A stretch of 61,276 nucleotides of DNA, the filler included. It is 5 parts of 5 records of this genome, joined end to end, with 100 filler letters (N's around TTAATTAATTAA, not from the genome) between each part and the next. Parts side by side here need not be neighbours in the genome. Positions count along the whole stretch, not along the records: positions 19,128 to 34,821 come from DRR378314_2249; 4 more parts are not named here. One strand, written 5' to 3'. How positions within the stretch are numbered: position 1 is the first letter of the stretch; every line of letters begins with the position of its first letter. A program made the position numbers and the translations under genes. Under the pieces are notes generated by a model. That model was not told the origin of the DNA, ran no database searches, and saw only the letters and a program-made list of their open reading frames with translations. Of this stretch, positions 1-61,276 are shown one piece after another.

Positions 1-30
1 CCCAGGGTTCGAATCCCTGTCTCTCCGCCA
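1..30 (+). tRNA. 3' end of a tRNA, probably tRNA-Ser (partial; anticodon outside window)
   Basis: CAGGG-TTCGAAT-CCCTG T-arm followed by acceptor strand TCTCTCC, discriminator G and encoded CCA; this 3' end is typical of tRNA-Ser. Confidence 0.85.
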
Positions 31-145
31 GTCTACCTGCCGAATATTGCCCCTTGTCGCTGTTTGACCAGCCCCGCGCGGGCGAAGTTTCACCCCCTAT
101 ACCTTTGGTAAAGGGGGCGATTTAGCGTGGTATTGGTCGGATCAG

Positions 146-679
146 TCAGACTACTTCTGACTGGCCCTCTGGCGAGGCAAGATACCGCCCCAGCGCAATC
201 ATCATCGCGCCGGAAGAAATCAATTCAACGGCAAAGAACAGACCCAGAGTGATGGCCAATGTACCCGGCATTCCCAGCATGATCATCAAACCAAGGGCAA
301 GTGACAACAGCCCACTGATCAGCACCGCCCAAAAGGCCTGACGGTTATCGAAGGTCCGGGCCATAAAAAGCTTCCCCAGCCCCGCCACAAACAACATGGT
401 CGCGGTCAGAATGGTCAGGGACACAATACCGGCCAGCGGATTGGCAAGCAGCGACACACCAAGAGCGATAAAGGCAATTGCGATCACGATGGCCCAGGTG
501 CGGGCTTTCCAGCCTTCCTCGCGAAAGGAGAAGATCAGCTGTAAAATGCCGATGGCGAGGAAAGATGCGCCGGCCAGTGTTTCTGCAGCAAGCGTGGCCG
601 CAACCGGGTTAAGAAGAGCAAAGAAGCCTGCAACAAGTGAGAGGCCACCGAGAATGTACCAATAAGTTGGTTTGGTCAT
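146..679 (-). CDS. HdeD/DUF308 family membrane protein
   Basis: 177 aa, ~6 hydrophobic helices, repeated 'ALLNP..A' / 'LLANPLAG' DUF308-type units. Confidence 0.8.
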   Translation of the reverse strand: MTKPTYWYILGGLSLVAGFFALLNPVAATLAAETLAGASFLAIGILQLIFSFREEGWKARTWAIVIAIAFIALGVSLLANPLAGIVSLTILTATMLFVAGLGKLFMARTFDNRQAFWAVLISGLLSLALGLMIMLGMPGTLAITLGLFFAVELISSGAMMIALGRYLASPEGQSEVV

Positions 680-754
680 GAGTATGTCCCTTTATAGAGT
701 TTCAGTTTCGTCCGTGCGTTTCTCTGACCGGCGCACCGGTCAGAGACAGCCCGT

Positions 755-1246
755 TTAGGCCGCTTCAAGCATGGCGCGCAGTTTCTCTTCATCTGCGCGC
801 GAGAGCGATGTCGTGTGGACAGTTCCCTTCCCCGCGTATTTCTCCAGACCTTCCATCACCCTGTCTTGAGTTATATCACGAACAAGGACAAAAACGGCAG
901 CGTGATTTTCTTTTAGGTCACCACCAACATTTTTCATGAACTGATCGTCGACGCCGATATCGGTCAGGGCTCCGCTCATTGCACCGGTGCCAGCCCCGAT
1001 AACCGCACCCAACAAGGGGTTCAGGAACAGCAGACCAATCAGCGTACCCCACCAGCCACCATTCAAGGCCCCGATGGCCGTCAGGTTCATCGCCTGATGC
1101 AGTTTTGGTTTGCCTTCTGCATTGCGGGTGACAACGACGGCGTCGTCAATACCCAGAAGGTGATCCTGTTCCATTCGCACAAGATCTGTACGCATTTCGA
1201 AGGCTGTGGTGTGGTCCTGAAAGATTACTGCGATCAGCTTTGACAT
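755..1246 (-). CDS. DUF1269 family membrane protein
   Basis: 'DAVVVTRNAEGKPKLHQ..GALNGGWWGTLIGLLFLNPLLGAVIGA..TDIGVDD' pattern; start set at MSKLIAV, preceded by AAGGA. Confidence 0.8.
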   Translation of the reverse strand: MSKLIAVIFQDHTTAFEMRTDLVRMEQDHLLGIDDAVVVTRNAEGKPKLHQAMNLTAIGALNGGWWGTLIGLLFLNPLLGAVIGAGTGAMSGALTDIGVDDQFMKNVGGDLKENHAAVFVLVRDITQDRVMEGLEKYAGKGTVHTTSLSRADEEKLRAMLEAA

Positions 1247-1343
1247 GATGTGTTCCTTTGTGTGTGTTGGCGTGTTGCCGTTGTTGATGGACATGTCTTA
1301 GCGGGCATAAGATCGCGGGAATACTTAGAGGATTGTCTATGGG

Positions 1344-1361
1344 GTATAGAATTTGTTATAC
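1344..1361. promoter_or_regulatory. Candidate LysR recognition palindrome
   Basis: GTATA-gaatttgt-TATAC inverted repeat between divergent DUF1269 and LysR genes. Confidence 0.4.
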
Positions 1362-1368
1362 CTTAACC

Positions 1369-2283
1369 ATGTTGTTGGTTCATATCCGTACATTTGTTGA
1401 GGTTTATCGGCAGGGATCCCTGTCAGCCGCAGCATTGCAATTGGGGCTGACGCAGCCTGCTGTGTCACAACATATTGCCAGCCTGGAAAACCATCTTGGG
1501 CGTAAGTTATTTACACGACATGCGCGCGGGGTGGCCCCCACGGCCATCGCAGATGATTTGGCACGCCAAACGGGCGATCCGCTGGACAGTATCGAAGAGG
1601 CGTTGTCGCAAACCCGCGCCACTGCGGCCCGGATGGCGGGCACCATCCACCTGACCGGCCCTTCCGACATCCTGTCTGACCTTGTGTCACCGCATCTTGG
1701 GGTTCTGACCCAAGAAAACCTGAGCGTCGACATGCATCCTGCCATTGGCGATGAGATTGCCACTCGTTTGCTGGAGGGCACTGCGGATTTCGGGTTCGCC
1801 GTTATCAAACCGGATGATGCGCGGCTTGAGGCCTGTCTGGCCGGGCGAGAGGAAATCCTGTTGGCGGTGCCGCCGGAAATGGCCGGTTTTATTCAGGCTG
1901 CGGATACCCTTGGTGCAGCATTGGAAGAACAACCCTTTGTCAGCTACTCGGCGCAGCGCGATCTGATGCGGTTCTGGATGCAGCATCACGGGATTGATGT
2001 TGGGCGATCCGAGGAAAAGGTCACCGCACCTGACCTGCGCGCCCTGCGGCGGCTGGTGGCCGCGGGGCTGGGCTGGTCGATCCTGCCACGCTATCTGATT
2101 GCCGATCAGCTCGCCGACGGATCACTGGTATCGATCCCCGGCGCAAACGGCCCGCTGTTTATCGACTATTACCTGTTGCGCACCAGGGCCTCGCGCCGGA
2201 CACCCCGTCTTGTTGCAGCATGCAAGCTGCTTCTGGAGAGTTTCGACACACAGGAACATCGCAAGGCCGGTACGCGGCTCTGA
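1369..2283 (+). CDS. LysR family transcriptional regulator
   Basis: N-terminal HTH 'FVEVYRQGSLSAAALQLGLTQPAVSQHIASLE..LF.R' plus substrate-binding domain. Confidence 0.93.
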   Translation: MLLVHIRTFVEVYRQGSLSAAALQLGLTQPAVSQHIASLENHLGRKLFTRHARGVAPTAIADDLARQTGDPLDSIEEALSQTRATAARMAGTIHLTGPSDILSDLVSPHLGVLTQENLSVDMHPAIGDEIATRLLEGTADFGFAVIKPDDARLEACLAGREEILLAVPPEMAGFIQAADTLGAALEEQPFVSYSAQRDLMRFWMQHHGIDVGRSEEKVTAPDLRALRRLVAAGLGWSILPRYLIADQLADGSLVSIPGANGPLFIDYYLLRTRASRRTPRLVAACKLLLESFDTQEHRKAGTRL

Positions 2284-2289
2284 GGGGTC

Positions 2290-3691
2290 CTAAAGCAACG
2301 GCGCAAATAGGCGGGCGATGGGCGCGCCGAAGCGGACATGGTGCGGTTGCTCTGGCAGTGATTTCTCAGACCTCAAAATCCGCTTCCAGCATTTTGGCCG
2401 TTGCCTGTGCCGCCTCTTTGTCAAAGATGACTGCGGTTGCCTCAAAATTCAGCCGGCAGGAGCGATTATCAAGGTTGATAGTGCCGATAGAGCTGATCCG
2501 TTCATCTACCAGAATAACCTTTTGGTGCAGAAAGCCATCATCAAACAGCCATATCTCGACACCTGCCTCGCGTAGTTCATCGAAGTAGGCAAAGGCAGCC
2601 AACCACGTGATCAGATGGTCACCCTTCTTGGGCAGCATCAGCCGCACCTCCACCCCCCGTAAAACAGCCAGTTTCAATGCGGCCAGAATGTCGTTTTCTG
2701 TGGCAAGGTAAGGCGTTGCGATCCAAATGCGTTCTTTGGCGGCATGGATCATGGCACAGAAATACAAGGCACCGGTATCCAGTTCATCAGCTGGCCCGGT
2801 TGCAATGATGACCCCGTTCATATCGGCCTCATCAGCCTGCGTGATCCAAGTCAGGCTTTCGGTGATGTCTTCCTCTGACGCGCCATACCAGTCTTCTGCG
2901 AAAATCAGCTGAAGCTGGCTGACCATGGGGCCGCGCAAAGCGCAATGGGTGTCCCGCCATTTGCCGAATTGCGGATCACGACCGGCATATTCATCACCAA
3001 CGTTATAGCCGCCGGTGAATCCGATATGTCCATCCACAACAACCGTTTTGCGGTGATTGCGAAAGTTGATCTGGAACCGCGATTTCGGTCCAAACAAGCG
3101 GTTGATATCAAGAACCTCGATGCCCGCGTCCTTAAGCCCGGATAAATAATCACCGGTCAGCCCCTTGCTGCCCACCGCATCATACAGCAATCGCACGGTT
3201 ACGCCGCGTTTGGCGGCCCGGATCATCGTCTTTTGCAGATCGCGACCAAGGTCATCATCATTGATGATATAAAACTGCACCAGAACATAGTCAGCCGCCT
3301 CGTCTATTGCATTGAACATCGCCTCAAAAGCGTCTTGCCAATCGATAAGCAGCGACATCTTGTTTCCCCGCACGATGGGCAGGTTGGCGATACCTTCAAA
3401 ACCGGATTGAAGGTCTTCCGGTGCGAGATTATGGGCACCAAAGGTTGCTTTTTGACGCGCAACACCTGCAATCACCGCCTGTGCCTTGCGCCGTGCGACG
3501 ACATATCCCTGATAGCGCCAATTCCCCAGAAACAAATAGACCGGCACAGCAATGAACGGCAGGAAGAACAGGAAGGTCGCCCATGCAACCGCCCCTTGCG
3601 GGGTCCTTGCGGTCTGGATCGAGCGGAGGATGAAAACGATGGCCAGAACCTGAAGTGCAATCGCCGCAAACGCAATAATTGTATAGGTCAT
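2290..3691 (-). CDS. cls: Cardiolipin synthase with apparent frameshift near the 3' end (ORF 2366-3691; tail 2290-2367 in another frame)
   Basis: Two N-terminal TM helices, two HKD motifs (NHRKTVVVD, LHQKVILVD); ClsA-type terminus '...ARLFAPLL*' is in a shifted frame. Confidence 0.88.
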
Positions 3692-3800
3692 AGGGTCACC
3701 GCTTTCCTTGTGTCGTTTTTCTACTTCGAGCTCAGAGGCAAAGGCGCAGCACCTGCGCCGCCCCCTAACAGGGTCTGGATGTGCCGGCCTCTAACGGCTG

Positions 3801-4532
3801 TTAGAAATCAACATCTATCACAACGGGCAGATGGTCAGAGGCAAAACGTGTCAAATCCGATCTGTGAACAAAGCTGGCCATTTTTCCGGTGAAGTTGGCA
3901 AGAACAAATCGATCCAAAGAGGCAAAAGGCCGGGAGGCATGGAACGATGGGCCGGGCTTTACTGCCTGCACCCGGTTGCCGAATAGGGTTTCGATCTGGG
4001 CATTTGCGATTGCCGAATTGAAATCCCCGGCGATCAGCACCGGGTAATCGGTTTCGCCAACATGCTCTGCAAGCCGACGCAGCTGTTTTTTGCGGGTGTT
4101 AGGGGTTAGGCCAAGATGCACACCAATCACTTCGAATTTCGGTGTTTCAAAGATGGCGGAGACCGCGCCGCGTGGCTCTAGGGTGGGTAGGCTGACCTTT
4201 CGGTTCTCCACCAGATTAAAGCGCGATTTGCGGAACAGGATCGCGTTGCCGTGCCAGCCGTGACTGGGCGCTTCGGGGTCGAAGTCAGCAAATTCATATC
4301 CAAGTTCGTCCAAAAGCACCTCGGTTGGCAATACTCCGGGGCGGGGGCCAAGGCGTTTGTCCGCCTCCTGAAGCACCACGATATCAGCGTTCATTTCCGC
4401 AAGGACACGCAGGATGCGCGTACTGTCCCGACGCCAGTCCAGCCCCACCGCCTTGCGGATATTATAGCTTGCCACCCGCAAGGAAGAAGTTGCCGGAGGC
4501 GTATTCGCAGGGCAGATCGTCATAGAAGCCAT
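3801..4532 (-). CDS. Endonuclease/exonuclease/phosphatase family hydrolase (YbhP-like)
   Basis: Motifs SYNI, LQE, GNAIL, GDFN, LD and SDHLP. Confidence 0.9.
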   Translation of the reverse strand: MASMTICPANTPPATSSLRVASYNIRKAVGLDWRRDSTRILRVLAEMNADIVVLQEADKRLGPRPGVLPTEVLLDELGYEFADFDPEAPSHGWHGNAILFRKSRFNLVENRKVSLPTLEPRGAVSAIFETPKFEVIGVHLGLTPNTRKKQLRRLAEHVGETDYPVLIAGDFNSAIANAQIETLFGNRVQAVKPGPSFHASRPFASLDRFVLANFTGKMASFVHRSDLTRFASDHLPVVIDVDF

Positions 4533-6079
4533 TCAATCGGTAGCAGTCCCATTACAGCGAATGAGATCTGCTGAAACCACGAGGCTCCCGGTTCCTGCTG
4601 ATAAGAAACTATCTTTCCATCCCCCTGTTTATCAAGCCAGACCATATTGCCGTTTGGCGTAATCTGTGGCTGATAGCTGGCGGTTGTGATAGTGTCCTCA
4701 AAATATCCGTTCATTCGTGCGGCCATGTCAGTGCTTTCGATGAGAAAACCCATTTCTGTATTCAACAAAGCCGATCTTGGATCAAAGTTAAAGGATCCGA
4801 TGAACACCCTGTTGTCGTCAATCGCAAAGGTCTTGGCATGCAGGGATGCGCCTGACAGGCCAAATGGCAAAACCTGAAATCCGTCGCTTTGGGTTGGGGT
4901 TCCCCGCAGCTTCAGTTCAAAAAGATCAATCCCGCCTTCCAGCAATTCACGCCGATAGCGGCTGTAGCCCGCATGCACCAGAAACACATCTGTGGTATCG
5001 AGAGCATTGGTAAGGATCTGCACATCAATATCGCGTGCGGCCAGTGCGTTGAAATAAGAGGTGCCCGCCTGCCCGGGTACAAAATAGGCAGAGGCCAGAA
5101 ACAGCCGCCGCTCCACATCCCCCAAAATCGAAGAGAGCTGGTGAATCATAAGATCTTCCGCCACGGCAATGCCCTGCCCTTTCAAAGGGCTGTCCGCCAC
5201 CACCTGCACCCGTGTCCATTCAAAATCCCCGAACCCACCCTGGGTGACGGAACCGGTTTCGCGGGCAAGGGTGACAATTTCCTGTGCATCTGCACGCCCC
5301 AGCGTCTGCGCAACACGTTGGTTAAACCCCTGTCGATCTATGGGGGCCGTAAAGATCAGCTCGGCCTCAAAAACCGATTGGCTGTTCCAATAATCATCAA
5401 ATATCTGTCGGGTTTCTTCCACGGCGGCACCGACTGCCAGAACGTCCAGATCAAAATAGAAATCCTCGACATCGACCTTGAAATATTCATCACCGATATT
5501 GCGGCCACCAATGATCGCCGCTGCGCCATCCGCAATCAGCGCCTTATTGTGCATGCGCCGGTTGATACGGAAAAAATCGAAACTGTAGCCCAGAAGTTTG
5601 GGGTTCCTGATGGTGGAAGGGTTGTAGATACGGACGTCAAAGTTTTCCTGGCTGTCCAATGTCGCAAGCATCCCATCCATGCCGGGGATGCCATTGTCAT
5701 CAAGCAAGAGCCGCACATGCACCCCCCGTTGTGCTGCCCGGTCCAGCGCGTCCAGCAGGATCATGCCAGAAACATCATCATGCCAGATATAATATTGGAC
5801 ATCGAGCGAGGCTTCGGCGTCTTCGATCAGGCTCAACCTGCTAATCAACGCATCATCATTGCGCGCAAGCGAACGTACCCCGGTAAATCCTGCCTGATGC
5901 TGGCGTTGCTCTGAAATCATGAACTGACCCAAGGTCGTGGTATCATCGGCTGGTGTGCCGAAGGATGCCACCCGGTTAGAAATATCCGGCAGCGGGTACA
6001 ACAGCCGTAGGCAGAAAAGAACAGCAGCGATGCCAATCCCGGCAATAACAATCCTACGAAGTGCTTTTCTCATATTCAT
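4520..6079 (-). CDS. Phospholipase D family protein (ClsC/YmdC-like); start uncertain
   Basis: HKD motifs MHNKALIAD and LHAKTFAID, GGRNIGDEYF, GSFNFDPRS, C-terminal LPIEWLL, N-terminal TM. Confidence 0.9.
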   Translation of the reverse strand: MNMRKALRRIVIAGIGIAAVLFCLRLLYPLPDISNRVASFGTPADDTTTLGQFMISEQRQHQAGFTGVRSLARNDDALISRLSLIEDAEASLDVQYYIWHDDVSGMILLDALDRAAQRGVHVRLLLDDNGIPGMDGMLATLDSQENFDVRIYNPSTIRNPKLLGYSFDFFRINRRMHNKALIADGAAAIIGGRNIGDEYFKVDVEDFYFDLDVLAVGAAVEETRQIFDDYWNSQSVFEAELIFTAPIDRQGFNQRVAQTLGRADAQEIVTLARETGSVTQGGFGDFEWTRVQVVADSPLKGQGIAVAEDLMIHQLSSILGDVERRLFLASAYFVPGQAGTSYFNALAARDIDVQILTNALDTTDVFLVHAGYSRYRRELLEGGIDLFELKLRGTPTQSDGFQVLPFGLSGASLHAKTFAIDDNRVFIGSFNFDPRSALLNTEMGFLIESTDMAARMNGYFEDTITTASYQPQITPNGNMVWLDKQGDGKIVSYQQEPGASWFQQISFAVMGLLPIEWLL

Positions 6080-6216
6080 CTGCCCATGCTGCCCCAAGCC
6101 TATCCACATGTATCATATGTTTTGCGAGGAACGCGGTTTTGCTTCCTGCCCATTTGCATCCGCAGCGCAGGCCCGGTTATGTTCCTATATTATAGCAAGA
6201 ATATCGGAGAAACGTA

Positions 6217-6576
6217 GTGTTGCCTTTCGGAATAACCTTCGCCCGGCTGATTCAGGGCATCGCACGTTCGTGGGACAACCCGTATTTTCGTGCGACGTTG
6301 ATGCTTGCGTTTCTCATTCTGCTGTCTGGTACGCTGTTTTACCGTTCGGTGGAGGGCTGGGGCTGGATCGACGCGATCTACTTCTGTGTCATGACGGCAG
6401 CGACCATCGGCTTTGGTGACCTCGTGCCGACAACGCCTGCATCGAAGGTGTTCACAGTTTTTTATGCGATCACCAGCGTGGGGGTATTCGTGGCATTGGT
6501 GACCCAAATCACCACTGCGTTGATCCGCCTTCCAACCGATAAAGAACCGAGAGATGTCGATATTACAGACGATTAG
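6217..6576 (+). CDS. Small 2-TM potassium channel protein (Ion_trans_2)
   Basis: 'WIDAIYFCVMTAATIGFGDLVP' pore helix and filter between two TM helices; GGAG RBS. Confidence 0.88.
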   Translation: MLPFGITFARLIQGIARSWDNPYFRATLMLAFLILLSGTLFYRSVEGWGWIDAIYFCVMTAATIGFGDLVPTTPASKVFTVFYAITSVGVFVALVTQITTALIRLPTDKEPRDVDITDD

Positions 6577-6630
6577 AGTGGGTTTTACACAGGTGGAGGA
6601 CAATCAGAGAATTGAGCGACGTCTGCCGAG

Positions 6631-8286
6631 TCAGGTCAGACGGCTTTTCAACAGATCGCCGGACTTTGCCAGAATTGGATAGCCAACCATCGAAAAGGAG
6701 GTGTTGATCTGTTTCAGCGCCCGCAGTGTTTCCTGATGGATATTGCTGGTTTCGATGCTTTCTACCAGACCCTCACGCAGCCGTTCCAGATGATGGCGTT
6801 GCAGTTTTTGCTCCACACGCCGCACCTTTTCCTTCGCCGCAACCAGTTCCCGGGCCTCGGCCGGGTTCTGGTTCATCATCACGTTAAGCGCCAGTTGCAC
6901 ATTGCCCAACACACGATCGGCAAAATCACCAATCTCTTCGCGGCCCTTGGGCGAAAAGCTGACACCCTGCGCATGCATGCGTTGGGTCAGTTCCAGCATA
7001 ACCCGGCTGATCGCATCAGAAGCGGCATCTAGGCTGGTTGAAATCGACGCAAGATCCATCGAGCGGCGGCTTAATTCCTCGTTCAGCCCCTGCTGGGCAA
7101 TTTTTGCAAGATAAAGTTTCACCTCAAGGTGCATCTTCTTGATGATCCGGTCCTGCTCCTCAATCGCCTGTGCCTCAAGGCTGTTCCAATTGTCATATAA
7201 CGGCTCTACCGCAATTAGCATCTTTTCGATGCGTTGCCCCATATCCAGCAATTCGCGTGCCGCGCAATCAAGACCCCGGCTGGGGCGCGACAGGGCGGCA
7301 GGATCAAGAGCGCTGGCTGCCTCAAGGTTCAGCCCAACAGGTGATTTATCCGTCATCACCGCGGCAATCATTCGGGTGATGCTGCCAACAAACGGCAAGG
7401 CCAGAACGGCGATGACGATGTTAAACGCTAGGTGCAGATTGATCGCCTGCCGTGCAGGATCAGCGCCCAGATAGGACAAAAGCGTAGGCTGCACAGCAAT
7501 CAGAACAGAGGCAATCAAGGCACCGCCACCGCGCAGAACAAGGTTGCCCACAACCATATGACGTGCTGCAGCGGGGGCAGAGAGGGTCAGCACATAGGCA
7601 ATACAGGCACCGCCCAGATTGGCCCCAAGGATCATCGCCGCAGCGGCGGTGGTCGGCAGGATCCCCTGCCCGACCAATGTGACAAATAACAACACGGCGG
7701 CGACGCTGGAATGCACGATCCATGCAAAAGCCGCGCCGATCACAAAGGCGGTCAACAGGTCGCGGCCCAGATATTCCATCACCATCAGGGTACCGGGGTT
7801 TTCAACCATCGGACCGGTCGCCGCACGGATCATGTCCAGCGATACAAAGATCAGGGCCAGCCCGATCAAAATCCGCCCGACCTGACGCAGACTGTCATTG
7901 CTCGACCGCAGGAACAATGAGACGCCAAGCAACAGCAGCAAGGGAATGAAAAACGATTGCCGCACCAACAGCAGTTGCGACACCAAGGCCGATCCAACAT
8001 CCGCGCCCAGCAGAATGGCAAGGGCCGTCGCCGCGCTCAACCCGCCTTTCGCGACGAAGTTCGATGCCAGAACCGCAACGGCGGTGGAGCTTTGCAAAAA
8101 CACCGCCGCTCCGAGGCCCGAACCTGCGGCCAGCAACCGATTGCTGGCAGAATGGCGCAGCCAGGTCCGCAGCTGGTTAGCAAAACCACGCTCGACACCG
8201 GTCCGCACCAGACGCACAGCCCAGATCAGCAAGGCCGCAGCACCCGCGATGTTCAGTAAAAATCCGATCAGATGTGGTTCGTTCAA
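6631..8286 (-). CDS. Na+/Pi cotransporter family protein with C-terminal PhoU-like domain (YjbB/NptA-like)
   Basis: QSSTA and HSSVA repeats, ILGADVG/ILGANLG, helical C-terminus 'HLERLREGLVESIETSNIH'. Confidence 0.9.
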   Translation of the reverse strand: MNEPHLIGFLLNIAGAAALLIWAVRLVRTGVERGFANQLRTWLRHSASNRLLAAGSGLGAAVFLQSSTAVAVLASNFVAKGGLSAATALAILLGADVGSALVSQLLLVRQSFFIPLLLLLGVSLFLRSSNDSLRQVGRILIGLALIFVSLDMIRAATGPMVENPGTLMVMEYLGRDLLTAFVIGAAFAWIVHSSVAAVLLFVTLVGQGILPTTAAAAMILGANLGGACIAYVLTLSAPAAARHMVVGNLVLRGGGALIASVLIAVQPTLLSYLGADPARQAINLHLAFNIVIAVLALPFVGSITRMIAAVMTDKSPVGLNLEAASALDPAALSRPSRGLDCAARELLDMGQRIEKMLIAVEPLYDNWNSLEAQAIEEQDRIIKKMHLEVKLYLAKIAQQGLNEELSRRSMDLASISTSLDAASDAISRVMLELTQRMHAQGVSFSPKGREEIGDFADRVLGNVQLALNVMMNQNPAEARELVAAKEKVRRVEQKLQRHHLERLREGLVESIETSNIHQETLRALKQINTSFSMVGYPILAKSGDLLKSRLT

Positions 8287-8340
8287 ACTGGGGATACCTT
8301 GTGTTTATCCAATGATACTAGAGAGCTGCGCGGCGGGTTT

Positions 8341-9234
8341 TCAAGGGCGCTGCAAAATGAAATCCGGTTGGATGCCGGAACTGGCAATTGGCCCATGCAC
8401 GTCCTTCCCACCGAAAAACCCGTAGCCGGCGATCAGCGCGGTTTTGATCCCCGCCGCCTGCCCGCCCAGAATATCCGTATGCAAACTGTCACCCACCATC
8501 ACCGTGCGGCCGGGATCGAAAGGACCAAGCTGTGCAAAAGCCAGATCAAAGATATTGCCGAAGGGTTTACCAAAGAAGGTGACCGCAACGCCGGTGGCAT
8601 CCGCAAGACGATGCGCAAAATGGCCCGGTTCGGTCGAAAAGCTGGTTTCGCGCGGCGCGACGATATCGGGGTTGCCGACATAGACGGGCCGTGGATTGCG
8701 CCGCAGTGTGGCTTCCAACAGCTGTTGGCGTTCTTCGGTCCAGACCGCACTGCCCAGCAATAAAAACGCTTCTGCGGCATCATAGACTTGTGGATTGTCA
8801 GCCAGATAGGTGATGTCGAGATGCTGCAGATCCCCCCGGCCAAGGCTTTCGTTCGCCATCAACCCCCATTGTCGGGCGGGTTCCCGACCAAGGCCATGCA
8901 GAATGGTCTTGCGGCTGGTGATCACGTCCTCAGGCGCAAAATCATAGCCAAGGCGCGTATATTTTGCCATCAGATCCGCATGGGGATAGCCGGCGGCATT
9001 GGACACAACCATGACCCTCTTGCCTGCCCTTTGCAGCCCTGCAACCCTTTCGGGCACACCGGCTATTGCGGTTTCACCAATGTTCAGAACGCCAAATGCG
9101 TCCAGCAGAAACGTGTCGATGTCATCCGCCAGCGCATCAAGATCGGGCAAATGGTGACAGGCCGCTGTCCGCTGCACCTTAGGCAGGCGATGGCGCACGT
9201 TTTCATAGGCGGCAAATGCGTCGTCGGTGTTCAA
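8341..9234 (-). CDS. HAD subfamily IIA hydrolase (NagD-like fold, atypical motif I)
   Basis: LLDAFGVL, VSNAA, NPD, GKP, MVGDSLHTDILGG. Confidence 0.88.
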   Translation of the reverse strand: MNTDDAFAAYENVRHRLPKVQRTAACHHLPDLDALADDIDTFLLDAFGVLNIGETAIAGVPERVAGLQRAGKRVMVVSNAAGYPHADLMAKYTRLGYDFAPEDVITSRKTILHGLGREPARQWGLMANESLGRGDLQHLDITYLADNPQVYDAAEAFLLLGSAVWTEERQQLLEATLRRNPRPVYVGNPDIVAPRETSFSTEPGHFAHRLADATGVAVTFFGKPFGNIFDLAFAQLGPFDPGRTVMVGDSLHTDILGGQAAGIKTALIAGYGFFGGKDVHGPIASSGIQPDFILQRP

Positions 9235-9247
9235 TTGTCCGGCCTAT

Positions 9248-10063
9248 TCAAATGATCGCGCCACGCACTTTGGCGGAAACCCATTCAGAGATCACAACAG
9301 CCGCCAGAATGACCAAGAGGATCAGCGACACCTGCGGCCATGCCAAGACGTTCAACGAAGACGATAGCTGCAAACCGATGCCGCCTGCCCCGACCAGACC
9401 AAGAACGGTGCTTTCGCGGATGTTGATGTCCCAGCGGAACACGGCAATGCCGGCAAATGCGGGCAGGATCTGTGGCACAATGCCATAGGCCATGACCTGC
9501 CAGCGCGAGGCGCCGGTTGCGGTGATCGCCTCGACCTGGGTTTCGTCAATTTCCTCAATCGCTTCATACAGCAATTTGGCGCAGAACCCGATGGAGCGGA
9601 TCGCAATTGCGATCACCCCGGCAAACACCCCCGGCCCGATGATAGCAATCAGCAACAGCGCCCAGATGAGGGAATTGATCGAGCGGGTCGAGACGATGAT
9701 CAGCAGGGCAATGGGGCGGATGATAAAGCGCGAAGGCGTGGTGTTGCGCGCAGCAAGGAAGGCAACCGGCACCGCGAGGATCAGCGCAAAAATCGTGCCC
9801 AATGTCGCAATGTTCAGCGTATCCCAGATCGGTTTGCCCAATTGGGTGATATATTCCCATTTCGGCGGTGTGGCGCGGGTCCAGATATCGCTGGCGATGC
9901 GCGGGGCATCCCAAACGAAAAACCACGTGGTGGATTTGGAAATCTGCTGCCAGCAATAGGCGAAGATCGCGATACCAACCAGCCAGAGCGCCCAATGAAA
10001 CAGGCTTTCACGACCCGTGCGGCGCTGCCAGATCTTTAGACCTTTTGTGTCTTGTACCGGCAT
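9248..10063 (-). CDS. phnE: Phosphonate-type ABC transporter permease
   Basis: '[42 protein letters not shown]'. Confidence 0.9.
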   Translation of the reverse strand: MPVQDTKGLKIWQRRTGRESLFHWALWLVGIAIFAYCWQQISKSTTWFFVWDAPRIASDIWTRATPPKWEYITQLGKPIWDTLNIATLGTIFALILAVPVAFLAARNTTPSRFIIRPIALLIIVSTRSINSLIWALLLIAIIGPGVFAGVIAIAIRSIGFCAKLLYEAIEEIDETQVEAITATGASRWQVMAYGIVPQILPAFAGIAVFRWDINIRESTVLGLVGAGGIGLQLSSSLNVLAWPQVSLILLVILAAVVISEWVSAKVRGAII

Positions 10064-10884
10064 TATTGCACCCTCGCCCTGACAACACCTGACAGGTATT
10101 CCAGCGCCATCACAATCCCGATGATGATCAACAGGATCGCCGCTGCCGTGTCATATTCATAGCGGTCAAAGGCCGTGTTCAGCGTCGCCCCGATGCCGCC
10201 CGCACCAACCAGCCCCAGGATTGCGCTTTCGCGGAAATTGATGTCCAGACGATAGATGCTCAGGCCGATTAACCGTGGCATCACTTGCGGTTGCACCCCA
10301 TAGTTGATCCATTGTGTCCACCGCGCACCTGAGGCCTTGATTGCCTCTGCCTGCACGCGGTCCATGCTTTCGATGTCTTCTGCCAGCAGTTTCGACAGGA
10401 AACCGATGGTCGCAAAGCTAAGCGTCAGGAAACCGGCCAAGGGGCCAAAGCCGAAGATCGCCACCAGCAGGATCGCCACGATGATTTCCTGCAAGGCGCG
10501 GCTGACAGCGATGATCCCGCGACAGATCAGATAGATCGGCAAGGGTGCCACATTGCGCGCCGCACCCAGCGCAATTGGAATCGAAATCGCAATACCGACT
10601 ACCGATGCGGCAACGGTCATCACAATGCTTTCCACCATACCTTCCCAAATATCGCCAGAGCGCGAGGTGAAGTCAGGGCTGGTAAATGCAAGAATGAACT
10701 TCTTGCCCCGCTCCAAGCCTTCGTAAACCCGGGACCAGTTCACCTCCACGGTCAGATAGGCGGCGATAAGATACACGATAAACCCAAGGATCAGCGTCCA
10801 GCGCAGCCAGCTGCGTCGTACAAAGGGTGGTTTTTTCCACGGCTGTCCGATTCTGGTCTGCACGTCGAAAGCAGTGTCGCTCAT
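10063..10884 (-). CDS. phnE: Phosphonate-type ABC transporter permease
   Basis: '[38 protein letters not shown]'. Confidence 0.9.
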
Positions 10885-11678
10885 AGCGCCACCTCAATTT
10901 CTTCTTCATCCTCATCGACGTCTTCGATGGTCGCTTCCCAGTCTTCTTCGCCGTAGATGCTGGTCAATACCTCCGGGGTCAGCCCCTCTGGCGGGCCATC
11001 GAATTTAATTGCCCCCAGTTGCAACCCAACGACCCGCTGCACAAACATCTGTGCCAGCGCCACGTCATGAATGTTGATGATCGCCGCCAAGCCTCGTTCT
11101 TTGCACAGCTCGCAAATCAGGCGCATGATCTGGCGTGAGGTTTTGGGGTCCAGCGAGGCGGTGGGTTCATCCACCAACAACAGCGCCGGGTTCTGGATCA
11201 AGGCGCGGCAGATGCCGACACGCTGGCGTTGCCCGCCAGACAGTTCATCCGCCCGTTTGTCCGCCATATGGGCAAGCCCCACACGGTCCAGTAACCGAAA
11301 CGCCTCATCCACATCGGATTGTGGAAACCGCCGCAGGAAGCTGCGCCAAAATCCGACATAACCCAGCCGCCCCGACAGCACATTTTCCATCACCGTCAGG
11401 CGTTCAACCAATGCATATTCCTGAAAAATCATGCCCATGCGGCGCCGCTCTCGGCGCAAACCACCTGTGGACAATCCGGTCAGCTCCACATCCCCCAGAT
11501 AGACCTTGCCCGATGTCGGCTCCACCAAGCGGTTGATGCAGCGGATCAATGTGGATTTGCCCGCACCGGAGGGGCCAATCAGGGCCAGCACTTGCCCCTC
11601 GGGGATTTCCAGATCAACAGCCTGCAACGCCTGATCGCCGGTTTTATAGGTCTTAACAAGTTTCTCAAGCCGCAGCAT
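10881..11678 (-). CDS. phnC: Phosphonate-type ABC transporter ATP-binding protein
   Basis: Walker [36 protein letters not shown]. Confidence 0.92.
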
Positions 11679-11761
11679 GAAGCTTCCCCGCCTCTATTAT
11701 TATCATTGTAAAAGGAATTCGCATGAATCAAGACGGGCCCGCAGGCCCGCCCGATCAAGGT

Positions 11762-12736
11762 TTATTCGCAAGAATAGCTGACACCATTTGCGGCGTCGAT
11801 CTTGCGGATCACTTCCCAGAATTCCTGATAGGTCATTGGCAGGAACTGGCCTTCGTTCGATTTCTCGAATTCGGCCTGAAGTGTGGTGCCTTCCCATTCA
11901 AAGTTGAAGAAGGCGTTGCGGATCTTGTCCTTCAGCTCTGGCGTCAGATTATGCGCCGTACCGAAGCCTGTGGTCGGGAATGTCTGTGATTTGTAAATCA
12001 CCTTGACCTGATCCTCGGTGATCACATCGCGGCTGAGCATCCGTGCCTTGACAGAGTTTGCAATTGAAGCGGCCATATAGTCCTTGTTGGCGACACCCAG
12101 GATCGAGTTGTCATGTTTGCCCGAATAGACCGGTTCAAAGTCGCGATCAGGCAGCAGATCAAAATCGCCTTTCAAAATCGCCGAGGGCGCTTTGAAGCCG
12201 GAATTGGACGTGGGTGAGGTAAACGCCAGCTGCTTGCCCTTGATATCCTCGACCTTTTCAATGCCGGAACCCGGATATGTGATGATTTCCATCTCATAGC
12301 CAAAATTGCCGTCCTTGGAGGCCATGATGGTAAACGGATTGAAGCCTGCGCAGTTCACCGCCAATGGGTTTGATCCGGTGTTGAAACCCGCGATATGCAA
12401 GCGGCCGGAACGCATGGCCTCAATCTGTGCCGCATTGTTCTGCACCGGGAAGAACACGACGGATTTACCGGTTTCCTTTTCCAGATGGGTCAAAAAGTCC
12501 GACCATGCGGTTTTATAGACAGCCGGGTCTTCAACAGGGGTATAGGCAAAGACAAGTGTATCGGGATCGACCAGCTCGGCGGGGTCGGTTGGTGTATCCG
12601 CGATCAGATCACCATTGATGTCGCAGTAACGCTCGTCCAGATCGCCGCGCGCGCATTCTTGCGCCGCTGCCGGGCCTGCCAAAGACATGGTAAACGCCAG
12701 TGCGGCACCGGATAAAAGTGAGTTCATTAGTTTCAT
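11762..12736 (-). CDS. phnD: PhnD-like phosphate/phosphite/phosphonate/phosphoester-binding protein
   Basis: Signal peptide, AQIEAMRSG, AFTSPTSNSGF, GKHD; GGAGG RBS; substrate not determinable from sequence. Confidence 0.85.
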   Translation of the reverse strand: MKLMNSLLSGAALAFTMSLAGPAAAQECARGDLDERYCDINGDLIADTPTDPAELVDPDTLVFAYTPVEDPAVYKTAWSDFLTHLEKETGKSVVFFPVQNNAAQIEAMRSGRLHIAGFNTGSNPLAVNCAGFNPFTIMASKDGNFGYEMEIITYPGSGIEKVEDIKGKQLAFTSPTSNSGFKAPSAILKGDFDLLPDRDFEPVYSGKHDNSILGVANKDYMAASIANSVKARMLSRDVITEDQVKVIYKSQTFPTTGFGTAHNLTPELKDKIRNAFFNFEWEGTTLQAEFEKSNEGQFLPMTYQEFWEVIRKIDAANGVSYSCE

Positions 12737-12819
12737 TTAGAATCCTCCCAGATATGGAAAGCTAGCCGGAACCCAAGGTTTTACAAAGCAAATTATGCCA
12801 GTAAGGGTGATATCGTACC

Positions 12820-13476
12820 CTACGTAACGATAATGCCGTGTGTGTCCCAATGGTCAAATCGCTCTGTCGGGTGCAGGTCCGGTAAGGGGTTATTCAGATA
12901 CCCGCCCGCAAAAAGGCGGAAAGGCACCATGGCATTGCGGGCTGTCTGAAAATCAACCGCACTGTCACCGACATAAAGTGCATTGGTCGCCGCGCACCCC
13001 AGCATTTCAAGGCATCTATGTAACATCTGTGGCTGCGGTTTTTTCGCCCGGTCCGGTTCGGCCCCAACAATCGCATCGAAATATTGTGAAAGGTCCAATT
13101 GGTCGCAAACCACCTGCGCCGGCGTGGTCAATTTATTGGTGCAAATGCCCAGTTTAAGCCCCTTGGCGCGAAACTGCTCCAACGCGGTGACAACCCCGTC
13201 ATAGGGGCGGGTCAGGGTTGTGATGTTGTCGTTATAGACCGCAAGAAGCACGGCAAGCGTGTCACGTTCAAGCGCTGGCGTCGTGCCGCCAGTCGCCTCA
13301 AGCGCGTGTGTTACCAGAGTTTCCACCCCATTGCCGATGAATGAAATAACCTTTGCCAGATCAAGCGGCCCGCGCCCGATCTTTGCCAATGCCGCGTTTG
13401 TGGCAAACTGGATGTCCGGTGCGCTATGGATAAGGGTCCCGTCAAGGTCGAAAACAATTGCTTCTAGGCGCGCCAT
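12820..13476 (-). CDS. gph: Phosphoglycolate phosphatase-like HAD hydrolase
   Basis: FDLDGTLIHSAPDI, FIGNG, CTNK, KKPQP, YVGDSAVD. Confidence 0.8.
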   Translation of the reverse strand: MARLEAIVFDLDGTLIHSAPDIQFATNAALAKIGRGPLDLAKVISFIGNGVETLVTHALEATGGTTPALERDTLAVLLAVYNDNITTLTRPYDGVVTALEQFRAKGLKLGICTNKLTTPAQVVCDQLDLSQYFDAIVGAEPDRAKKPQPQMLHRCLEMLGCAATNALYVGDSAVDFQTARNAMVPFRLFAGGYLNNPLPDLHPTERFDHWDTHGIIVT

Positions 13477-13536
13477 TTTCTGGCCTCCGATTATGTCATG
13501 ATAGGATCTGGGGTGTTTGATGGCCCGGTGGTCCCG

Positions 13537-14073
13537 TCACCGGTAGCGGTGGATCTGGCAGTTGTTGAGCATGAAACCGATGATTTCCTGAAATGCATTG
13601 CCATGGCCGACAACCGCAACGTCTTGGTCACCTATGCTGTCCAGCGCAGTCACAAACCCTGCGATCCGGCGTTGAAAGACCGCCATGGGTTCCGCAGGCA
13701 CAGGGACTGCAAGATCCTCATGGGCATGCCACCAACGCTCTGGCAGGTGGTCAAAGGACAGATCTGGAAAATCAGCGCCCAGCTGTGCTGGCGCGCGGCC
13801 GACGTCCCCACTGAATTTCAATAATTCATGATGACCATGCTGCACCTCGATTGGGGCGATGCCGTCAAATATCGTTCTTGCCGTCTGGATGGCACGGGTC
13901 AGAGGCGAGGTTATCACACGTGACACCCCAAGTGTTGCGATGCTTTCGCGGGCTTCGGCGGCCTGTTCAAACCCCAGCGGCGTCAGCGGTGCATCAAAGA
14001 TCAGCGGATCAACCTCACCCTTAAAGGCGGCGTTAAATTCCGATTGCCCATGTCGGATAAAATAGATGGCCAT
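13537..14073 (-). CDS. Histidine phosphatase (phosphoglycerate mutase-like) family protein
   Basis: FIRHGQS, DAPLTPLG, TSPLTRAIQTA, VGHG. Confidence 0.9.
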   Translation of the reverse strand: MAIYFIRHGQSEFNAAFKGEVDPLIFDAPLTPLGFEQAAEARESIATLGVSRVITSPLTRAIQTARTIFDGIAPIEVQHGHHELLKFSGDVGRAPAQLGADFPDLSFDHLPERWWHAHEDLAVPVPAEPMAVFQRRIAGFVTALDSIGDQDVAVVGHGNAFQEIIGFMLNNCQIHRYR

Positions 14074-14287
14074 CGTGATCATTCCTTTCAGATGGGCGGA
14101 CCCCCTGCCCTTGGTTCTGCCGCAGTCTGTTCTGGTCTAGTTGAACAGCACCGGAAACGCCATTGCGGCTGGTTAACCGCAGCCATCAGCCGGGACTGCG
14201 ACGAAACGACGGACCGCGCCCTCTTGCGCCAATGCCCGCCACGCCCCTAAAGATCACCACGGCGTTATTCAAACAAAGGGCTTGCTC

Positions 14288-14740
14288 ATGGAATTAGATA
14301 CACTCACGGCTTTCACACCGGGGGCATCGCTGTTCGGGGGGATCCTGATCGGGCTGAGCGCGGTCATGGTGATGGCCCTCTTTGGGCGCATTTCCGGTAT
14401 TTCCGGGATCACCAACGCAGTCTTGAACGGGCTAAGCCCGAATGCCAATCACGGCGGTGATCTGGGCTGGCGGGTCGCATTTATCCTTGGGCTGATCGCA
14501 GCCCCTGTGATCTATACCGCCGCCACCGGAAACCCTGTCTTGCAAACTGTCCCAACATCGCTGATCGGTATGGCCCTTGCCGGGATCATCGTGGGTTTGG
14601 GCACGGCCATCGGGTCCGGCTGTACCTCGGGGCATGGTGTTTGTGGGTTGGCGCGGCTTTCGCCCAGATCCTTGGCCGCGGTGCTGAGTTTCATGGCCAG
14701 CGCGGGTGTCACCGTGTTTGTTTTGCGGCATGTGGTTTAG
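14288..14740 (+). CDS. YeeE/YedE family sulfur-transport membrane protein (subunit A)
   Basis: GGILIG, GRISGISG, GSGCTSGHGVCGLARLSPRS. Confidence 0.92.
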   Translation: MELDTLTAFTPGASLFGGILIGLSAVMVMALFGRISGISGITNAVLNGLSPNANHGGDLGWRVAFILGLIAAPVIYTAATGNPVLQTVPTSLIGMALAGIIVGLGTAIGSGCTSGHGVCGLARLSPRSLAAVLSFMASAGVTVFVLRHVV

Positions 14741-14750
14741 GGGGATGGTC

Positions 14751-15161
14751 ATGCGCATATTTGCAGGATTGTTGGCCGGACTACTGTTTGGCGTAGGGTT
14801 GGTGGTGTCGGGCATGTCCGATCCGGCCAAAGTATTGAATTTCCTTGATGTCGCGGGCAGTTGGGATCCGTCACTGGCCTTTGTCATGGGCGGCGCATCG
14901 GTGACGACCTTTATCGGTTACCGCCTTGTGCTGCGCCAGCCAGCACCGAAACTGGCAGAGGTGTTTCAATTGCCAGCTGCCACACAGATTGATGCGCGTC
15001 TGCTGGGCGGTGCGGCTCTGTTTGGTCTGGGTTGGGGCATCGGTGGCTTTTGTCCGGGACCAGCCTGGACCGCCCTGACCCTGCTGGCACCCGGCACCAT
15101 GGTATTTCTGCCTATGATGTTGCTGGGGCTGTGGATCGGCAACAGGGTGTCGCAGCGGTAA
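14751..15161 (+). CDS. YeeE/YedE family membrane protein (subunit B)
   Basis: SGMSDPAKVLNFLD..WDPSLAFVM, FGLGWGIGGFCPGP. Confidence 0.92.
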   Translation: MRIFAGLLAGLLFGVGLVVSGMSDPAKVLNFLDVAGSWDPSLAFVMGGASVTTFIGYRLVLRQPAPKLAEVFQLPAATQIDARLLGGAALFGLGWGIGGFCPGPAWTALTLLAPGTMVFLPMMLLGLWIGNRVSQR

Positions 15162-15729
15162 AGCCTTCGATATATGGCCCAGAGGTTGCCGCCTTGCCGC
15201 CGCATTCCAACGGTATCAGCGGGCTGTGTTTTAAGAAGTGAGCAAGAATGGACGATCCCGCCCCGCCAAAAAACAACCGGCATAAAAAGATGTTTGAACT
15301 GTTACGCCAAGGCGACCTGCGCCCGCAAACTGGTGTGGATTCCCGCTCCGCTGCGATCACCGCGCGGTATTTGGACGGGGATGCGGCACACCGGTTTATC
15401 AACCGTGGGGTGACGTCACTAAGGCTGCAACAGGAAATACCCCGTGGTGATGCGGCACACGCGTTCCGCTTTCCGTTTGCCAAGAACTGGCCAATAAAAC
15501 ACCGTTAACCGGATGTTCGTGAACGGACGCTGCAAAGGCTAGCGCACGGGGTCCCGCTATGCCAATCCGCGATATCTGGGGAAAATAACGCTCGACACCT
15601 CAACCTATGGGGCAATTAAGTCGCTATTTTTCGCAAAAAGCGACTGAAAAGCTTATGAAATCTGGACATACTGCGCCATAGAGGGCATGATTTGCGGATA
15701 AATGAGCAGATAAGAACGCGAGAACCTCA

Positions 15730-16260
15730 ATGTATTTGTTTCCCCGAACAGTGTCTATCGGAGTGCTGTCCCTGCTTTGCTTGCTGCCCATGTCGGCGGC
15801 AGCGATTGGGCCGGATGATGTCGTAGGCGGTGACCCGGTGACGGAGCCACCGACACCAGATCCGGAGCCACCGACTCCTGAACCTCCGACGCCTGACCCT
15901 GAACCTCCGACGCCACCGGTGATCAACAAGGATCCGTCATTTAAAGGTGACGGCAAAGAACCCGTTGGCAAGGAAAAAACACCTGTCCCACCAACTAAGG
16001 TCATCGTGCCGGCACCCCCGACAAAGACAAACACCTATCCGGTGCATACGGGTGTGAATTATTGTCCGGCGGGCCTTCAGCCTGTGACGATTTCGGGCAG
16101 CATCAGCTGTGGGAAGCCCAACAAACCGGTGACCTATCAACAGATGTTGAAACATCCGCAGAAGAAAAAGACGATGCGGGTCAAGAAAACGCGTCAGGTG
16201 ATCCGTCGTTCGGCGGTGCCGACCTGTAACCCAGGGACCAAAGGGTGTTCTGACAGATAA
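15730..16260 (+). CDS. Secreted Pro-rich hypothetical protein with a Cys-containing C-terminal domain
   Basis: Signal-like N-terminus, four EPPTP repeats, 'NYCPAGLQPVTISGSISCGKPN' and 'CNPGTKGC'; followed by a terminator. Confidence 0.75.
   Translation: MYLFPRTVSIGVLSLLCLLPMSAAAIGPDDVVGGDPVTEPPTPDPEPPTPEPPTPDPEPPTPPVINKDPSFKGDGKEPVGKEKTPVPPTKVIVPAPPTKTNTYPVHTGVNYCPAGLQPVTISGSISCGKPNKPVTYQQMLKHPQKKKTMRVKKTRQVIRRSAVPTCNPGTKGCSDR
15844..15915 (+). repeat. Coding tandem repeat (EPPTP[DP])x4
   Basis: GAGCCACCGAC x2 and GAACCTCCGACGCC x2 visible in the DNA. Confidence 0.85.
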
Positions 16261-16306
16261 GCCAAACCGGGATCGGGTTCAGATCCGACCCGCGCTATGA
16301 AAATTC

Positions 16307-16348
16307 GGGGCGCGATTGGCATAACCGTCGGTCGCGCCCCATTTTTTT
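16307..16348 (+). terminator. Intrinsic terminator
   Basis: GGGGCGCGATTGGC / GTCGGTCGCGCCCC stem followed by T7. Confidence 0.8.
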
Positions 16349-16449
16349 GCCAATGGTCATCGGAATCCTGACAGTCGAACATCTTCCCACATCAGGGAGA
16401 TCAACGCATTGAGTGAGGTGCGGTGTTGTTTTGGCTCTAACGGGTTTTC

Positions 16450-17019
16450 CTAGAAGAATGCGCTGGCGTTCAGACCCACGGTGATTGCGCCAATCACATC
16501 CCCGGTTGCCGGGTCAGTGACCGCAAAAGACACCTGCCCCTGGTAAGTTTGTGTGCTTTCATCCAGATCAATTTCATCAACAAAGACCGACCCGGCCCCT
16601 TTGTTATAGGTCTGTTTGAATTTGGCCTCATCCCCTTGCCAATAATCCGAGGTGACACCGCTGGAAGCCACGTTCAGTCCATGGTGGTCCATCACAAAGA
16701 CTTCGGTGATGCGCCCGCCGGACTGACCCTGATGCTCGCGCAGGAATGTAGACAGCGGGGCGTTGAGAACTGTATCAATCATTGGTGTGCTGCTGCTGCC
16801 GACCTCAGCCCGCCAGGCGTTGTCCTTGGCGATAACCTCTGCCTCGGTTAATCCGCTGGTGACGCCGTTCTGTTCGGTGATGGCCTGCACGATCTGCGCA
16901 TCATTCACCCATTTCATCAGGTCATCATAGATATACTTTGACATTGCGGGGGGCACTTCTGCGGCCTGAACCATGGGGGCGGCAATAACGCTGAGCGCGA
17001 TAAGCGTCGATCTAAACAT
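16450..17019 (-). CDS. Stand-alone periplasmic PDC/Cache-like sensor-domain protein
   Basis: Signal peptide, 'EVFVMD..GLNVA..TSDYWQGDEAKF..VIGAITVG'; no TM or output domain. Confidence 0.72.
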   Translation of the reverse strand: MFRSTLIALSVIAAPMVQAAEVPPAMSKYIYDDLMKWVNDAQIVQAITEQNGVTSGLTEAEVIAKDNAWRAEVGSSSTPMIDTVLNAPLSTFLREHQGQSGGRITEVFVMDHHGLNVASSGVTSDYWQGDEAKFKQTYNKGAGSVFVDEIDLDESTQTYQGQVSFAVTDPATGDVIGAITVGLNASAFF

Positions 17020-17252
17020 GTCTGTTCCTTCGGTCTGAAAATTGAGTGGCGGATTGCAGCCGCGTGTTTTCAGACTAGGCGGAACCGGTTAAGGCCGCGT
17101 GAAACGCATGTGTTACAGATGGTTAAACATGCCACGTAAGGCTCTGATAAAAGTCAAATTTCTAAATGCAGCTGCGGTGAAGTGGTGATTTCTGCAAGCA
17201 ATTTGAATCGTTCTAGTGCTTTCCCGACAGCATCCACCGCAGGCAGCCCGGC

Positions 17253-18023
17253 CTAGTTGTCGCCCTTGAACCCCAAGGCCACAACGAATTTTTCCGAACT
17301 GTCCGAACGGCTGGCTGGCGGTTTCATGTTATGCACCTTGGTGAACCGCTGTTTCAACAGCTTTTGCAACTCTGACTCGGCACCGCCTGCCAGCACTTTG
17401 GCGACAAAGGTGCCGCCCTCTTCCAAGACATCAAAGGCGAAATAGGCCGCCGCCTCGCAAAGCGCCATGATCTTTAGGTGATCGGTTTTCTTATGCCCCG
17501 AAGAAGAGGCCGCCATATCCGACATTACCACATCAGCCTTGCCACCCAGCCATTCCTTGACCTGATCGTCGGCCCCCTCATCCATGAAGTCCAGTACATG
17601 CAGTTCACAGCCGGCAATCGGCTCCATCTCCTGCAAATCAACGCCAAGGATGGTACCCACGGCCTTGCCACTGCGTTCACCAAGGACGTTGGAGCGTTTC
17701 ACCGCCACCTGACACCAGCCCCCGGGTGCCGCCCCCAGATCGACAATCCGCGCGCCCGGCACAAGGAAACGGAACTTGTCGTCCAGCTCCATGATCTTAT
17801 AGGCGGCGCGTCCGCGATAACCTTCGGCCTTTGCACGTTTCACATAGGGGTCGTTCAACTGGCGTTGCAGCCAGCGGGTTGAGCTGGTGGTGCGGCCACG
17901 GGCAGATTTGACTTTGACCTTCAGGTCGCGCTGCCCCCGCCCGGAGGTGTTCTTTCCGGTGGTGGTTTTCTTGCCCGTGGGGGTCTTCCCCGCGCCACCG
18001 CTGCCTGTTGGTGTCTTGGCCAT
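17253..18023 (-). CDS. rlmE: 23S rRNA 2'-O-methyltransferase RlmE (FtsJ/RrmJ)
   Basis: [43 protein letters not shown]. Confidence 0.95.
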
Positions 18024-18024
18024 C

Positions 18025-19027
18025 TTAATACGTTCCTTCTTCCAATACGCCATCCGCCGACATCTGCGCATAAAGCAGACCCTCGCGCAGGCCACGGTCC
18101 GCCACACTCAACCGGTCGGTTGGCCAGCAGCGCATCAGCGCTTGCAGGATCGCGGCCCCCGACATGATCAGCGCCGCACGATCCGACCCGATCCGCGGAT
18201 CAGAGCGCCGCCCCGCTGGACCCATCGCCAGATAGGAATGGATCACCTTGTCGATCTGTGCCGATGTCATGCGCAGCCCGTCGATTTTGGTACGGTCATA
18301 GCGGCGTAATCCCAAATGGCTAGCCGCAACTGTCGTGACCGTGCCGGAGGTGCCAACAATCTGGAACCGTTCCTGTGGCTGCGCGGCCTGATAGGGGGTG
18401 AAATCCTGTAGGTTTTCCTCAAAAAACCAGCTCATCAAGGCAAACCGCGCCGCATCGTCATCCACATCAACAAACTGATCGCGCAGGGTGGCCACGCCCA
18501 GAGGTACGGAAATCCAATCGACAACCTTGGCCGCCGGAATATCGGTTTTGGCCTGATGAAACCCGGAATGCAGCCGCATGATGCTTTGCGCACGGTCCTT
18601 TTTCGGCACTTTGGAAATATCGATCCAGACCAGTTCCGTTGATCCGCCGCCAATGTCTACCACCAAGAGGTTTTCGGTCTTGTGATTGACCAGTGGCGCG
18701 CAGGAAATCACCGCCAGCTGCGCCTCTTCCTCGGGTTTGATGATATCAAGCACCAGACCAGTTTCGCGCTGGATCCGGCGCATGAAATCGGCACCGTTCA
18801 AGGCGCGCCGACAAGCTTCGGTGGCAACCAGCCGCATGCGTTTGACCTTATTGCGGCGCAGTTTCTGCTGACATATGCGCAGTGCCTGAATGGTACGCGC
18901 CATGGATCCGCGCGACAAACGCCCGGATTTTTCAAGGCCCGCCCCCAATTGGACGGACTTCGAAAAGCTGTCTACCACGTGAAAACCGCTGCCTTTCGGC
19001 TGGGCGATCAACATGCGGCAGCTATTT
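18025..19027 (-). CDS. ppx: Ppx/GppA phosphatase family protein (5' end cut by contig end)
   Basis: [32 protein letters not shown]. Confidence 0.9.
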
Positions 19028-19127
19028 NNNNNNNNNNNNNNNNNNNNNNNNNNNNNNNNNNNNNNNNNNNNTTAATTAATTAANNNNNNNNNNNNNNNNN
19101 NNNNNNNNNNNNNNNNNNNNNNNNNNN
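19028..19127. other. Artificial contig linker
   Basis: N44-TTAATTAATTAA-N44 (stop codons in all six frames). Confidence 0.98.
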
Positions 19128-19265
19128 CCCCAAACTCAACCCAGGGGCCGGTTTTTTGGTCACTGGAGGTGTTTACGATGAAATGCGAATGCGTCGATCG
19201 GAAGTGCCTGTTCAACCAAAGAGGAACTTCAGCCCATTGGAGCCGCCTTCAGGATATACCTGACG

Positions 19266-20192
19266 TCAGAGCTCCTGCGACCAAGGCGGATTTGCCCCGG
19301 CTCGTGATACGGTAACTGCTGCAACCTTTGCCCCGAATTCCAACGCATCGTGTAGACTGCCTGCCGACAGGGCGCGCAATGCGGATTTGTTCAGATGATC
19401 GGCTTGGTGTAGCGCGGCCAGGACGCCCGCATTAAAGGTATCACCGGCCCCGACAGTGTCGACAACCTCAACCTGTTTGACGGGCACGGAAACCTCTGCC
19501 CCATCGGAAAGATAGCCTGTCGCGCCGTCGCCACCTTTGGTCACGACAACGACAGATGGTCCGGCCTGCAACATCAGTGGGATTTTCTCAGCATGACTTT
19601 CGGGGCCGGGGATGATCCAATCCAGATCCTCGTCAGACACCTTGACTATGTCCGCCTGCGCAATCATGTGGTTCAGGCGCGTGCGATACCGGGTCTGATC
19701 CTTGATGAACCCGGGGCGAATATTGGGGTCCAACATCACGGCGCGATCCGCGCTATGACGATCAAGCAAGGCAGCGTAGGCATCGGCGCAGGGTTCGCAA
19801 GCCAGGCTGATCCCGCCGAAATACAACGCTGATACGCCTGGTAGCTGATCCGGCATGTCTTCGGGCCGGAGCATTCGTCCTGCCGAGTTCTCATCCATGA
19901 AGCTGTATGTGGCGTGCCCGTCTTTCAGTTGCACGAAAGCAAGCGTGGTTGGGCGGTCCGAGCGGATAACGTGGGTGGTCGCCACATGGCTAATCTGCAA
20001 AGCAGAGATCAGCTGTTCCCCGAACATATCTGTAGACACACCTGACAACAGCCCTGTCTGTATGCCAAGTCGCCCCAATGCAATCGCGGTGTTGAAGATT
20101 GCACCGCCTGAGTGCGGAACAAACCCTTTCCCGCCAGAAACCGTTGGTTCGGCGATCATGTCGATCAAAGCTTCTCCGCAGCACAGGATCAT
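19266..20192 (-). CDS. PfkB family carbohydrate kinase (fructokinase-like)
   Basis: GEALID, GGAIFNTA, DPNIRP, KVSDED, VDTVGAGDTF. Confidence 0.9.
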   Translation of the reverse strand: MILCCGEALIDMIAEPTVSGGKGFVPHSGGAIFNTAIALGRLGIQTGLLSGVSTDMFGEQLISALQISHVATTHVIRSDRPTTLAFVQLKDGHATYSFMDENSAGRMLRPEDMPDQLPGVSALYFGGISLACEPCADAYAALLDRHSADRAVMLDPNIRPGFIKDQTRYRTRLNHMIAQADIVKVSDEDLDWIIPGPESHAEKIPLMLQAGPSVVVVTKGGDGATGYLSDGAEVSVPVKQVEVVDTVGAGDTFNAGVLAALHQADHLNKSALRALSAGSLHDALEFGAKVAAVTVSRAGANPPWSQEL

Positions 20193-20231
20193 CCTGCTTT
20201 CCTTTTGTCTGTCAGAAAACGCATGGTGAGC

Positions 20232-22097
20232 CTACCGTGCGAGCGCATTCTTGCAGAAATTGTTAGCGCCAACAATGCCAAATTCATCCTGTTCCGAGAC
20301 ATACAGATTAAAGTCTCGCCGCAAATCATCGAACCGCCCGCCAGCATTGAAGGCGCGCAAGAAACCTTGCCCAAATAGCCAGCGGTTCTTCTCTGCTACG
20401 CCACCAACGAGAAATACCCCTCCGGTAGGCACAAGTGCGACTGCAAGATCACCCATGATGGCCCCAAGATGTTCGGTAAACATGCGCGCAGCTTTGACAG
20501 CGCATGCGTCCGAGCCGTCTTGTGCGGCCTGAAGAATGTCTTTGGCTGAGCGGGTTGAGGTGTTGGTTTGACCCTCGGTCATTCCAATGGCTTGATAGAG
20601 GATCGGAAGCCCGGTCCCGCTTACAAACATCTCGGCCTCAATTACAAGAGTATCATCAAAAAAACACTCAGGAGCGATCCGACGCGCTGCATTGAAAACT
20701 TCGACCTCATCGAAGTGACGCGGCGACAATCCCATATGGCCACCCTCGCCAGAGACCGTATGAAAGTGGCCTTCGGAATAGAGCAGGGCGCCAACACCCA
20801 GTCCAGTCCCCGGTCCCACAACCAGCCGCGTTCCGAGGGGAGGGGATGCCTCGCCTTGCAGCACTTCAACATTGCCCTCGGTGATCTCGGCCACGGACCA
20901 AGCGGCAGCTGTAAAATCGTTGATTACAAAGGTATGGTGCGCCCCGGTGGCTCGGGCCAGTTCGGTCTCGGACAGGTCCAGATTGGCGTTAGTCAGGCGA
21001 ATGGTGCCATTCTGAACTGGACCAGCGCCAGCCGCAACGACTGCGCGCGGCTCGGTACCGATTTCGTCGCACAGGCTATGTAGCGCATCCTGCAGATCAG
21101 TCGGGGTGCCTGTAGGGTGTTTGCGAAGATCGGTCAGTTCCCCATCGGTCACGACACCCAACCGGGTATTGGTGCCACCGATATCGGCCACCAGGTTCCA
21201 ATGCGCATGAAGCCCCTCTTTGGATCGAACCCATGGGGAGGGCTGATTGCCGCGTTTCAAGGTCACCTGGAGCACTTCAACTGCAGCTGTATTCTCTGAT
21301 TGTATGAATGCCCCTCGGAGAGGAAAGTCGCGAGCGAGAGTTTTTTGAACGGTGTCCAAATAATGGGCTGGGTCTAAATCTGTACCCGTGGCCAAGGTCA
21401 TGAAAAACGGCAGAGCCTCGGTGTCTTCAAGCGCTATGTGCATCAGCGGGTCAAGATCATCGCCCTTTCCGATGGTTACACCGCACCAATCGATCGGTTC
21501 AGCGATTGTGGCAAAATCATCCTGCCAATTCCCGGGTAGATGAATTTCCAATCGATCCAGCAACAGCTCGGGGTATCGCTTGTTAAAGGTCACTTCAGTC
21601 ATCACAGGGTCTGGCAGCATAATCTCGGCACCCAGATTGGTCATCCCATAGCTCCGCATTGCTTGGCGTGCAGAGCCTTGGGCAAGAGTTTGATGATGCA
21701 GGCTGCGCGCTTCGGTACGTGGATCACCGGGTTGCTCGGTGGACAGGCCTGATGTTGAGATGTTGAATATGCGATCCCCGGCTCGGGCGACGATCGCTTC
21801 GGCAAATTGCGCAAAATAATCGGCCATCTCCCGATTGCGCCAACCCCCGATGTCGCTCAGCGCCGGGGGAAGCTCGGCGTGATCTAGCAAAACGCACGGT
21901 CGTAGATCATGCGCCAGAACTTGATCAATCCGTTTCTCGAAGCGATCCAAGGCATCCGCATCGGTCGCGCGCCCGTCGGGCAGGATATCAATCCAACGGA
22001 CCGAAAAACGAGACATGTCTAACCCGGTTGCCAAATCGGTGGGGCCTACCGCACCAAAAAGGAACCCCTTGGGAAAGTCTGAACGGGTGTAATTCAT
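20232..22097 (-). CDS. Fusion of a degenerate GH1 beta-glucosidase-like domain and glucokinase
   Basis: N-terminus 'SDFPKGFLFG..RFSVRW..GGWRNRE..GDR' lacks NEP and ENG; C-terminus has ADIGGTNTR, INDF, GPGTGLG, EGGH. Confidence 0.85.
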   Translation of the reverse strand: MNYTRSDFPKGFLFGAVGPTDLATGLDMSRFSVRWIDILPDGRATDADALDRFEKRIDQVLAHDLRPCVLLDHAELPPALSDIGGWRNREMADYFAQFAEAIVARAGDRIFNISTSGLSTEQPGDPRTEARSLHHQTLAQGSARQAMRSYGMTNLGAEIMLPDPVMTEVTFNKRYPELLLDRLEIHLPGNWQDDFATIAEPIDWCGVTIGKGDDLDPLMHIALEDTEALPFFMTLATGTDLDPAHYLDTVQKTLARDFPLRGAFIQSENTAAVEVLQVTLKRGNQPSPWVRSKEGLHAHWNLVADIGGTNTRLGVVTDGELTDLRKHPTGTPTDLQDALHSLCDEIGTEPRAVVAAGAGPVQNGTIRLTNANLDLSETELARATGAHHTFVINDFTAAAWSVAEITEGNVEVLQGEASPPLGTRLVVGPGTGLGVGALLYSEGHFHTVSGEGGHMGLSPRHFDEVEVFNAARRIAPECFFDDTLVIEAEMFVSGTGLPILYQAIGMTEGQTNTSTRSAKDILQAAQDGSDACAVKAARMFTEHLGAIMGDLAVALVPTGGVFLVGGVAEKNRWLFGQGFLRAFNAGGRFDDLRRDFNLYVSEQDEFGIVGANNFCKNALAR

Positions 22098-22165
22098 TGT
22101 AGCAACCTGTTGGAGCTATGACCTGCGTCACGCCATCTATCAGGTTATGTTAGCGGTATCTAGAT

Positions 22166-24079
22166 TTACGATTGCTCAGGGTTGCGCTTTCTAAATTGAA
22201 CGTCACAGCCTTCAATCTGCAGGTCATCCCAGTCTATTGGATGTGCATTGTAATTTATTAACACCTCATGTGACCGTGTTTCGCGCCGCCGTAGTCCTGT
22301 AGGCATCGGGTGAAGCGTCAGGCCAGTTTTCTGAGCGGCCATGGCAATGACCCGATCCCAAAGAACCTCATCCGGGAAACCCGGCAGATACCAAAGTCGT
22401 TCTTCGCCTTGCAACGCCGGCGTACCATCGGCGAATGACAGCAAGCTTCGGGCTGTGCCTGACATGCGTTCGACCCAGTGTTCCACACTGCCGCCTCCGT
22501 CGACTGTACGGGCCACGCCGGGTGGAAGGGTTTCGATCAGGTCAACATGGCAGCTCAACCCTCCAAGACCGGGGCGCCCCTGTTGAGGGATCTGAAAGTC
22601 TTCAGTGATTGCACCACAGCGCGGCCCCAGCAATGCCAGATCACAGCCGTGCAACAGCCGCTGCTCAAGATCACCCAATGCAGCCACGCCCGGCGTCAGA
22701 ATCAGGTTGTAGTGATCCTCGCCGACTCTGGTAGGTGGAACAAAATCCACTGATAACCCGGCACGTCGCAGCGCGCGATAGGCTGAGAATACGAGCTTGA
22801 AGTAATCGAAACCTGCGCCCTGAGGTTGCCCTGCCCACGCCCAATCTGACGCATAGTCGAATACTATCGCTACGGGCGCACGCGCGGCTTGAATCTCACC
22901 CAACGCCGCCAAGTCATCGGCGGTCTGGCGCGCCTCGGCCAAGCCGGGTGCGTCATGACCATCAGGGGTCAATAGCCCGGCATGCATTTGTTCTTGCCCG
23001 AAAGGTGCCTGCCGCCAGCGGAAATAGTTGACCACTTCGGCCCCATGCGCCACGGCTTCAAGCGACCAAAGGCGCACCATTCCGGGCAGGGGGGCTGGAT
23101 TGTAGGGTGCCCAGTTCACCGGGCCGGGCTGCTGTTCCATCACCCACCAGCGGCCATGGCCGACAGCGCGGTACAGATCATGATGAAAGGCCTGCATGTC
23201 AGGATCACCCTGCTTCAGATACGCGGTTTTGTGCGCCTCATCCGCCTCCAGCCGATCTGACAGGAAACCGATCGGGTAACTGTCCCACGTGGCGATATCC
23301 AGATCATCTCCAACATCAAAATGATCGAAATCCAGTACGCGGCCCATGTAGTTGTGCAGCAAAGGGACATCCGTCAGGGGCCGCAACACATCGACCTGAG
23401 CTTTGTTGAACGCCACCACCTGATCCGAGCTGAATCGTCGAAACGCCAGGACATGCGCCGGGTTGGGTTCGGTCACGGTCAGGTTCGGAAACTCTATCTG
23501 ATCGAAGCTGTTGTACTCCATCGACCAGAACACATTACCCCACGCGGCGTTCAGTGCCTCAATCGATCCGTAGCGATCCGAAAGCCAGCGACGAAACGCC
23601 TTTAGAGCTGCATCGCTATAGCTGAGCGTCGTGTCATGACATCCATATTCATTGTCGATCTGCCATGCGGCGATATGCGGGTTGTGGCCATAGCGTCGAC
23701 CCATAAGCTGTGCGATGCGCTTGCATTCGTCGACATAGCCGGGATGGCTAAAACAATAATGTCGGCGCGAGCCAAATTTACGTGGATTACCATAGGCATC
23801 AACAGCCAGCATCTCGGGAAGCTTGTCCAACATCCAACGCGGTGGCGTTGCGGTCGGGGTGCCCAACACAATCTTCAAGCCAGCAGAGCCTAAGGCCTCA
23901 ATCGCGCGATCCAACCAGTCAAATTGCAGATCGCCCGGCGTGGGCTCCATCCAGCTCCAGGCAAACTCTCCGATCCGCACCCATGTCAGGCCGGTCTCGA
24001 TCATGCGCGCTGCGTCCTTGGCCCAATTCTCTTCGGGCCAGTGTTCGGGGTAATAACAGACGCCAAGTTCTGCCTTCAT
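22166..24079 (-). CDS. Beta-galactosidase, GH42
   Basis: GVCYYPEHW, GEFAW, WQIDNEYG (acid/base), MEQQPG (nucleophile). Confidence 0.93.
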   Translation of the reverse strand: MKAELGVCYYPEHWPEENWAKDAARMIETGLTWVRIGEFAWSWMEPTPGDLQFDWLDRAIEALGSAGLKIVLGTPTATPPRWMLDKLPEMLAVDAYGNPRKFGSRRHYCFSHPGYVDECKRIAQLMGRRYGHNPHIAAWQIDNEYGCHDTTLSYSDAALKAFRRWLSDRYGSIEALNAAWGNVFWSMEYNSFDQIEFPNLTVTEPNPAHVLAFRRFSSDQVVAFNKAQVDVLRPLTDVPLLHNYMGRVLDFDHFDVGDDLDIATWDSYPIGFLSDRLEADEAHKTAYLKQGDPDMQAFHHDLYRAVGHGRWWVMEQQPGPVNWAPYNPAPLPGMVRLWSLEAVAHGAEVVNYFRWRQAPFGQEQMHAGLLTPDGHDAPGLAEARQTADDLAALGEIQAARAPVAIVFDYASDWAWAGQPQGAGFDYFKLVFSAYRALRRAGLSVDFVPPTRVGEDHYNLILTPGVAALGDLEQRLLHGCDLALLGPRCGAITEDFQIPQQGRPGLGGLSCHVDLIETLPPGVARTVDGGGSVEHWVERMSGTARSLLSFADGTPALQGEERLWYLPGFPDEVLWDRVIAMAAQKTGLTLHPMPTGLRRRETRSHEVLINYNAHPIDWDDLQIEGCDVQFRKRNPEQS

Positions 24080-24936
24080 AGGATAACTCTGTGCTCCGCC
24101 TGACCTTGCCCGACATCTGACGCGGCGAAGGTCATACCGTTTGTTGGGGTTTGTATTAACGCGTCCGTCTCCAGCCCCTGTCGGGCGGTGGTGCAGAACA
24201 GTGTGGTCAGATCATTACCGCCAAAGCTTGGACAAGAGGTGTGTTCTGCGTCGAAACCGACGGTTTTCAGGAATTGACCGCCCGGGGAATAAGCAGCAAC
24301 CCGGCTGGCCCCCCATTGGGCGATCCAGATATTACCGCCGCGATCAACAACCGCTCCGTCCGGGTTCAGACCTTCATTCTTTAGATCGAGGAATACAGCA
24401 GCGTCCCCAATGGGCCAGCCTGTTTCGGCGTCTAGCTCCCAGCGCATGACCTGTCCGGTGACGGTATCACTGTAGTAGGCACAGGAGCTATCTGGTGCAA
24501 AGCAGATCGCGTTTGTGATGGTTACGTCTCGTACCAATGGCCGCAGTTCGCCTTTCCAAAAGCGATAGATTGATCCGGCCCCAGCTTCCGCCTGTTTGCC
24601 CATGGTGCCAATCCAGAACCCGCCCCAAGGATCGGCGCGGCCATCGTTGGATCGGGTCACAGGATTGTCGGCCTCAAGCGGGACAATCAGGTCTTTGGTG
24701 TGGCTTGTCAGCCCAAAGCGCCAAAGGCCGGTCTCTGATGCGATCATTAGCGTGTCGTGGTCAACCCATCCGGCGGTGGAGACATGTTCGTTGAATTCCC
24801 ACACCTGTGGTTTATCTTTTTTTCGGGACATCAGGCGTTTGCCGATGATGTCGAACCAGAAAAGCTGCTTTCGCTCAGGGTGCCACAATGGCCCCTCGCC
24901 AAGTTCGCAGGGGCGGTCATCGTAAACGTGACTCAT
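24076..24936 (-). CDS. SMP-30/gluconolactonase family lactonase (probable galactonolactonase)
   Basis: LGEGPLW, RSNDG, PDG motifs; position in dgo cluster. Confidence 0.88.
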   Translation of the reverse strand: MSHVYDDRPCELGEGPLWHPERKQLFWFDIIGKRLMSRKKDKPQVWEFNEHVSTAGWVDHDTLMIASETGLWRFGLTSHTKDLIVPLEADNPVTRSNDGRADPWGGFWIGTMGKQAEAGAGSIYRFWKGELRPLVRDVTITNAICFAPDSSCAYYSDTVTGQVMRWELDAETGWPIGDAAVFLDLKNEGLNPDGAVVDRGGNIWIAQWGASRVAAYSPGGQFLKTVGFDAEHTSCPSFGGNDLTTLFCTTARQGLETDALIQTPTNGMTFAASDVGQGQAEHRVIL

Positions 24937-25538
24937 CTGACAGCCTCGTCGAAAGCAGTCACAATCTGCTGGGCACGATCCGATATTTCATCAACCGTCA
25001 TGCCCGGCTTGAAAATCGCTGATCCGATCCCGAAGCCATCAGCGCTTGCCTTGATCCATTGATCGAAATTCTCAGGGCCTGCACCACCTACCGCATAGAC
25101 CTGAGTGCCCGGTGGCAGAATGGCGCGCATCGCAGCCAACCCTGCGGTTCCGGCCATCGATCCGGGGAACAGTTTCAGCCCTGTGGCCCCGGCCTGTAAT
25201 GCGCTGAAGGCTTCGGTTGGGGTGAAAACACCGGGCCAGCTTTGCACTTCAAGCGCAACGGATCGCCGGATTACGGGCACATCGCAGTTTGGCGAAACGA
25301 TCAGTTTTCCACCTACATTTGCAACCGCTTCAACCTGATCGGTGGTCAGCACAGTACCAGCTCCGACAAGCGCCCGATCCCCGATCTCTGAGACGAGGAT
25401 ACGGATGCTTTCCAACGGATCAGGAGAGTTCAGTGGTACTTCGATCCGGTCTATGCCCGCTTGCACCAGAGCGTGCCCGACCGGCTTTGCCTCATCGGGT
25501 GTCAACCCGCGCAGGATGGCGATAATGGGACGGCTCAT
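24933..25538 (-). CDS. dgoA: 2-dehydro-3-deoxy-6-phosphogalactonate aldolase
   Basis: IAILRG, IEVPLNSPDP, GAGTV, LKLFP, YAVGG. Confidence 0.93.
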   Translation of the reverse strand: MSRPIIAILRGLTPDEAKPVGHALVQAGIDRIEVPLNSPDPLESIRILVSEIGDRALVGAGTVLTTDQVEAVANVGGKLIVSPNCDVPVIRRSVALEVQSWPGVFTPTEAFSALQAGATGLKLFPGSMAGTAGLAAMRAILPPGTQVYAVGGAGPENFDQWIKASADGFGIGSAIFKPGMTVDEISDRAQQIVTAFDEAVR

Positions 25539-26428
25539 GCTGTTTGCCTCGTCAATGTTCTGGCTTGTGCCAGCCCCGCAATAGTTGTGGCGGTGGCGTC
25601 TGCAGTCTCAACCAGCGCGCCTTGTAGCTGCAGAGCGGTCGCGTAGGCATTGGATAAGCCCTCTGAGCCGATGACAGCCAATTGCTGACCCAACCAATAG
25701 GGCCGCGATGCGGAAAGTTCTGCACCGATCAAGAGCCCTGAAAGCCGGGCGCGCGCGATGCTTTTGTTCTGACCATGTAGCAAATCTGCGGCACGCAACC
25801 CAAAGAGTCGTGCTGCAAGTTGTTCAGGCTTCGACAGCGTATCGGATACGGCATCGGCAAAACTCGCGTCATCCCATCCGTCGTCGATGGAATGACGTAG
25901 AACGGATTGCCCCCGCAGCAGGTCAAACATCTCACCGGTCATAAAGGTGCGGAAACTGACGACCTCACCTGCACTGATCTGCGCCCATTTCGTATGAGTG
26001 CCGGGCAGACAAATGACACCATCCCAATTCTGATGCGTACTGAGAAAACCCGCGATCTGCGTTTCTTCACCGCGCATTACATCGGGCGGGTTATTCTGCT
26101 TGAGCCCCGGCACCACGAAGGCCCGAATGCGTGGATCAGTATTTGGAACACGGAACGGCACAACTGGGATTGGCTCGGACGGCACGGCTGAATACGGGGC
26201 CTCGACCCAACCCTGCCGTGCACCAACCATTCCGCAGGCGATCACGTCTACTGGTTTCCCGGGCAGCCAATCTTCGATTAAAGCCAGCAGCGCGGCCTGG
26301 AAATCGCCACCCGCTGTGCGCGACATGCCATCCTGCGACGCGGTCTGGGTCAGAACGCTTTCGCCTTGCATGGCCCAGGCCCGCAAATGAGATGTTCCCC
26401 AATCGACCGCGATCCACTCGACATTCAT
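25535..26428 (-). CDS. dgoK: 2-dehydro-3-deoxygalactonokinase
   Basis: DWGTSHLRAW, DVMRGEETQ, PGTHTKW, TFMTGE. Confidence 0.95.
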   Translation of the reverse strand: MNVEWIAVDWGTSHLRAWAMQGESVLTQTASQDGMSRTAGGDFQAALLALIEDWLPGKPVDVIACGMVGARQGWVEAPYSAVPSEPIPVVPFRVPNTDPRIRAFVVPGLKQNNPPDVMRGEETQIAGFLSTHQNWDGVICLPGTHTKWAQISAGEVVSFRTFMTGEMFDLLRGQSVLRHSIDDGWDDASFADAVSDTLSKPEQLAARLFGLRAADLLHGQNKSIARARLSGLLIGAELSASRPYWLGQQLAVIGSEGLSNAYATALQLQGALVETADATATTIAGLAQARTLTRQTA

Positions 26429-26432
26429 AGCG

Positions 26433-27200
26433 TCACCCCGTTGTCACCACGCCACCATCGACGACCATACATTGACCCGTCATTGCGCGGCTGGCATCCG
26501 AAGCCAAAAATAGGGTTGGTGCGATCATGTCTTCGGGTGTCAAATGCTCTTTCAGGCATTGGCGGTCCAGATGCGCGGCCAAATCTTCTGGCGTGGCCCA
26601 CATATCCAGCTGTTTCTGCGTCAGTACCCATCCCGGTGCCAACGCGTTGACGCGGATTCTTTGTGGCCCAAGCTCGCGCGCCAAAGAGCGTGTCATGCCG
26701 GTGATCGCCGCATTCGAACTGGTGTAGATCGGATAACCCGCATTCCCCATCAAGTAGCTGATCGAACTGAAATTGATGATCGAACCACCTTTGTCCTTCA
26801 TCAGGCGCGCAGCTTCCTGACAGGCAAAGTAATAGGCCTTGAGGTTCACCTCGATCATCCAGTCCCAGAAGTCGGGCGTGGTTTCTTCCAGCGAGTGGCG
26901 TTTGTCATTGGCTGCGTTGTTGACCAGCACATTCAGTGGGCCGTGGGCTTCGGCTGCTTTAGCCATGGTGGCATGCAACAGCTCAGTGTCCGTCATGTCA
27001 CCCTGCAAGAACAAGGGCGCGCGGCCATGTTTATCGCGCATCTGGTCAACAAAAGCACTGGCATCGGACCGGCCGATAAAGGCGACATTGGCGCCTTGTC
27101 CCATGAAGCCGTCAGTCAGAGCTGCGCCAACTCCTGATCCGCCGCCTGTAATATATACTGACGCGCCGCGCATGTCGTGAAATGTTGCAGGTTGATCCAT
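26433..27200 (-). CDS. SDR family sugar dehydrogenase (probable galactose 1-dehydrogenase)
   Basis: TGGGSGVG, NNAANDKRH, YTSSN (YxxxK with K replaced by N); position in dgo cluster. Confidence 0.78.
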   Translation of the reverse strand: MDQPATFHDMRGASVYITGGGSGVGAALTDGFMGQGANVAFIGRSDASAFVDQMRDKHGRAPLFLQGDMTDTELLHATMAKAAEAHGPLNVLVNNAANDKRHSLEETTPDFWDWMIEVNLKAYYFACQEAARLMKDKGGSIINFSSISYLMGNAGYPIYTSSNAAITGMTRSLARELGPQRIRVNALAPGWVLTQKQLDMWATPEDLAAHLDRQCLKEHLTPEDMIAPTLFLASDASRAMTGQCMVVDGGVVTTG

Positions 27201-28909
27201 CAGTGGCTCTCTCTCGTCACAAGGCGCGTGTCTTTACCGACAAGGAAATCAAGATCAGCACCGCGATCAGCCTGCAGCACATGGTCGATATAAAGTTTTG
27301 CATAACCGCGCGTGTAATGCGGATCGTCCGGTTGCCACAGTGTTCGGCGGGCGTCCAGTTCCTTTTCGTCGACCAGCAGTTCCAGTTCGCCATTGCTGGC
27401 GGACACACGAATGCGGTCGCCGGTTTTCACCAAGGCCAATGTGCCACCGGCCTGAGCCTCGGGGCTGACATGCAGAACGACTGTTCCGAAGGCGGTTCCA
27501 GACATACGCGCGTCTGAAATTCTGATCATATCGCGTACACCCTCCTTCACCAGCTTGGCGGGGATGGGCATGTTGCCAACCTCGGGCATGCCCGGATATC
27601 CCTTGGGGCCACAGCCTTTGAGGACCAGAATGGTGTCAGGTGTCACTGGCAGATCGTCGCGGTCGATATTGGCTTTCAGGTCTTCGATATTTTCGAAAAC
27701 GTAAGCTTCGGCTTCGGTCTCTAACAACGCGTCGGTAGCGGCCGAGGGCTTAACAATGGCCCCGTTGGGTGCAAGGTTCCCGCGCAAGACACGCAGGCCC
27801 GCGGCAGGTTTTACCGGGTCATCAAAGGGTCGGATTACATCCGGATTATAGCACTCGGCACCTTCGAAATGGGCTGATATGTCCTTGTTCAATACCGTTT
27901 TTGCCGGACGCAGAAAGGGTTTTAGTTCGGACAGAACCACTGGTACACCGCCTGCATAACAGAAATCCTCCATCAGGTATTTGCCCGAAGGCATGCAGTT
28001 CACCAGCAGGGGAATCTCGGACCCGATTTCAAAATCTTTCAACGTCAGATCAATGCCCACACGACCCGCGAGCGCGAGAAGATGGATGACGGCATTGGTC
28101 GACCCACCAACGGCGGCGTTTGCAAGGATGGCATTTTCGAACGCTTGTTTTGTCAGAATATCCGAGGGCTTAAGATCCTCATCCACCATCTCGACAATCC
28201 GTTTGCCCGTCAAATGTGCCAGCGCCATGCGGCGGGCATCAACAGCGGGCAGAGCGGCGTTGGTGGGCAAGCTCATTCCCATCGCTTCAACCAGCGAGGC
28301 CATAGTGCTGGCAGTACCCATCGTCATGCAAACCCCAGCGCTACGCGACATACCGGATTCAGCATTCATGAAATCCTGCAAGGTCATTTCCCCTGCTCGG
28401 ACAGCTTCCGAAAACTTCCAGACGTCAGTGCCCGAACCGATATCCTGCCCCCGGTATTTACCATTCAGCATCGGGCCCGAGCTGACGACGATTGATGGAA
28501 GATCAACCGAAGCTGCACCCATCAACTGACCCGGAGTTGTCTTGTCACATCCGCCCAGAAGGACGACGCCGTCAATGCCATAAGCGCGAATGGACTCTTC
28601 AACATCCATTGCCAAAAGGTTGCGGAACAGCATGGCGGTGGGCTTCATTTGTGTCTCACCCAGGCTCATCACCGGGAATTCAACCGGGAAGCCGCCAGCC
28701 TCCCAAACGCCACGCTTGACGCCTTCGGCCAGATCACGAAGACCCGAATTGCACGGTGTCAGTTCTGACCATGTGTTGCAGATGCCAATGACGGGCCGCC
28801 CGTCAAAAGCGTGGTCTGGAAAGCCCTGATTTTTCATCCAGGATCGGTGGATGAAACCGTCTTTATCGAGTTTCCCGTACCAATGCTGTGAACGGCGTTT
28901 CTTTGTCAT
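27200..28909 (-). CDS. IlvD/Edd family sugar-acid dehydratase (probable galactonate dehydratase)
   Basis: PCN, GCDKTTPG, CMTMGTA, GGSTN, SDARMSGT. Confidence 0.88.
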   Translation of the reverse strand: MTKKRRSQHWYGKLDKDGFIHRSWMKNQGFPDHAFDGRPVIGICNTWSELTPCNSGLRDLAEGVKRGVWEAGGFPVEFPVMSLGETQMKPTAMLFRNLLAMDVEESIRAYGIDGVVLLGGCDKTTPGQLMGAASVDLPSIVVSSGPMLNGKYRGQDIGSGTDVWKFSEAVRAGEMTLQDFMNAESGMSRSAGVCMTMGTASTMASLVEAMGMSLPTNAALPAVDARRMALAHLTGKRIVEMVDEDLKPSDILTKQAFENAILANAAVGGSTNAVIHLLALAGRVGIDLTLKDFEIGSEIPLLVNCMPSGKYLMEDFCYAGGVPVVLSELKPFLRPAKTVLNKDISAHFEGAECYNPDVIRPFDDPVKPAAGLRVLRGNLAPNGAIVKPSAATDALLETEAEAYVFENIEDLKANIDRDDLPVTPDTILVLKGCGPKGYPGMPEVGNMPIPAKLVKEGVRDMIRISDARMSGTAFGTVVLHVSPEAQAGGTLALVKTGDRIRVSASNGELELLVDEKELDARRTLWQPDDPHYTRGYAKLYIDHVLQADRGADLDFLVGKDTRLVTRESH

Positions 28910-28966
28910 TTTGGCTCTGCGTTTCTGGCTGGTGTTGGAATTGAGTTCTTTATGAACAGACTAAAA

Positions 28967-30307
28967 TTAGGCCGCCCGGGCGGATTGGCACCAGTCGGGT
29001 AGCCAGTCACCATGGGCGGATAGCAGATCGGTCACAAGGTTTCGAATTTGCCGAAGGTCCAGCTCGGCTGCGGTATGTGGGTCCATCATGGCGGCGTGAT
29101 AGATGTATTCAGGATTTTCTTCCGTCAGCGCGCGAACCGTCAGCTCTTGCACATTGATCTGCGTTCGCATCAAGGCAATCAGTTGAGGTGGGATTTCCGT
29201 GACCACCGAGGGTTGGACACCGTTTGCATCGATCAAGCACGGGGTTTCAACCGCAGCGCCCAAAGGTAGCTGGGGAATCTGACCTGTATTTGGCAGATTG
29301 CCATAGGCGGAATAAGGCGTGTCTGTGACGATTGCGTTCATCAGATCGGCAGCAAATTCGTGGCTGCGGTTTACCTCAATGTTACGGCCATCGGTCAGAG
29401 TTTTGGCTTGTTCCTTCCAGTTAGCAACCTGTTCCACACAGCGGCTTGGATATTCGTCCAGCGGGATGCTGAACTGTTCGATCAGGTCGTGGCGCCCCTC
29501 TTTGATAAACCAAGGCACATATTCTGCAAAATGTTCGGAACTTTCAGTGCAGAAGAACCCAAGATGATCCATCACCTCGTACCGAACCTTGTTTGGACAG
29601 CGCGGCATCAGCAGCGGTGGCTTCGGGAGGTATCCCGCGCGGAAACCTTGGCGCAATGCGGGATAAAGATCGCGACCCTCGTATTCGAGCTTAAGGAAAA
29701 AGGCGACGTGGTTTATTCCGGCGACTTTATAGCGAATGTTATCCTTGGACAGGTCAAGATCATGCGACAGTTCTTCAACCGTGTTCTGGACGGAATGGCA
29801 TAGACCCACGTGATTTAACGTGGGAAAGCGCGCGGCCAGGGCCCAGGTGTTGATGGCCATGGGATTCACATATTGCAAAAGCGTCGCATTGGGGCACAGC
29901 TGCATCATGTCCTGCGCAACACCCCACAGGACCGGCACGGTGCGCAAACCCCGCATGATGCCGCCGACACCCAGCGTATCTGCGATTGTCTGGCGCAGGC
30001 CGTATTGCTTTGGAATTTCAAAATCCGTCACTGTGCAAGGCTCGTACCCACCAACCTGAAAGGCAGTGATTACGAAATCCGCTCCGTCGAGCGCAGCGCG
30101 ACGATCAGTGTGGGTCGATACGGTTGCACCTGTACCTACAGAGCGGATCATGGCTTTGGCTACGGCCTCGCTTTCGGCCAAGCGTACCGGATCAATGTCC
30201 ATCAACGCAAAATGACTGTCCGCCAGGGCGGGGGTGAGCAGGGCATCGCCCACGATATTTTGCATGAAAATCGTGGAACCCGCACCAACAAAGGTGATCT
30301 TGGTCAT
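28967..30307 (-). CDS. melA: NAD+-dependent alpha-galactosidase, GH4
   Basis: GAGSTIF, QTIADT, YVNPM, GLCHSV, AGINH, TESSEHFAEY. Confidence 0.92.
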   Translation of the reverse strand: MTKITFVGAGSTIFMQNIVGDALLTPALADSHFALMDIDPVRLAESEAVAKAMIRSVGTGATVSTHTDRRAALDGADFVITAFQVGGYEPCTVTDFEIPKQYGLRQTIADTLGVGGIMRGLRTVPVLWGVAQDMMQLCPNATLLQYVNPMAINTWALAARFPTLNHVGLCHSVQNTVEELSHDLDLSKDNIRYKVAGINHVAFFLKLEYEGRDLYPALRQGFRAGYLPKPPLLMPRCPNKVRYEVMDHLGFFCTESSEHFAEYVPWFIKEGRHDLIEQFSIPLDEYPSRCVEQVANWKEQAKTLTDGRNIEVNRSHEFAADLMNAIVTDTPYSAYGNLPNTGQIPQLPLGAAVETPCLIDANGVQPSVVTEIPPQLIALMRTQINVQELTVRALTEENPEYIYHAAMMDPHTAAELDLRQIRNLVTDLLSAHGDWLPDWCQSARAA

Positions 30308-30329
30308 GAGACAAACCTCTGGTTTGACG

Positions 30330-31178
30330 TTATTTTACAGCACCGAGGGTCAGGCCCGCGATGAAGTGTTTTTGCATCAGGAAGAACATGGCAACCGGCG
30401 GCAAGGCCGCCACGATGGAACCGGCACTCATCAGCTGGTAGGCGGCGCGGAACTGCGCGTTGAAGCTGGTGATACCGGCGGTCACTGGCTGGCTTTCAGC
30501 CCCTTGGGTCAGGACAACGGCCCAGAAATAATCGTTCCAGATGAAAGTGAAGATCAATACGCTGAGTGCAGCGATTGCGGGCTTCATGAGTGGTAGGACC
30601 ACATACCAGAAAATCCGCCATTCGCTGATGCCTTCAACCCGTGCAGCCTCGATCAGTTCAAAGGGCAGAGCGCGGATGAAGTTGCGCATGAACAGCGTGC
30701 AGAAACCCGTCTGAAACGCGATGTGGAACAAGACCAGCCCGGTTTTGGTATTGTATAGACCCAATTGCAGGGTCAGGTCGCGTACCGGAACCATCAGGAT
30801 CTGGAAGGGCACGAAGTTGCCCGCCACAAACATGAAGAAAATCCAAAGGTTCGATTTGAACTTGTAGATTCCCAACGCGAACCCGGTCATGCAGCTGAGC
30901 GCCACGGCTCCGATCACGGTTGGAACTGTGATCAGGAACGAATTCAGCAGATAGCGCGGCATGTCCGAGTTAAAAAAGACTTGCCCGTAGTTGAACGCGC
31001 CCTCAAAGCTGGATGGCATTCCCCAGTAATTCGCATTGGTGAAGTCGGCAGCAGGTTTGACCGAAAACAGCGCAACTGCCAGCAAGGGGCCAAGCCATAA
31101 AAGCAAGGCCAGTGGCAGCATCGCCTGATAGGTAATCTGGGCAGCGCGGGGTTGTTTTTCGATGGGTTTGGGAAACAT
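30330..31178 (-). CDS. Carbohydrate ABC transporter permease
   Basis: EAA loop 'ELIEAARVEG', FIWNDYFW, QKHFIAGLTLGAVK. Confidence 0.93.
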   Translation of the reverse strand: MFPKPIEKQPRAAQITYQAMLPLALLLWLGPLLAVALFSVKPAADFTNANYWGMPSSFEGAFNYGQVFFNSDMPRYLLNSFLITVPTVIGAVALSCMTGFALGIYKFKSNLWIFFMFVAGNFVPFQILMVPVRDLTLQLGLYNTKTGLVLFHIAFQTGFCTLFMRNFIRALPFELIEAARVEGISEWRIFWYVVLPLMKPAIAALSVLIFTFIWNDYFWAVVLTQGAESQPVTAGITSFNAQFRAAYQLMSAGSIVAALPPVAMFFLMQKHFIAGLTLGAVK

Positions 31179-31179
31179 C

Positions 31180-32106
31180 TTAGTGCCCCTTCTCTTCGCG
31201 GTACATCGACCAGAGGAAATAGGCGATGAAGCAGAGCATGATGAGGAACAGGATCACCGCAATGGCTGCTCCGTAACCCATGCGGAAACCGTATTCGGAC
31301 AAGGCGACCTCGAACATGTAATAGGCCAGCACGCGGGATGATCCAAACGGTCCACCTTGTGTCATGATCGAAATAAGGTCGAAGCTACGTAGCGCGCCAA
31401 TGATGGTCACGACGAAGGCGATGAACGTTGCAGGGCGCAGTTGCGGCAGAATGATGTGCCACAGCATCCGCCAGCTTTTAGCCCCGTCCAGACGTCCGGC
31501 CTCGATCTGTTCGGGGTCCACAGCGTTCAGGCCAGTCAGATACAGGATCATGCAATAAGCGGTTTGTGGCCAGAGGCCAGCGAAGATGATGCCATATGTC
31601 ACGAACCGTTCGTCGCCCAGCACGTTCAGCGGGCCGAGGCCAAAGAACCCGAGGAATTCGTTCAGTAGGCCGAAAGTTGGATCGTAAAACCACGTAAAGA
31701 CAAGGCCAACGACGACCTGAGAGATGACGAATGGAAAGAAGAACAAAGACTTATACAGGCGGATGCCCCAAACCGTCTGGTTCAGGAATAGCGCGATGAA
31801 CAGTCCCGCAGGGATTGCGGCCAGATACAGGATCAGCCAGATCAGGTTGTTTTTGAGGGAAATATAGAACGCATCCCGGTCGTACAATTCCCAATAGAGG
31901 TCCTCGTAGTTGCGAAAGCCAACATATTCTGCCGCCCCCAAGCCGTCCCATTCATAGAGGGACAGGTTGAAGGACTGAAATACGGGGATGATCACATAAA
32001 CCATGAAAAAGAGCAGGCCGGGGGCCAGGAACAACCACGGCGCGATGCGCTGTTGATTTCTATGGAACCAGCTTTCTTGTTCTGGGGCGTCAACGGCTGC
32101 GGTCAT
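31180..32106 (-). CDS. Carbohydrate ABC transporter permease
   Basis: VGFRNY, 'EAGRLDGA', LRSFD. Confidence 0.93.
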   Translation of the reverse strand: MTAAVDAPEQESWFHRNQQRIAPWLFLAPGLLFFMVYVIIPVFQSFNLSLYEWDGLGAAEYVGFRNYEDLYWELYDRDAFYISLKNNLIWLILYLAAIPAGLFIALFLNQTVWGIRLYKSLFFFPFVISQVVVGLVFTWFYDPTFGLLNEFLGFFGLGPLNVLGDERFVTYGIIFAGLWPQTAYCMILYLTGLNAVDPEQIEAGRLDGAKSWRMLWHIILPQLRPATFIAFVVTIIGALRSFDLISIMTQGGPFGSSRVLAYYMFEVALSEYGFRMGYGAAIAVILFLIMLCFIAYFLWSMYREEKGH

Positions 32107-32133
32107 GGAACATCTCGGGTCTGGTGGGGGTAA

Positions 32134-32190
32134 GGCAGGTTGATGCCCGCCCTACAATTGAGGGTGACGTAGGCCGGGCTAAAGCCCGGC
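32134..32190. repeat. Pair of GTAG-type REP-like palindromes
   Basis: Plus strand GTAG-GCCGGGCT-AA-AGCCCGGC (32169-32190); minus strand GTAG-GGCGGG-CATCAA-CCTGCC (32155-32134). Confidence 0.6.
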
Positions 32191-32200
32191 CCATGCCAAA

Positions 32201-33460
32201 TCAGTTGTCGTAGATGCGCTGGCGCGCACGCTCCAGCTTGGCCAGAATACGGTCAGCGTTGTCCGGCTTGACCATGAATTCCTGGAAGCCCTCCATTGAT
32301 GCCTTGGCCATTTCTGCCGGTGCGTCACGGTCCCAGAACTGAGCAACACCGCCGGGGCTGTTGGACGACAGCATGGCAAAGCCCTGCTGCAGGAACTTGT
32401 CCTCATCCACCGCAGACTGCGCGTTCACCGGCAATTGGCCGAGGTTTGCGCCGTTGTTGATTTCGGTCTGTTCGTCTGCGGATACTGCGAAACGCAGGAA
32501 CTCACGAGCGGCTTCCTTGTTCGAGGCATTGGCCGGGATGTGGAACGTATCCGTCGGCGCGTCTTCTGCCAATTCGACATCAGGGTTGATGGCAACAAAC
32601 TGGTAGAAGTCGATTTGGTCATCGCTCAGACCGGCTTCGCGCAGCGGTGCCACGGCGAAGTTGCCCATCAGATAGGCCGCCGCTTCACCGTTGACCATAA
32701 AGGGCAGCGCTTCTTGCCAGCTATAGGTCTGGTGGTTGTCGATGAACGCGCCCATGTCGATCAACTGCTTCCAGTTGGCGAACGTCTGCTTAACCCGGTC
32801 GTCCTCCCAACTGATTTCACCATTGGCGAGCTGGTTGTGGAAATCGAACCCATTTGTGCGCATGTTCAGGTAGTCAAACCAGCCACCGGCAGTCCACAGA
32901 AACTTTGTGCCGATGGTATAGCATGCGCGGCCTGAATCGACGATCTTCTGGCAGTTGGCCAGCTCTTCTTCCCAAGTGGTGGGCTCGGTCAGGCCCAGCT
33001 CGTCAAAGATGTCTTTACGGTAGTAAACACCCCACTGGTAGTAGGTGTAAGGTACACCCCATTGCTTGCCGTCTATGGTCATCGCGCCTTTGGTGGATGC
33101 CAGATTATCGGCGATTTCGGGCTCGGCCCATAGGTCCGACACGTCTTCGAACAGACCCGCCTCGACATACGGCTTCATCCGGTTGGCGGCGTACCATGTC
33201 GCAACGTCCGGTGTGTCCGCCGTCAGAAAGTTGCGGATCTGGGTCTTATAGGCCTCACGGTCGATCACCGTGGTTTCGATTTCCAACCCGGGGTGCTCGG
33301 CCGCGAACCGCTCGATCATCGCTTCCATCGTCGCGCGCGGCGCCGGGTTGGATGTATCGAGGAAGATTCGTAACTCGCCGGTCAGCTCAGCCGCAACTGG
33401 CGCAGCAAGTGCAACACTGGCGGCCAACGCGGCCGCGGTGTGCTTGAACATGGAATGCAT
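32201..33460 (-). CDS. Carbohydrate ABC transporter substrate-binding protein
   Basis: Start MHSMFK with GGAGG RBS, signal peptide, SBP_bac_1 pattern 'DGKQWGVP..YYRKDIF..PTTWEE'. Confidence 0.92.
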   Translation of the reverse strand: MHSMFKHTAAALAASVALAAPVAAELTGELRIFLDTSNPAPRATMEAMIERFAAEHPGLEIETTVIDREAYKTQIRNFLTADTPDVATWYAANRMKPYVEAGLFEDVSDLWAEPEIADNLASTKGAMTIDGKQWGVPYTYYQWGVYYRKDIFDELGLTEPTTWEEELANCQKIVDSGRACYTIGTKFLWTAGGWFDYLNMRTNGFDFHNQLANGEISWEDDRVKQTFANWKQLIDMGAFIDNHQTYSWQEALPFMVNGEAAAYLMGNFAVAPLREAGLSDDQIDFYQFVAINPDVELAEDAPTDTFHIPANASNKEAAREFLRFAVSADEQTEINNGANLGQLPVNAQSAVDEDKFLQQGFAMLSSNSPGGVAQFWDRDAPAEMAKASMEGFQEFMVKPDNADRILAKLERARQRIYDN

Positions 33461-33486
33461 AGTTTCCTCCCTTAAGCTTCCATATT

Positions 33487-33527
33487 GGTTCCATTTATTG
33501 AAACCTAGTTTTATATATTGAAAACTA
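33487..33527. promoter_or_regulatory. Two adjacent palindromic operators, probably bound by the IclR regulator
   Basis: GGTTCCATTTATTGAAACC and TAGTTTTATATATTGAAAACTA in the divergent promoter region; shared core TATTGAAA. Confidence 0.6.
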
Positions 33528-33600
33528 CACATCGACTCGGCTAGTCTTGTCAAGACCCTCGTGCCCAAGGTCGGGGGAAAGTGGAGGAGAACAGGCACCC

Positions 33601-34395
33601 GTGGCAGGTGACGGAACAATAGGAAAAGCATGTGATGTGCTGGAACAGGTCGCAGCGTTCGAGCGGCCAGTGCGGTTTGGGGAGTTGCTGGAAAGCAGTG
33701 CGTTCCCCAAGGCGACGCTGTATCGATTTCTGCAATCGCTGACCAATCAAGGCATGCTGCATTATGAACCGGAACGGCAAACGTATTCGCCGGGGATGCG
33801 ATTGGTGCGGTTGGCGCATTCCGCATGGACGCAAAGCTCACTAGCGCCGATCGCGCGCCCCTATCTGGACGCGCTCAGCCAAGAGACCGGGGAAACCGTT
33901 CATCTGGCGCAGCTTGATTCCGGACAGGTGCTTTACGTGGACAAACGCAATGCGCAACGACCGATCGAGATGTACTCAGAGGCCGGCAAGGTTGGCCCGG
34001 CCTATTGTACCGGTGTCGGCAAGGCGATGATGGCCTATCTGGACGAAGCGCAACTGGAAAAGACAATCTCACAACAGAGTTTTCATCGGTTCACCGACAA
34101 GACGCTGACCTCGGGCAAGGCGTTACGGGCTGATATCGAACTGATCCGCAACCGGGGGTACGCGGTGGATGATGAAGAGCATGAGCCCGGTATCATCTGC
34201 ATCGCCTGTCCGATCCTGACCACTGGGGGCCGCATGTTGGGTGCACTTTCGGTGACAGGATCGACCGGACGAATGGATTTCGAGCAGTTAGAAACCTGGG
34301 TGCCCCGTGTTCGGCGCGTAGCAGAGCAGATCGGCACAAAAGCACAGGCATGGCGGTTCCCTGAGGACCAACAAAATAGGATGCAAGCAACATGA
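33601..34395 (+). CDS. IclR family transcriptional regulator
   Basis: HTH '[12 protein letters not shown]', [32 protein letters not shown] start after GGAGGAG. Confidence 0.92.
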
Positions 34396-34821
34396 CAGGT
34401 GTAACCCTGAAAGGCGCGATCAAACGGTATGGCCAAACTCAGGTCATCCATGGAATTGATCTGCAGATCGAAGATGGCGAGTTCTGTGTGTTCGTCGGAC
34501 CATCAGGCTGTGGCAAGTCCACACTGTTGCGGATGATTGCGGGACTGGAAGAGACCTCGGATGGGGAAATTCATATCGGTTCGCGCGAAGTCACGCATGT
34601 GGACCCTGCTAAGCGTGGTGTGGCGATGGTGTTCCAGACCTACGCGCTGTACCCGCACATGACAGTGGCCGAGAATATGGGTTTTGGTCTGCGCATGAAC
34701 GGGGTTCCCAAAGCCGAGATCGACCGCAAGGTACAAGAGGCGTCGAATATCCTGAAACTCGACCAGTACCTGAAACGCAAACCAAAGGCGCTGTCCGGCG
34801 GTCAGCGTCAGCGGGTCGCCA
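34392..34821 (+). CDS. Sugar ABC transporter ATP-binding protein (MsmK/UgpC-like; 3' end cut by contig end)
   Basis: [35 protein letters not shown]. Confidence 0.93.
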
Positions 34822-34921
34822 NNNNNNNNNNNNNNNNNNNNNNNNNNNNNNNNNNNNNNNNNNNNTTAATTAATTAANNNNNNNNNNNNNNNNNNNNNNN
34901 NNNNNNNNNNNNNNNNNNNNN
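34822..34921. other. Artificial contig linker
   Basis: N44-TTAATTAATTAA-N44. Confidence 0.98.
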
Positions 34922-35854
34922 TTTGGAGAAATGCGACGGAGAGGCAAAGCCACAGGCCAGCGCGACGTTGATCACGCTCATATCGGTTTGCATCAACAGG
35001 TTGCGCGCTTTCTGCAGACGCAGCTCCATGTAATAGCGTTTGGGGCTGCGGTTGAGATAACGGCGGAACAATCGCTCCAGCTGGCGCGTCGACATGCCGA
35101 CATCCTCGGCGAGGATCGACGGGCTGATCGGTTCTTCGATGTGTTTCTCCATCATCTGGATTACCATCGAAAGCTTGGGATGACGCACCCCGATGCGGGT
35201 CGGAATGGACAGGCGCTGCACGTCCTGATCCGTCCGGATGGAGGAATAGATCAGCTGATCCGCCACCATGTTGGCCAGTTCCTCACCATGATCTTCGGCG
35301 ATGATCTTCAGCATCAAGTCGATGGAAGAGGTGCCGCCAGCGGTCGACATGCGGTTGCCATCAATGACGAAGACCGATTTTGTCAGATCGACCTCCTCGA
35401 ACTCTTCGGCAAAACTGTCGGAGTTCTCCCAATGGATGGTCGCACGCTTGCCATCCAGCAAGCCGGCCTTGGCCAACGTGTAGGAGGCCGTACAGAGCCC
35501 AGCGATGGTCAGCCCCTTGCGGGACTCGCGCCGCAACCAGGACAGGACCCGCTTTGTGGTGGCCTTCTGCACCTCGATGCCGCCACAGAGCATGATCGTG
35601 TCATCACGTTGCAGCTCATTCAGATCAGATTCGACCTGAAAGACCGTTCCAGCAGAGCAGGTTACGGTGTCCCCGCCTTCGCCTAGGACGTTCCAGGAAT
35701 ATAACTCCTGACCAGCCATGCGATTGGCGATCCGAAGCGATTCCATCGCAGCGGAAAAACACAGGAGCGTAAACTGATCCAGAAGAACAAACGTAAACCG
35801 GCGATGTTTGCCATCTGAAGTCAGTTCAGGTGGCGCCTCTGGCTTGGCTTGCAT
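34922..35854 (-). CDS. GlxA family AraC-type regulator (3' end cut by contig end)
   Basis: DJ-1-like domain (GLCTAS, ATIHWEN, TAGG) plus AraC HTH (STRQLERLF, VALACGFASPSHFSK). Confidence 0.92.
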
Positions 35855-36054
35855 GGCTCGGGTCCTTACAAAACGGGTCTTCATAGACGGTGCTGGGAAA
35901 GCCGCGCAACGTAACGTCGCGAATTCAAAAAACCTGCTCACAGGATAGCACCGGGGTCAAGACGTGGAAATTCTAAACTGGCCACTGTTAGCGCTCTTCT
36001 ATATACGCTTCTTTCGTAAAACCGGGTTCCAAAGTTATTTTCGGAGTATGAGCC

Positions 36055-37425
36055 ATGAGCGATTGGCAAAAAACGAACTGGCGCAACAAGCCGCGAGTCC
36101 AGATGCCGGACTATCTGGATCAGGACGCGCTGCACTCCGTCGAAGCGCAATTGGGGAAATATCCGCCGCTGGTTTTTGCCGGTGAAGCGCGCCGCCTGAA
36201 GTCCCAGCTTGGGGCAGCGGGACGCGGCGAGGCCTTCCTGCTGCAGGGCGGTGACTGCGCCGAGAGCTTTGAGCAATTCAGCGCCGATGGCATTCGCGAC
36301 ACCTTCAAGGTGATGTTGCAGATGGCCATGGTGCTGACCTACGGCGCCAAGGTGCCGGTGGTGAAAGTAGGGCGCATGGCCGGGCAATTCGCCAAGCCGC
36401 GTTCCGCCCCAACCGAGACCATCGACGGTGTTGAGCTGCCGAGCTATCGCGGTGACATCATCAACGAGCTGGCCTTTACGTCCGACGCGCGCATTCCGGA
36501 TCCGAAAAAGATGCTGCAGGCCTATACTCAGGCCGCGGCGACGCTGAACCTAATCCGCGCCTTCTCCACCGGCGGCTACGCAGATGTGCATCAGGTACAC
36601 GCCTGGACGCTTGGCTTCACCGAAGGTGAAAAGGCCGAGGCCTATCGCGACATGGCGAACCGGATCACCGACACGCTGGACTTCATGAAGGCGGCGGGCG
36701 TCACCAAGGACACTGCGCATACGCTGCAGACGGTGGAATTCTACACCAGCCACGAAGGGCTGCTGTTGGAATATGAAGAGGCCCTGACCCGTCTTGATTC
36801 GACCTCCGGCAAATGGCTGGCAGGCTCCGGTCACATGATCTGGATCGGCGACCGCACCCGCCAGCCGGACGGCGCGCATGTGGAATTCTGCAGCGGTGTG
36901 CTGAACCCGATCGGTCTGAAATGTGGTCCGACCACCACCGCCGACGATCTCAAGGTCCTGATGCAGAAGCTCAACCCGGAGAACGAGGAGGGCAAGCTGA
37001 CCCTGATCGCGCGCTTCGGTGCCGGCAAGGCGGGTGAGCACCTGCCGCGTCTGGTGCAGGCGGTCAAGGAAGAGGGCGCCAAGGTGACCTGGGTCTGCGA
37101 TCCGATGCATGGCAACACCATCAAATCCGCCACTGGCTACAAGACACGGCCCTTCGATTCTGTACTGCGCGAAGTGCGCGACTTCTTCGGAGTGCATCAG
37201 GCCGAGGGCACTATCCCCGGTGGTGTGCATTTCGAGATGACCGGCCAGGACGTCACCGAATGCACCGGTGGGGTGCGGGACGTGACCGAGGAAAACCTCA
37301 GTGATCGCTACCACACCGCCTGTGACCCGCGCCTCAACGCGGATCAGTCGCTGGAGCTGGCCTTCCTCGTCGCCGAGGAACTGTCGCGCCTGCGGACACC
37401 GGGCGAAAGCCGCGCTGCGATATAA
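36055..37425 (+). CDS. Class II DAHP synthase (phospho-2-dehydro-3-deoxyheptonate aldolase)
   Basis: [45 protein letters not shown]. Confidence 0.96.
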
Positions 37426-37447
37426 GAACCAATTTATCGTTGCATTG

Positions 37448-37479
37448 ACGGCCCGCATTGAGATGCGGGCCGTTTTTTG
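37448..37479 (+). terminator. Intrinsic terminator of the DAHP synthase gene
   Basis: ACGGCCCGCAT-TGAG-ATGCGGGCCGT followed by a T-run. Confidence 0.85.
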
Positions 37480-37514
37480 TGGGTAACGCCGACGCAGCAA
37501 GGCCAGACAATCGA

Positions 37515-37553
37515 CAAAAAAGAACGCCCGGAACACATTCTGTGTCCGGGCGT
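37515..37553 (-). terminator. Intrinsic terminator on the minus strand
   Basis: Minus strand GACGCCCGGACAC-AGAAT-GTGTTCCGGGCGTT followed by CTTTTTTT. Confidence 0.75.
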
Positions 37554-37628
37554 CAATGCTTCAACGTCTATGTCCAGTAGGTTGAAACTTATACGTATTA
37601 GCCGCGATTTTGACTAGAATTTTAGCAA

Positions 37629-38612
37629 TCAGTCCCGCGAAACCACCAGACGCAGATGTGACGCGTCTTTGCGCAGCTTGCCACCGCGCGGCGGCCGGGA
37701 CACCAGTTTTTCCACCTCGGTTGTCGATACGGTTTCCAGCGTCACGGAGCTGGTGGTTTCGGTCTCACTTCTGACTGGGGTGCGTGTCGATTTCAACGCC
37801 TCGTCATTCTCACGGCGTGCCCGATCCAGCAGTGATCTCGCCTCATCCATCAGGCTGGTGGACTTGCGTTCAAAGGACGTGCGCGGCTCAGAAAAGCCCG
37901 TCGTCTCGGACGTCTTGCCGGTCGACAGGTCGCGCCGCGGACGGTCTTGCAGACCTGGCTCGGATACGCGCGGGGTCGCCTTGAATTCAGGCTTGTCCAG
38001 CGCGTCACCCGAGGTCTTGCCGACTTTGCGCACGTCATAGCTTTCGACGCTGAAGCGCTGCGACACACGGCTTGCGGCACCTTCGGACACCAGAACGCCC
38101 AGCGCACGGCTGACATCGCCAAGATCGCTGCGCAGCGGTAGCAGTATCATACGCGCTGTGCGGCTGCCCCGCATGCGGGTTGCTTCGGTCTTCAGGTCGA
38201 ATTCCAGAATGGAGGGGTCTTCGAACATATGCTCCAGAGCGGCGCTTATGGTCTTGCGTGCATCTACCGTAAAGAAGGCCGTCAGCGGCATGCCGCGCAC
38301 TTCCATCCCGGCGAGTTCATTGACGCGCTGGCCGGCCAGACGGAACCGAGCGATTCCCGGAGCGACCCGTTCCAGAATAAAAGTCTGGCTCAGGATGTTT
38401 TCCAGCCCACGCGGATCAACCTGTGAGCGGCTGGGGATCTCATCGCCTCGACGCAGTGCGGTCCAGTATGCCTCAGCCTGACGCAGCGGCGACACGTTAG
38501 AGCGTGCGCGAAAGCGATCCATTGCTACCACCTTGTCCAACCCCGTCTTCTTGTCTGCGCCGTCGTGACCGCGAAAAATCATTTTCATGTCCTCTGCATC
38601 CGGTTTCGACAT
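37629..38612 (-). CDS. PAS_5-type domain protein with long low-complexity C-terminal tail
   Basis: 'AEAYWTALR..PSRSQVDP..FILER..RFRLAG..GMEVRG..LLPL' PAS_5 pattern; S/T/R/E-rich tail ending HLRLVVSRD. Confidence 0.82.
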   Translation of the reverse strand: MSKPDAEDMKMIFRGHDGADKKTGLDKVVAMDRFRARSNVSPLRQAEAYWTALRRGDEIPSRSQVDPRGLENILSQTFILERVAPGIARFRLAGQRVNELAGMEVRGMPLTAFFTVDARKTISAALEHMFEDPSILEFDLKTEATRMRGSRTARMILLPLRSDLGDVSRALGVLVSEGAASRVSQRFSVESYDVRKVGKTSGDALDKPEFKATPRVSEPGLQDRPRRDLSTGKTSETTGFSEPRTSFERKSTSLMDEARSLLDRARRENDEALKSTRTPVRSETETTSSVTLETVSTTEVEKLVSRPPRGGKLRKDASHLRLVVSRD

Positions 38613-38658
38613 CGAACCCTGGCAAGAGACCCATGCCCAAGGGTTAACGTCAAATTGG

Positions 38659-38724
38659 TTACCTTGGAGTTAACATGACACAATATAGCTAAAGTTTGGA
38701 CCAATAGTTTAATCAATGGTTAAC
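38659..38724. promoter_or_regulatory. CtrA boxes
   Basis: Exact TTAA-N7-TTAAC at 38709-38724 and near match TTAC-N7-TTAAC at 38659-38674. Confidence 0.7.
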
Positions 38725-38822
38725 ACTTTAGGATAGCGCCCCTCTGCCTTCGCGCGTTCTGCTATGCGGCTGGCATTGACCCGATGCCCTGCACCTGTAT
38801 TCAGGATCAAGGAGGGTCACAG

Positions 38823-39719
38823 ATGACATTGCATTCCATGACAGGCTTTGCATCCGGGCAGGGCGCACAGGACGGGTATACTTGGGTCTGGGATATCAGA
38901 TCGGTCAACGCCAAGGGGCTGGACCTGCGCGCACGGGTGCCGGATTGGCTTGGAGGTCTTGAAAATGAACTGAAAAAACGCGCATCCAAGAGGCTTGGCC
39001 GTGGCAATGTGTCGATCAACCTGCGTCTGAGCCGGACCGAGGACGGCAAAGGACAGATGCAGATCAACACCGCCGCATTGGAGAGCGCCCTTGCATCCGT
39101 CCGCGCGACGCAAGCACAGGCCGAGCAGGTCGGTCTGGTGCTCGCACCCGTTCGCGCAACGGATATCCTTCAGATGCGCGGCGTGTTGGAGCAAGCCTCC
39201 GCCGAGCAAAATACCGAACATCTGGTAAAGATGCTCCTATCCGAATTCGACTCACTTCTGAATGACTTTGTTAACATGCGCGCGGCCGAGGGCGCCGCAC
39301 TGTCTCAGGTGCTCACAGATCAGCTGTCCCGTATTGAAACGCTCTGCAACCAAGCCGCCCAGCGCGCTGCGGATCGTCAGCTGCAGATTGAGGACGCGCT
39401 GAAAGCGAACCTTGCCCGGGTGATTCAGAACAGTGAAGGCGCCGATCCGGATCGTGTCGCGCAGGAGCTGGCGCTGATCGCGGTGAAGTCGGATGTGACA
39501 GAGGAGCTGGACCGGCTTGCGGCCCATGTCACTGCCGCGCGCGCCCCGCTCGACACGGGAGGCCTGATCGGGCGAAAGCTGGACTTCCTGATGCAGGAGT
39601 TCAACCGAGAGGCCAATACGCTCTGTTCAAAAGCGCAGAACGCGGCCTTGACCGAAGTGGGTTTGGAACTCAAAACCGTGATCGACCAGATGCGCGAGCA
39701 AGTCCAGAACATAGAATAA
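38823..39719 (+). CDS. yicC: YicC/YloC family endoribonuclease
   Basis: SMTGF, RSVNAKGLD, DVTEELDRL, GRKLDFLMQEFNREANT, QMREQVQNIE; GGAGG RBS. Confidence 0.93.
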   Translation: MTLHSMTGFASGQGAQDGYTWVWDIRSVNAKGLDLRARVPDWLGGLENELKKRASKRLGRGNVSINLRLSRTEDGKGQMQINTAALESALASVRATQAQAEQVGLVLAPVRATDILQMRGVLEQASAEQNTEHLVKMLLSEFDSLLNDFVNMRAAEGAALSQVLTDQLSRIETLCNQAAQRAADRQLQIEDALKANLARVIQNSEGADPDRVAQELALIAVKSDVTEELDRLAAHVTAARAPLDTGGLIGRKLDFLMQEFNREANTLCSKAQNAALTEVGLELKTVIDQMREQVQNIE

Positions 39720-39734
39720 GGAGCGACCCCTCTC

Positions 39735-40388
39735 ATGGCACAGAAACAGGCACAGCGGCGGGGCCTTCTCATCATCCTGTCGTCGCCCTCCGGCGCGGGC
39801 AAATCGACATTGGCAAAGCGCCTACGGGCCTGGGACAGCGACATCAGCTTTTCCGTCTCTGCCACCACGCGCAAACCGCGCCCCGGCGAGGTGGACGGGC
39901 AGGATTACCATTTCGTCTCGGTCGACTCGTTCAAACATGACGTGGCCGATGGCGAGATGCTGGAGCACGCGCATGTATTCGGCAATTTCTACGGCTCGCC
40001 CAAAGGGCCGGTGCAGCATGCCATCAACAACGGTCAGGACGTGCTGTTTGATATCGACTGGCAGGGCGCGCAGCAGATCACCAACTCCGATCTAGGCAAG
40101 CACACGCTGTCGATTTTCCTGCTGCCGCCCTCGATCACCGAGCTGCGGCGCCGGCTGGAAAACCGGGCGCAGGACGATGACGAGACCATCCAGCGCCGGA
40201 TGCAGAAAAGCTGGGACGAGATTTCGCACTGGGGGTCTTATGACCATGTGCTGATCAACGAGGATCTCGACGAGACCGAAGAGAACCTCAGGACGATCAT
40301 CAAGGCCACCCGTCTGCGCCGCCTGCAACAACCATCTCTGATCGACCACGCGCGCACCCTGCAACAGGAATTCGAGGAGCTGTCATGA
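39735..40388 (+). CDS. gmk: Guanylate kinase
   Basis: [35 protein letters not shown]. Confidence 0.96.
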
Positions 40389-40906
40389 CCCTTTATGCCC
40401 TTGGAGCCCACCAGCCGCAGATCCACCCCGACACCTGGGTCGCCCCGGATGCCAACCTGATCGGGCAGGTGGTACTGGAGGAGGGGGCCTCGGTCTGGTT
40501 CGGCGTCACCATCCGCGCCGATCACGAGGAAATCCGCGTTGGCCGTGGCTCCAATGTGCAGGAAAACGTGGTCATGCATATTGATGCGGGCTACCCCCTC
40601 AGCATTGGTGAGAACTGCACCATTGGTCACAAGGTCATGCTGCATGGCTGCACCATTGGCGAAAACTCCCTAATCGGCATGGGGGCCACCATTCTCAACG
40701 GTGCCAAGATCGGTAAGAACTGTTTGATAGGCGCGGGCGCTCTGATCACGGAGAACAAGGAAATTCCTGATAATTCTCTGGTCATGGGCGCACCGGGCAA
40801 AGTGGTGCGCGAAGTGGACGCCGCCCTCGTCGCCAAGCTGGCCGACAGCGCCCTGCATTATCAGGAGAACATGCGCCGTTTCAAAGCGGAGCTGAAGGAG
40901 ATTTGA
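40385..40906 (+). CDS. Gamma carbonic anhydrase family protein
   Basis: Hexapeptide repeats, [19 protein letters not shown]. Confidence 0.92.
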
Positions 40907-42090
40907 CCGTGAAGAATTGCCGCCCCTCCGTCATGCGACCACATGGTCTGCCCGAGAGCGCCAGCCATCCCGTGGTCACCCCGCTCAGTCCCTCTGTTGT
41001 CTACGCATCCGAGACACCGGATGCGCTGGACGATCAGTATGAGGGCCGCGTCCACGGTTATACCTACTCACGTGAGGGGCATCCAAACGCCGATGTGATC
41101 GCGCGCCGTCTTGATGATATGGAGGGGGCATCGGGTGGTGTGGTGACCGGTTCGGGCATGGCGGCGGTCTCTGCCGTTCTGATGGGGCTTTTGCAGACAG
41201 GCGACCACGTCATCGGCGGCGATCAGCTATATGGCCGCTCCCTGCGATTGATGAAGGAAGACCTGCCGCGTCTCGGCATCGCGACGACATTGGCCAACCC
41301 CGGCGATGTGGAGGCCATCCGCGCGGCCATCCGTCCCGAGACCAAGCTCATCCTGGTGGAGGCTGTGTCCAACCCGACGCTGGCGGTGGCGGATATCGAC
41401 GGGATTGCCGCGCTGTGCCGCGAGCACGGTCTCCTGCTGGTGGTCGACAATACCTTTACCACGCCGCGCGGGTTCAAACCGTTCGACCATGGTGCCGACA
41501 TCGTGATCCATTCGGTGACCAAGCTGCTGGCGGGGCATTCCGACGTGATGCTGGGCTATGTGGTCGCAAAGGATGCCGCACTCAATGACCGGATGCGGGT
41601 GTTTTCCGTCACCACCGGCATGACGCCAAGCCCCTTTGACTGCTGGCTGGCGGAGCGCGGGTTGCTGTCGTTTGACCTGCGCTTTGATCGTGCCGAAGCC
41701 ACAGCCGCCCGTCTGGCCGACCACATTGCAGGGCTGCCGGGTGTCAAGCGTGTGCTGTATCCGACGCGTCACGACCACCCCGATCACGGGCGTGCAGAAA
41801 CGCTGCTGAAGGGCAGGGGCTGTAACATGGTCAGCTTCGAGCTGGACGGCGGGCGCGACGCCGCCAATGCCTTCACCCGTGCCGCGGAGGGGCTGTCCTT
41901 TGCGCCGACGCTGGGGGATGTGGGCACCACGCTGTCGCACCCCGCCTCCTCGTCACATCGGGCGCTGTCGCCTGAGAACCGCGCCGAGCTGGGTTTGCAC
42001 GAGGGGTTCTTTCGCGTTTCGGTCGGGCTGGAGGATCCAGACACGCTCTGCCGCATCTTCGAAGACGCGATCACGGCTGCCACGTCATAG
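40903..42090 (+). CDS. PLP-dependent trans-sulfuration enzyme (cystathionine gamma-synthase/lyase family)
   Basis: YSREGHPN, SGMAA, SNP, VDNTF, HSVTKLLAGHSD, RVSVGLE. Confidence 0.9.
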   Translation: MTVKNCRPSVMRPHGLPESASHPVVTPLSPSVVYASETPDALDDQYEGRVHGYTYSREGHPNADVIARRLDDMEGASGGVVTGSGMAAVSAVLMGLLQTGDHVIGGDQLYGRSLRLMKEDLPRLGIATTLANPGDVEAIRAAIRPETKLILVEAVSNPTLAVADIDGIAALCREHGLLLVVDNTFTTPRGFKPFDHGADIVIHSVTKLLAGHSDVMLGYVVAKDAALNDRMRVFSVTTGMTPSPFDCWLAERGLLSFDLRFDRAEATAARLADHIAGLPGVKRVLYPTRHDHPDHGRAETLLKGRGCNMVSFELDGGRDAANAFTRAAEGLSFAPTLGDVGTTLSHPASSSHRALSPENRAELGLHEGFFRVSVGLEDPDTLCRIFEDAITAATS

Positions 42091-42144
42091 TTACATTTCC
42101 CGGCTAAACAGATCGCCACGACGAAAACAACGAGGCAGAGTCTC

Positions 42145-43185
42145 ATGTCGCAAGAGTTAATCGACGGTCTGCTGGCCGCGATACCGATGCCAGCCGTCTT
42201 GGTCGACCAGACCGAGCGGTTCATCGCGGCCAATGTCGAGGGTATAACGCTTCTGGGTCCGCAGATCGTCGGGCGACACTTTGCCACGATCCTACGTCAA
42301 CCGGGCGTCACCACGGCGATCGAGACCTGCCTTTTGGACCGCCAGCCACGCACCGCGCGCCACCTGTCCAACGATGGCGCACAGGACACGACTTTCGAGG
42401 TCACTCTGCGGTATGTGCCTGGCGTCGGCGCGGTCAAAGGCGGTGCAGTGCTGGTGTGCTTTGCAGATATCACCGACCGAGAAACGGCCAGCCAGATGCG
42501 CCGGGACTTTGTGGCCAACGTCAGCCACGAGCTGCGCACGCCGCTGACCGCGCTTATGGGGTTCATCGAGACCTTGCGCGGGGCCGCACGCGATGATTCG
42601 GAGGCACGAGATCGCTTTCTTAGCATCATGGAGGGCGAAGCCAGCCGCATGAACCGTCTGGTGGGGGATCTCCTGTCCCTAAATCGGGTTGAAAGCGAGG
42701 AGCGCGTGCGCCCCAAGGAGCGCATCGATCTGGTGCAGCATTTGCAGTCCACCATTAAATCCCTGGAACCGCTTGCGGCATCGGGTGGCACGTCGCTAAC
42801 GCTGGATGCACCGAGCACACCGGTGGAAATTCCCGCCGACGCCGATCAGATTCAGCAGGTCTTCACCAATCTGATCGAGAACGGTTTGAAATACGGCGGC
42901 GAAAACGTCTCCGTGACCTTGACCGTGCTGGAACGCGACCCGGCGCTGCGATGCCCGGCTGTGCGGGTGCAGGTCATTGATGACGGCCCCGGCATCAACC
43001 CCGTGCATCTGCCCCGTCTCACTGAACGCTTCTATCGCGCTGACAACCACAGATCACGAGAGCTGGGTGGCACGGGGCTTGGCCTGGCGATCGTGAAACA
43101 CATCATCAACAGGCACCGTGGCCGGTTGCGGGTGGAAAGCGATCTTGGAAAGGGTGCGACCTTCACGGTCATCCTGCCGCAGTAA
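42145..43185 (+). CDS. phoR: Phosphate regulon sensor histidine kinase without TM segments
   Basis: PAS-like N-terminus, RRDFVANVSHELRTPLT, LTERFYR, GGTGLGLAIVKHI; directly upstream of pstS. Confidence 0.9.
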   Translation: MSQELIDGLLAAIPMPAVLVDQTERFIAANVEGITLLGPQIVGRHFATILRQPGVTTAIETCLLDRQPRTARHLSNDGAQDTTFEVTLRYVPGVGAVKGGAVLVCFADITDRETASQMRRDFVANVSHELRTPLTALMGFIETLRGAARDDSEARDRFLSIMEGEASRMNRLVGDLLSLNRVESEERVRPKERIDLVQHLQSTIKSLEPLAASGGTSLTLDAPSTPVEIPADADQIQQVFTNLIENGLKYGGENVSVTLTVLERDPALRCPAVRVQVIDDGPGINPVHLPRLTERFYRADNHRSRELGGTGLGLAIVKHIINRHRGRLRVESDLGKGATFTVILPQ

Positions 43186-43384
43186 CACATTCGCGCCTCC
43201 AAATCTGATCCAAAACGGCATGCGGCGCGACGCTCCACACCGCTCGACCGGGACTGTTCGTGGTCTTTTGTGACGGCATATTAATCTTTGCATCCTCACG
43301 TCTTCCACGCAAAACCGTGCTGGCAGCGCGGTAATTCCCTATTTCTCATGACTGTTTCGGTTTTTTTTCAGTTCAGGGGTGCGG

Positions 43385-43413
43385 TCGTCATATAACTGTT
43401 ACGTCTCTGTCAC
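43385..43413 (+). promoter_or_regulatory. Pho box (three half-sites at 11-bp spacing)
   Basis: TCGTCAT-ataa-CTGTTAC-gtct-CTGTCAC upstream of pstS, matching the CTGTCAT-N4 repeat. Confidence 0.85.
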
Positions 43414-43496
43414 AAAAGCCACACCTGCGCCTTCTAGGAGGGGCTCAAGATCATCTTGGGGGTGATCGTAAATTTCTTAAACTCATGGAGACGTAA

Positions 43497-44252
43497 ATGT
43501 CCTTTGTGAAACTGACCGCATCCACCCTGGCCATCGCCGCCGTATCGGCAACCGCAGCTGCTGCGCGTGACCAGGTGCAGGTCGCTGGCTCCTCCACCGT
43601 TCTGCCCTATGCTTCGATCGTTGCCGAAGCCTTTGGCGAAAACTTCGACTTCCCGACCCCGGTTGTTGAGTCCGGTGGCTCATCCGCTGGCCTGAAGCGT
43701 TTCTGTGAAGGCGTTGGTGAGAACACCATCGACGTGGCGAACGCGTCCCGCGCCATCAAGGAAAAAGAAATCAAAGCCTGCGCCGACGCCGGCGTGACCG
43801 ACATCATCGAAGTCCGCATCGGCTATGATGGCATCGTGTTCGCCTCCGACATCGACGGAAACGGTTTCGAATTCACACCGTCCGACTGGTTCCTGGCGCT
43901 GTCTGATCAGGTCGTTGTTGACGGCGCACTGGCTGCCAACCCGAACAAATCCTGGAACGAAGTGAACGCGGATTTCCCCGCTCAACCCATCCAGGCGTTC
44001 ATCCCTGGCACCAAGCACGGCACCCGTGAAGTGTTTGAAGACAAGGTAGTCCTCGCAGGCTGCGAAGAGACCGGCGCCTTCGACCTTCTGAAGGAAGCCA
44101 ACGGTGGCGACGAGAAAGCCGCCGAGAAAGCCTGCATCTCCCTGCGCACCGATGGTGTGTCCGTGGACATTGACGGCGATTACACCGAAACTCTGGCCCG
44201 CATCGCCTCCAACAAGGACGGCATCGGCGTCTTTGGTCTGGCGTTCTACGAG
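43497..44252 (+). CDS. pstS: Phosphate ABC transporter substrate-binding protein (3' end cut by contig end)
   Basis: Signal peptide, AGSSTVLPY, GGSSAGLKRFC, NASR, GYDG, HGTR. Confidence 0.93.
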
Positions 44253-44352
44253 NNNNNNNNNNNNNNNNNNNNNNNNNNNNNNNNNNNNNNNNNNNNTTAA
44301 TTAATTAANNNNNNNNNNNNNNNNNNNNNNNNNNNNNNNNNNNNNNNNNNNN
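44253..44352. other. Artificial contig linker
   Basis: N44-TTAATTAATTAA-N44. Confidence 0.98.
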
Positions 44353-44427
44353 GAGGAAAAAGTCGCGGCGATCACGCTGGACGGGGATGGCAACCCGACC
44401 GGGCTGAAACCTGTCGAGGGGCTGTAA
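44353..44427 (+). CDS. xseB: Exodeoxyribonuclease VII small subunit, C-terminal fragment
   Basis: Manual translation EEKVAAITLDGDGNPTGLKPVEGL*; conserved xseB-ispA-dxs order. Confidence 0.8.
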   Translation, partial: EEKVAAITLDGDGNPTGLKPVEGL

Positions 44428-44433
44428 GGCTTC

Positions 44434-45300
44434 GTGTTTGCCGATGCCTTGAACAAAGCCGCGGATCGCGTTGCGGCGCATTTCGATCACATATTGGCCC
44501 GGATGGATGATGTGCCCGTTGTGCAGGCCATGGCCCATGCCACACGCGGCGGCAAACGCCTGCGCGGGTTTCTGGTGTTGGAGACGGCACGGCTGCATGG
44601 CATCGGACCTGAGGCGGCGATCTGGCCCGCCACAGCGATTGAGGCCTTGCATGCCTATTCTTTGGTGCATGACGATCTGCCCTGCATGGATGACGATGAT
44701 CTGAGGCGCGGCGCACCCACCGTGCATCGCAAATGGGACGAGGCAACAGCGGTGCTGGCAGGGGATGCCCTGCAATCGCTGGCCTTTGAACTGGTCACCG
44801 CCCCGGAGGTCGGCAGCGGCGATCTGTGCGCAAAACTGGCGCGGACGCTAGCCGTGGCATCCGGTGCGCAGGGGATGGTTTTGGGTCAGGCGCTGGATAT
44901 CGCTGCCGAAACCGCTACCGCGTCGCTGTCTCTGGAAGACATCACCGCCCTGCAACAGGGCAAGACCGGTGCCTTGATCGCCTGGGCCGCCTTGGCGGGG
45001 CCGCGCATGGCCGGGGCAGACACAGCACCATTGGCCGCCTATGCCAAGGCGCTTGGCCTTGCCTTTCAGATTGCGGATGACATTCTGGATGTGACCGGCG
45101 ATACCGCCACTGTTGGCAAGGCGACCGGCAAGGACGCCTCTGCCGGCAAGGCCACATTTGTTTCCCATCTGGGTCTGGATGGGGCCAAACGCCGCGCTGA
45201 TGAGCTGATGCAATCCGCCTGTGATGCATTAAGTGTTTATGGCGAGGATGCCGATACACTGCGCGACGCGGCCCGTTTTGTCGTCGCCCGCAAGAACTGA
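44434..45300 (+). CDS. ispA: Farnesyl diphosphate synthase
   Basis: [35 protein letters not shown]. Confidence 0.95.
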
Positions 45301-45308
45301 GGGAATTC

Positions 45309-47237
45309 ATGACCGACCGCCCCAAGACCCCGATACTGGACCGTGTCACACGCCCTGCGGATATGAAACAGCTCAGCGATGCGGAGCTGCACCAGCTGGC
45401 GCATGAACTGCGTGCAGAAACCGTTTCCGCCGTCTCGGTCACCGGCGGGCATCTGGGCGCGGGCCTTGGCGTGGTGGAGTTAACCGTTGCGCTGCATGCT
45501 GTGTTTGACACGCCCCGCGACAAGGTGATCTGGGATGTGGGACATCAGTGTTACCCGCATAAAATCCTGACCGAACGGCGCGACCGTATCCGCACCTTGC
45601 GGCAAAAGGACGGGCTTAGCGGCTTCACCAAACGCAGTGAGTCCCCCTATGATCCCTTTGGCGCGGCGCATTCGTCGACTTCGATCTCTGCCGCCCTCGG
45701 CTTTGCCGTGGCACGTGATCTGGGCGGCGCCCCGCCCGAGGGTGTCGGGGATGCCATCGCGGTCATCGGTGACGGCTCGATGTCGGCCGGTATGGCCTAT
45801 GAGGCGTTGAACAACGCCGGCCATCTAAAGAAACGCCTGATTGTGATCCTGAATGACAACGAGATGTCGATTGCCCCACCGGTTGGGGCAATGTCATCTT
45901 ATCTTAGTCGACTTTATGCCGAGGAACCGTTTCAGGAATTCAAGGCCGCCGCCAAAGGCGCGGTCAGCCTGCTGCCCGAACCTTTCCGCGAAGGGGCAAA
46001 ACGCGCCAAGGATATGCTGAAAGGCATCGCCGTCGGCGGCACCCTGTTTGAACAACTGGGGTTTTCCTATCTGGGACCGATTGACGGGCATGACATGGAT
46101 CAGCTGCTGCCGGTCCTGCGCACCGTCAAGGCACGTGCTACAGGGCCGATCCTGATCCATGTGCTGACCAAAAAGGGCAAAGGGTATGGCCCTGCCGAGA
46201 CAGCCCGCGACAAGGGCCATGGTGTGTCCAAGTTCAACGTGGTCACTGGCGAGCAGAAAAAGGCACCCTCCAACGCGCCCAGCTATACATCGGTTTTTGC
46301 CGACAGCCTGCTGCAGGAAGCCGCCAAGGACGACAAGATTTGCGCGATCACCGCTGCAATGCCGGATGGCACCGGGCTGAACCTTTTTGCCGAACGCTAC
46401 CCCTCGCGCTGTTTTGACGTGGGCATTGCCGAACAACATGGCGTGACCTTTTGCGCTGCTTTGGCGGCTGGCGGGATGAAACCCTTTTGCGCGATGTATT
46501 CCACCTTCCTGCAACGCGGCTATGATCAGGTTGTGCATGATGTGGCCATCCAGCGCCTGCCGGTGCGCTTTGCCATTGATCGCGCGGGCCTTGTCGGCGC
46601 GGATGGGGCTACCCACGCAGGGGCGTTTGACGTGGCCTATCTTGCCAATCTGCCCGGTTTTGTCGTGATGGCCGCCGCGGATGAGGCCGAGTTAAAGCAT
46701 ATGGTCGCCACCGCAGTTGCCCATAATGACGGGCCCATCGCATTCCGCTTTCCACGTGGCGAAGGCAACGGCGTAGACCTGCCCGAGCGTGGCATCCCAC
46801 TGGAAATCGGCAAGGGGCGCATGATCACCAAGGGCAGTCGCGTCGCGCTGCTTTCCTTCGGCACCCGGCTGGCGGAGGTTGAAAAAGCCGCAGAGGCGCT
46901 CTCGGCCAAAGGGATCACTCCCACCATTGCCGATGCGCGTTTTGCCAAGCCACTGGACCGTGACATGATCCTTGCACTGGCCGCTGATCATGAGGCGTTG
47001 ATCACCATTGAGGAAGGTGCCATGGGCGGATTCGGCTCCCATGTGGCGCAGCTTCTGGCGGATGAGGCTGTGTTTGATCGTGGGCTTAAATACCGTTCCA
47101 TGGTTCTGCCCGATACGTTTATCGATCAGGCCTCCCCCGCTGATATGTACTCGGTCGCGGGCATGAACGCCGAGCAGATAGAGGCCAAGGTTCTGGACAC
47201 ATTAGGTATCGCACAGATTGGCCAACAGACCGCCTGA
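45309..47237 (+). CDS. dxs: 1-deoxy-D-xylulose-5-phosphate synthase
   Basis: [47 protein letters not shown]. Confidence 0.97.
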
Positions 47238-47283
47238 TAGATACAGTTGAGAAGCTTAGCACGCAGAACTAACGGGACCTCAG

Positions 47284-48066
47284 CTAGTCCTTCTGCCGTG
47301 CGATCAGGGCATCAAGCCGCTGTTCAATCGCCGCCAGTCGCGCCGCCACATCATCGCGATAGGCCCCTGTCTCGGCGTTGCTTTCCTCGGCATGGGCGTC
47401 CTGCATCGAATTAACGATCAGGCCGACCAACAGGTTCACCACTGCAAAGGTTGTGACCATAATGAAGGGGATGAAGAACAGCCAGGCCAGCGGATAGGTC
47501 TCCATCACCGGCCGCACGATCCCCATCGACCAGCTTTCCAAGGTCATGATCTGAAACAGCGAATACCCTGACCGCCCCAAGGTGCCGAACCATTCCTCAA
47601 AGGCGCTGCCGAACAGCTTGGTCGCAATCACCGCTCCGATGTAAAAGATCAGCGCCATCAGGGTAAAGACCGATGCCATGCCGGGCAGCGCGGTGATGAA
47701 CCCCTCAACCACCCGACGCAGCCGGGGCGCGGTCGACACCAGCCGCAGCACACGCAGGATTCGCAACGCCCGCAACGCCGACAGGCCGTCGGTTGCAGGC
47801 AGCAGCGAAATGCCCACAATGACAAAATCAAAAATGTTCCAGCCATCCCGGAAAAAGCGCAGCCGGTACACATACATTTTCAGCACCAGCTCAACGACAA
47901 AAATCGTCAGACAAAGACTGTCCAGAAATAACATCAGCGGCCCGAAGGCACGTACCGCGCGGTCCGAAGTTTCCAGCCCCAGCAAAATGGCGTTAAAGAT
48001 GATAACACCCATGATAAAGCTGCCAAAAGCGCCGCTTTCCAGAAGCGTTTGAATTTTATGACGCAC
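47284..48066 (-). CDS. Bacterial voltage-gated sodium channel (NaChBac/BacNav family)
   Basis: WNIFDF, S4 LRALRILRVLRL, filter FQIMTLESWSM, C-terminal coiled coil. Confidence 0.93.
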   Translation of the reverse strand: MRHKIQTLLESGAFGSFIMGVIIFNAILLGLETSDRAVRAFGPLMLFLDSLCLTIFVVELVLKMYVYRLRFFRDGWNIFDFVIVGISLLPATDGLSALRALRILRVLRLVSTAPRLRRVVEGFITALPGMASVFTLMALIFYIGAVIATKLFGSAFEEWFGTLGRSGYSLFQIMTLESWSMGIVRPVMETYPLAWLFFIPFIMVTTFAVVNLLVGLIVNSMQDAHAEESNAETGAYRDDVAARLAAIEQRLDALIARQKD

Positions 48067-48138
48067 GTGGAGTGATCCGAAGCTAGGGAAGGTCGCGCCC
48101 TATATGAGGGCAGCAACAGGGCAGGACAAGCACTGACG

Positions 48139-48723
48139 CTAGATCAACGCAATAACTGTGGCTGTGACACTAAGGCCGACAATCAGATACCCGGCCAATA
48201 CATAAATCCCGTCACGGGTGAACAGCCCAAAAGACAACAATGCAATCACCAACCCGCCAAAGGATGAAAAGAACGGCAGCATTTCCAGCGGTGGCCAGCT
48301 CAGCGGAAAGATCACACAGATCAACAAGGTGACCCAGCGCATCAGCCCTTGGGTCAAAAACCGCAGACGTGCCCGTGAGTGCCGGTCCAGAAAGGCACAG
48401 GGTTTGCGCATCCAGGATACCGCCTTGCGCACCCGCGCTGCCGACATGCTTCTGCGCTTCACCCATTCCGGCAGCCAAAGCGCCCCGCGCCCCAGCAATG
48501 CCTGCGCCGCAAGTACCACAATGATCACCGCACAGATTGTTGGCACGCCGGGAACCCCCGACAGGGGCGACACCAGCAGCAGCGAGACCAACAGGATAAA
48601 CGGGGTCACCGCGCGATCACCGAATTCAGCCAGTACATCAGCGACGCTCACAACCTCGCCCCGTGCCGCATGTGCGACACCGTCCAGCAAGAGCATCAGG
48701 GTATGATCAGTCTCACGGATCAT
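48139..48723 (-). CDS. ExoD family exopolysaccharide biosynthesis protein
   Basis: 'SPLSGVPG..WLP.W..PPLEMLPF..RDG' ExoD pattern. Confidence 0.85.
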   Translation of the reverse strand: MIRETDHTLMLLLDGVAHAARGEVVSVADVLAEFGDRAVTPFILLVSLLLVSPLSGVPGVPTICAVIIVVLAAQALLGRGALWLPEWVKRRSMSAARVRKAVSWMRKPCAFLDRHSRARLRFLTQGLMRWVTLLICVIFPLSWPPLEMLPFFSSFGGLVIALLSFGLFTRDGIYVLAGYLIVGLSVTATVIALI

Positions 48724-49567
48724 CGCGCAACATTGCCGCCAGCCCGCTGCGGTAATCCGGATATTTTGGCCGCCAGCCCAGCGCATCTTTGATCCGGTTG
48801 TTACGCACCTTTTTGCTTTCGGCATAAAAGCTGCGCGCCATCGGGGTCATATCGGCTGTTTCAAATGCCAACGCCTCGGGCAAGGGTACCCCTAACAACT
48901 CCGCCGCATGGCCAATCACATCCTGCGGCGGTGCCGGATCATCATCACACAGGTTGTACACCGCCCCCGCGTCAGGTTGTGCCATCGACAGCTCCAGCGC
49001 CTGTGCAATGTCTTCGACGTGGATGCGCGAAAACACCTGCCCGGCTTTGATGATCCGCCGCGCCGTGCCCTTGCGCACCTTGGCAAAGGGTCCGCGCCCC
49101 GGACCGTAGATCCCCGCAAGCCGGAAAATATGCAGCGGCAGATCGGGAATCGCCTGCCATGCCGCCTCTGCTTCAACCCGCAACTGGCCCCGCTTGGTCG
49201 CGGGGGTAAGCGGGGTATCCTCATCCACCCAAGCGCCCTGATGGTCACCGTAAACCCCGGTGGTCGACAGGTAACCCGCCCAGCGCAGCTTGGGAGCCAT
49301 GACGGTGATCTCGTTCCTCAACACATTCAGGACCGGATCACCCTCCGCTCCCGGCCCTGCTGAAACCAACAGATATTGCGCCGCCTCCAACAGGTCCGTG
49401 ATATCCGTACCCGGCCATAACACCGGCTCAACGCCGGTGGCGGCAATCTCTGCCATCTTATCCGCTGACCGCGTGGTCCCGATGATCCGCCAGCCCTGCG
49501 GCACCAACCGTGCCGCAAGTGCCCGCGCACTATAGCCATGACCAAATGATATAAGGGTTTTTTCCAT
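48713..49567 (-). CDS. NAD-dependent epimerase / atypical SDR oxidoreductase
   Basis: FGHGYS, YLSTTGVYGD, FRLAGIYGPGR, RIHVEDIA. Confidence 0.9.
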   Translation of the reverse strand: MEKTLISFGHGYSARALAARLVPQGWRIIGTTRSADKMAEIAATGVEPVLWPGTDITDLLEAAQYLLVSAGPGAEGDPVLNVLRNEITVMAPKLRWAGYLSTTGVYGDHQGAWVDEDTPLTPATKRGQLRVEAEAAWQAIPDLPLHIFRLAGIYGPGRGPFAKVRKGTARRIIKAGQVFSRIHVEDIAQALELSMAQPDAGAVYNLCDDDPAPPQDVIGHAAELLGVPLPEALAFETADMTPMARSFYAESKKVRNNRIKDALGWRPKYPDYRSGLAAMLRDDP

Positions 49568-49609
49568 GGCGCGAAAATGGCCCGCACTGCCGCACATCAC
49601 AAGGGGCAA

Positions 49610-50860
49610 TTACCCCATTTGGATGCGTTTATCCGCCGATACCAATGCGTTGATCTGTGCGATATGTTCAGGCAGGCATTTCGTCAGGAAATCATATTCC
49701 CGAACCACATGCGCCCGCGCCGCCACCCCCAGATGTGTATATTTCTCGGGCTGGCCCAGCACATCCACCACCTGCGCGGCAAGCGCCTGTGGATCGTGGA
49801 AATCAACCAACATACCGGTTTCACCATGGGTAATCGCCTCCCGCACCGGGGCCACATCGGCAGCCACAACCGTGGCACCCATCGACATTGATTCCAGCAA
49901 GGACCAAGACAGGACAAAAGGCATCGTCAAATAGACATGACAGCGGCTGATCTGCACCAGCTTTTGATAGTCGGGATAGGGAATGCGCCCCAGAAAATGC
50001 AGGCGGTCCCAATCCAGATCATCCCCGACCTCGCGCTCCATCTCACCGCGCAGCCCTTTTGGATCATGGCTTTTGCCACCATAGGACACCTCGTTCCCGC
50101 CCACGATCAGCACCCGCGCATTGGGCCGTTCCCGCATGATCCGTGGCAAGGCGCGCATGAACACGTGAAACCCGCGTGCCCGCTCCAGATTGCGCGCAAC
50201 ATAGGTCAGCACCTCGTCGCCTTTCCTGATCGGATGCTGCAACCGTCCCAGATGCAATTCAACATTGGGGTCCGGCAGCAACCGATCCGTTCTGATGCCA
50301 TCGTGACAGACATACATCCGGTTATGAAAACTTTCGGGGAAACGATCCCGTTGCCAAAGCGTGGGCACATGGCCCTGATCCACCACTTCGATATTCGCCA
50401 ATGGCACGGAATTGCGCGCGGCCATCAGAAATGGCGCATGCTCCGATACACGCTCTTCCGGGTCAAAGCCGACCAAACCGCCGGTCATGTTGTAGTAATA
50501 TTCAAAGAACCCGATGATCGGCACATCCGGCCAGACCTGTTTGAAGAACGTCAGCTCTCCCCAACCGACATGGCCGATGACAATATCGGGGATAAACCCA
50601 TCCTCGGTCTCAATCTGACGGGCGGCCATCGCCGCGCCAAACCCTGCGCCCGCCGCCTCCTCCCAAACCTTGGACAGCCCATAGGCATCTTTCAGCGGCT
50701 TGCGATGCGCCTTGTAAATTCGGGTCTCGACCCCCGGCAGATTTGGCGCATCCTTCTTTTGTGTCAAAAAGAAAATCCGGTGACCGCCCTGCGCCGCAAG
50801 CCATTGCACCAGCTCGCGATATTGCCCCGGCATGTTCTGATGCACAAAAAGTATGTTCAT
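49610..50860 (-). CDS. GT4 family glycosyltransferase
   Basis: LFVHQNMPGQY, GHVGWGE, RNLE..RGFH, PFVLSWSLLE, PVREAI. Confidence 0.9.
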   Translation of the reverse strand: MNILFVHQNMPGQYRELVQWLAAQGGHRIFFLTQKKDAPNLPGVETRIYKAHRKPLKDAYGLSKVWEEAAGAGFGAAMAARQIETEDGFIPDIVIGHVGWGELTFFKQVWPDVPIIGFFEYYYNMTGGLVGFDPEERVSEHAPFLMAARNSVPLANIEVVDQGHVPTLWQRDRFPESFHNRMYVCHDGIRTDRLLPDPNVELHLGRLQHPIRKGDEVLTYVARNLERARGFHVFMRALPRIMRERPNARVLIVGGNEVSYGGKSHDPKGLRGEMEREVGDDLDWDRLHFLGRIPYPDYQKLVQISRCHVYLTMPFVLSWSLLESMSMGATVVAADVAPVREAITHGETGMLVDFHDPQALAAQVVDVLGQPEKYTHLGVAARAHVVREYDFLTKCLPEHIAQINALVSADKRIQMG

Positions 50861-50926
50861 ATCGGCGGACCTAACGCATTTCCCTTACTGCGCAGTAAAT
50901 CGAAACCGCACAGCAGGCGCAACGCG

Positions 50927-51889
50927 TCACCGCCTGTTGCGTGCGGCCAGCCGCGCTTTCATCCGCGCCTTTCCCTCGTCAGTGCCATCATGAAAAGATC
51001 CGAACAACTTGTCCCAAGGCACATCCAGATTGCCATAGTTCACTTCGAAGTACCGATGGTGGATCTGGTGATGGAACATCCCCAAATTCACACGCTTGGC
51101 ATTGCGAAACCACAACCCCTCAAAACCGGTATGGGTGGTGACGGCGAGGATTGCATAAAACATCAAATGAAAGATCAGATGCACAGGGTGTGTCGGCAGG
51201 ATCAGGTGAATGATCACCGTGCCAAAGTAAAACCCATGTTCCACCGGATGCATCGATAATCCCGACCATGGCCCGATGTCCGTATTGCGATGATGCAAGG
51301 CGTGAAACCGATAGAACAGATTGGTGTGCAACAGCCGGTGTATCCAGTAGAAATAGAAACTCTCCCAGATCGGGATCACGAAAAAGAAGGCGACAAACCA
51401 GATCGGCGTCTGCGCAAAACTGGTTGTGGGCGCATAGCCATTGGCCAGCAACCACCAGAACACAACTTCAAATGCTGACCAGATGGTGACACCACTGGCC
51501 AGCGTCCAGAACATGTTGTCCAACACCTGTGCATTGAAACTGAACATCCGCCCTTTACGCGGAAACGGGCGGGGATCGTATTTCATCCTGTTGTCTTGCA
51601 AACGATAGGTATGAAACCACAGGTGCAGAGCCCCCGCGATCAGCGAGATCAGAACAAAGTTGCGCAGGAACACCTGCACGGCCCAGCCAACTCCCCATGT
51701 TAGTGCCTGTTCCGGTGTCGGACTGAACCAAAGGTAACTCACCCACGCCAGCGCCAGAATTCCCATGTTGATGGTCAGAAAGAACCAGCCATCCACATAC
51801 CATTTCAACACCTGAAACGGTTTGGGCGGCCATTGCCAAAGGGGTGACACCGCAATCGGCAATTCGGGTGTGTGGTTCCATTCCGCCAT
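50927..51889 (-). CDS. Sterol desaturase / fatty acid hydroxylase family membrane protein
   Basis: His boxes HRLLH, HALHH and HHQIHH; WDKLFGS. Confidence 0.9.
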   Translation of the reverse strand: MAEWNHTPELPIAVSPLWQWPPKPFQVLKWYVDGWFFLTINMGILALAWVSYLWFSPTPEQALTWGVGWAVQVFLRNFVLISLIAGALHLWFHTYRLQDNRMKYDPRPFPRKGRMFSFNAQVLDNMFWTLASGVTIWSAFEVVFWWLLANGYAPTTSFAQTPIWFVAFFFVIPIWESFYFYWIHRLLHTNLFYRFHALHHRNTDIGPWSGLSMHPVEHGFYFGTVIIHLILPTHPVHLIFHLMFYAILAVTTHTGFEGLWFRNAKRVNLGMFHHQIHHRYFEVNYGNLDVPWDKLFGSFHDGTDEGKARMKARLAARNRR

Positions 51890-51913
51890 AAGGAATTTCC
51901 CTACGAACAGTCT

Positions 51914-52669
51914 CTAATAAGCATAATCCGACCCTTCACTGTCCAATATCGCTTTCAACTCTGCCAGATGCCGCGCATCCTGCTCCGGATATTCCTCCAG
52001 CTCACGTGCAGTCTTTTCCGCCACCTCGTCCGAGATACGGCGCAACGGCAATCCGGTTTGCAACGCCTTGATATAAGTCTCGGCGGCGCGTTCGAAATAA
52101 TAGAGCCGGTTAAAGGTATCTGCGACCGTGTCGCCTATCACCATCACCCCATGTGATCCCATCACCATGACCTTTTGCTTCGGATCGGTCAGCAGCTTGG
52201 CACAGCGTTCTCCCTCATCCTCAAACGCCAACCCGCCATAATCCTCATCGATCACCATCCTGTTGAAAAACGTACAGGCGTTTTGATCAATCGGGGGCAG
52301 ACGGCTGTCTTGCAAACAGGCCAGCACAGTGGCGTAGATCGAATGCACATGCATCACGCAACGCGCATGCGGACAGGCCCTGTGCACCCCACCGTGCAAC
52401 CCCCAGGCGGTCGGGTCAGGCGCATTTGGCCCTTCGTAGGTCTCTGGATCATCCGCATCAATCAACAACATGTCGCTGGCTTTGATACGCGAAAAATGCA
52501 TCTGGTTCGGGTTCATCAGAAACTGTGATCCGCTGTCATTCACCGCCAGTGAAAAATGGTTCGCCACGCTTTCATGCATGTCCAGCCGTGCGGTCCACCG
52601 AAAAGCCGCCGCCAGATCCACCCGTTCCTGCCAGTGGTCCATATTCGGTTTCATCTGTGTCACGCTCAT
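51914..52669 (-). CDS. Class II aldolase/adducin family protein
   Basis: RVDLAAAFR, NHFS, MHVHS, SHG, YFERA. Confidence 0.88.
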   Translation of the reverse strand: MSVTQMKPNMDHWQERVDLAAAFRWTARLDMHESVANHFSLAVNDSGSQFLMNPNQMHFSRIKASDMLLIDADDPETYEGPNAPDPTAWGLHGGVHRACPHARCVMHVHSIYATVLACLQDSRLPPIDQNACTFFNRMVIDEDYGGLAFEDEGERCAKLLTDPKQKVMVMGSHGVMVIGDTVADTFNRLYYFERAAETYIKALQTGLPLRRISDEVAEKTARELEEYPEQDARHLAELKAILDSEGSDYAY

Positions 52670-52671
52670 TA

Positions 52672-53109
52672 TTACTCTCCCTTTGATTTCTCTTTGATCC
52701 TGCTTGGCACCCAGGCATAGCCGTTTTCACATAGAATATAGGCCTCGCGCAGCCCGTGCGGCTTGTCCGTCGGGGCCTGTAGTATTGTCCCGCCTGCCAC
52801 CTCTGCCCTGGCACAGGCAGTTTCCGGGTCGGTATCATAAAGCCTGATCTCAATCCCCGCTCCGCGTGGGGGATTCTCTGGCAACAACCCCAGTAGCGGA
52901 TTGGCATGATAGGTGCCGTCCGCATGGATCTGAAACACCTGTTCCCCATAGGTCATGATCGCAAAATCCGCCGTAGGCTGGAACGAATTCATCCCGAAAA
53001 CAGTCTCTAAAAAGGCAATTTCTGCCGCCACATCCCGCACCAACAGGTTTAGCCCGATGCCCCGCAAGGACGCGCCGAAATCCTCTGCCCCAATGGTTTT
53101 ATAGTCCAT
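52672..53109 (-). CDS. VOC/glyoxalase family protein
   Basis: NLLVRDV, RGAGIEIRL, PTDKPHGLRE; GGAG RBS. Confidence 0.82.
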   Translation of the reverse strand: MDYKTIGAEDFGASLRGIGLNLLVRDVAAEIAFLETVFGMNSFQPTADFAIMTYGEQVFQIHADGTYHANPLLGLLPENPPRGAGIEIRLYDTDPETACARAEVAGGTILQAPTDKPHGLREAYILCENGYAWVPSRIKEKSKGE

Positions 53110-53158
53110 CCCGCCCACTCCTGCTTGAACCTGCCAAAACACTGTGCCACCTTGGGAC

Positions 53159-53596
53159 ATGACGCAAGAACCTTTCCCTTCATGGCCCGATGTCGCCCCG
53201 CAACTTGTCAACACAGCGGCGGGCCGTAGCCCTGCCGATATGATCATCACTGGTGGTATCTGGGTGAACGTCCATACACGTGAAGCCTTGCCCGATCATG
53301 ACATTGCCATCACCGCCGGCCGCATCGCCTTTGTCGGACCTGATGCCAGCCATTGTCGCGGCCCTGAGACACAGATCATCAAGGCCAATGGCCGCTATAT
53401 GATCCCCGGTCTCTGCGACGGGCATATGCATATCGAAAGCGGTCTGTTGACCCCTGCCGAATTCGCCCGCGCGGTCATTCCCCATGGCACCACCTCCATG
53501 TTCACCGATCCGCATGAGATCGCCAATGTGCTGGGCCTGAAGGGCGTGCGCATGATGCATGACGAGGCGCTGATGCAGCCGGTGAATATCTTCACC
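53159..53596 (+). CDS. ade: Adenine deaminase (3' end cut by contig end)
   Basis: PGLCDGHMHIES, GTT, DPHEIANVLG. Confidence 0.92.
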
Positions 53597-53696
53597 NNNN
53601 NNNNNNNNNNNNNNNNNNNNNNNNNNNNNNNNNNNNNNNNTTAATTAATTAANNNNNNNNNNNNNNNNNNNNNNNNNNNNNNNNNNNNNNNNNNNN
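53597..53696. other. Artificial contig linker
   Basis: N44-TTAATTAATTAA-N44. Confidence 0.98.
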
Positions 53697-54239
<543 letters not shown>

Positions 54240-54395
54240 TTATTCGAGAGGTTTAACCCTAACATCAGGAAATTTTTGCCACTTCGCCAACCGACTGCCG
54301 TAGGGCGCGGCAAAAATGACGCGAGAGAACCGGCAAGCCCTGCGATGATAGCGCTCACCCTTGCGTCACATCCTTAACAGGCAAAGCTTACGCGC

Positions 54396-55634
54396 ATGTC
54401 TCAGCCCATCCGATTCCACGAATTCCTGCTCAGCAATGCTCCCTATCTCTCAGCGGGCGTGCTGCTGACGTTTCTGTCAAGCTTTGGCCAGACCTTCTTC
54501 ATCTCGGTCTTTGCCGGGCAGATCCAGACCGAGTTCGACCTCAGCCATGCCGGCTGGGGCGGTCTCTATATGGTGGGGACCACCGCCTCGGCCTTGCTGA
54601 TGGTGGCAGCCGGAGGGCTGTCGGATATCATGCGGGTGCGCCACCTCGGGGCCTTTGTGCTGTGTGGGCTTTCGGCGGCCTGTTTCCTGATGGCGCTGAA
54701 CCACAGCTACTGGGTCTTGCCGCTGTCGATTTTCGCGCTGCGGTTCTTCGGCCAGGGTATGAGCACCCATCTCGCAGTGGTGGCCATGGCACGCTGGTTC
54801 GTGGCCGCACGCGGACGCGCACTGTCGATTGCAGCGCTCGGGGTTGCACTGGGACAGGCCATCCTACCGCTGATCTTTGTGGCGCTGATGACGGCGCTCG
54901 ACTGGCGCACGCTCTGGCTTATCAGCGCTGCGATCTGTCTCTGCGGGGCACCGGTGCTGGTGCGGCTGCTGTCGAAGGAACGCACGCCACAATCCACCTC
55001 TGATGATGTCAGCAGCACCGGTATGGACCTTCGGCACTGGACCCGCTGGGACGCGCTGCGCTCGCCCCTGTTCTGGCTGATGGCCCCGTCAATCCTCGGC
55101 CCGGCGGCTTTCACCACTGCATTTTTCTTTCACCAACTGCATTTCGCCACCACCAAAGGCTGGACCCTTTTGGAACTGGTGGCCTATTTCCCGTTCTTCA
55201 CGGTGATGTCGGTTGTGTCCATGATGGTGGCGGGCTGGGCACTGGATCGCTGGGGGGCCACGCGGCTGATGCCGCTTTATCAGCTGCCACTGGTTGCGGC
55301 CTTTGTGATCTTTGCCACCGTCTCCAGCGGCGTGGGCATGGCTGCGGGTTTCCTCTGCATGGCGGCCTCGGTCGGGGCGCATTCGGTGCTGCCCAGCTCT
55401 TTCTGGGCCGAAGTCTACGGCACCCGCAACATTGGCGCGATCAAGGCCTTGGTGATGGCGGTCATGGTCTTTGGCACAGCTGTCGGACCGGGGTTGACCG
55501 GGCTTCTGATTGATCTTGGCATCGACTTCGGCGACCAAGGGTATGGTATTGCAGTATATTTCCTACTCACCACCCTCTGCATGGTGATCGGCGTCACCGG
55601 CGCACGAAAACGGCTGACACCGGTCGCAGCCTGA
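54396..55634 (+). CDS. MFS transporter
   Basis: ~12 TM helices, SSFGQTFFIS, ARWF..RGRALS, WAEVYGT. Confidence 0.9.
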   Translation: MSQPIRFHEFLLSNAPYLSAGVLLTFLSSFGQTFFISVFAGQIQTEFDLSHAGWGGLYMVGTTASALLMVAAGGLSDIMRVRHLGAFVLCGLSAACFLMALNHSYWVLPLSIFALRFFGQGMSTHLAVVAMARWFVAARGRALSIAALGVALGQAILPLIFVALMTALDWRTLWLISAAICLCGAPVLVRLLSKERTPQSTSDDVSSTGMDLRHWTRWDALRSPLFWLMAPSILGPAAFTTAFFFHQLHFATTKGWTLLELVAYFPFFTVMSVVSMMVAGWALDRWGATRLMPLYQLPLVAAFVIFATVSSGVGMAAGFLCMAASVGAHSVLPSSFWAEVYGTRNIGAIKALVMAVMVFGTAVGPGLTGLLIDLGIDFGDQGYGIAVYFLLTTLCMVIGVTGARKRLTPVAA

Positions 55635-55636
55635 GG

Positions 55637-56530
55637 TCAGGCCGGTTGCGCCGCCATACGGGCAGAGCGACGCGCCAAACGCCGCTCGCGCACGAAGGTA
55701 TAAAGCCCCGTTGCGATAATCAGAGCGGATCCCAGCAGCGTCATCGCATCGGGTCGTTCGGAAAACACGATCGCGCCGCCGATCATGGAAAAGACCAGAC
55801 GCGAGTAACGAAACGGCGTGATCACTGCAGCATCGGCGATCCGTGTCGCGGTCACGATGCCATAGTACCCGATGACACCAAAAATGGTTCCGCACAGCAG
55901 CATGCCCCATTCAAACGATGTCGGCGATACCACGGGCTGTGACGTGGCCAGCAGCAGAATGCCCCCCGCCACAACCACGGTGCCATAGGCCTGAACACTG
56001 ACGACCGACGAGGGAATGCTCACGTCCATCCGTCGTGTCATCAGATCTCGTGCCGCCACACAGAGAACAGAAATCAGCACCAGCAGCGCGTTGGGTTCAA
56101 ACCCCTCAAGGCCGGGCCGAATGATAATCAGCACACCGATGAAACCCACGGCGATCGCGCTCCACCGGCGCCAGCCCACCTGCTCGCCCAGAAACAGGGC
56201 GGCCCCCATTGTGATCGCCAGCGGCGTCGCCTGAAACACGGCGGCCACCACCGAGATATCGACCAGCGCAAGCGCCGTTGCAAAGCTGACCGCCGCGCCG
56301 CCTTCGGCCAGGGCGCGCAAGACAGGTATCAACCGCCAGGCCGTGCGGTTCCACGGGCTCTGCCCCTGCACCGCCATTGCGACCAAGAACACGACGCTGG
56401 CCCCCAATCCGATCAAGATCAGGATCTGCCCGACAGGCAAGTTACCGGAGAGTTGTTTGATGAACAGATCCTCGATGGTGAACCCCACCATGGCCACGAG
56501 CAGCAGCACAATACCTTTGACGTTGTCCAT
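55637..56530 (-). CDS. DMT/EamA family transporter
   Basis: FLGEQVGWRRW..VLIIIRPG, PFRYSRL, FSERPD. Confidence 0.9.
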   Translation of the reverse strand: MDNVKGIVLLLVAMVGFTIEDLFIKQLSGNLPVGQILILIGLGASVVFLVAMAVQGQSPWNRTAWRLIPVLRALAEGGAAVSFATALALVDISVVAAVFQATPLAITMGAALFLGEQVGWRRWSAIAVGFIGVLIIIRPGLEGFEPNALLVLISVLCVAARDLMTRRMDVSIPSSVVSVQAYGTVVVAGGILLLATSQPVVSPTSFEWGMLLCGTIFGVIGYYGIVTATRIADAAVITPFRYSRLVFSMIGGAIVFSERPDAMTLLGSALIIATGLYTFVRERRLARRSARMAAQPA

Positions 56531-56673
56531 GGGGCGTATCCTTTGTGCCAGCGAAGAAGATCGGTTGGTTCCGGCATCGCGCGATGCAATCACTCGGCGC
56601 AAGCCAGAAAGCGACGACAACACCGCATAACTTGTGACACACTCCATCACGGGTTGTGATGAGACAGTCCCGT

Positions 56674-57090
56674 TCAGTCGGTTTTCTTGATTGGAACGCC
56701 GTAAAGCTCCAGCTTGTGGCCCTTGAGACGGTAACCGAGCTTCTGTGCGATCTTTTCCTGCAAGGCCTCGATCTCAGGGTCGCAGAACTCGATCACTTGG
56801 CCGGTGTTGAGGTCGATCAGATGGTCGTGGTGCTCCCGGTCCGCGTCCTCGTATCGGGCACGGCCATCACCAAATTCCAGCCGGTCCAGAATCCCCGATT
56901 CCTCAAACAGCTTCACCGTGCGGTAGACCGTCGCCAGCGAAATACCGTTATCGACGGCATTGGCGCGGGCGTGCAGCTCCTCCACATCCGGGTGATCAAG
57001 GCTCTCCTGCAGCACCTTGGCGATGGTCCGGCGCGGGCCGGTCATGCGCAGACCATGGGCCTCGCAGCGGGAAATGATCGTATCGGTCAT
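56674..57090 (-). CDS. fur: Fur family metalloregulator (Fur/Mur)
   Basis: GLRMT, DHPDVEEL, SLATVYRT, HHDHLID. Confidence 0.9.
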   Translation of the reverse strand: MTDTIISRCEAHGLRMTGPRRTIAKVLQESLDHPDVEELHARANAVDNGISLATVYRTVKLFEESGILDRLEFGDGRARYEDADREHHDHLIDLNTGQVIEFCDPEIEALQEKIAQKLGYRLKGHKLELYGVPIKKTD

Positions 57091-57242
57091 GCCTGTCTCG
57101 TCCCTGTCGGTCACAGCGGGGTCCCTTGCTTGGCGCTTCTTTTTAGCGAATGCAACCCCCGACGAAAACAGGCAAGTTCCGCGCATGCATCATTGACATT
57201 TGCGCCCATCACCGCCATTTGCCCTTCAGGCATACCCTCTGC

Positions 57243-57512
57243 CGCGTGAGCAGAGACCCGCAGCGCTGTCGGAATTTGATCGTTCCGACCTTTCGAATGT
57301 CTTCTGGGTTCAGAAGAGATACGGCGCTTCGCAGCGGATCTTCTCGGGGATGCCATGGTTCCAAGATCACGCGTGGGGCTAGTTGCGAGAGATCGGCACA
57401 GTGACATGAGGTTGTCTGGGTCTGAGGTCTCCGCCCCACTGATGAACGGGTGCGCAGGTCGAGTGACCGTGCCCCGTGTGGTCCTGTGCGTTTGCACGGG
57501 CCACCGAAAGGA
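57243..57512 (+). ncRNA. Candidate structured 5' leader of the DEAD-box helicase mRNA
   Basis: About seven helices found by hand; TTGACA at 57193-57198 upstream; SD-like GAAAGGA at 57506-57512. Confidence 0.5.
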
Positions 57513-57518
57513 CTTTGA

Positions 57519-58853
57519 ATGACTGAATTTTCCACCATGGACCTGCCCAAGCACCTGCACACCCGGATCGAAGCCATGGGCTTTCACACTCCGACGCCGA
57601 TCCAGGCGCGGGCGATCCCGCATGCGCTGAACGGACAGGACGTGCTGGGTCTGGCGCAGACCGGTACCGGCAAGACCGCCGCCTTTGGCGTACCGCTGAT
57701 CGCCCAGATGTTGGAATATGGCCGCAAGCCTGCCGCCGGCACCGTGCGCGGGCTGATCCTGGCCCCGACCCGCGAGCTGGCCAACCAGATTGCCGAGACC
57801 CTGAAGGGCCTGACCGAAGGCAGCCCGCTGAAAACCGGCCTGGTGGTCGGTGGTGTTTCCATCAACCCGCAGATCACCCGCCTGTCGCGCGGCACCGATA
57901 TCCTCGTCGCCACGCCGGGCCGCCTGCTTGACATCCTCGACCGCAAGGCGCTGGATCTCGGCTCTTGCGACTTCCTGGTGCTGGACGAGGCCGACCAGAT
58001 GCTGGACCTCGGCTTCATCCACGCCCTGCGCAAGATCGCCTCCCTGCTGCCCGAAAAGCGCCAGACCATGCTGTTCTCGGCCACCATGCCCAAGCAGATG
58101 AACGAGATCGCCAACGCCTATCTCAAGAGCCCGGTGCGCATCGAGGTGAACCCTCCCGGAAAACCCGCCGCCAAGGTCACCCAATCGGTGCATTTCATCG
58201 CCAAAGCGGAGAAGCTGGGCCTACTGAAAGAGCTGCTGACCGCCCATGACGGCGAACGCACGCTGGTCTTTGGCCGCACCAAACACGGCATGGAAAAGCT
58301 GATGAAGGTGCTGGACAAGGCCGGCTTCAAGGCCGCGGCGATCCACGGCAACAAGAGCCAGGGCCAGCGCGAACGGGCGTTGAAGGCCTTCAAATCCGGC
58401 GAGATCACCGTGCTGGTGGCCACCGATGTGGCGGCGCGCGGGCTGGATATTCCGGATGTGAAATACGTCTACAACTACGAGCTGCCGAATGTGCCAGATG
58501 CCTATGTGCACCGCATTGGCCGCACCGCGCGTGCGGGCAAGGAAGGTCAGGCCGTGGCCTTCTGCGCCCCGGATGAGATCGGCGATCTGAAGGCGATCCA
58601 GAAAACCATGAGCATCACCATCCCCGTGGCCTCTGGCCGCGCCTGGGAAGAGATGCCCGATCCCGCCGCCAAATCCTCGCGCGGCGGCGGTCGTGGTCGC
58701 CCCGGTGGCGGTGGCGGTCGCGGCAAACCCGGTGGCAAGCCGGGCGCCGGGCGTCGTCGCTTTGGCGGTGGTGGTAAATCCGAAGGTCAGGGTGGCGGCG
58801 GCGAAGCCCGCGCAGCCGGCGGCGGCGCAGGCCGTCAGCGACGGAAGTCCTGA
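57519..58853 (+). CDS. DEAD-box RNA helicase (RhlE-like) with Gly/Arg-rich tail
   Basis: PTPIQ, AQTGTGKT, PTRELA, TPGRL, DEAD, SAT, ARGLD, HRIGRTAR. Confidence 0.96.
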   Translation: MTEFSTMDLPKHLHTRIEAMGFHTPTPIQARAIPHALNGQDVLGLAQTGTGKTAAFGVPLIAQMLEYGRKPAAGTVRGLILAPTRELANQIAETLKGLTEGSPLKTGLVVGGVSINPQITRLSRGTDILVATPGRLLDILDRKALDLGSCDFLVLDEADQMLDLGFIHALRKIASLLPEKRQTMLFSATMPKQMNEIANAYLKSPVRIEVNPPGKPAAKVTQSVHFIAKAEKLGLLKELLTAHDGERTLVFGRTKHGMEKLMKVLDKAGFKAAAIHGNKSQGQRERALKAFKSGEITVLVATDVAARGLDIPDVKYVYNYELPNVPDAYVHRIGRTARAGKEGQAVAFCAPDEIGDLKAIQKTMSITIPVASGRAWEEMPDPAAKSSRGGGRGRPGGGGGRGKPGGKPGAGRRRFGGGGKSEGQGGGGEARAAGGGAGRQRRKS

Positions 58854-58891
58854 TCCCTCTCCGATCTGACTACAACTGAACGATAGACCAA

Positions 58892-59016
58892 GGGGCGGGG
58901 GGACACTCCCGCCCCTTTCCTCTGAGCCAAAGGCTCCGACAAAAGCGTTGGGCCGCGCAGGCCGCGCCGAAGGCGCGGCCTGCGCCCCCGGGCGCCGCGG
59001 ACCGCGGCGCAAATCC
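58892..59016 (+). repeat. Structured intergenic repeat element, copy 1 (first hairpin may also serve as terminator)
   Basis: CTCCCGCCC-N31-CGTTGGGCC, 14-bp stem with GAA loop, second GC-rich stem, AAATCC. Confidence 0.65.
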
Positions 59017-59051
59017 TCAAGAGACGGAGCAAGGCCAAATGGCCGGTCGCG

Positions 59052-60470
59052 TCAGGTGCCGCAGAACGTGGCCTTGACCACCTCATCCTCGGCCGGCGGG
59101 TGACGCAGGTCGGCAAACTCGGCCTCGTCTGCGAAGGGCGTGGTCAGTGCACGCATCATCCGTTCAAACGGCGCAAGGTCCCCCGCCACGGCGGCGGCGA
59201 TCATCTGCTCGATGCGATGGTTGCGCGGGATCAGCACCGGATTGGCCCGCGCCATGATATCTTGAGGTGTGTCCTCATCCGCCAGACGCTGTGTCCAGCG
59301 CTGCTGCCAAGCCTCAAATTGCTCGGGCGCCAAGAACTGATCTCGCGCACCGCCCGTCGTCAAAGCCCTGAAGGTGTTGGTGAAATCCGCCTGCCCGTCG
59401 GCCATCAGGCCCAGCAGGTCGGTAATCAATTCCATGTCCCCCTCTTGCGCACCGGTTATGCCGATCTTGGCGCGGAACCGGCGCAACCAGGCGGCCTCGA
59501 TCATCTCGGGCATCGCATGCACGATCTCTGTCGCCTCTTCGACCACGGCCTCGGGATCGTCGAACTGCTGGATCAGCGCGGTGGCGAGCTGGGCCAGGTT
59601 CCACACCGCGATCTGCGGCTGGTTGGAATAGGCATAGCGCCCCATGCGATCAATGGAGGAAAATACCCGGTTGGGGTGGAACACATCCATGAAGGCACAA
59701 GGACCATAGTCGATGGTCTCGCCCGCGATGGAGGAATTGTCGGTGTTCATCACCCCGTGGATGAAGCCTACGCTCATCCAGGCGGCAATCAGCTCCACCT
59801 GCGCATCACGCACCGCCCGCAACAGCCCCATCGGTCCTTCAGCCTGCGGATAGTGCCGCGCAATGGCGTATTCCGTCAGCGTTTTCAGCGCCTTGGCATC
59901 ACCCCGCGCGGCAAAGATCTGAAAGGTGCCGACGCGCAGATGGCTTTTGGCCACCCGGGTCAAAACCGCGCCGGGCAGGCCGCCCTCGCGCCAGACGGTC
60001 TCGCCGGTTGCCACTGCAGCCAGCGCCCGTGTCGTCGGAATGCCAAGCGCATGCATCGCTTCGGAGACCACATATTCGCGCAGCACCGGCCCCAGCCAGG
60101 CCCGCCCATCGCCGTTGCGCGAATAGGGCGTGGGACCAGAGCCCTTGAGCTGGATATCGCGGCGGATACCATCGCTGCCGACAACTTCGCCCAGCAGCAC
60201 TGCGCGGCCATCGCCCAACTGCGGGTTATAGTTGCCAAACTGGTGGCCCGCGTAGAGCTGCGCCAGCGGCGCGGCCCCGTCGGGTATCGCATTGCCGCCA
60301 AAGATCTCGGCCAGCGCCGCATCTTCCGCGCGCTTCACACCAAGCAGCTCGCCCAGCCCGTCATTGAAGGCCAGCAGACGCGGCGCTTTCACCGGGGTCG
60401 GATCTTGCCGGGTGTAGAAGTCGGGCGCCAGTTGCGCATATGTATTGTCAAACGGGATATTCAGGATCAT
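59052..60470 (-). CDS. ydiU: SelO/YdiU protein adenylyltransferase
   Basis: YAGHQFG, QLGDGRA, QLKGSG.TPYSR.GDGRA, GFIHGVMNTDN, IDYGP, TFCGT terminus. Confidence 0.95.
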   Translation of the reverse strand: MILNIPFDNTYAQLAPDFYTRQDPTPVKAPRLLAFNDGLGELLGVKRAEDAALAEIFGGNAIPDGAAPLAQLYAGHQFGNYNPQLGDGRAVLLGEVVGSDGIRRDIQLKGSGPTPYSRNGDGRAWLGPVLREYVVSEAMHALGIPTTRALAAVATGETVWREGGLPGAVLTRVAKSHLRVGTFQIFAARGDAKALKTLTEYAIARHYPQAEGPMGLLRAVRDAQVELIAAWMSVGFIHGVMNTDNSSIAGETIDYGPCAFMDVFHPNRVFSSIDRMGRYAYSNQPQIAVWNLAQLATALIQQFDDPEAVVEEATEIVHAMPEMIEAAWLRRFRAKIGITGAQEGDMELITDLLGLMADGQADFTNTFRALTTGGARDQFLAPEQFEAWQQRWTQRLADEDTPQDIMARANPVLIPRNHRIEQMIAAAVAGDLAPFERMMRALTTPFADEAEFADLRHPPAEDEVVKATFCGT

Positions 60471-60537
60471 GCGCCAAACATATGGCGCCGCGCCCGGAAT
60501 ACCACCCGCAATCACGCCAAGACCGGAGCAGAATCGC

Positions 60538-60975
60538 ATGACACAGGACATGAGCGCAGACGAGATCATCCACACCCTCGGGCTGGACCGCCATCCCGAG
60601 GGCGGCTGGTACCGCCAGACCTGGATTGAAGACACCCGCGAGGAGACACGCCGCCCCTGTGGCACCTGTATCTATTTCCTGCTGGGCGCGGGCGAGCGCA
60701 GTCATTGGCACCGGGTGGACGCCACCGAGATCTGGCTCTATCACGCGGGCGCTCCGCTGATCCTGTCCCTGTCGGCACGTGATCAGGGGCCGGCCACCGA
60801 CCACATCCTGACCCCGGATCTGCATACCGGCCGTCCGCAGCTGATCGTGCCCAAGGACCATTGGCAGGCCGCGCGCAGCACCGGCGATTGGACGCTGGTC
60901 AGCTGCACCGTGTCGCCGGGGTTCGACTTTGCCGGCTTCACCCTCGCCCCGGAAGACTTTGATATTCCGCGATAA
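60538..60975 (+). CDS. Cupin_5 (DUF985) family protein
   Basis: HPEGGWY, IYFLL, SHWHRV..EIW, WQAA, VSCTVSPGFDF. Confidence 0.92.
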   Translation: MTQDMSADEIIHTLGLDRHPEGGWYRQTWIEDTREETRRPCGTCIYFLLGAGERSHWHRVDATEIWLYHAGAPLILSLSARDQGPATDHILTPDLHTGRPQLIVPKDHWQAARSTGDWTLVSCTVSPGFDFAGFTLAPEDFDIPR

Positions 60976-60996
60976 CCTTCTTGACGCCGTCAGAGA

Positions 60997-61123
60997 GGTT
61001 TCGCTTCGGGCCATGCCCGAAGCGACCCGCGCCGCGCAGCCGTTCCGGCTGCGCGGCGCTTGGCCCAACGGGAGCGGAGGCATTTTACATGCATCGCGCG
61101 ACGGGCGGGAGCGCTCGCTGCCC
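60997..61123 (-). repeat. Structured intergenic repeat element, copy 2
   Basis: Minus strand CTCCCGCCC-N32-CGTTGGGCC, 14-bp stem with GAA loop, 11-bp stem ending in GAAACC. Confidence 0.65.
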
Positions 61124-61128
61124 AGTGG

Positions 61129-61276
61129 CTATGCGTCGCAATCGGCGCGCATACTCCAACCGTCGGGCACTGTCAGGATTCCACCGCCAACACAGGCCCG
61201 CACGCCGGTGGTGCGCGGCGCGGAGGTCGCCAGACCACGCGCCACCCGCACAGCCAGATAGGCAAAGGCCTGCGCC
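61129..61276 (-). CDS. anmK: Anhydro-N-acetylmuramic acid kinase, C-terminal fragment
   Basis: Manual translation [28 protein letters not shown], matching the AnmK C-terminus. Confidence 0.8.

Follow-up and report, generated by a model that had tools for sequence, protein, structure and literature searches.

In yeast Ura2, a dead dihydroorotase-like domain persists within a multi-enzyme fusion. It offers a possible analogy, as a structural spacer or scaffold beside active parts, for the protein described here, although the families are unrelated. In GH1 enzymes, the glycone-binding residues sit in the YQxEG, YHW, NYY and DNxEW motifs. Closer in family are the KL1 and KL2 domains of α-Klotho, GH1-type TIM barrels without catalytic Glu that are described as serving as scaffold or co-receptor (PMC11696049). 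The N-terminal domain reported below resembles them in being a GH1-type barrel without a catalytic glutamate. However, each α-Klotho domain lacks only one Glu and has a barrel that is still full-size, cavity included, whereas the present domain lacks both and has its catalytic-face loops deleted. Moreover, α-Klotho is a eukaryotic membrane co-receptor without a kinase fusion, and shared descent is limited to the GH1 family. The C-terminal 320 residues of our protein align end to end with E. coli Glk, which differs in being free-standing (~320 aa) and is only ~28% identical to this kinase.

The stretch of DNA analysed, hereafter the window, comprises 61,276 nucleotides, filler included. It contains a single ORF in which a GH1-derived remnant, a short linker and a glucokinase follow one another. 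The ORF lies on the minus strand, which the initial annotation had left unstated. Its layout is as follows:

20232..22097, minus strand: whole ORF, 621 aa plus stop, ATG start; GH1-derived remnant, short linker and glucokinase in a single reading frame
21228..22097, minus strand: GH1-derived pseudo-enzyme domain, aa 1-290, assigned from the PF00232 match, motif table, deletion map, AlphaFold model, Foldseek and ω of 0.23
21204..21227, minus strand: linker, aa 291-298 (WVRSKEGL), between remnant and kinase
20232..21203, minus strand: glucokinase domain, aa 299-621 plus stop, assigned from PF02685, the alignment to E. coli Glk, Foldseek and ω of 0.058

The Pfam family Glyco_hydro_1 (PF00232) matches only residues 25-115 (profile 71-162 of 453), with 62.5 bits against a curated cut-off of 22.6 bits, and the NCBIfam model TIGR03356 (GH1 β-glucosidase) matches residues 24-153. 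All the peptides quoted in the initial annotation occur in the translation (SDFPKGFLFG, RFSVRW, LDHAELP, GGWRNRE, GDR, HHQTLAQG, LPGNWQDDF...IDWCG, LPFFMT and LRGAFIQS). Together with the motif alignment below, the Pfam and NCBIfam matches bear out its reading of a GH1-derived N-terminal part without catalytic machinery, in frame with an intact glucokinase. It had placed the start of the kinase at WNLVADIGG near position 21200, and W300 indeed lies at nt 21200. A near-identical relative of the 621-aa protein, P0001/L001, shares 99% identity with it.

The glucokinase is covered nearly over its full length by the Pfam family Glucokinase (PF02685; residues 302-616, profile 1-312 of 314, 218.6 bits), and phmmer aligned residues 300-617 to E. 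coli Glk (1q18/1sz2) with an E-value of 9e-31. Foldseek gave a target TM-score of 0.83 against 1sz2. The stretches conserved with E. coli Glk comprise DxGGTN (ADIGGTN), VINDF, GTGLG, GEGGH and EAEMFVSGTGL; by reference to that enzyme, we take DxGGTN to be phosphate-binding and the NDF, EGGH and AE stretches to be glucose-binding. Judged by these segments, the kinase half is intact. The scores stay below the NCBIfam equivalog cut-offs (NF001415, 185.6 vs 333 bits; TIGR00749, 159.9 vs 225.45 bits), and the glucokinase assignment holds at the family level, with glucose as the presumed substrate.

Relatives of the fusion were found in other Ruegeria loci, so that it is not unique to the window's assembly. 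A single 774-777 aa GH1-glucokinase ORF with all checked GH1 motifs (YQIEG, NEPW, NYYT, TENG, DNYEW) is present in 36 of 60 related loci. Motif-less forms of 597-720 aa were found at 21 loci and in the window, with the length of the remnant varying by lineage, and two loci (L021 and L055) carry the kinase alone, without remnant, in the window's gene context. The architecture had been thought unprecedented. It instead represents the decay of a bifunctional gene whose intact form is the more frequent one in Ruegeria. As the sequence comparison indicates, the window's gene is derived from this bifunctional β-glucosidase (GH1)-glucokinase gene. Intact representatives include L029 (R. atlantica CECT 4292), P0117 ('Beta-glucosidase A') and P0133 (JGI 'beta-galactosidase/glucokinase'). 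They have the gene lineage, the domain order and the downstream PfkB gene in common with the window, and in plasmid-borne examples the kinase halves are ~75-80% identical to the window's. They differ in the GH1 half, which in the window's protein is ~150 residues shorter, lacks the catalytic motifs and evolves ~4 times faster at non-synonymous sites, as well as in the adjoining LacI and ABC genes, which the window lacks.

Among the best 150 of 27,722 matches in a representative library, GH1 and glucokinase were combined only in P0158, a decayed fusion of the Ruegeria type. Thirteen other long proteins, chosen by eye among the same best 150, combine GH1 with LacI, PfkB, mannose-6-phosphate isomerase, GH5, a glycosyltransferase, AraC or a second GH1. 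The intact Ruegeria fusion itself appears uncharacterised, and a literature search turned up no publication about a GH1-glucokinase fusion or the window's protein. Free-standing GH1 enzymes are also known from this Ruegeria lineage, and one bears the name of the strain that carries the decayed locus L005; judging by this strain name, a decayed fusion may go with a separate GH1 that makes the fused one redundant. No second GH1 gene outside the fusion gene was found in the window or the 60 loci.

The alignment to intact GH1 enzymes revealed how far the catalytic machinery has gone. YQIEG, DHYHR and DNYEW are deleted, the position of YHWELP reads DHAELP, that of NEPW (with the acid/base Glu) GL--, that of NYYT TIGK and that of TENG (with the nucleophile Glu) TLAT. 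Every loss listed in the initial annotation (YQxEG/DHYHR, YHW to DHA, NEP, NYY, TENG, DNxEW) is seen there, and the His of YHW is one pocket residue that is retained. NEPW is kept in none of the 22 decayed forms (21 loci and the window) compared with 36/36 intact fusions, and the two glutamates occur together in none of the decayed forms. On this alignment, the remnant is a pseudo-enzyme in the sense of an enzyme-family homologue without catalytic residues; it is a GH1 family member by its sequence and predicted fold, not by its catalytic residues. Migrated catalytic residues are known in pseudo-enzymes generally, as stated in the excerpt cited (PMC10211241), and with the pocket His retained one might suppose that the remnant is still an enzyme, using relocated or different residues. 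However, both Glu motifs are gone, the sugar-binding segments YQIEG and DNYEW are deleted, NYY is replaced and ~150 residues of the catalytic face are missing, which makes continued catalysis extremely improbable.

Compared with the intact fusion, the window's protein has undergone seven in-frame deletions, corresponding to residues 21-68, 169-181, 229-248, 298-323, 328-333, 359-368 and 394-420 of L029. Each of them begins directly behind a barrel strand, and together they remove 2 strand residues, against a mean of 19.6 under random placement (P = 0.004). Across the decayed forms, we counted 41 distinct gap intervals of at least 4 aa in the GH1 part, while all ORFs stay open, and the trimmed segments are alike among forms from differing gene contexts. 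The AlphaFold model of the remnant shows eight strands alternating with helices, with block pLDDT values of 73-93, in which the confidence of the barrel may be inflated by the intact GH1 sequences included in the alignment. In the linker region the lowest block pLDDT is 63, at residues 291-300, and helix α1 is largely deleted. Foldseek searches of the remnant against GH1 structures returned a probability of 1.00 and target TM-scores of 0.50-0.54. The remnant is therefore predicted to retain the (β/α)8 barrel fold. The deletion map, the model and the placement statistic agree with the earlier proposal that the deletions fell on loops of the active-site face and spared the barrel strands. A docking prediction between remnant (1-290) and kinase (296-621), run without controls, scored 0.00 and speaks neither for nor against an interface.

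We then considered where translation of the kinase could begin. In 21/36 intact fusions, an ATG lies 11 codons ahead of GGTN, where a free-standing glk would begin, and for the intact fusions of strains B32 and THAF33 RefSeq annotates nothing but a 'ROK family protein' of 348-352 aa that begins at an internal start. Both observations would suit a GH1 part that is an untranslated pseudogene, with the kinase alone made from an internal start and the long ORF accidental. For the window we regard this as very unlikely. The -11 codon is a non-start Leu codon in its subgroup, and ATG, GTG and TTG are all missing from -30 to -4 relative to GGTN in several members (L002, L005, L006 and L015, zero in the 27 codons scanned). 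In addition, the gaps in the 22 decayed forms all preserve the frame, with zero stop codons, and an ω of 0.23 with neutrality rejected is unexpected for untranslated DNA. The initial annotation had noted no nearby in-frame start. This calls for a qualification, since the window's ORF has in-frame start-type codons at aa 233 (ATG), 235, 247 and 280 (TTG) and 275, 278 and 303 (GTG). Its substance stands, in that no GGAG/AGGA-type Shine-Dalgarno motif was seen by eye upstream of aa 233-280, and the GTG at aa 303, which has a weak GGA match, would truncate the kinase core. Going by its codons, the kinase in the window's subgroup is without a usable start of its own.

Codon models gave ω values for the remnant of 0.228 (8 sequences, 281 codons) and 0.231 (10 sequences, 304 codons), compared with 0.055 for the intact GH1 domain and 0.058-0.064 for the kinase. 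Relative to the intact GH1 domain, the remnant is thus under about 4-fold weaker constraint, and ω = 1 was rejected for it with 2ΔlnL of 446 and 590. Pairwise values ranged from 0.15 to 0.64 for the remnant and from 0.03 to 0.08 for intact GH1. For the two closest pairs, L046-L049 (0.62, interval 0.26-1.37) and the window with L001 (WIN-L001; 0.64, interval 0.00-1.57), the interval includes 1; for the 21 remaining pairs, decayed or mixed, that have an interval, the upper bound is always at most 0.57. The size of the remnant is stable, at 287-315 aligned codons, across pairs with saturated synonymous sites (dS 1-3), and 57/290 positions do not vary among the eight members of the window's subgroup; the N-terminal strand RSDFPxGFLFG belongs to them in full.

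These values bear on whether the remnant is decaying neutrally with its deletion pending, selection acting on frame and stop codons only. The loss of the catalytic motifs, the uneven length (597-720 aa), the complete loss in two lineages and the two intervals that include 1 would all fit such a course. It is nevertheless very improbable given the rejection of ω = 1, the upper bounds of the 21 other pairs, the deletions that avoid strands and the positions that stay invariant despite saturated dS. The initial view that the remnant is not in random or neutral decay is thus confirmed (ω 0.23; ω = 1 rejected, 2ΔlnL = 446). Along the remnant, three segments gave ω of 0.21, 0.18 and 0.26. A near-neutral tail at residues 206-298 was ruled out, as its ω of 0.26 compares with 0.21 and 0.18 in the other two.

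The gene context of the fusion is defined by the following features:

22166..24079, minus strand: GH42 β-galactosidase, upstream neighbour (Pfam Glyco_hydro_42, 495 bits)
22145..22160, minus strand: GATACCGCTAACATAA, a conserved element of 16 nt, within the 68 nt that separate the GH42 gene from the start of the fusion
19266..20192, minus strand: PfkB-family sugar kinase (fructokinase-like), downstream neighbour (Pfam and NCBIfam)

The GH42 gene, labelled 'beta-galactosidase' in the R. conchae plasmid NZ_CP081104.1, stands last in a galactoside and De Ley-Doudoroff cluster ahead of the fusion. It lies upstream in 9/22 decayed rows and at both stand-alone-kinase loci. The PfkB gene lies downstream in 34/36 intact and 22/22 decayed cases as well as at both stand-alone-kinase loci. 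Genes for LacI and SBP (sugar ABC) adjoin 35/36 intact fusions vs 0/22 decayed forms; the decay of GH1 accompanies the loss of the adjoining LacI regulator and of the divergently oriented sugar ABC genes. Within 2 mismatches, GATACCGCTAACATAA is found upstream of the start at 11/21 decayed loci, at both stand-alone loci and in the window, compared with 0/36 intact loci. A sigma-70 scan found nothing above chance in the stretch that separates the GH42 gene from the fusion, and a promoter and terminator scan of 19000-22400 returned two promoter-like and two terminator-like sites, not above shuffles and none of them in that stretch. The idea that decay began only once is rejected by the kinase tree (p-AU 0.005) but agrees with the N-domain tree and with the upstream element that the loci share.

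Taken together, we propose that the remnant is probably a vestigial pseudo-enzyme domain, kept foldable since the kinase is made only within the same polypeptide. The locus has lost the neighbouring LacI regulator and sugar ABC-transporter genes, and now ends a galactoside-utilisation operon, behind the GH42 β-galactosidase. The GH1 half has lost both catalytic Glu and nearly all sugar-binding residues, in-frame deletions of the catalytic face trimming it to a barrel of ~290 aa. The kinase half presumably phosphorylates glucose freed by the neighbouring glycosidases, and the downstream PfkB kinase would take a second hexose. The remnant is presumably still translated, as one polypeptide with the kinase, because in the window's subgroup the kinase half lacks its own start codon. 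Moderate purifying selection acts on it, most likely because the kinase would suffer along with an N-terminal domain of 290 aa that misfolded, and the remnant would be a foldable passenger or scaffold, not an enzyme. That the kinase is active, that both halves are translated together and why the remnant is constrained are points that we infer.

The trimmed barrel might instead be a selected non-catalytic module on which the kinase now depends, be it as a scaffold for oligomerisation, a domain for allostery or regulation, or a surface that docks the neighbouring glycosidases; such a role seems possible but rather unlikely. It would account for purifying selection that is uniform across the remnant (ω 0.18-0.26), for the invariant positions of the eight-member subgroup, for the retention of all eight strands with the catalytic loops removed, and for the trimming of similar segments in differing gene contexts. 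Conservation focused on the barrel strands was not found (mean pairwise identity 0.457 for strands, 0.444 for helices and 0.475 for other positions, P = 0.50), which departs from the simplest prediction of pure fold maintenance, and the even ω of 0.23 with a stable size at saturated dS points to a constraint stronger than a mere passenger might need. Furthermore, the kinase of L055, which has no remnant, has an identity to the window's that is 8 points below that of the neighbouring genes, compared with +0.8 to +11 at every other locus; this divergence would fit compensatory change after loss of the domain.

However, the kinase of L021 is not unusually diverged, so that this signal appears in one of two cases, and the absence of the remnant from L021 and L055 in the same operon context implies that it is dispensable at least there. 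The constraint is ~4-fold weaker than on the intact domain, the length of the remnant differs across lineages, and the destroyed canonical sugar pocket argues against ligand sensing at that site. A foldable passenger on a kinase without its own start explains the data at least as well as an allosteric, oligomerising or docking role.

Tentatively, the ~290-aa remnant may be a naturally minimised (β/α)8 barrel kept for a non-catalytic job of the kinase, such as assembly, stability or regulation, although we consider this doubtful. If such a job exists, the remnant would be a bacterial GH1 pseudo-enzyme, and Ruegeria would offer a natural series for the entrenchment of dead domains and the limits of TIM-barrel paring. 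The steps of this series are the intact bifunctional enzyme, the intact form in a rearranged locus (L027), partly trimmed forms (693-720 aa), the minimal barrel (~611-638 aa in total) and complete loss (L021, L055). A single genus displays every stage at which one half of a bifunctional enzyme decays, selection can be measured stage by stage, and the decay is tied to an identifiable event, in which the regulator and transporter genes next to the fusion were lost. Whether dead domains persist in fusion proteins through folding burden, entrenchment or new function can thus be tested directly. A barrel that is still predicted to fold after losing ~150 loop residues and one helix is also of use as a template for the design of minimal TIM barrels.

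Proteins of this type carry the public names 'family 1 glycosylhydrolase', 'Beta-glucosidase A' or 'glucokinase', and automated annotation splits the intact fusions. Owing to these names and split fusions, surveys of CAZymes or carbon use in Ruegeria both over- and under-count β-glucosidases.

The fusion gene occupies a single reading frame on the minus strand, the strand being the only correction to the initial annotation.

20232-22097, minus strand: fusion ORF, a single 621-aa reading frame

The GH1 peptides quoted earlier were all found in its translation, and the position given for W300 of WNLVADIGG, nt 21200, is correct. Pfam confines Glyco_hydro_1 to residues 25-115 (profile 71-162 of 453; 62.5 bits) and finds a complete Glucokinase domain at residues 302-616 (profile 1-312 of 314; 218.6 bits); the NCBIfam models agree on both domains. 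In an alignment to intact GH1 enzymes, the N-terminal part (the remnant) has lost YQIEG, DHYHR and DNYEW by deletion, while YHWELP is changed to DHAELP, NEPW to GL--, NYYT to TIGK and TENG to TLAT. An alignment to E. coli Glk (1q18/1sz2; E 9e-31) covers the kinase half from end to end and shows the DxGGTN, INDF, GTGLG, EGGH and AE..SG.GL stretches to be conserved; this half belongs to the Glk-type glucokinase family at the Pfam level and scores below the NCBIfam equivalog cut-offs. These results confirm a GH1 remnant without catalytic motifs fused in frame to an intact glucokinase. The N-terminal half is of GH1 descent, yet every catalytic membership test was negative, and classifying it as a glycoside hydrolase is not warranted.

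The fusion is not unique to this assembly, as related forms occur in 60 Ruegeria-type loci (L001-L060) among the 68 loci retrieved by a scan of one genome per species. In every usable locus the match lay within one uninterrupted ORF; L047, cut by a contig end, was excluded. The 36 intact loci encode 774-777 aa and keep YQIEG, NEPW, NYYT, TENG and DNYEW, with YHWELP replaced by YHWEMP in one of them and a variable DHxxR motif. The decayed forms (21 loci and the window; 597-720 aa) lack NEPW and never have both glutamates together, with xENG persisting in four (L009, L011, L042 and L046) and the Glu at the NEP position in L010. In L021 and L055 the kinase stands alone behind a leader of 30-40 aa. 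No assembly with two fusion loci was seen among the scanned loci when accession prefixes were compared by eye.

With residues 1-300 as the query, a word-indexed protein search matched 13 fusion clusters of 611-732 aa, every named one from Ruegeria, followed by stand-alone GH1 enzymes at 30-39% identity. A search centred on the junction (residues 380-520 of L029, the intact reference fusion of R. atlantica CECT 4292) gave about 28 clusters of intact fusions and about 38 of decayed ones, under names including 'Beta-glucosidase A', 'family 1 glycosylhydrolase', 'glucokinase' and 'beta-galactosidase/glucokinase'. In a representative library of 1.84 billion proteins, the decayed Ruegeria-type P0158 was the sole GH1-glucokinase protein among the best 150 of 27,722 matches. 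Thirteen other long matches, chosen by eye, joined GH1 to LacI, PfkB, mannose-6-phosphate isomerase, GH5, glycosyltransferase, AraC or a second GH1, and GH1 seems to fuse repeatedly with the products of neighbouring sugar-operon genes. P0330 (803 aa), P0377 (802), P0429 (747), P0457 (768) and P0467 (589) are LacI-GH1, GH1-LacI, PfkB-GH1, GH1-mannose-6-phosphate isomerase and GH1-AraC fusions; the order in P0330 is that of the LacI and GH1 genes, 3 nt apart, in intact Ruegeria loci. In complete genomes the locus is carried on large plasmid-type replicons; B32, THAF33 and AD91A have the intact form, R. conchae M340 and SCSIO 43209 the decayed one.

The window remnant lacks L029 residues 21-68, 169-181, 229-248, 298-323, 328-333, 359-368 and 394-420. 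In the AlphaFold model of L029, every gap begins directly behind a barrel strand, which is the catalytic face, and the first also removes most of helix alpha-1.

Strands ahead of the gaps (L029 residues, AlphaFold model)
13-17: beta-1
161-165: beta-4
217-228: beta-5
288-299: beta-6
347-350: beta-7
386-391: beta-8

Only 2 strand residues are deleted in the window, against a mean of 19.6 for random placement of the same segments (P = 0.004); for nine other decayed forms the same test gave P = 0.01-0.12. Across different gene contexts the gaps of decayed forms fall in the same six regions with differing limits, and indels are almost nil among intact forms. The 621-aa protein was predicted with a mean pLDDT of 82.2 and a pTM of 0.66 (AlphaFold, 57-row alignment that included intact GH1 sequences), with eight strands alternating with helices over residues 13-281 (block pLDDT 73-93). 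Foldseek matched this model to E. coli Glk (target TM-score 0.83) and to GH1 beta-glucosidases (0.50-0.54, probability 1.00). The window and L029 models are not independent evidence, since the low-confidence segments of L029 coincide with the gaps in the decayed rows. In the decayed L008 (6001-7791, a MAG contig), 30 residues near the kinase C-terminus are also missing (L029 residues 738-767) and the ORF stops short of the tblastn match end; its kinase may be damaged, or the assembly faulty.

The neutral evolution that would have spoken against the initial annotation was rejected by codon models.

Codon-model estimates of omega (dN/dS; GY+F3X4, gap-free columns, a restriction that biases omega downward)
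Window subgroup (window copy, L002-L007, L015), 8 sequences: GH1 part (281 codons) 0.228; kinase 0.058
Second decayed group, 10 sequences, some branches of which may pre-date decay: GH1 part (304 codons) 0.231; kinase 0.063
Intact fusions, 12 sequences: GH1 part (450 codons) 0.055; kinase 0.064

Imposing omega = 1 on the remnant cost 446 and 590 in 2dlnL in the two decayed groups, and omega was even along its thirds (0.21, 0.18 and 0.26). The constraint on the remnant (omega ~0.23) is therefore relaxed about 4-fold and clearly not neutral. Pairwise Nei-Gojobori values were 0.029-0.082 for intact GH1 (19 pairs) and 0.147-0.637 for decayed or mixed pairs (24, 23 of them with a confidence interval). 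Close, unambiguously aligned pairs gave 0.38 [0.26-0.57] (L011-L046) and 0.22 [0.14-0.35] (L035-L054); intervals reached 1 solely in the two closest pairs, L046-L049 (0.62 [0.26-1.37]) and the window copy with L001 (0.64 [0.00-1.57]). Within the window subgroup, 57 of 290 remnant positions are invariant. A simple conservation of the core only does not describe the pattern, as predicted strands are no more identical (0.457) than helices (0.444) or other positions (0.475; P = 0.50).

The position of the kinase start bears on why the remnant persists. A free-standing glk would start 11 codons before GGTN, and among the 36 intact fusions this codon is ATG in 21 and GTG or TTG in a further 9; in the window subgroup (window copy/L001 and L002-L006) it is a non-start Leu. 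No ATG, GTG or TTG was found in L002, L005, L006 and L015 over the 27 codons scanned (-30 to -4 from GGTN), so that in these loci the GH1 start codon is the only one from which the kinase could be made. The decayed GH1 parts contain 41 distinct gap intervals of at least 4 aa with all ORFs still open, a pattern that DNA without translation would not be expected to show. Keeping the frame does not by itself account for an omega of 0.23. Selection would rather keep the N-terminal domain compact and foldable, as a misfolded one would take the kinase down too.

The remnant can nevertheless be dispensed with, as shown by its loss in L021, inside the window kinase clade (support 97), and in L055, in the same operon context as the window. 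The stand-alone L055 kinase (5893-6969) has a long tree branch (0.48) and is 67% identical to the window kinase, against 71-79% for its GH42, PfkB and lactonase neighbours; this difference of -8 points is the sole negative one, eight other loci giving +0.8 to +11.2. The L021 kinase is not less conserved than its neighbouring genes, and compensatory change after remnant loss is weakly hinted at in one of the two cases. The remnant is a real, conserved and selectively maintained pseudo-enzyme. The initial annotation had proposed selection for a non-catalytic role; the likeliest reading of the remnant is a vestige left by a bifunctional enzyme and not a new module, and the loci form a moderately interesting natural series of decay and minimisation.

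Pseudo-enzyme domains in fusions are known as a kind, dead domains being kept inside multi-enzyme proteins such as Ura2. For a GH1-glucokinase fusion, intact or decayed, literature searches (listings and abstracts) found no report. In function the nearest GH1 precedent is Klotho, in which the KL1 barrel and the KL2 barrel each miss one catalytic glutamate (PMC11696049), whereas the Ruegeria remnant lacks both glutamates and the pocket loops.

Intact and decayed forms differ in gene context. Intact fusions have a LacI-family gene 3 nt ahead and a divergent operon opposite with a solute-binding protein (SBP) and two permeases; in B32 this operon further encodes an alpha-glucosidase and a UgpC-type ATPase, which suggests a cluster for the uptake of alpha-glucosides. 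These LacI and SBP genes adjoin the fusion in 35/36 intact vs 0/22 decayed forms. The exception, L027 (6001-8322; 774 aa, all motifs), lies in a xylose-isomerase-like/LacI setting otherwise exclusive to decayed forms and may represent a transitional state, with rearrangement before decay. A GH42 beta-galactosidase and a lactonase lie directly ahead in 9/22 decayed forms, window included, and in both stand-alone loci; 9/22 lie beside a xylose-isomerase-like TIM-barrel gene in divergent orientation, together with a different LacI gene, and four have none of these markers. The downstream PfkB kinase gene is retained in 34/36 intact, 22/22 decayed and both stand-alone loci.

24076-35941, minus strand: same-strand galactoside cluster (De Ley-Doudoroff route) with the fusion at its end, spanning the filler at 34822-34921, across which parts may not be neighbours in the genome

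From window domain matches and the annotation of the R. conchae homologue, the run reads, starting upstream, AraC/DJ-1 regulator, SBP, two permeases, GH4 (alpha-galactosidase-like), IlvD/Edd dehydratase, SDR, DgoK, DgoA, lactonase, GH42, fusion and PfkB. From its place at the end of this run, the kinase plausibly phosphorylates glucose freed from galactosides, e.g. lactose or melibiose.

The kinase-domain tree has at least 2 state changes on well-supported branches (7 by parsimony), and the AU test rejects a single clade of all decayed forms with L021 (p-AU 0.0047; L055 and L008 left out, group set by motif state and tested after the tree was seen). In the N-domain tree all intact forms lie on one side of a branch (support 93), the decayed rows being long-branched. 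An upstream element is shared across contexts.

22145-22160, minus strand: 16-nt element GATA[AC]CGCTAACATAA, upstream of the fusion start
About 5850-5940 of the locus: the same element in L001-L006, L008, L015, L035, L042, L054, L021 and L055

It lies 60-160 nt ahead of the start in 11/21 decayed loci from two contexts, both stand-alone loci and the window, and in 0/36 intact loci. Recombination between the GH1 and kinase halves would reconcile the trees and the element. The element fits TGnnAnCGnTnnCA, the pattern of LacI-family operators, and a LacI-type regulator from another locus may still control the operon.

Stand-alone GH1 enzymes of 435-441 aa form about 25 clusters, 79-89% identical to P0170 and, where named, all from Ruegeria. 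In a GH1 tree, seven of them and 36 fused GH1 domains make one clade (support 99), to which 17 enzymes from other genera do not belong, with P0198 and P0168 nested among fused forms. P0170 carries the name of strain ANG-R, home of the decayed L005; contig sizes are equal for the P0198 cluster and the decayed L004 (173,402 nt) and for the P0238 cluster and L055 (510,001 nt). Duplication or replacement of GH1 followed by complementary loss, a possible trigger of the decay, fits this one strain name and two contig sizes.

The locus is also a source of annotation errors. On the B32 plasmid (NZ_CP081107.1), L070 (6642-8969) is a continuous 775-aa GH1-glucokinase ORF, and the gene table has just a 348-aa 'ROK family protein' from an internal start and no GH1 entry; THAF33 (L071) is similar, with a 352-aa entry. 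Since pseudogenes are left out of the PLSDB table, the source record may label the GH1 part as a pseudogene.

In most loci the gene behind PfkB encodes a D-lyxose/mannose isomerase; this gene is missing there in L001-L003, L005, L006, L055 and the window, where PfkB (19266-20192) lies next to the filler at 19028-19127; the R. conchae plasmid has an unrelated ABC transporter in its place. Pairs of 44-nt N-runs with 12 bases between them, one pair lying between the PfkB and Ppx/GppA genes immediately beyond the downstream end of the operon, resemble masking of a regular, repeated structure; their positions are those of the non-genomic filler between the joined records.

19028-19071 and 19084-19127: N-run pair
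34822-34865 and 34878-34921: N-run pair
44253-44296 and 44309-44352: N-run pair
53597-53640 and 53653-53696: N-run pair
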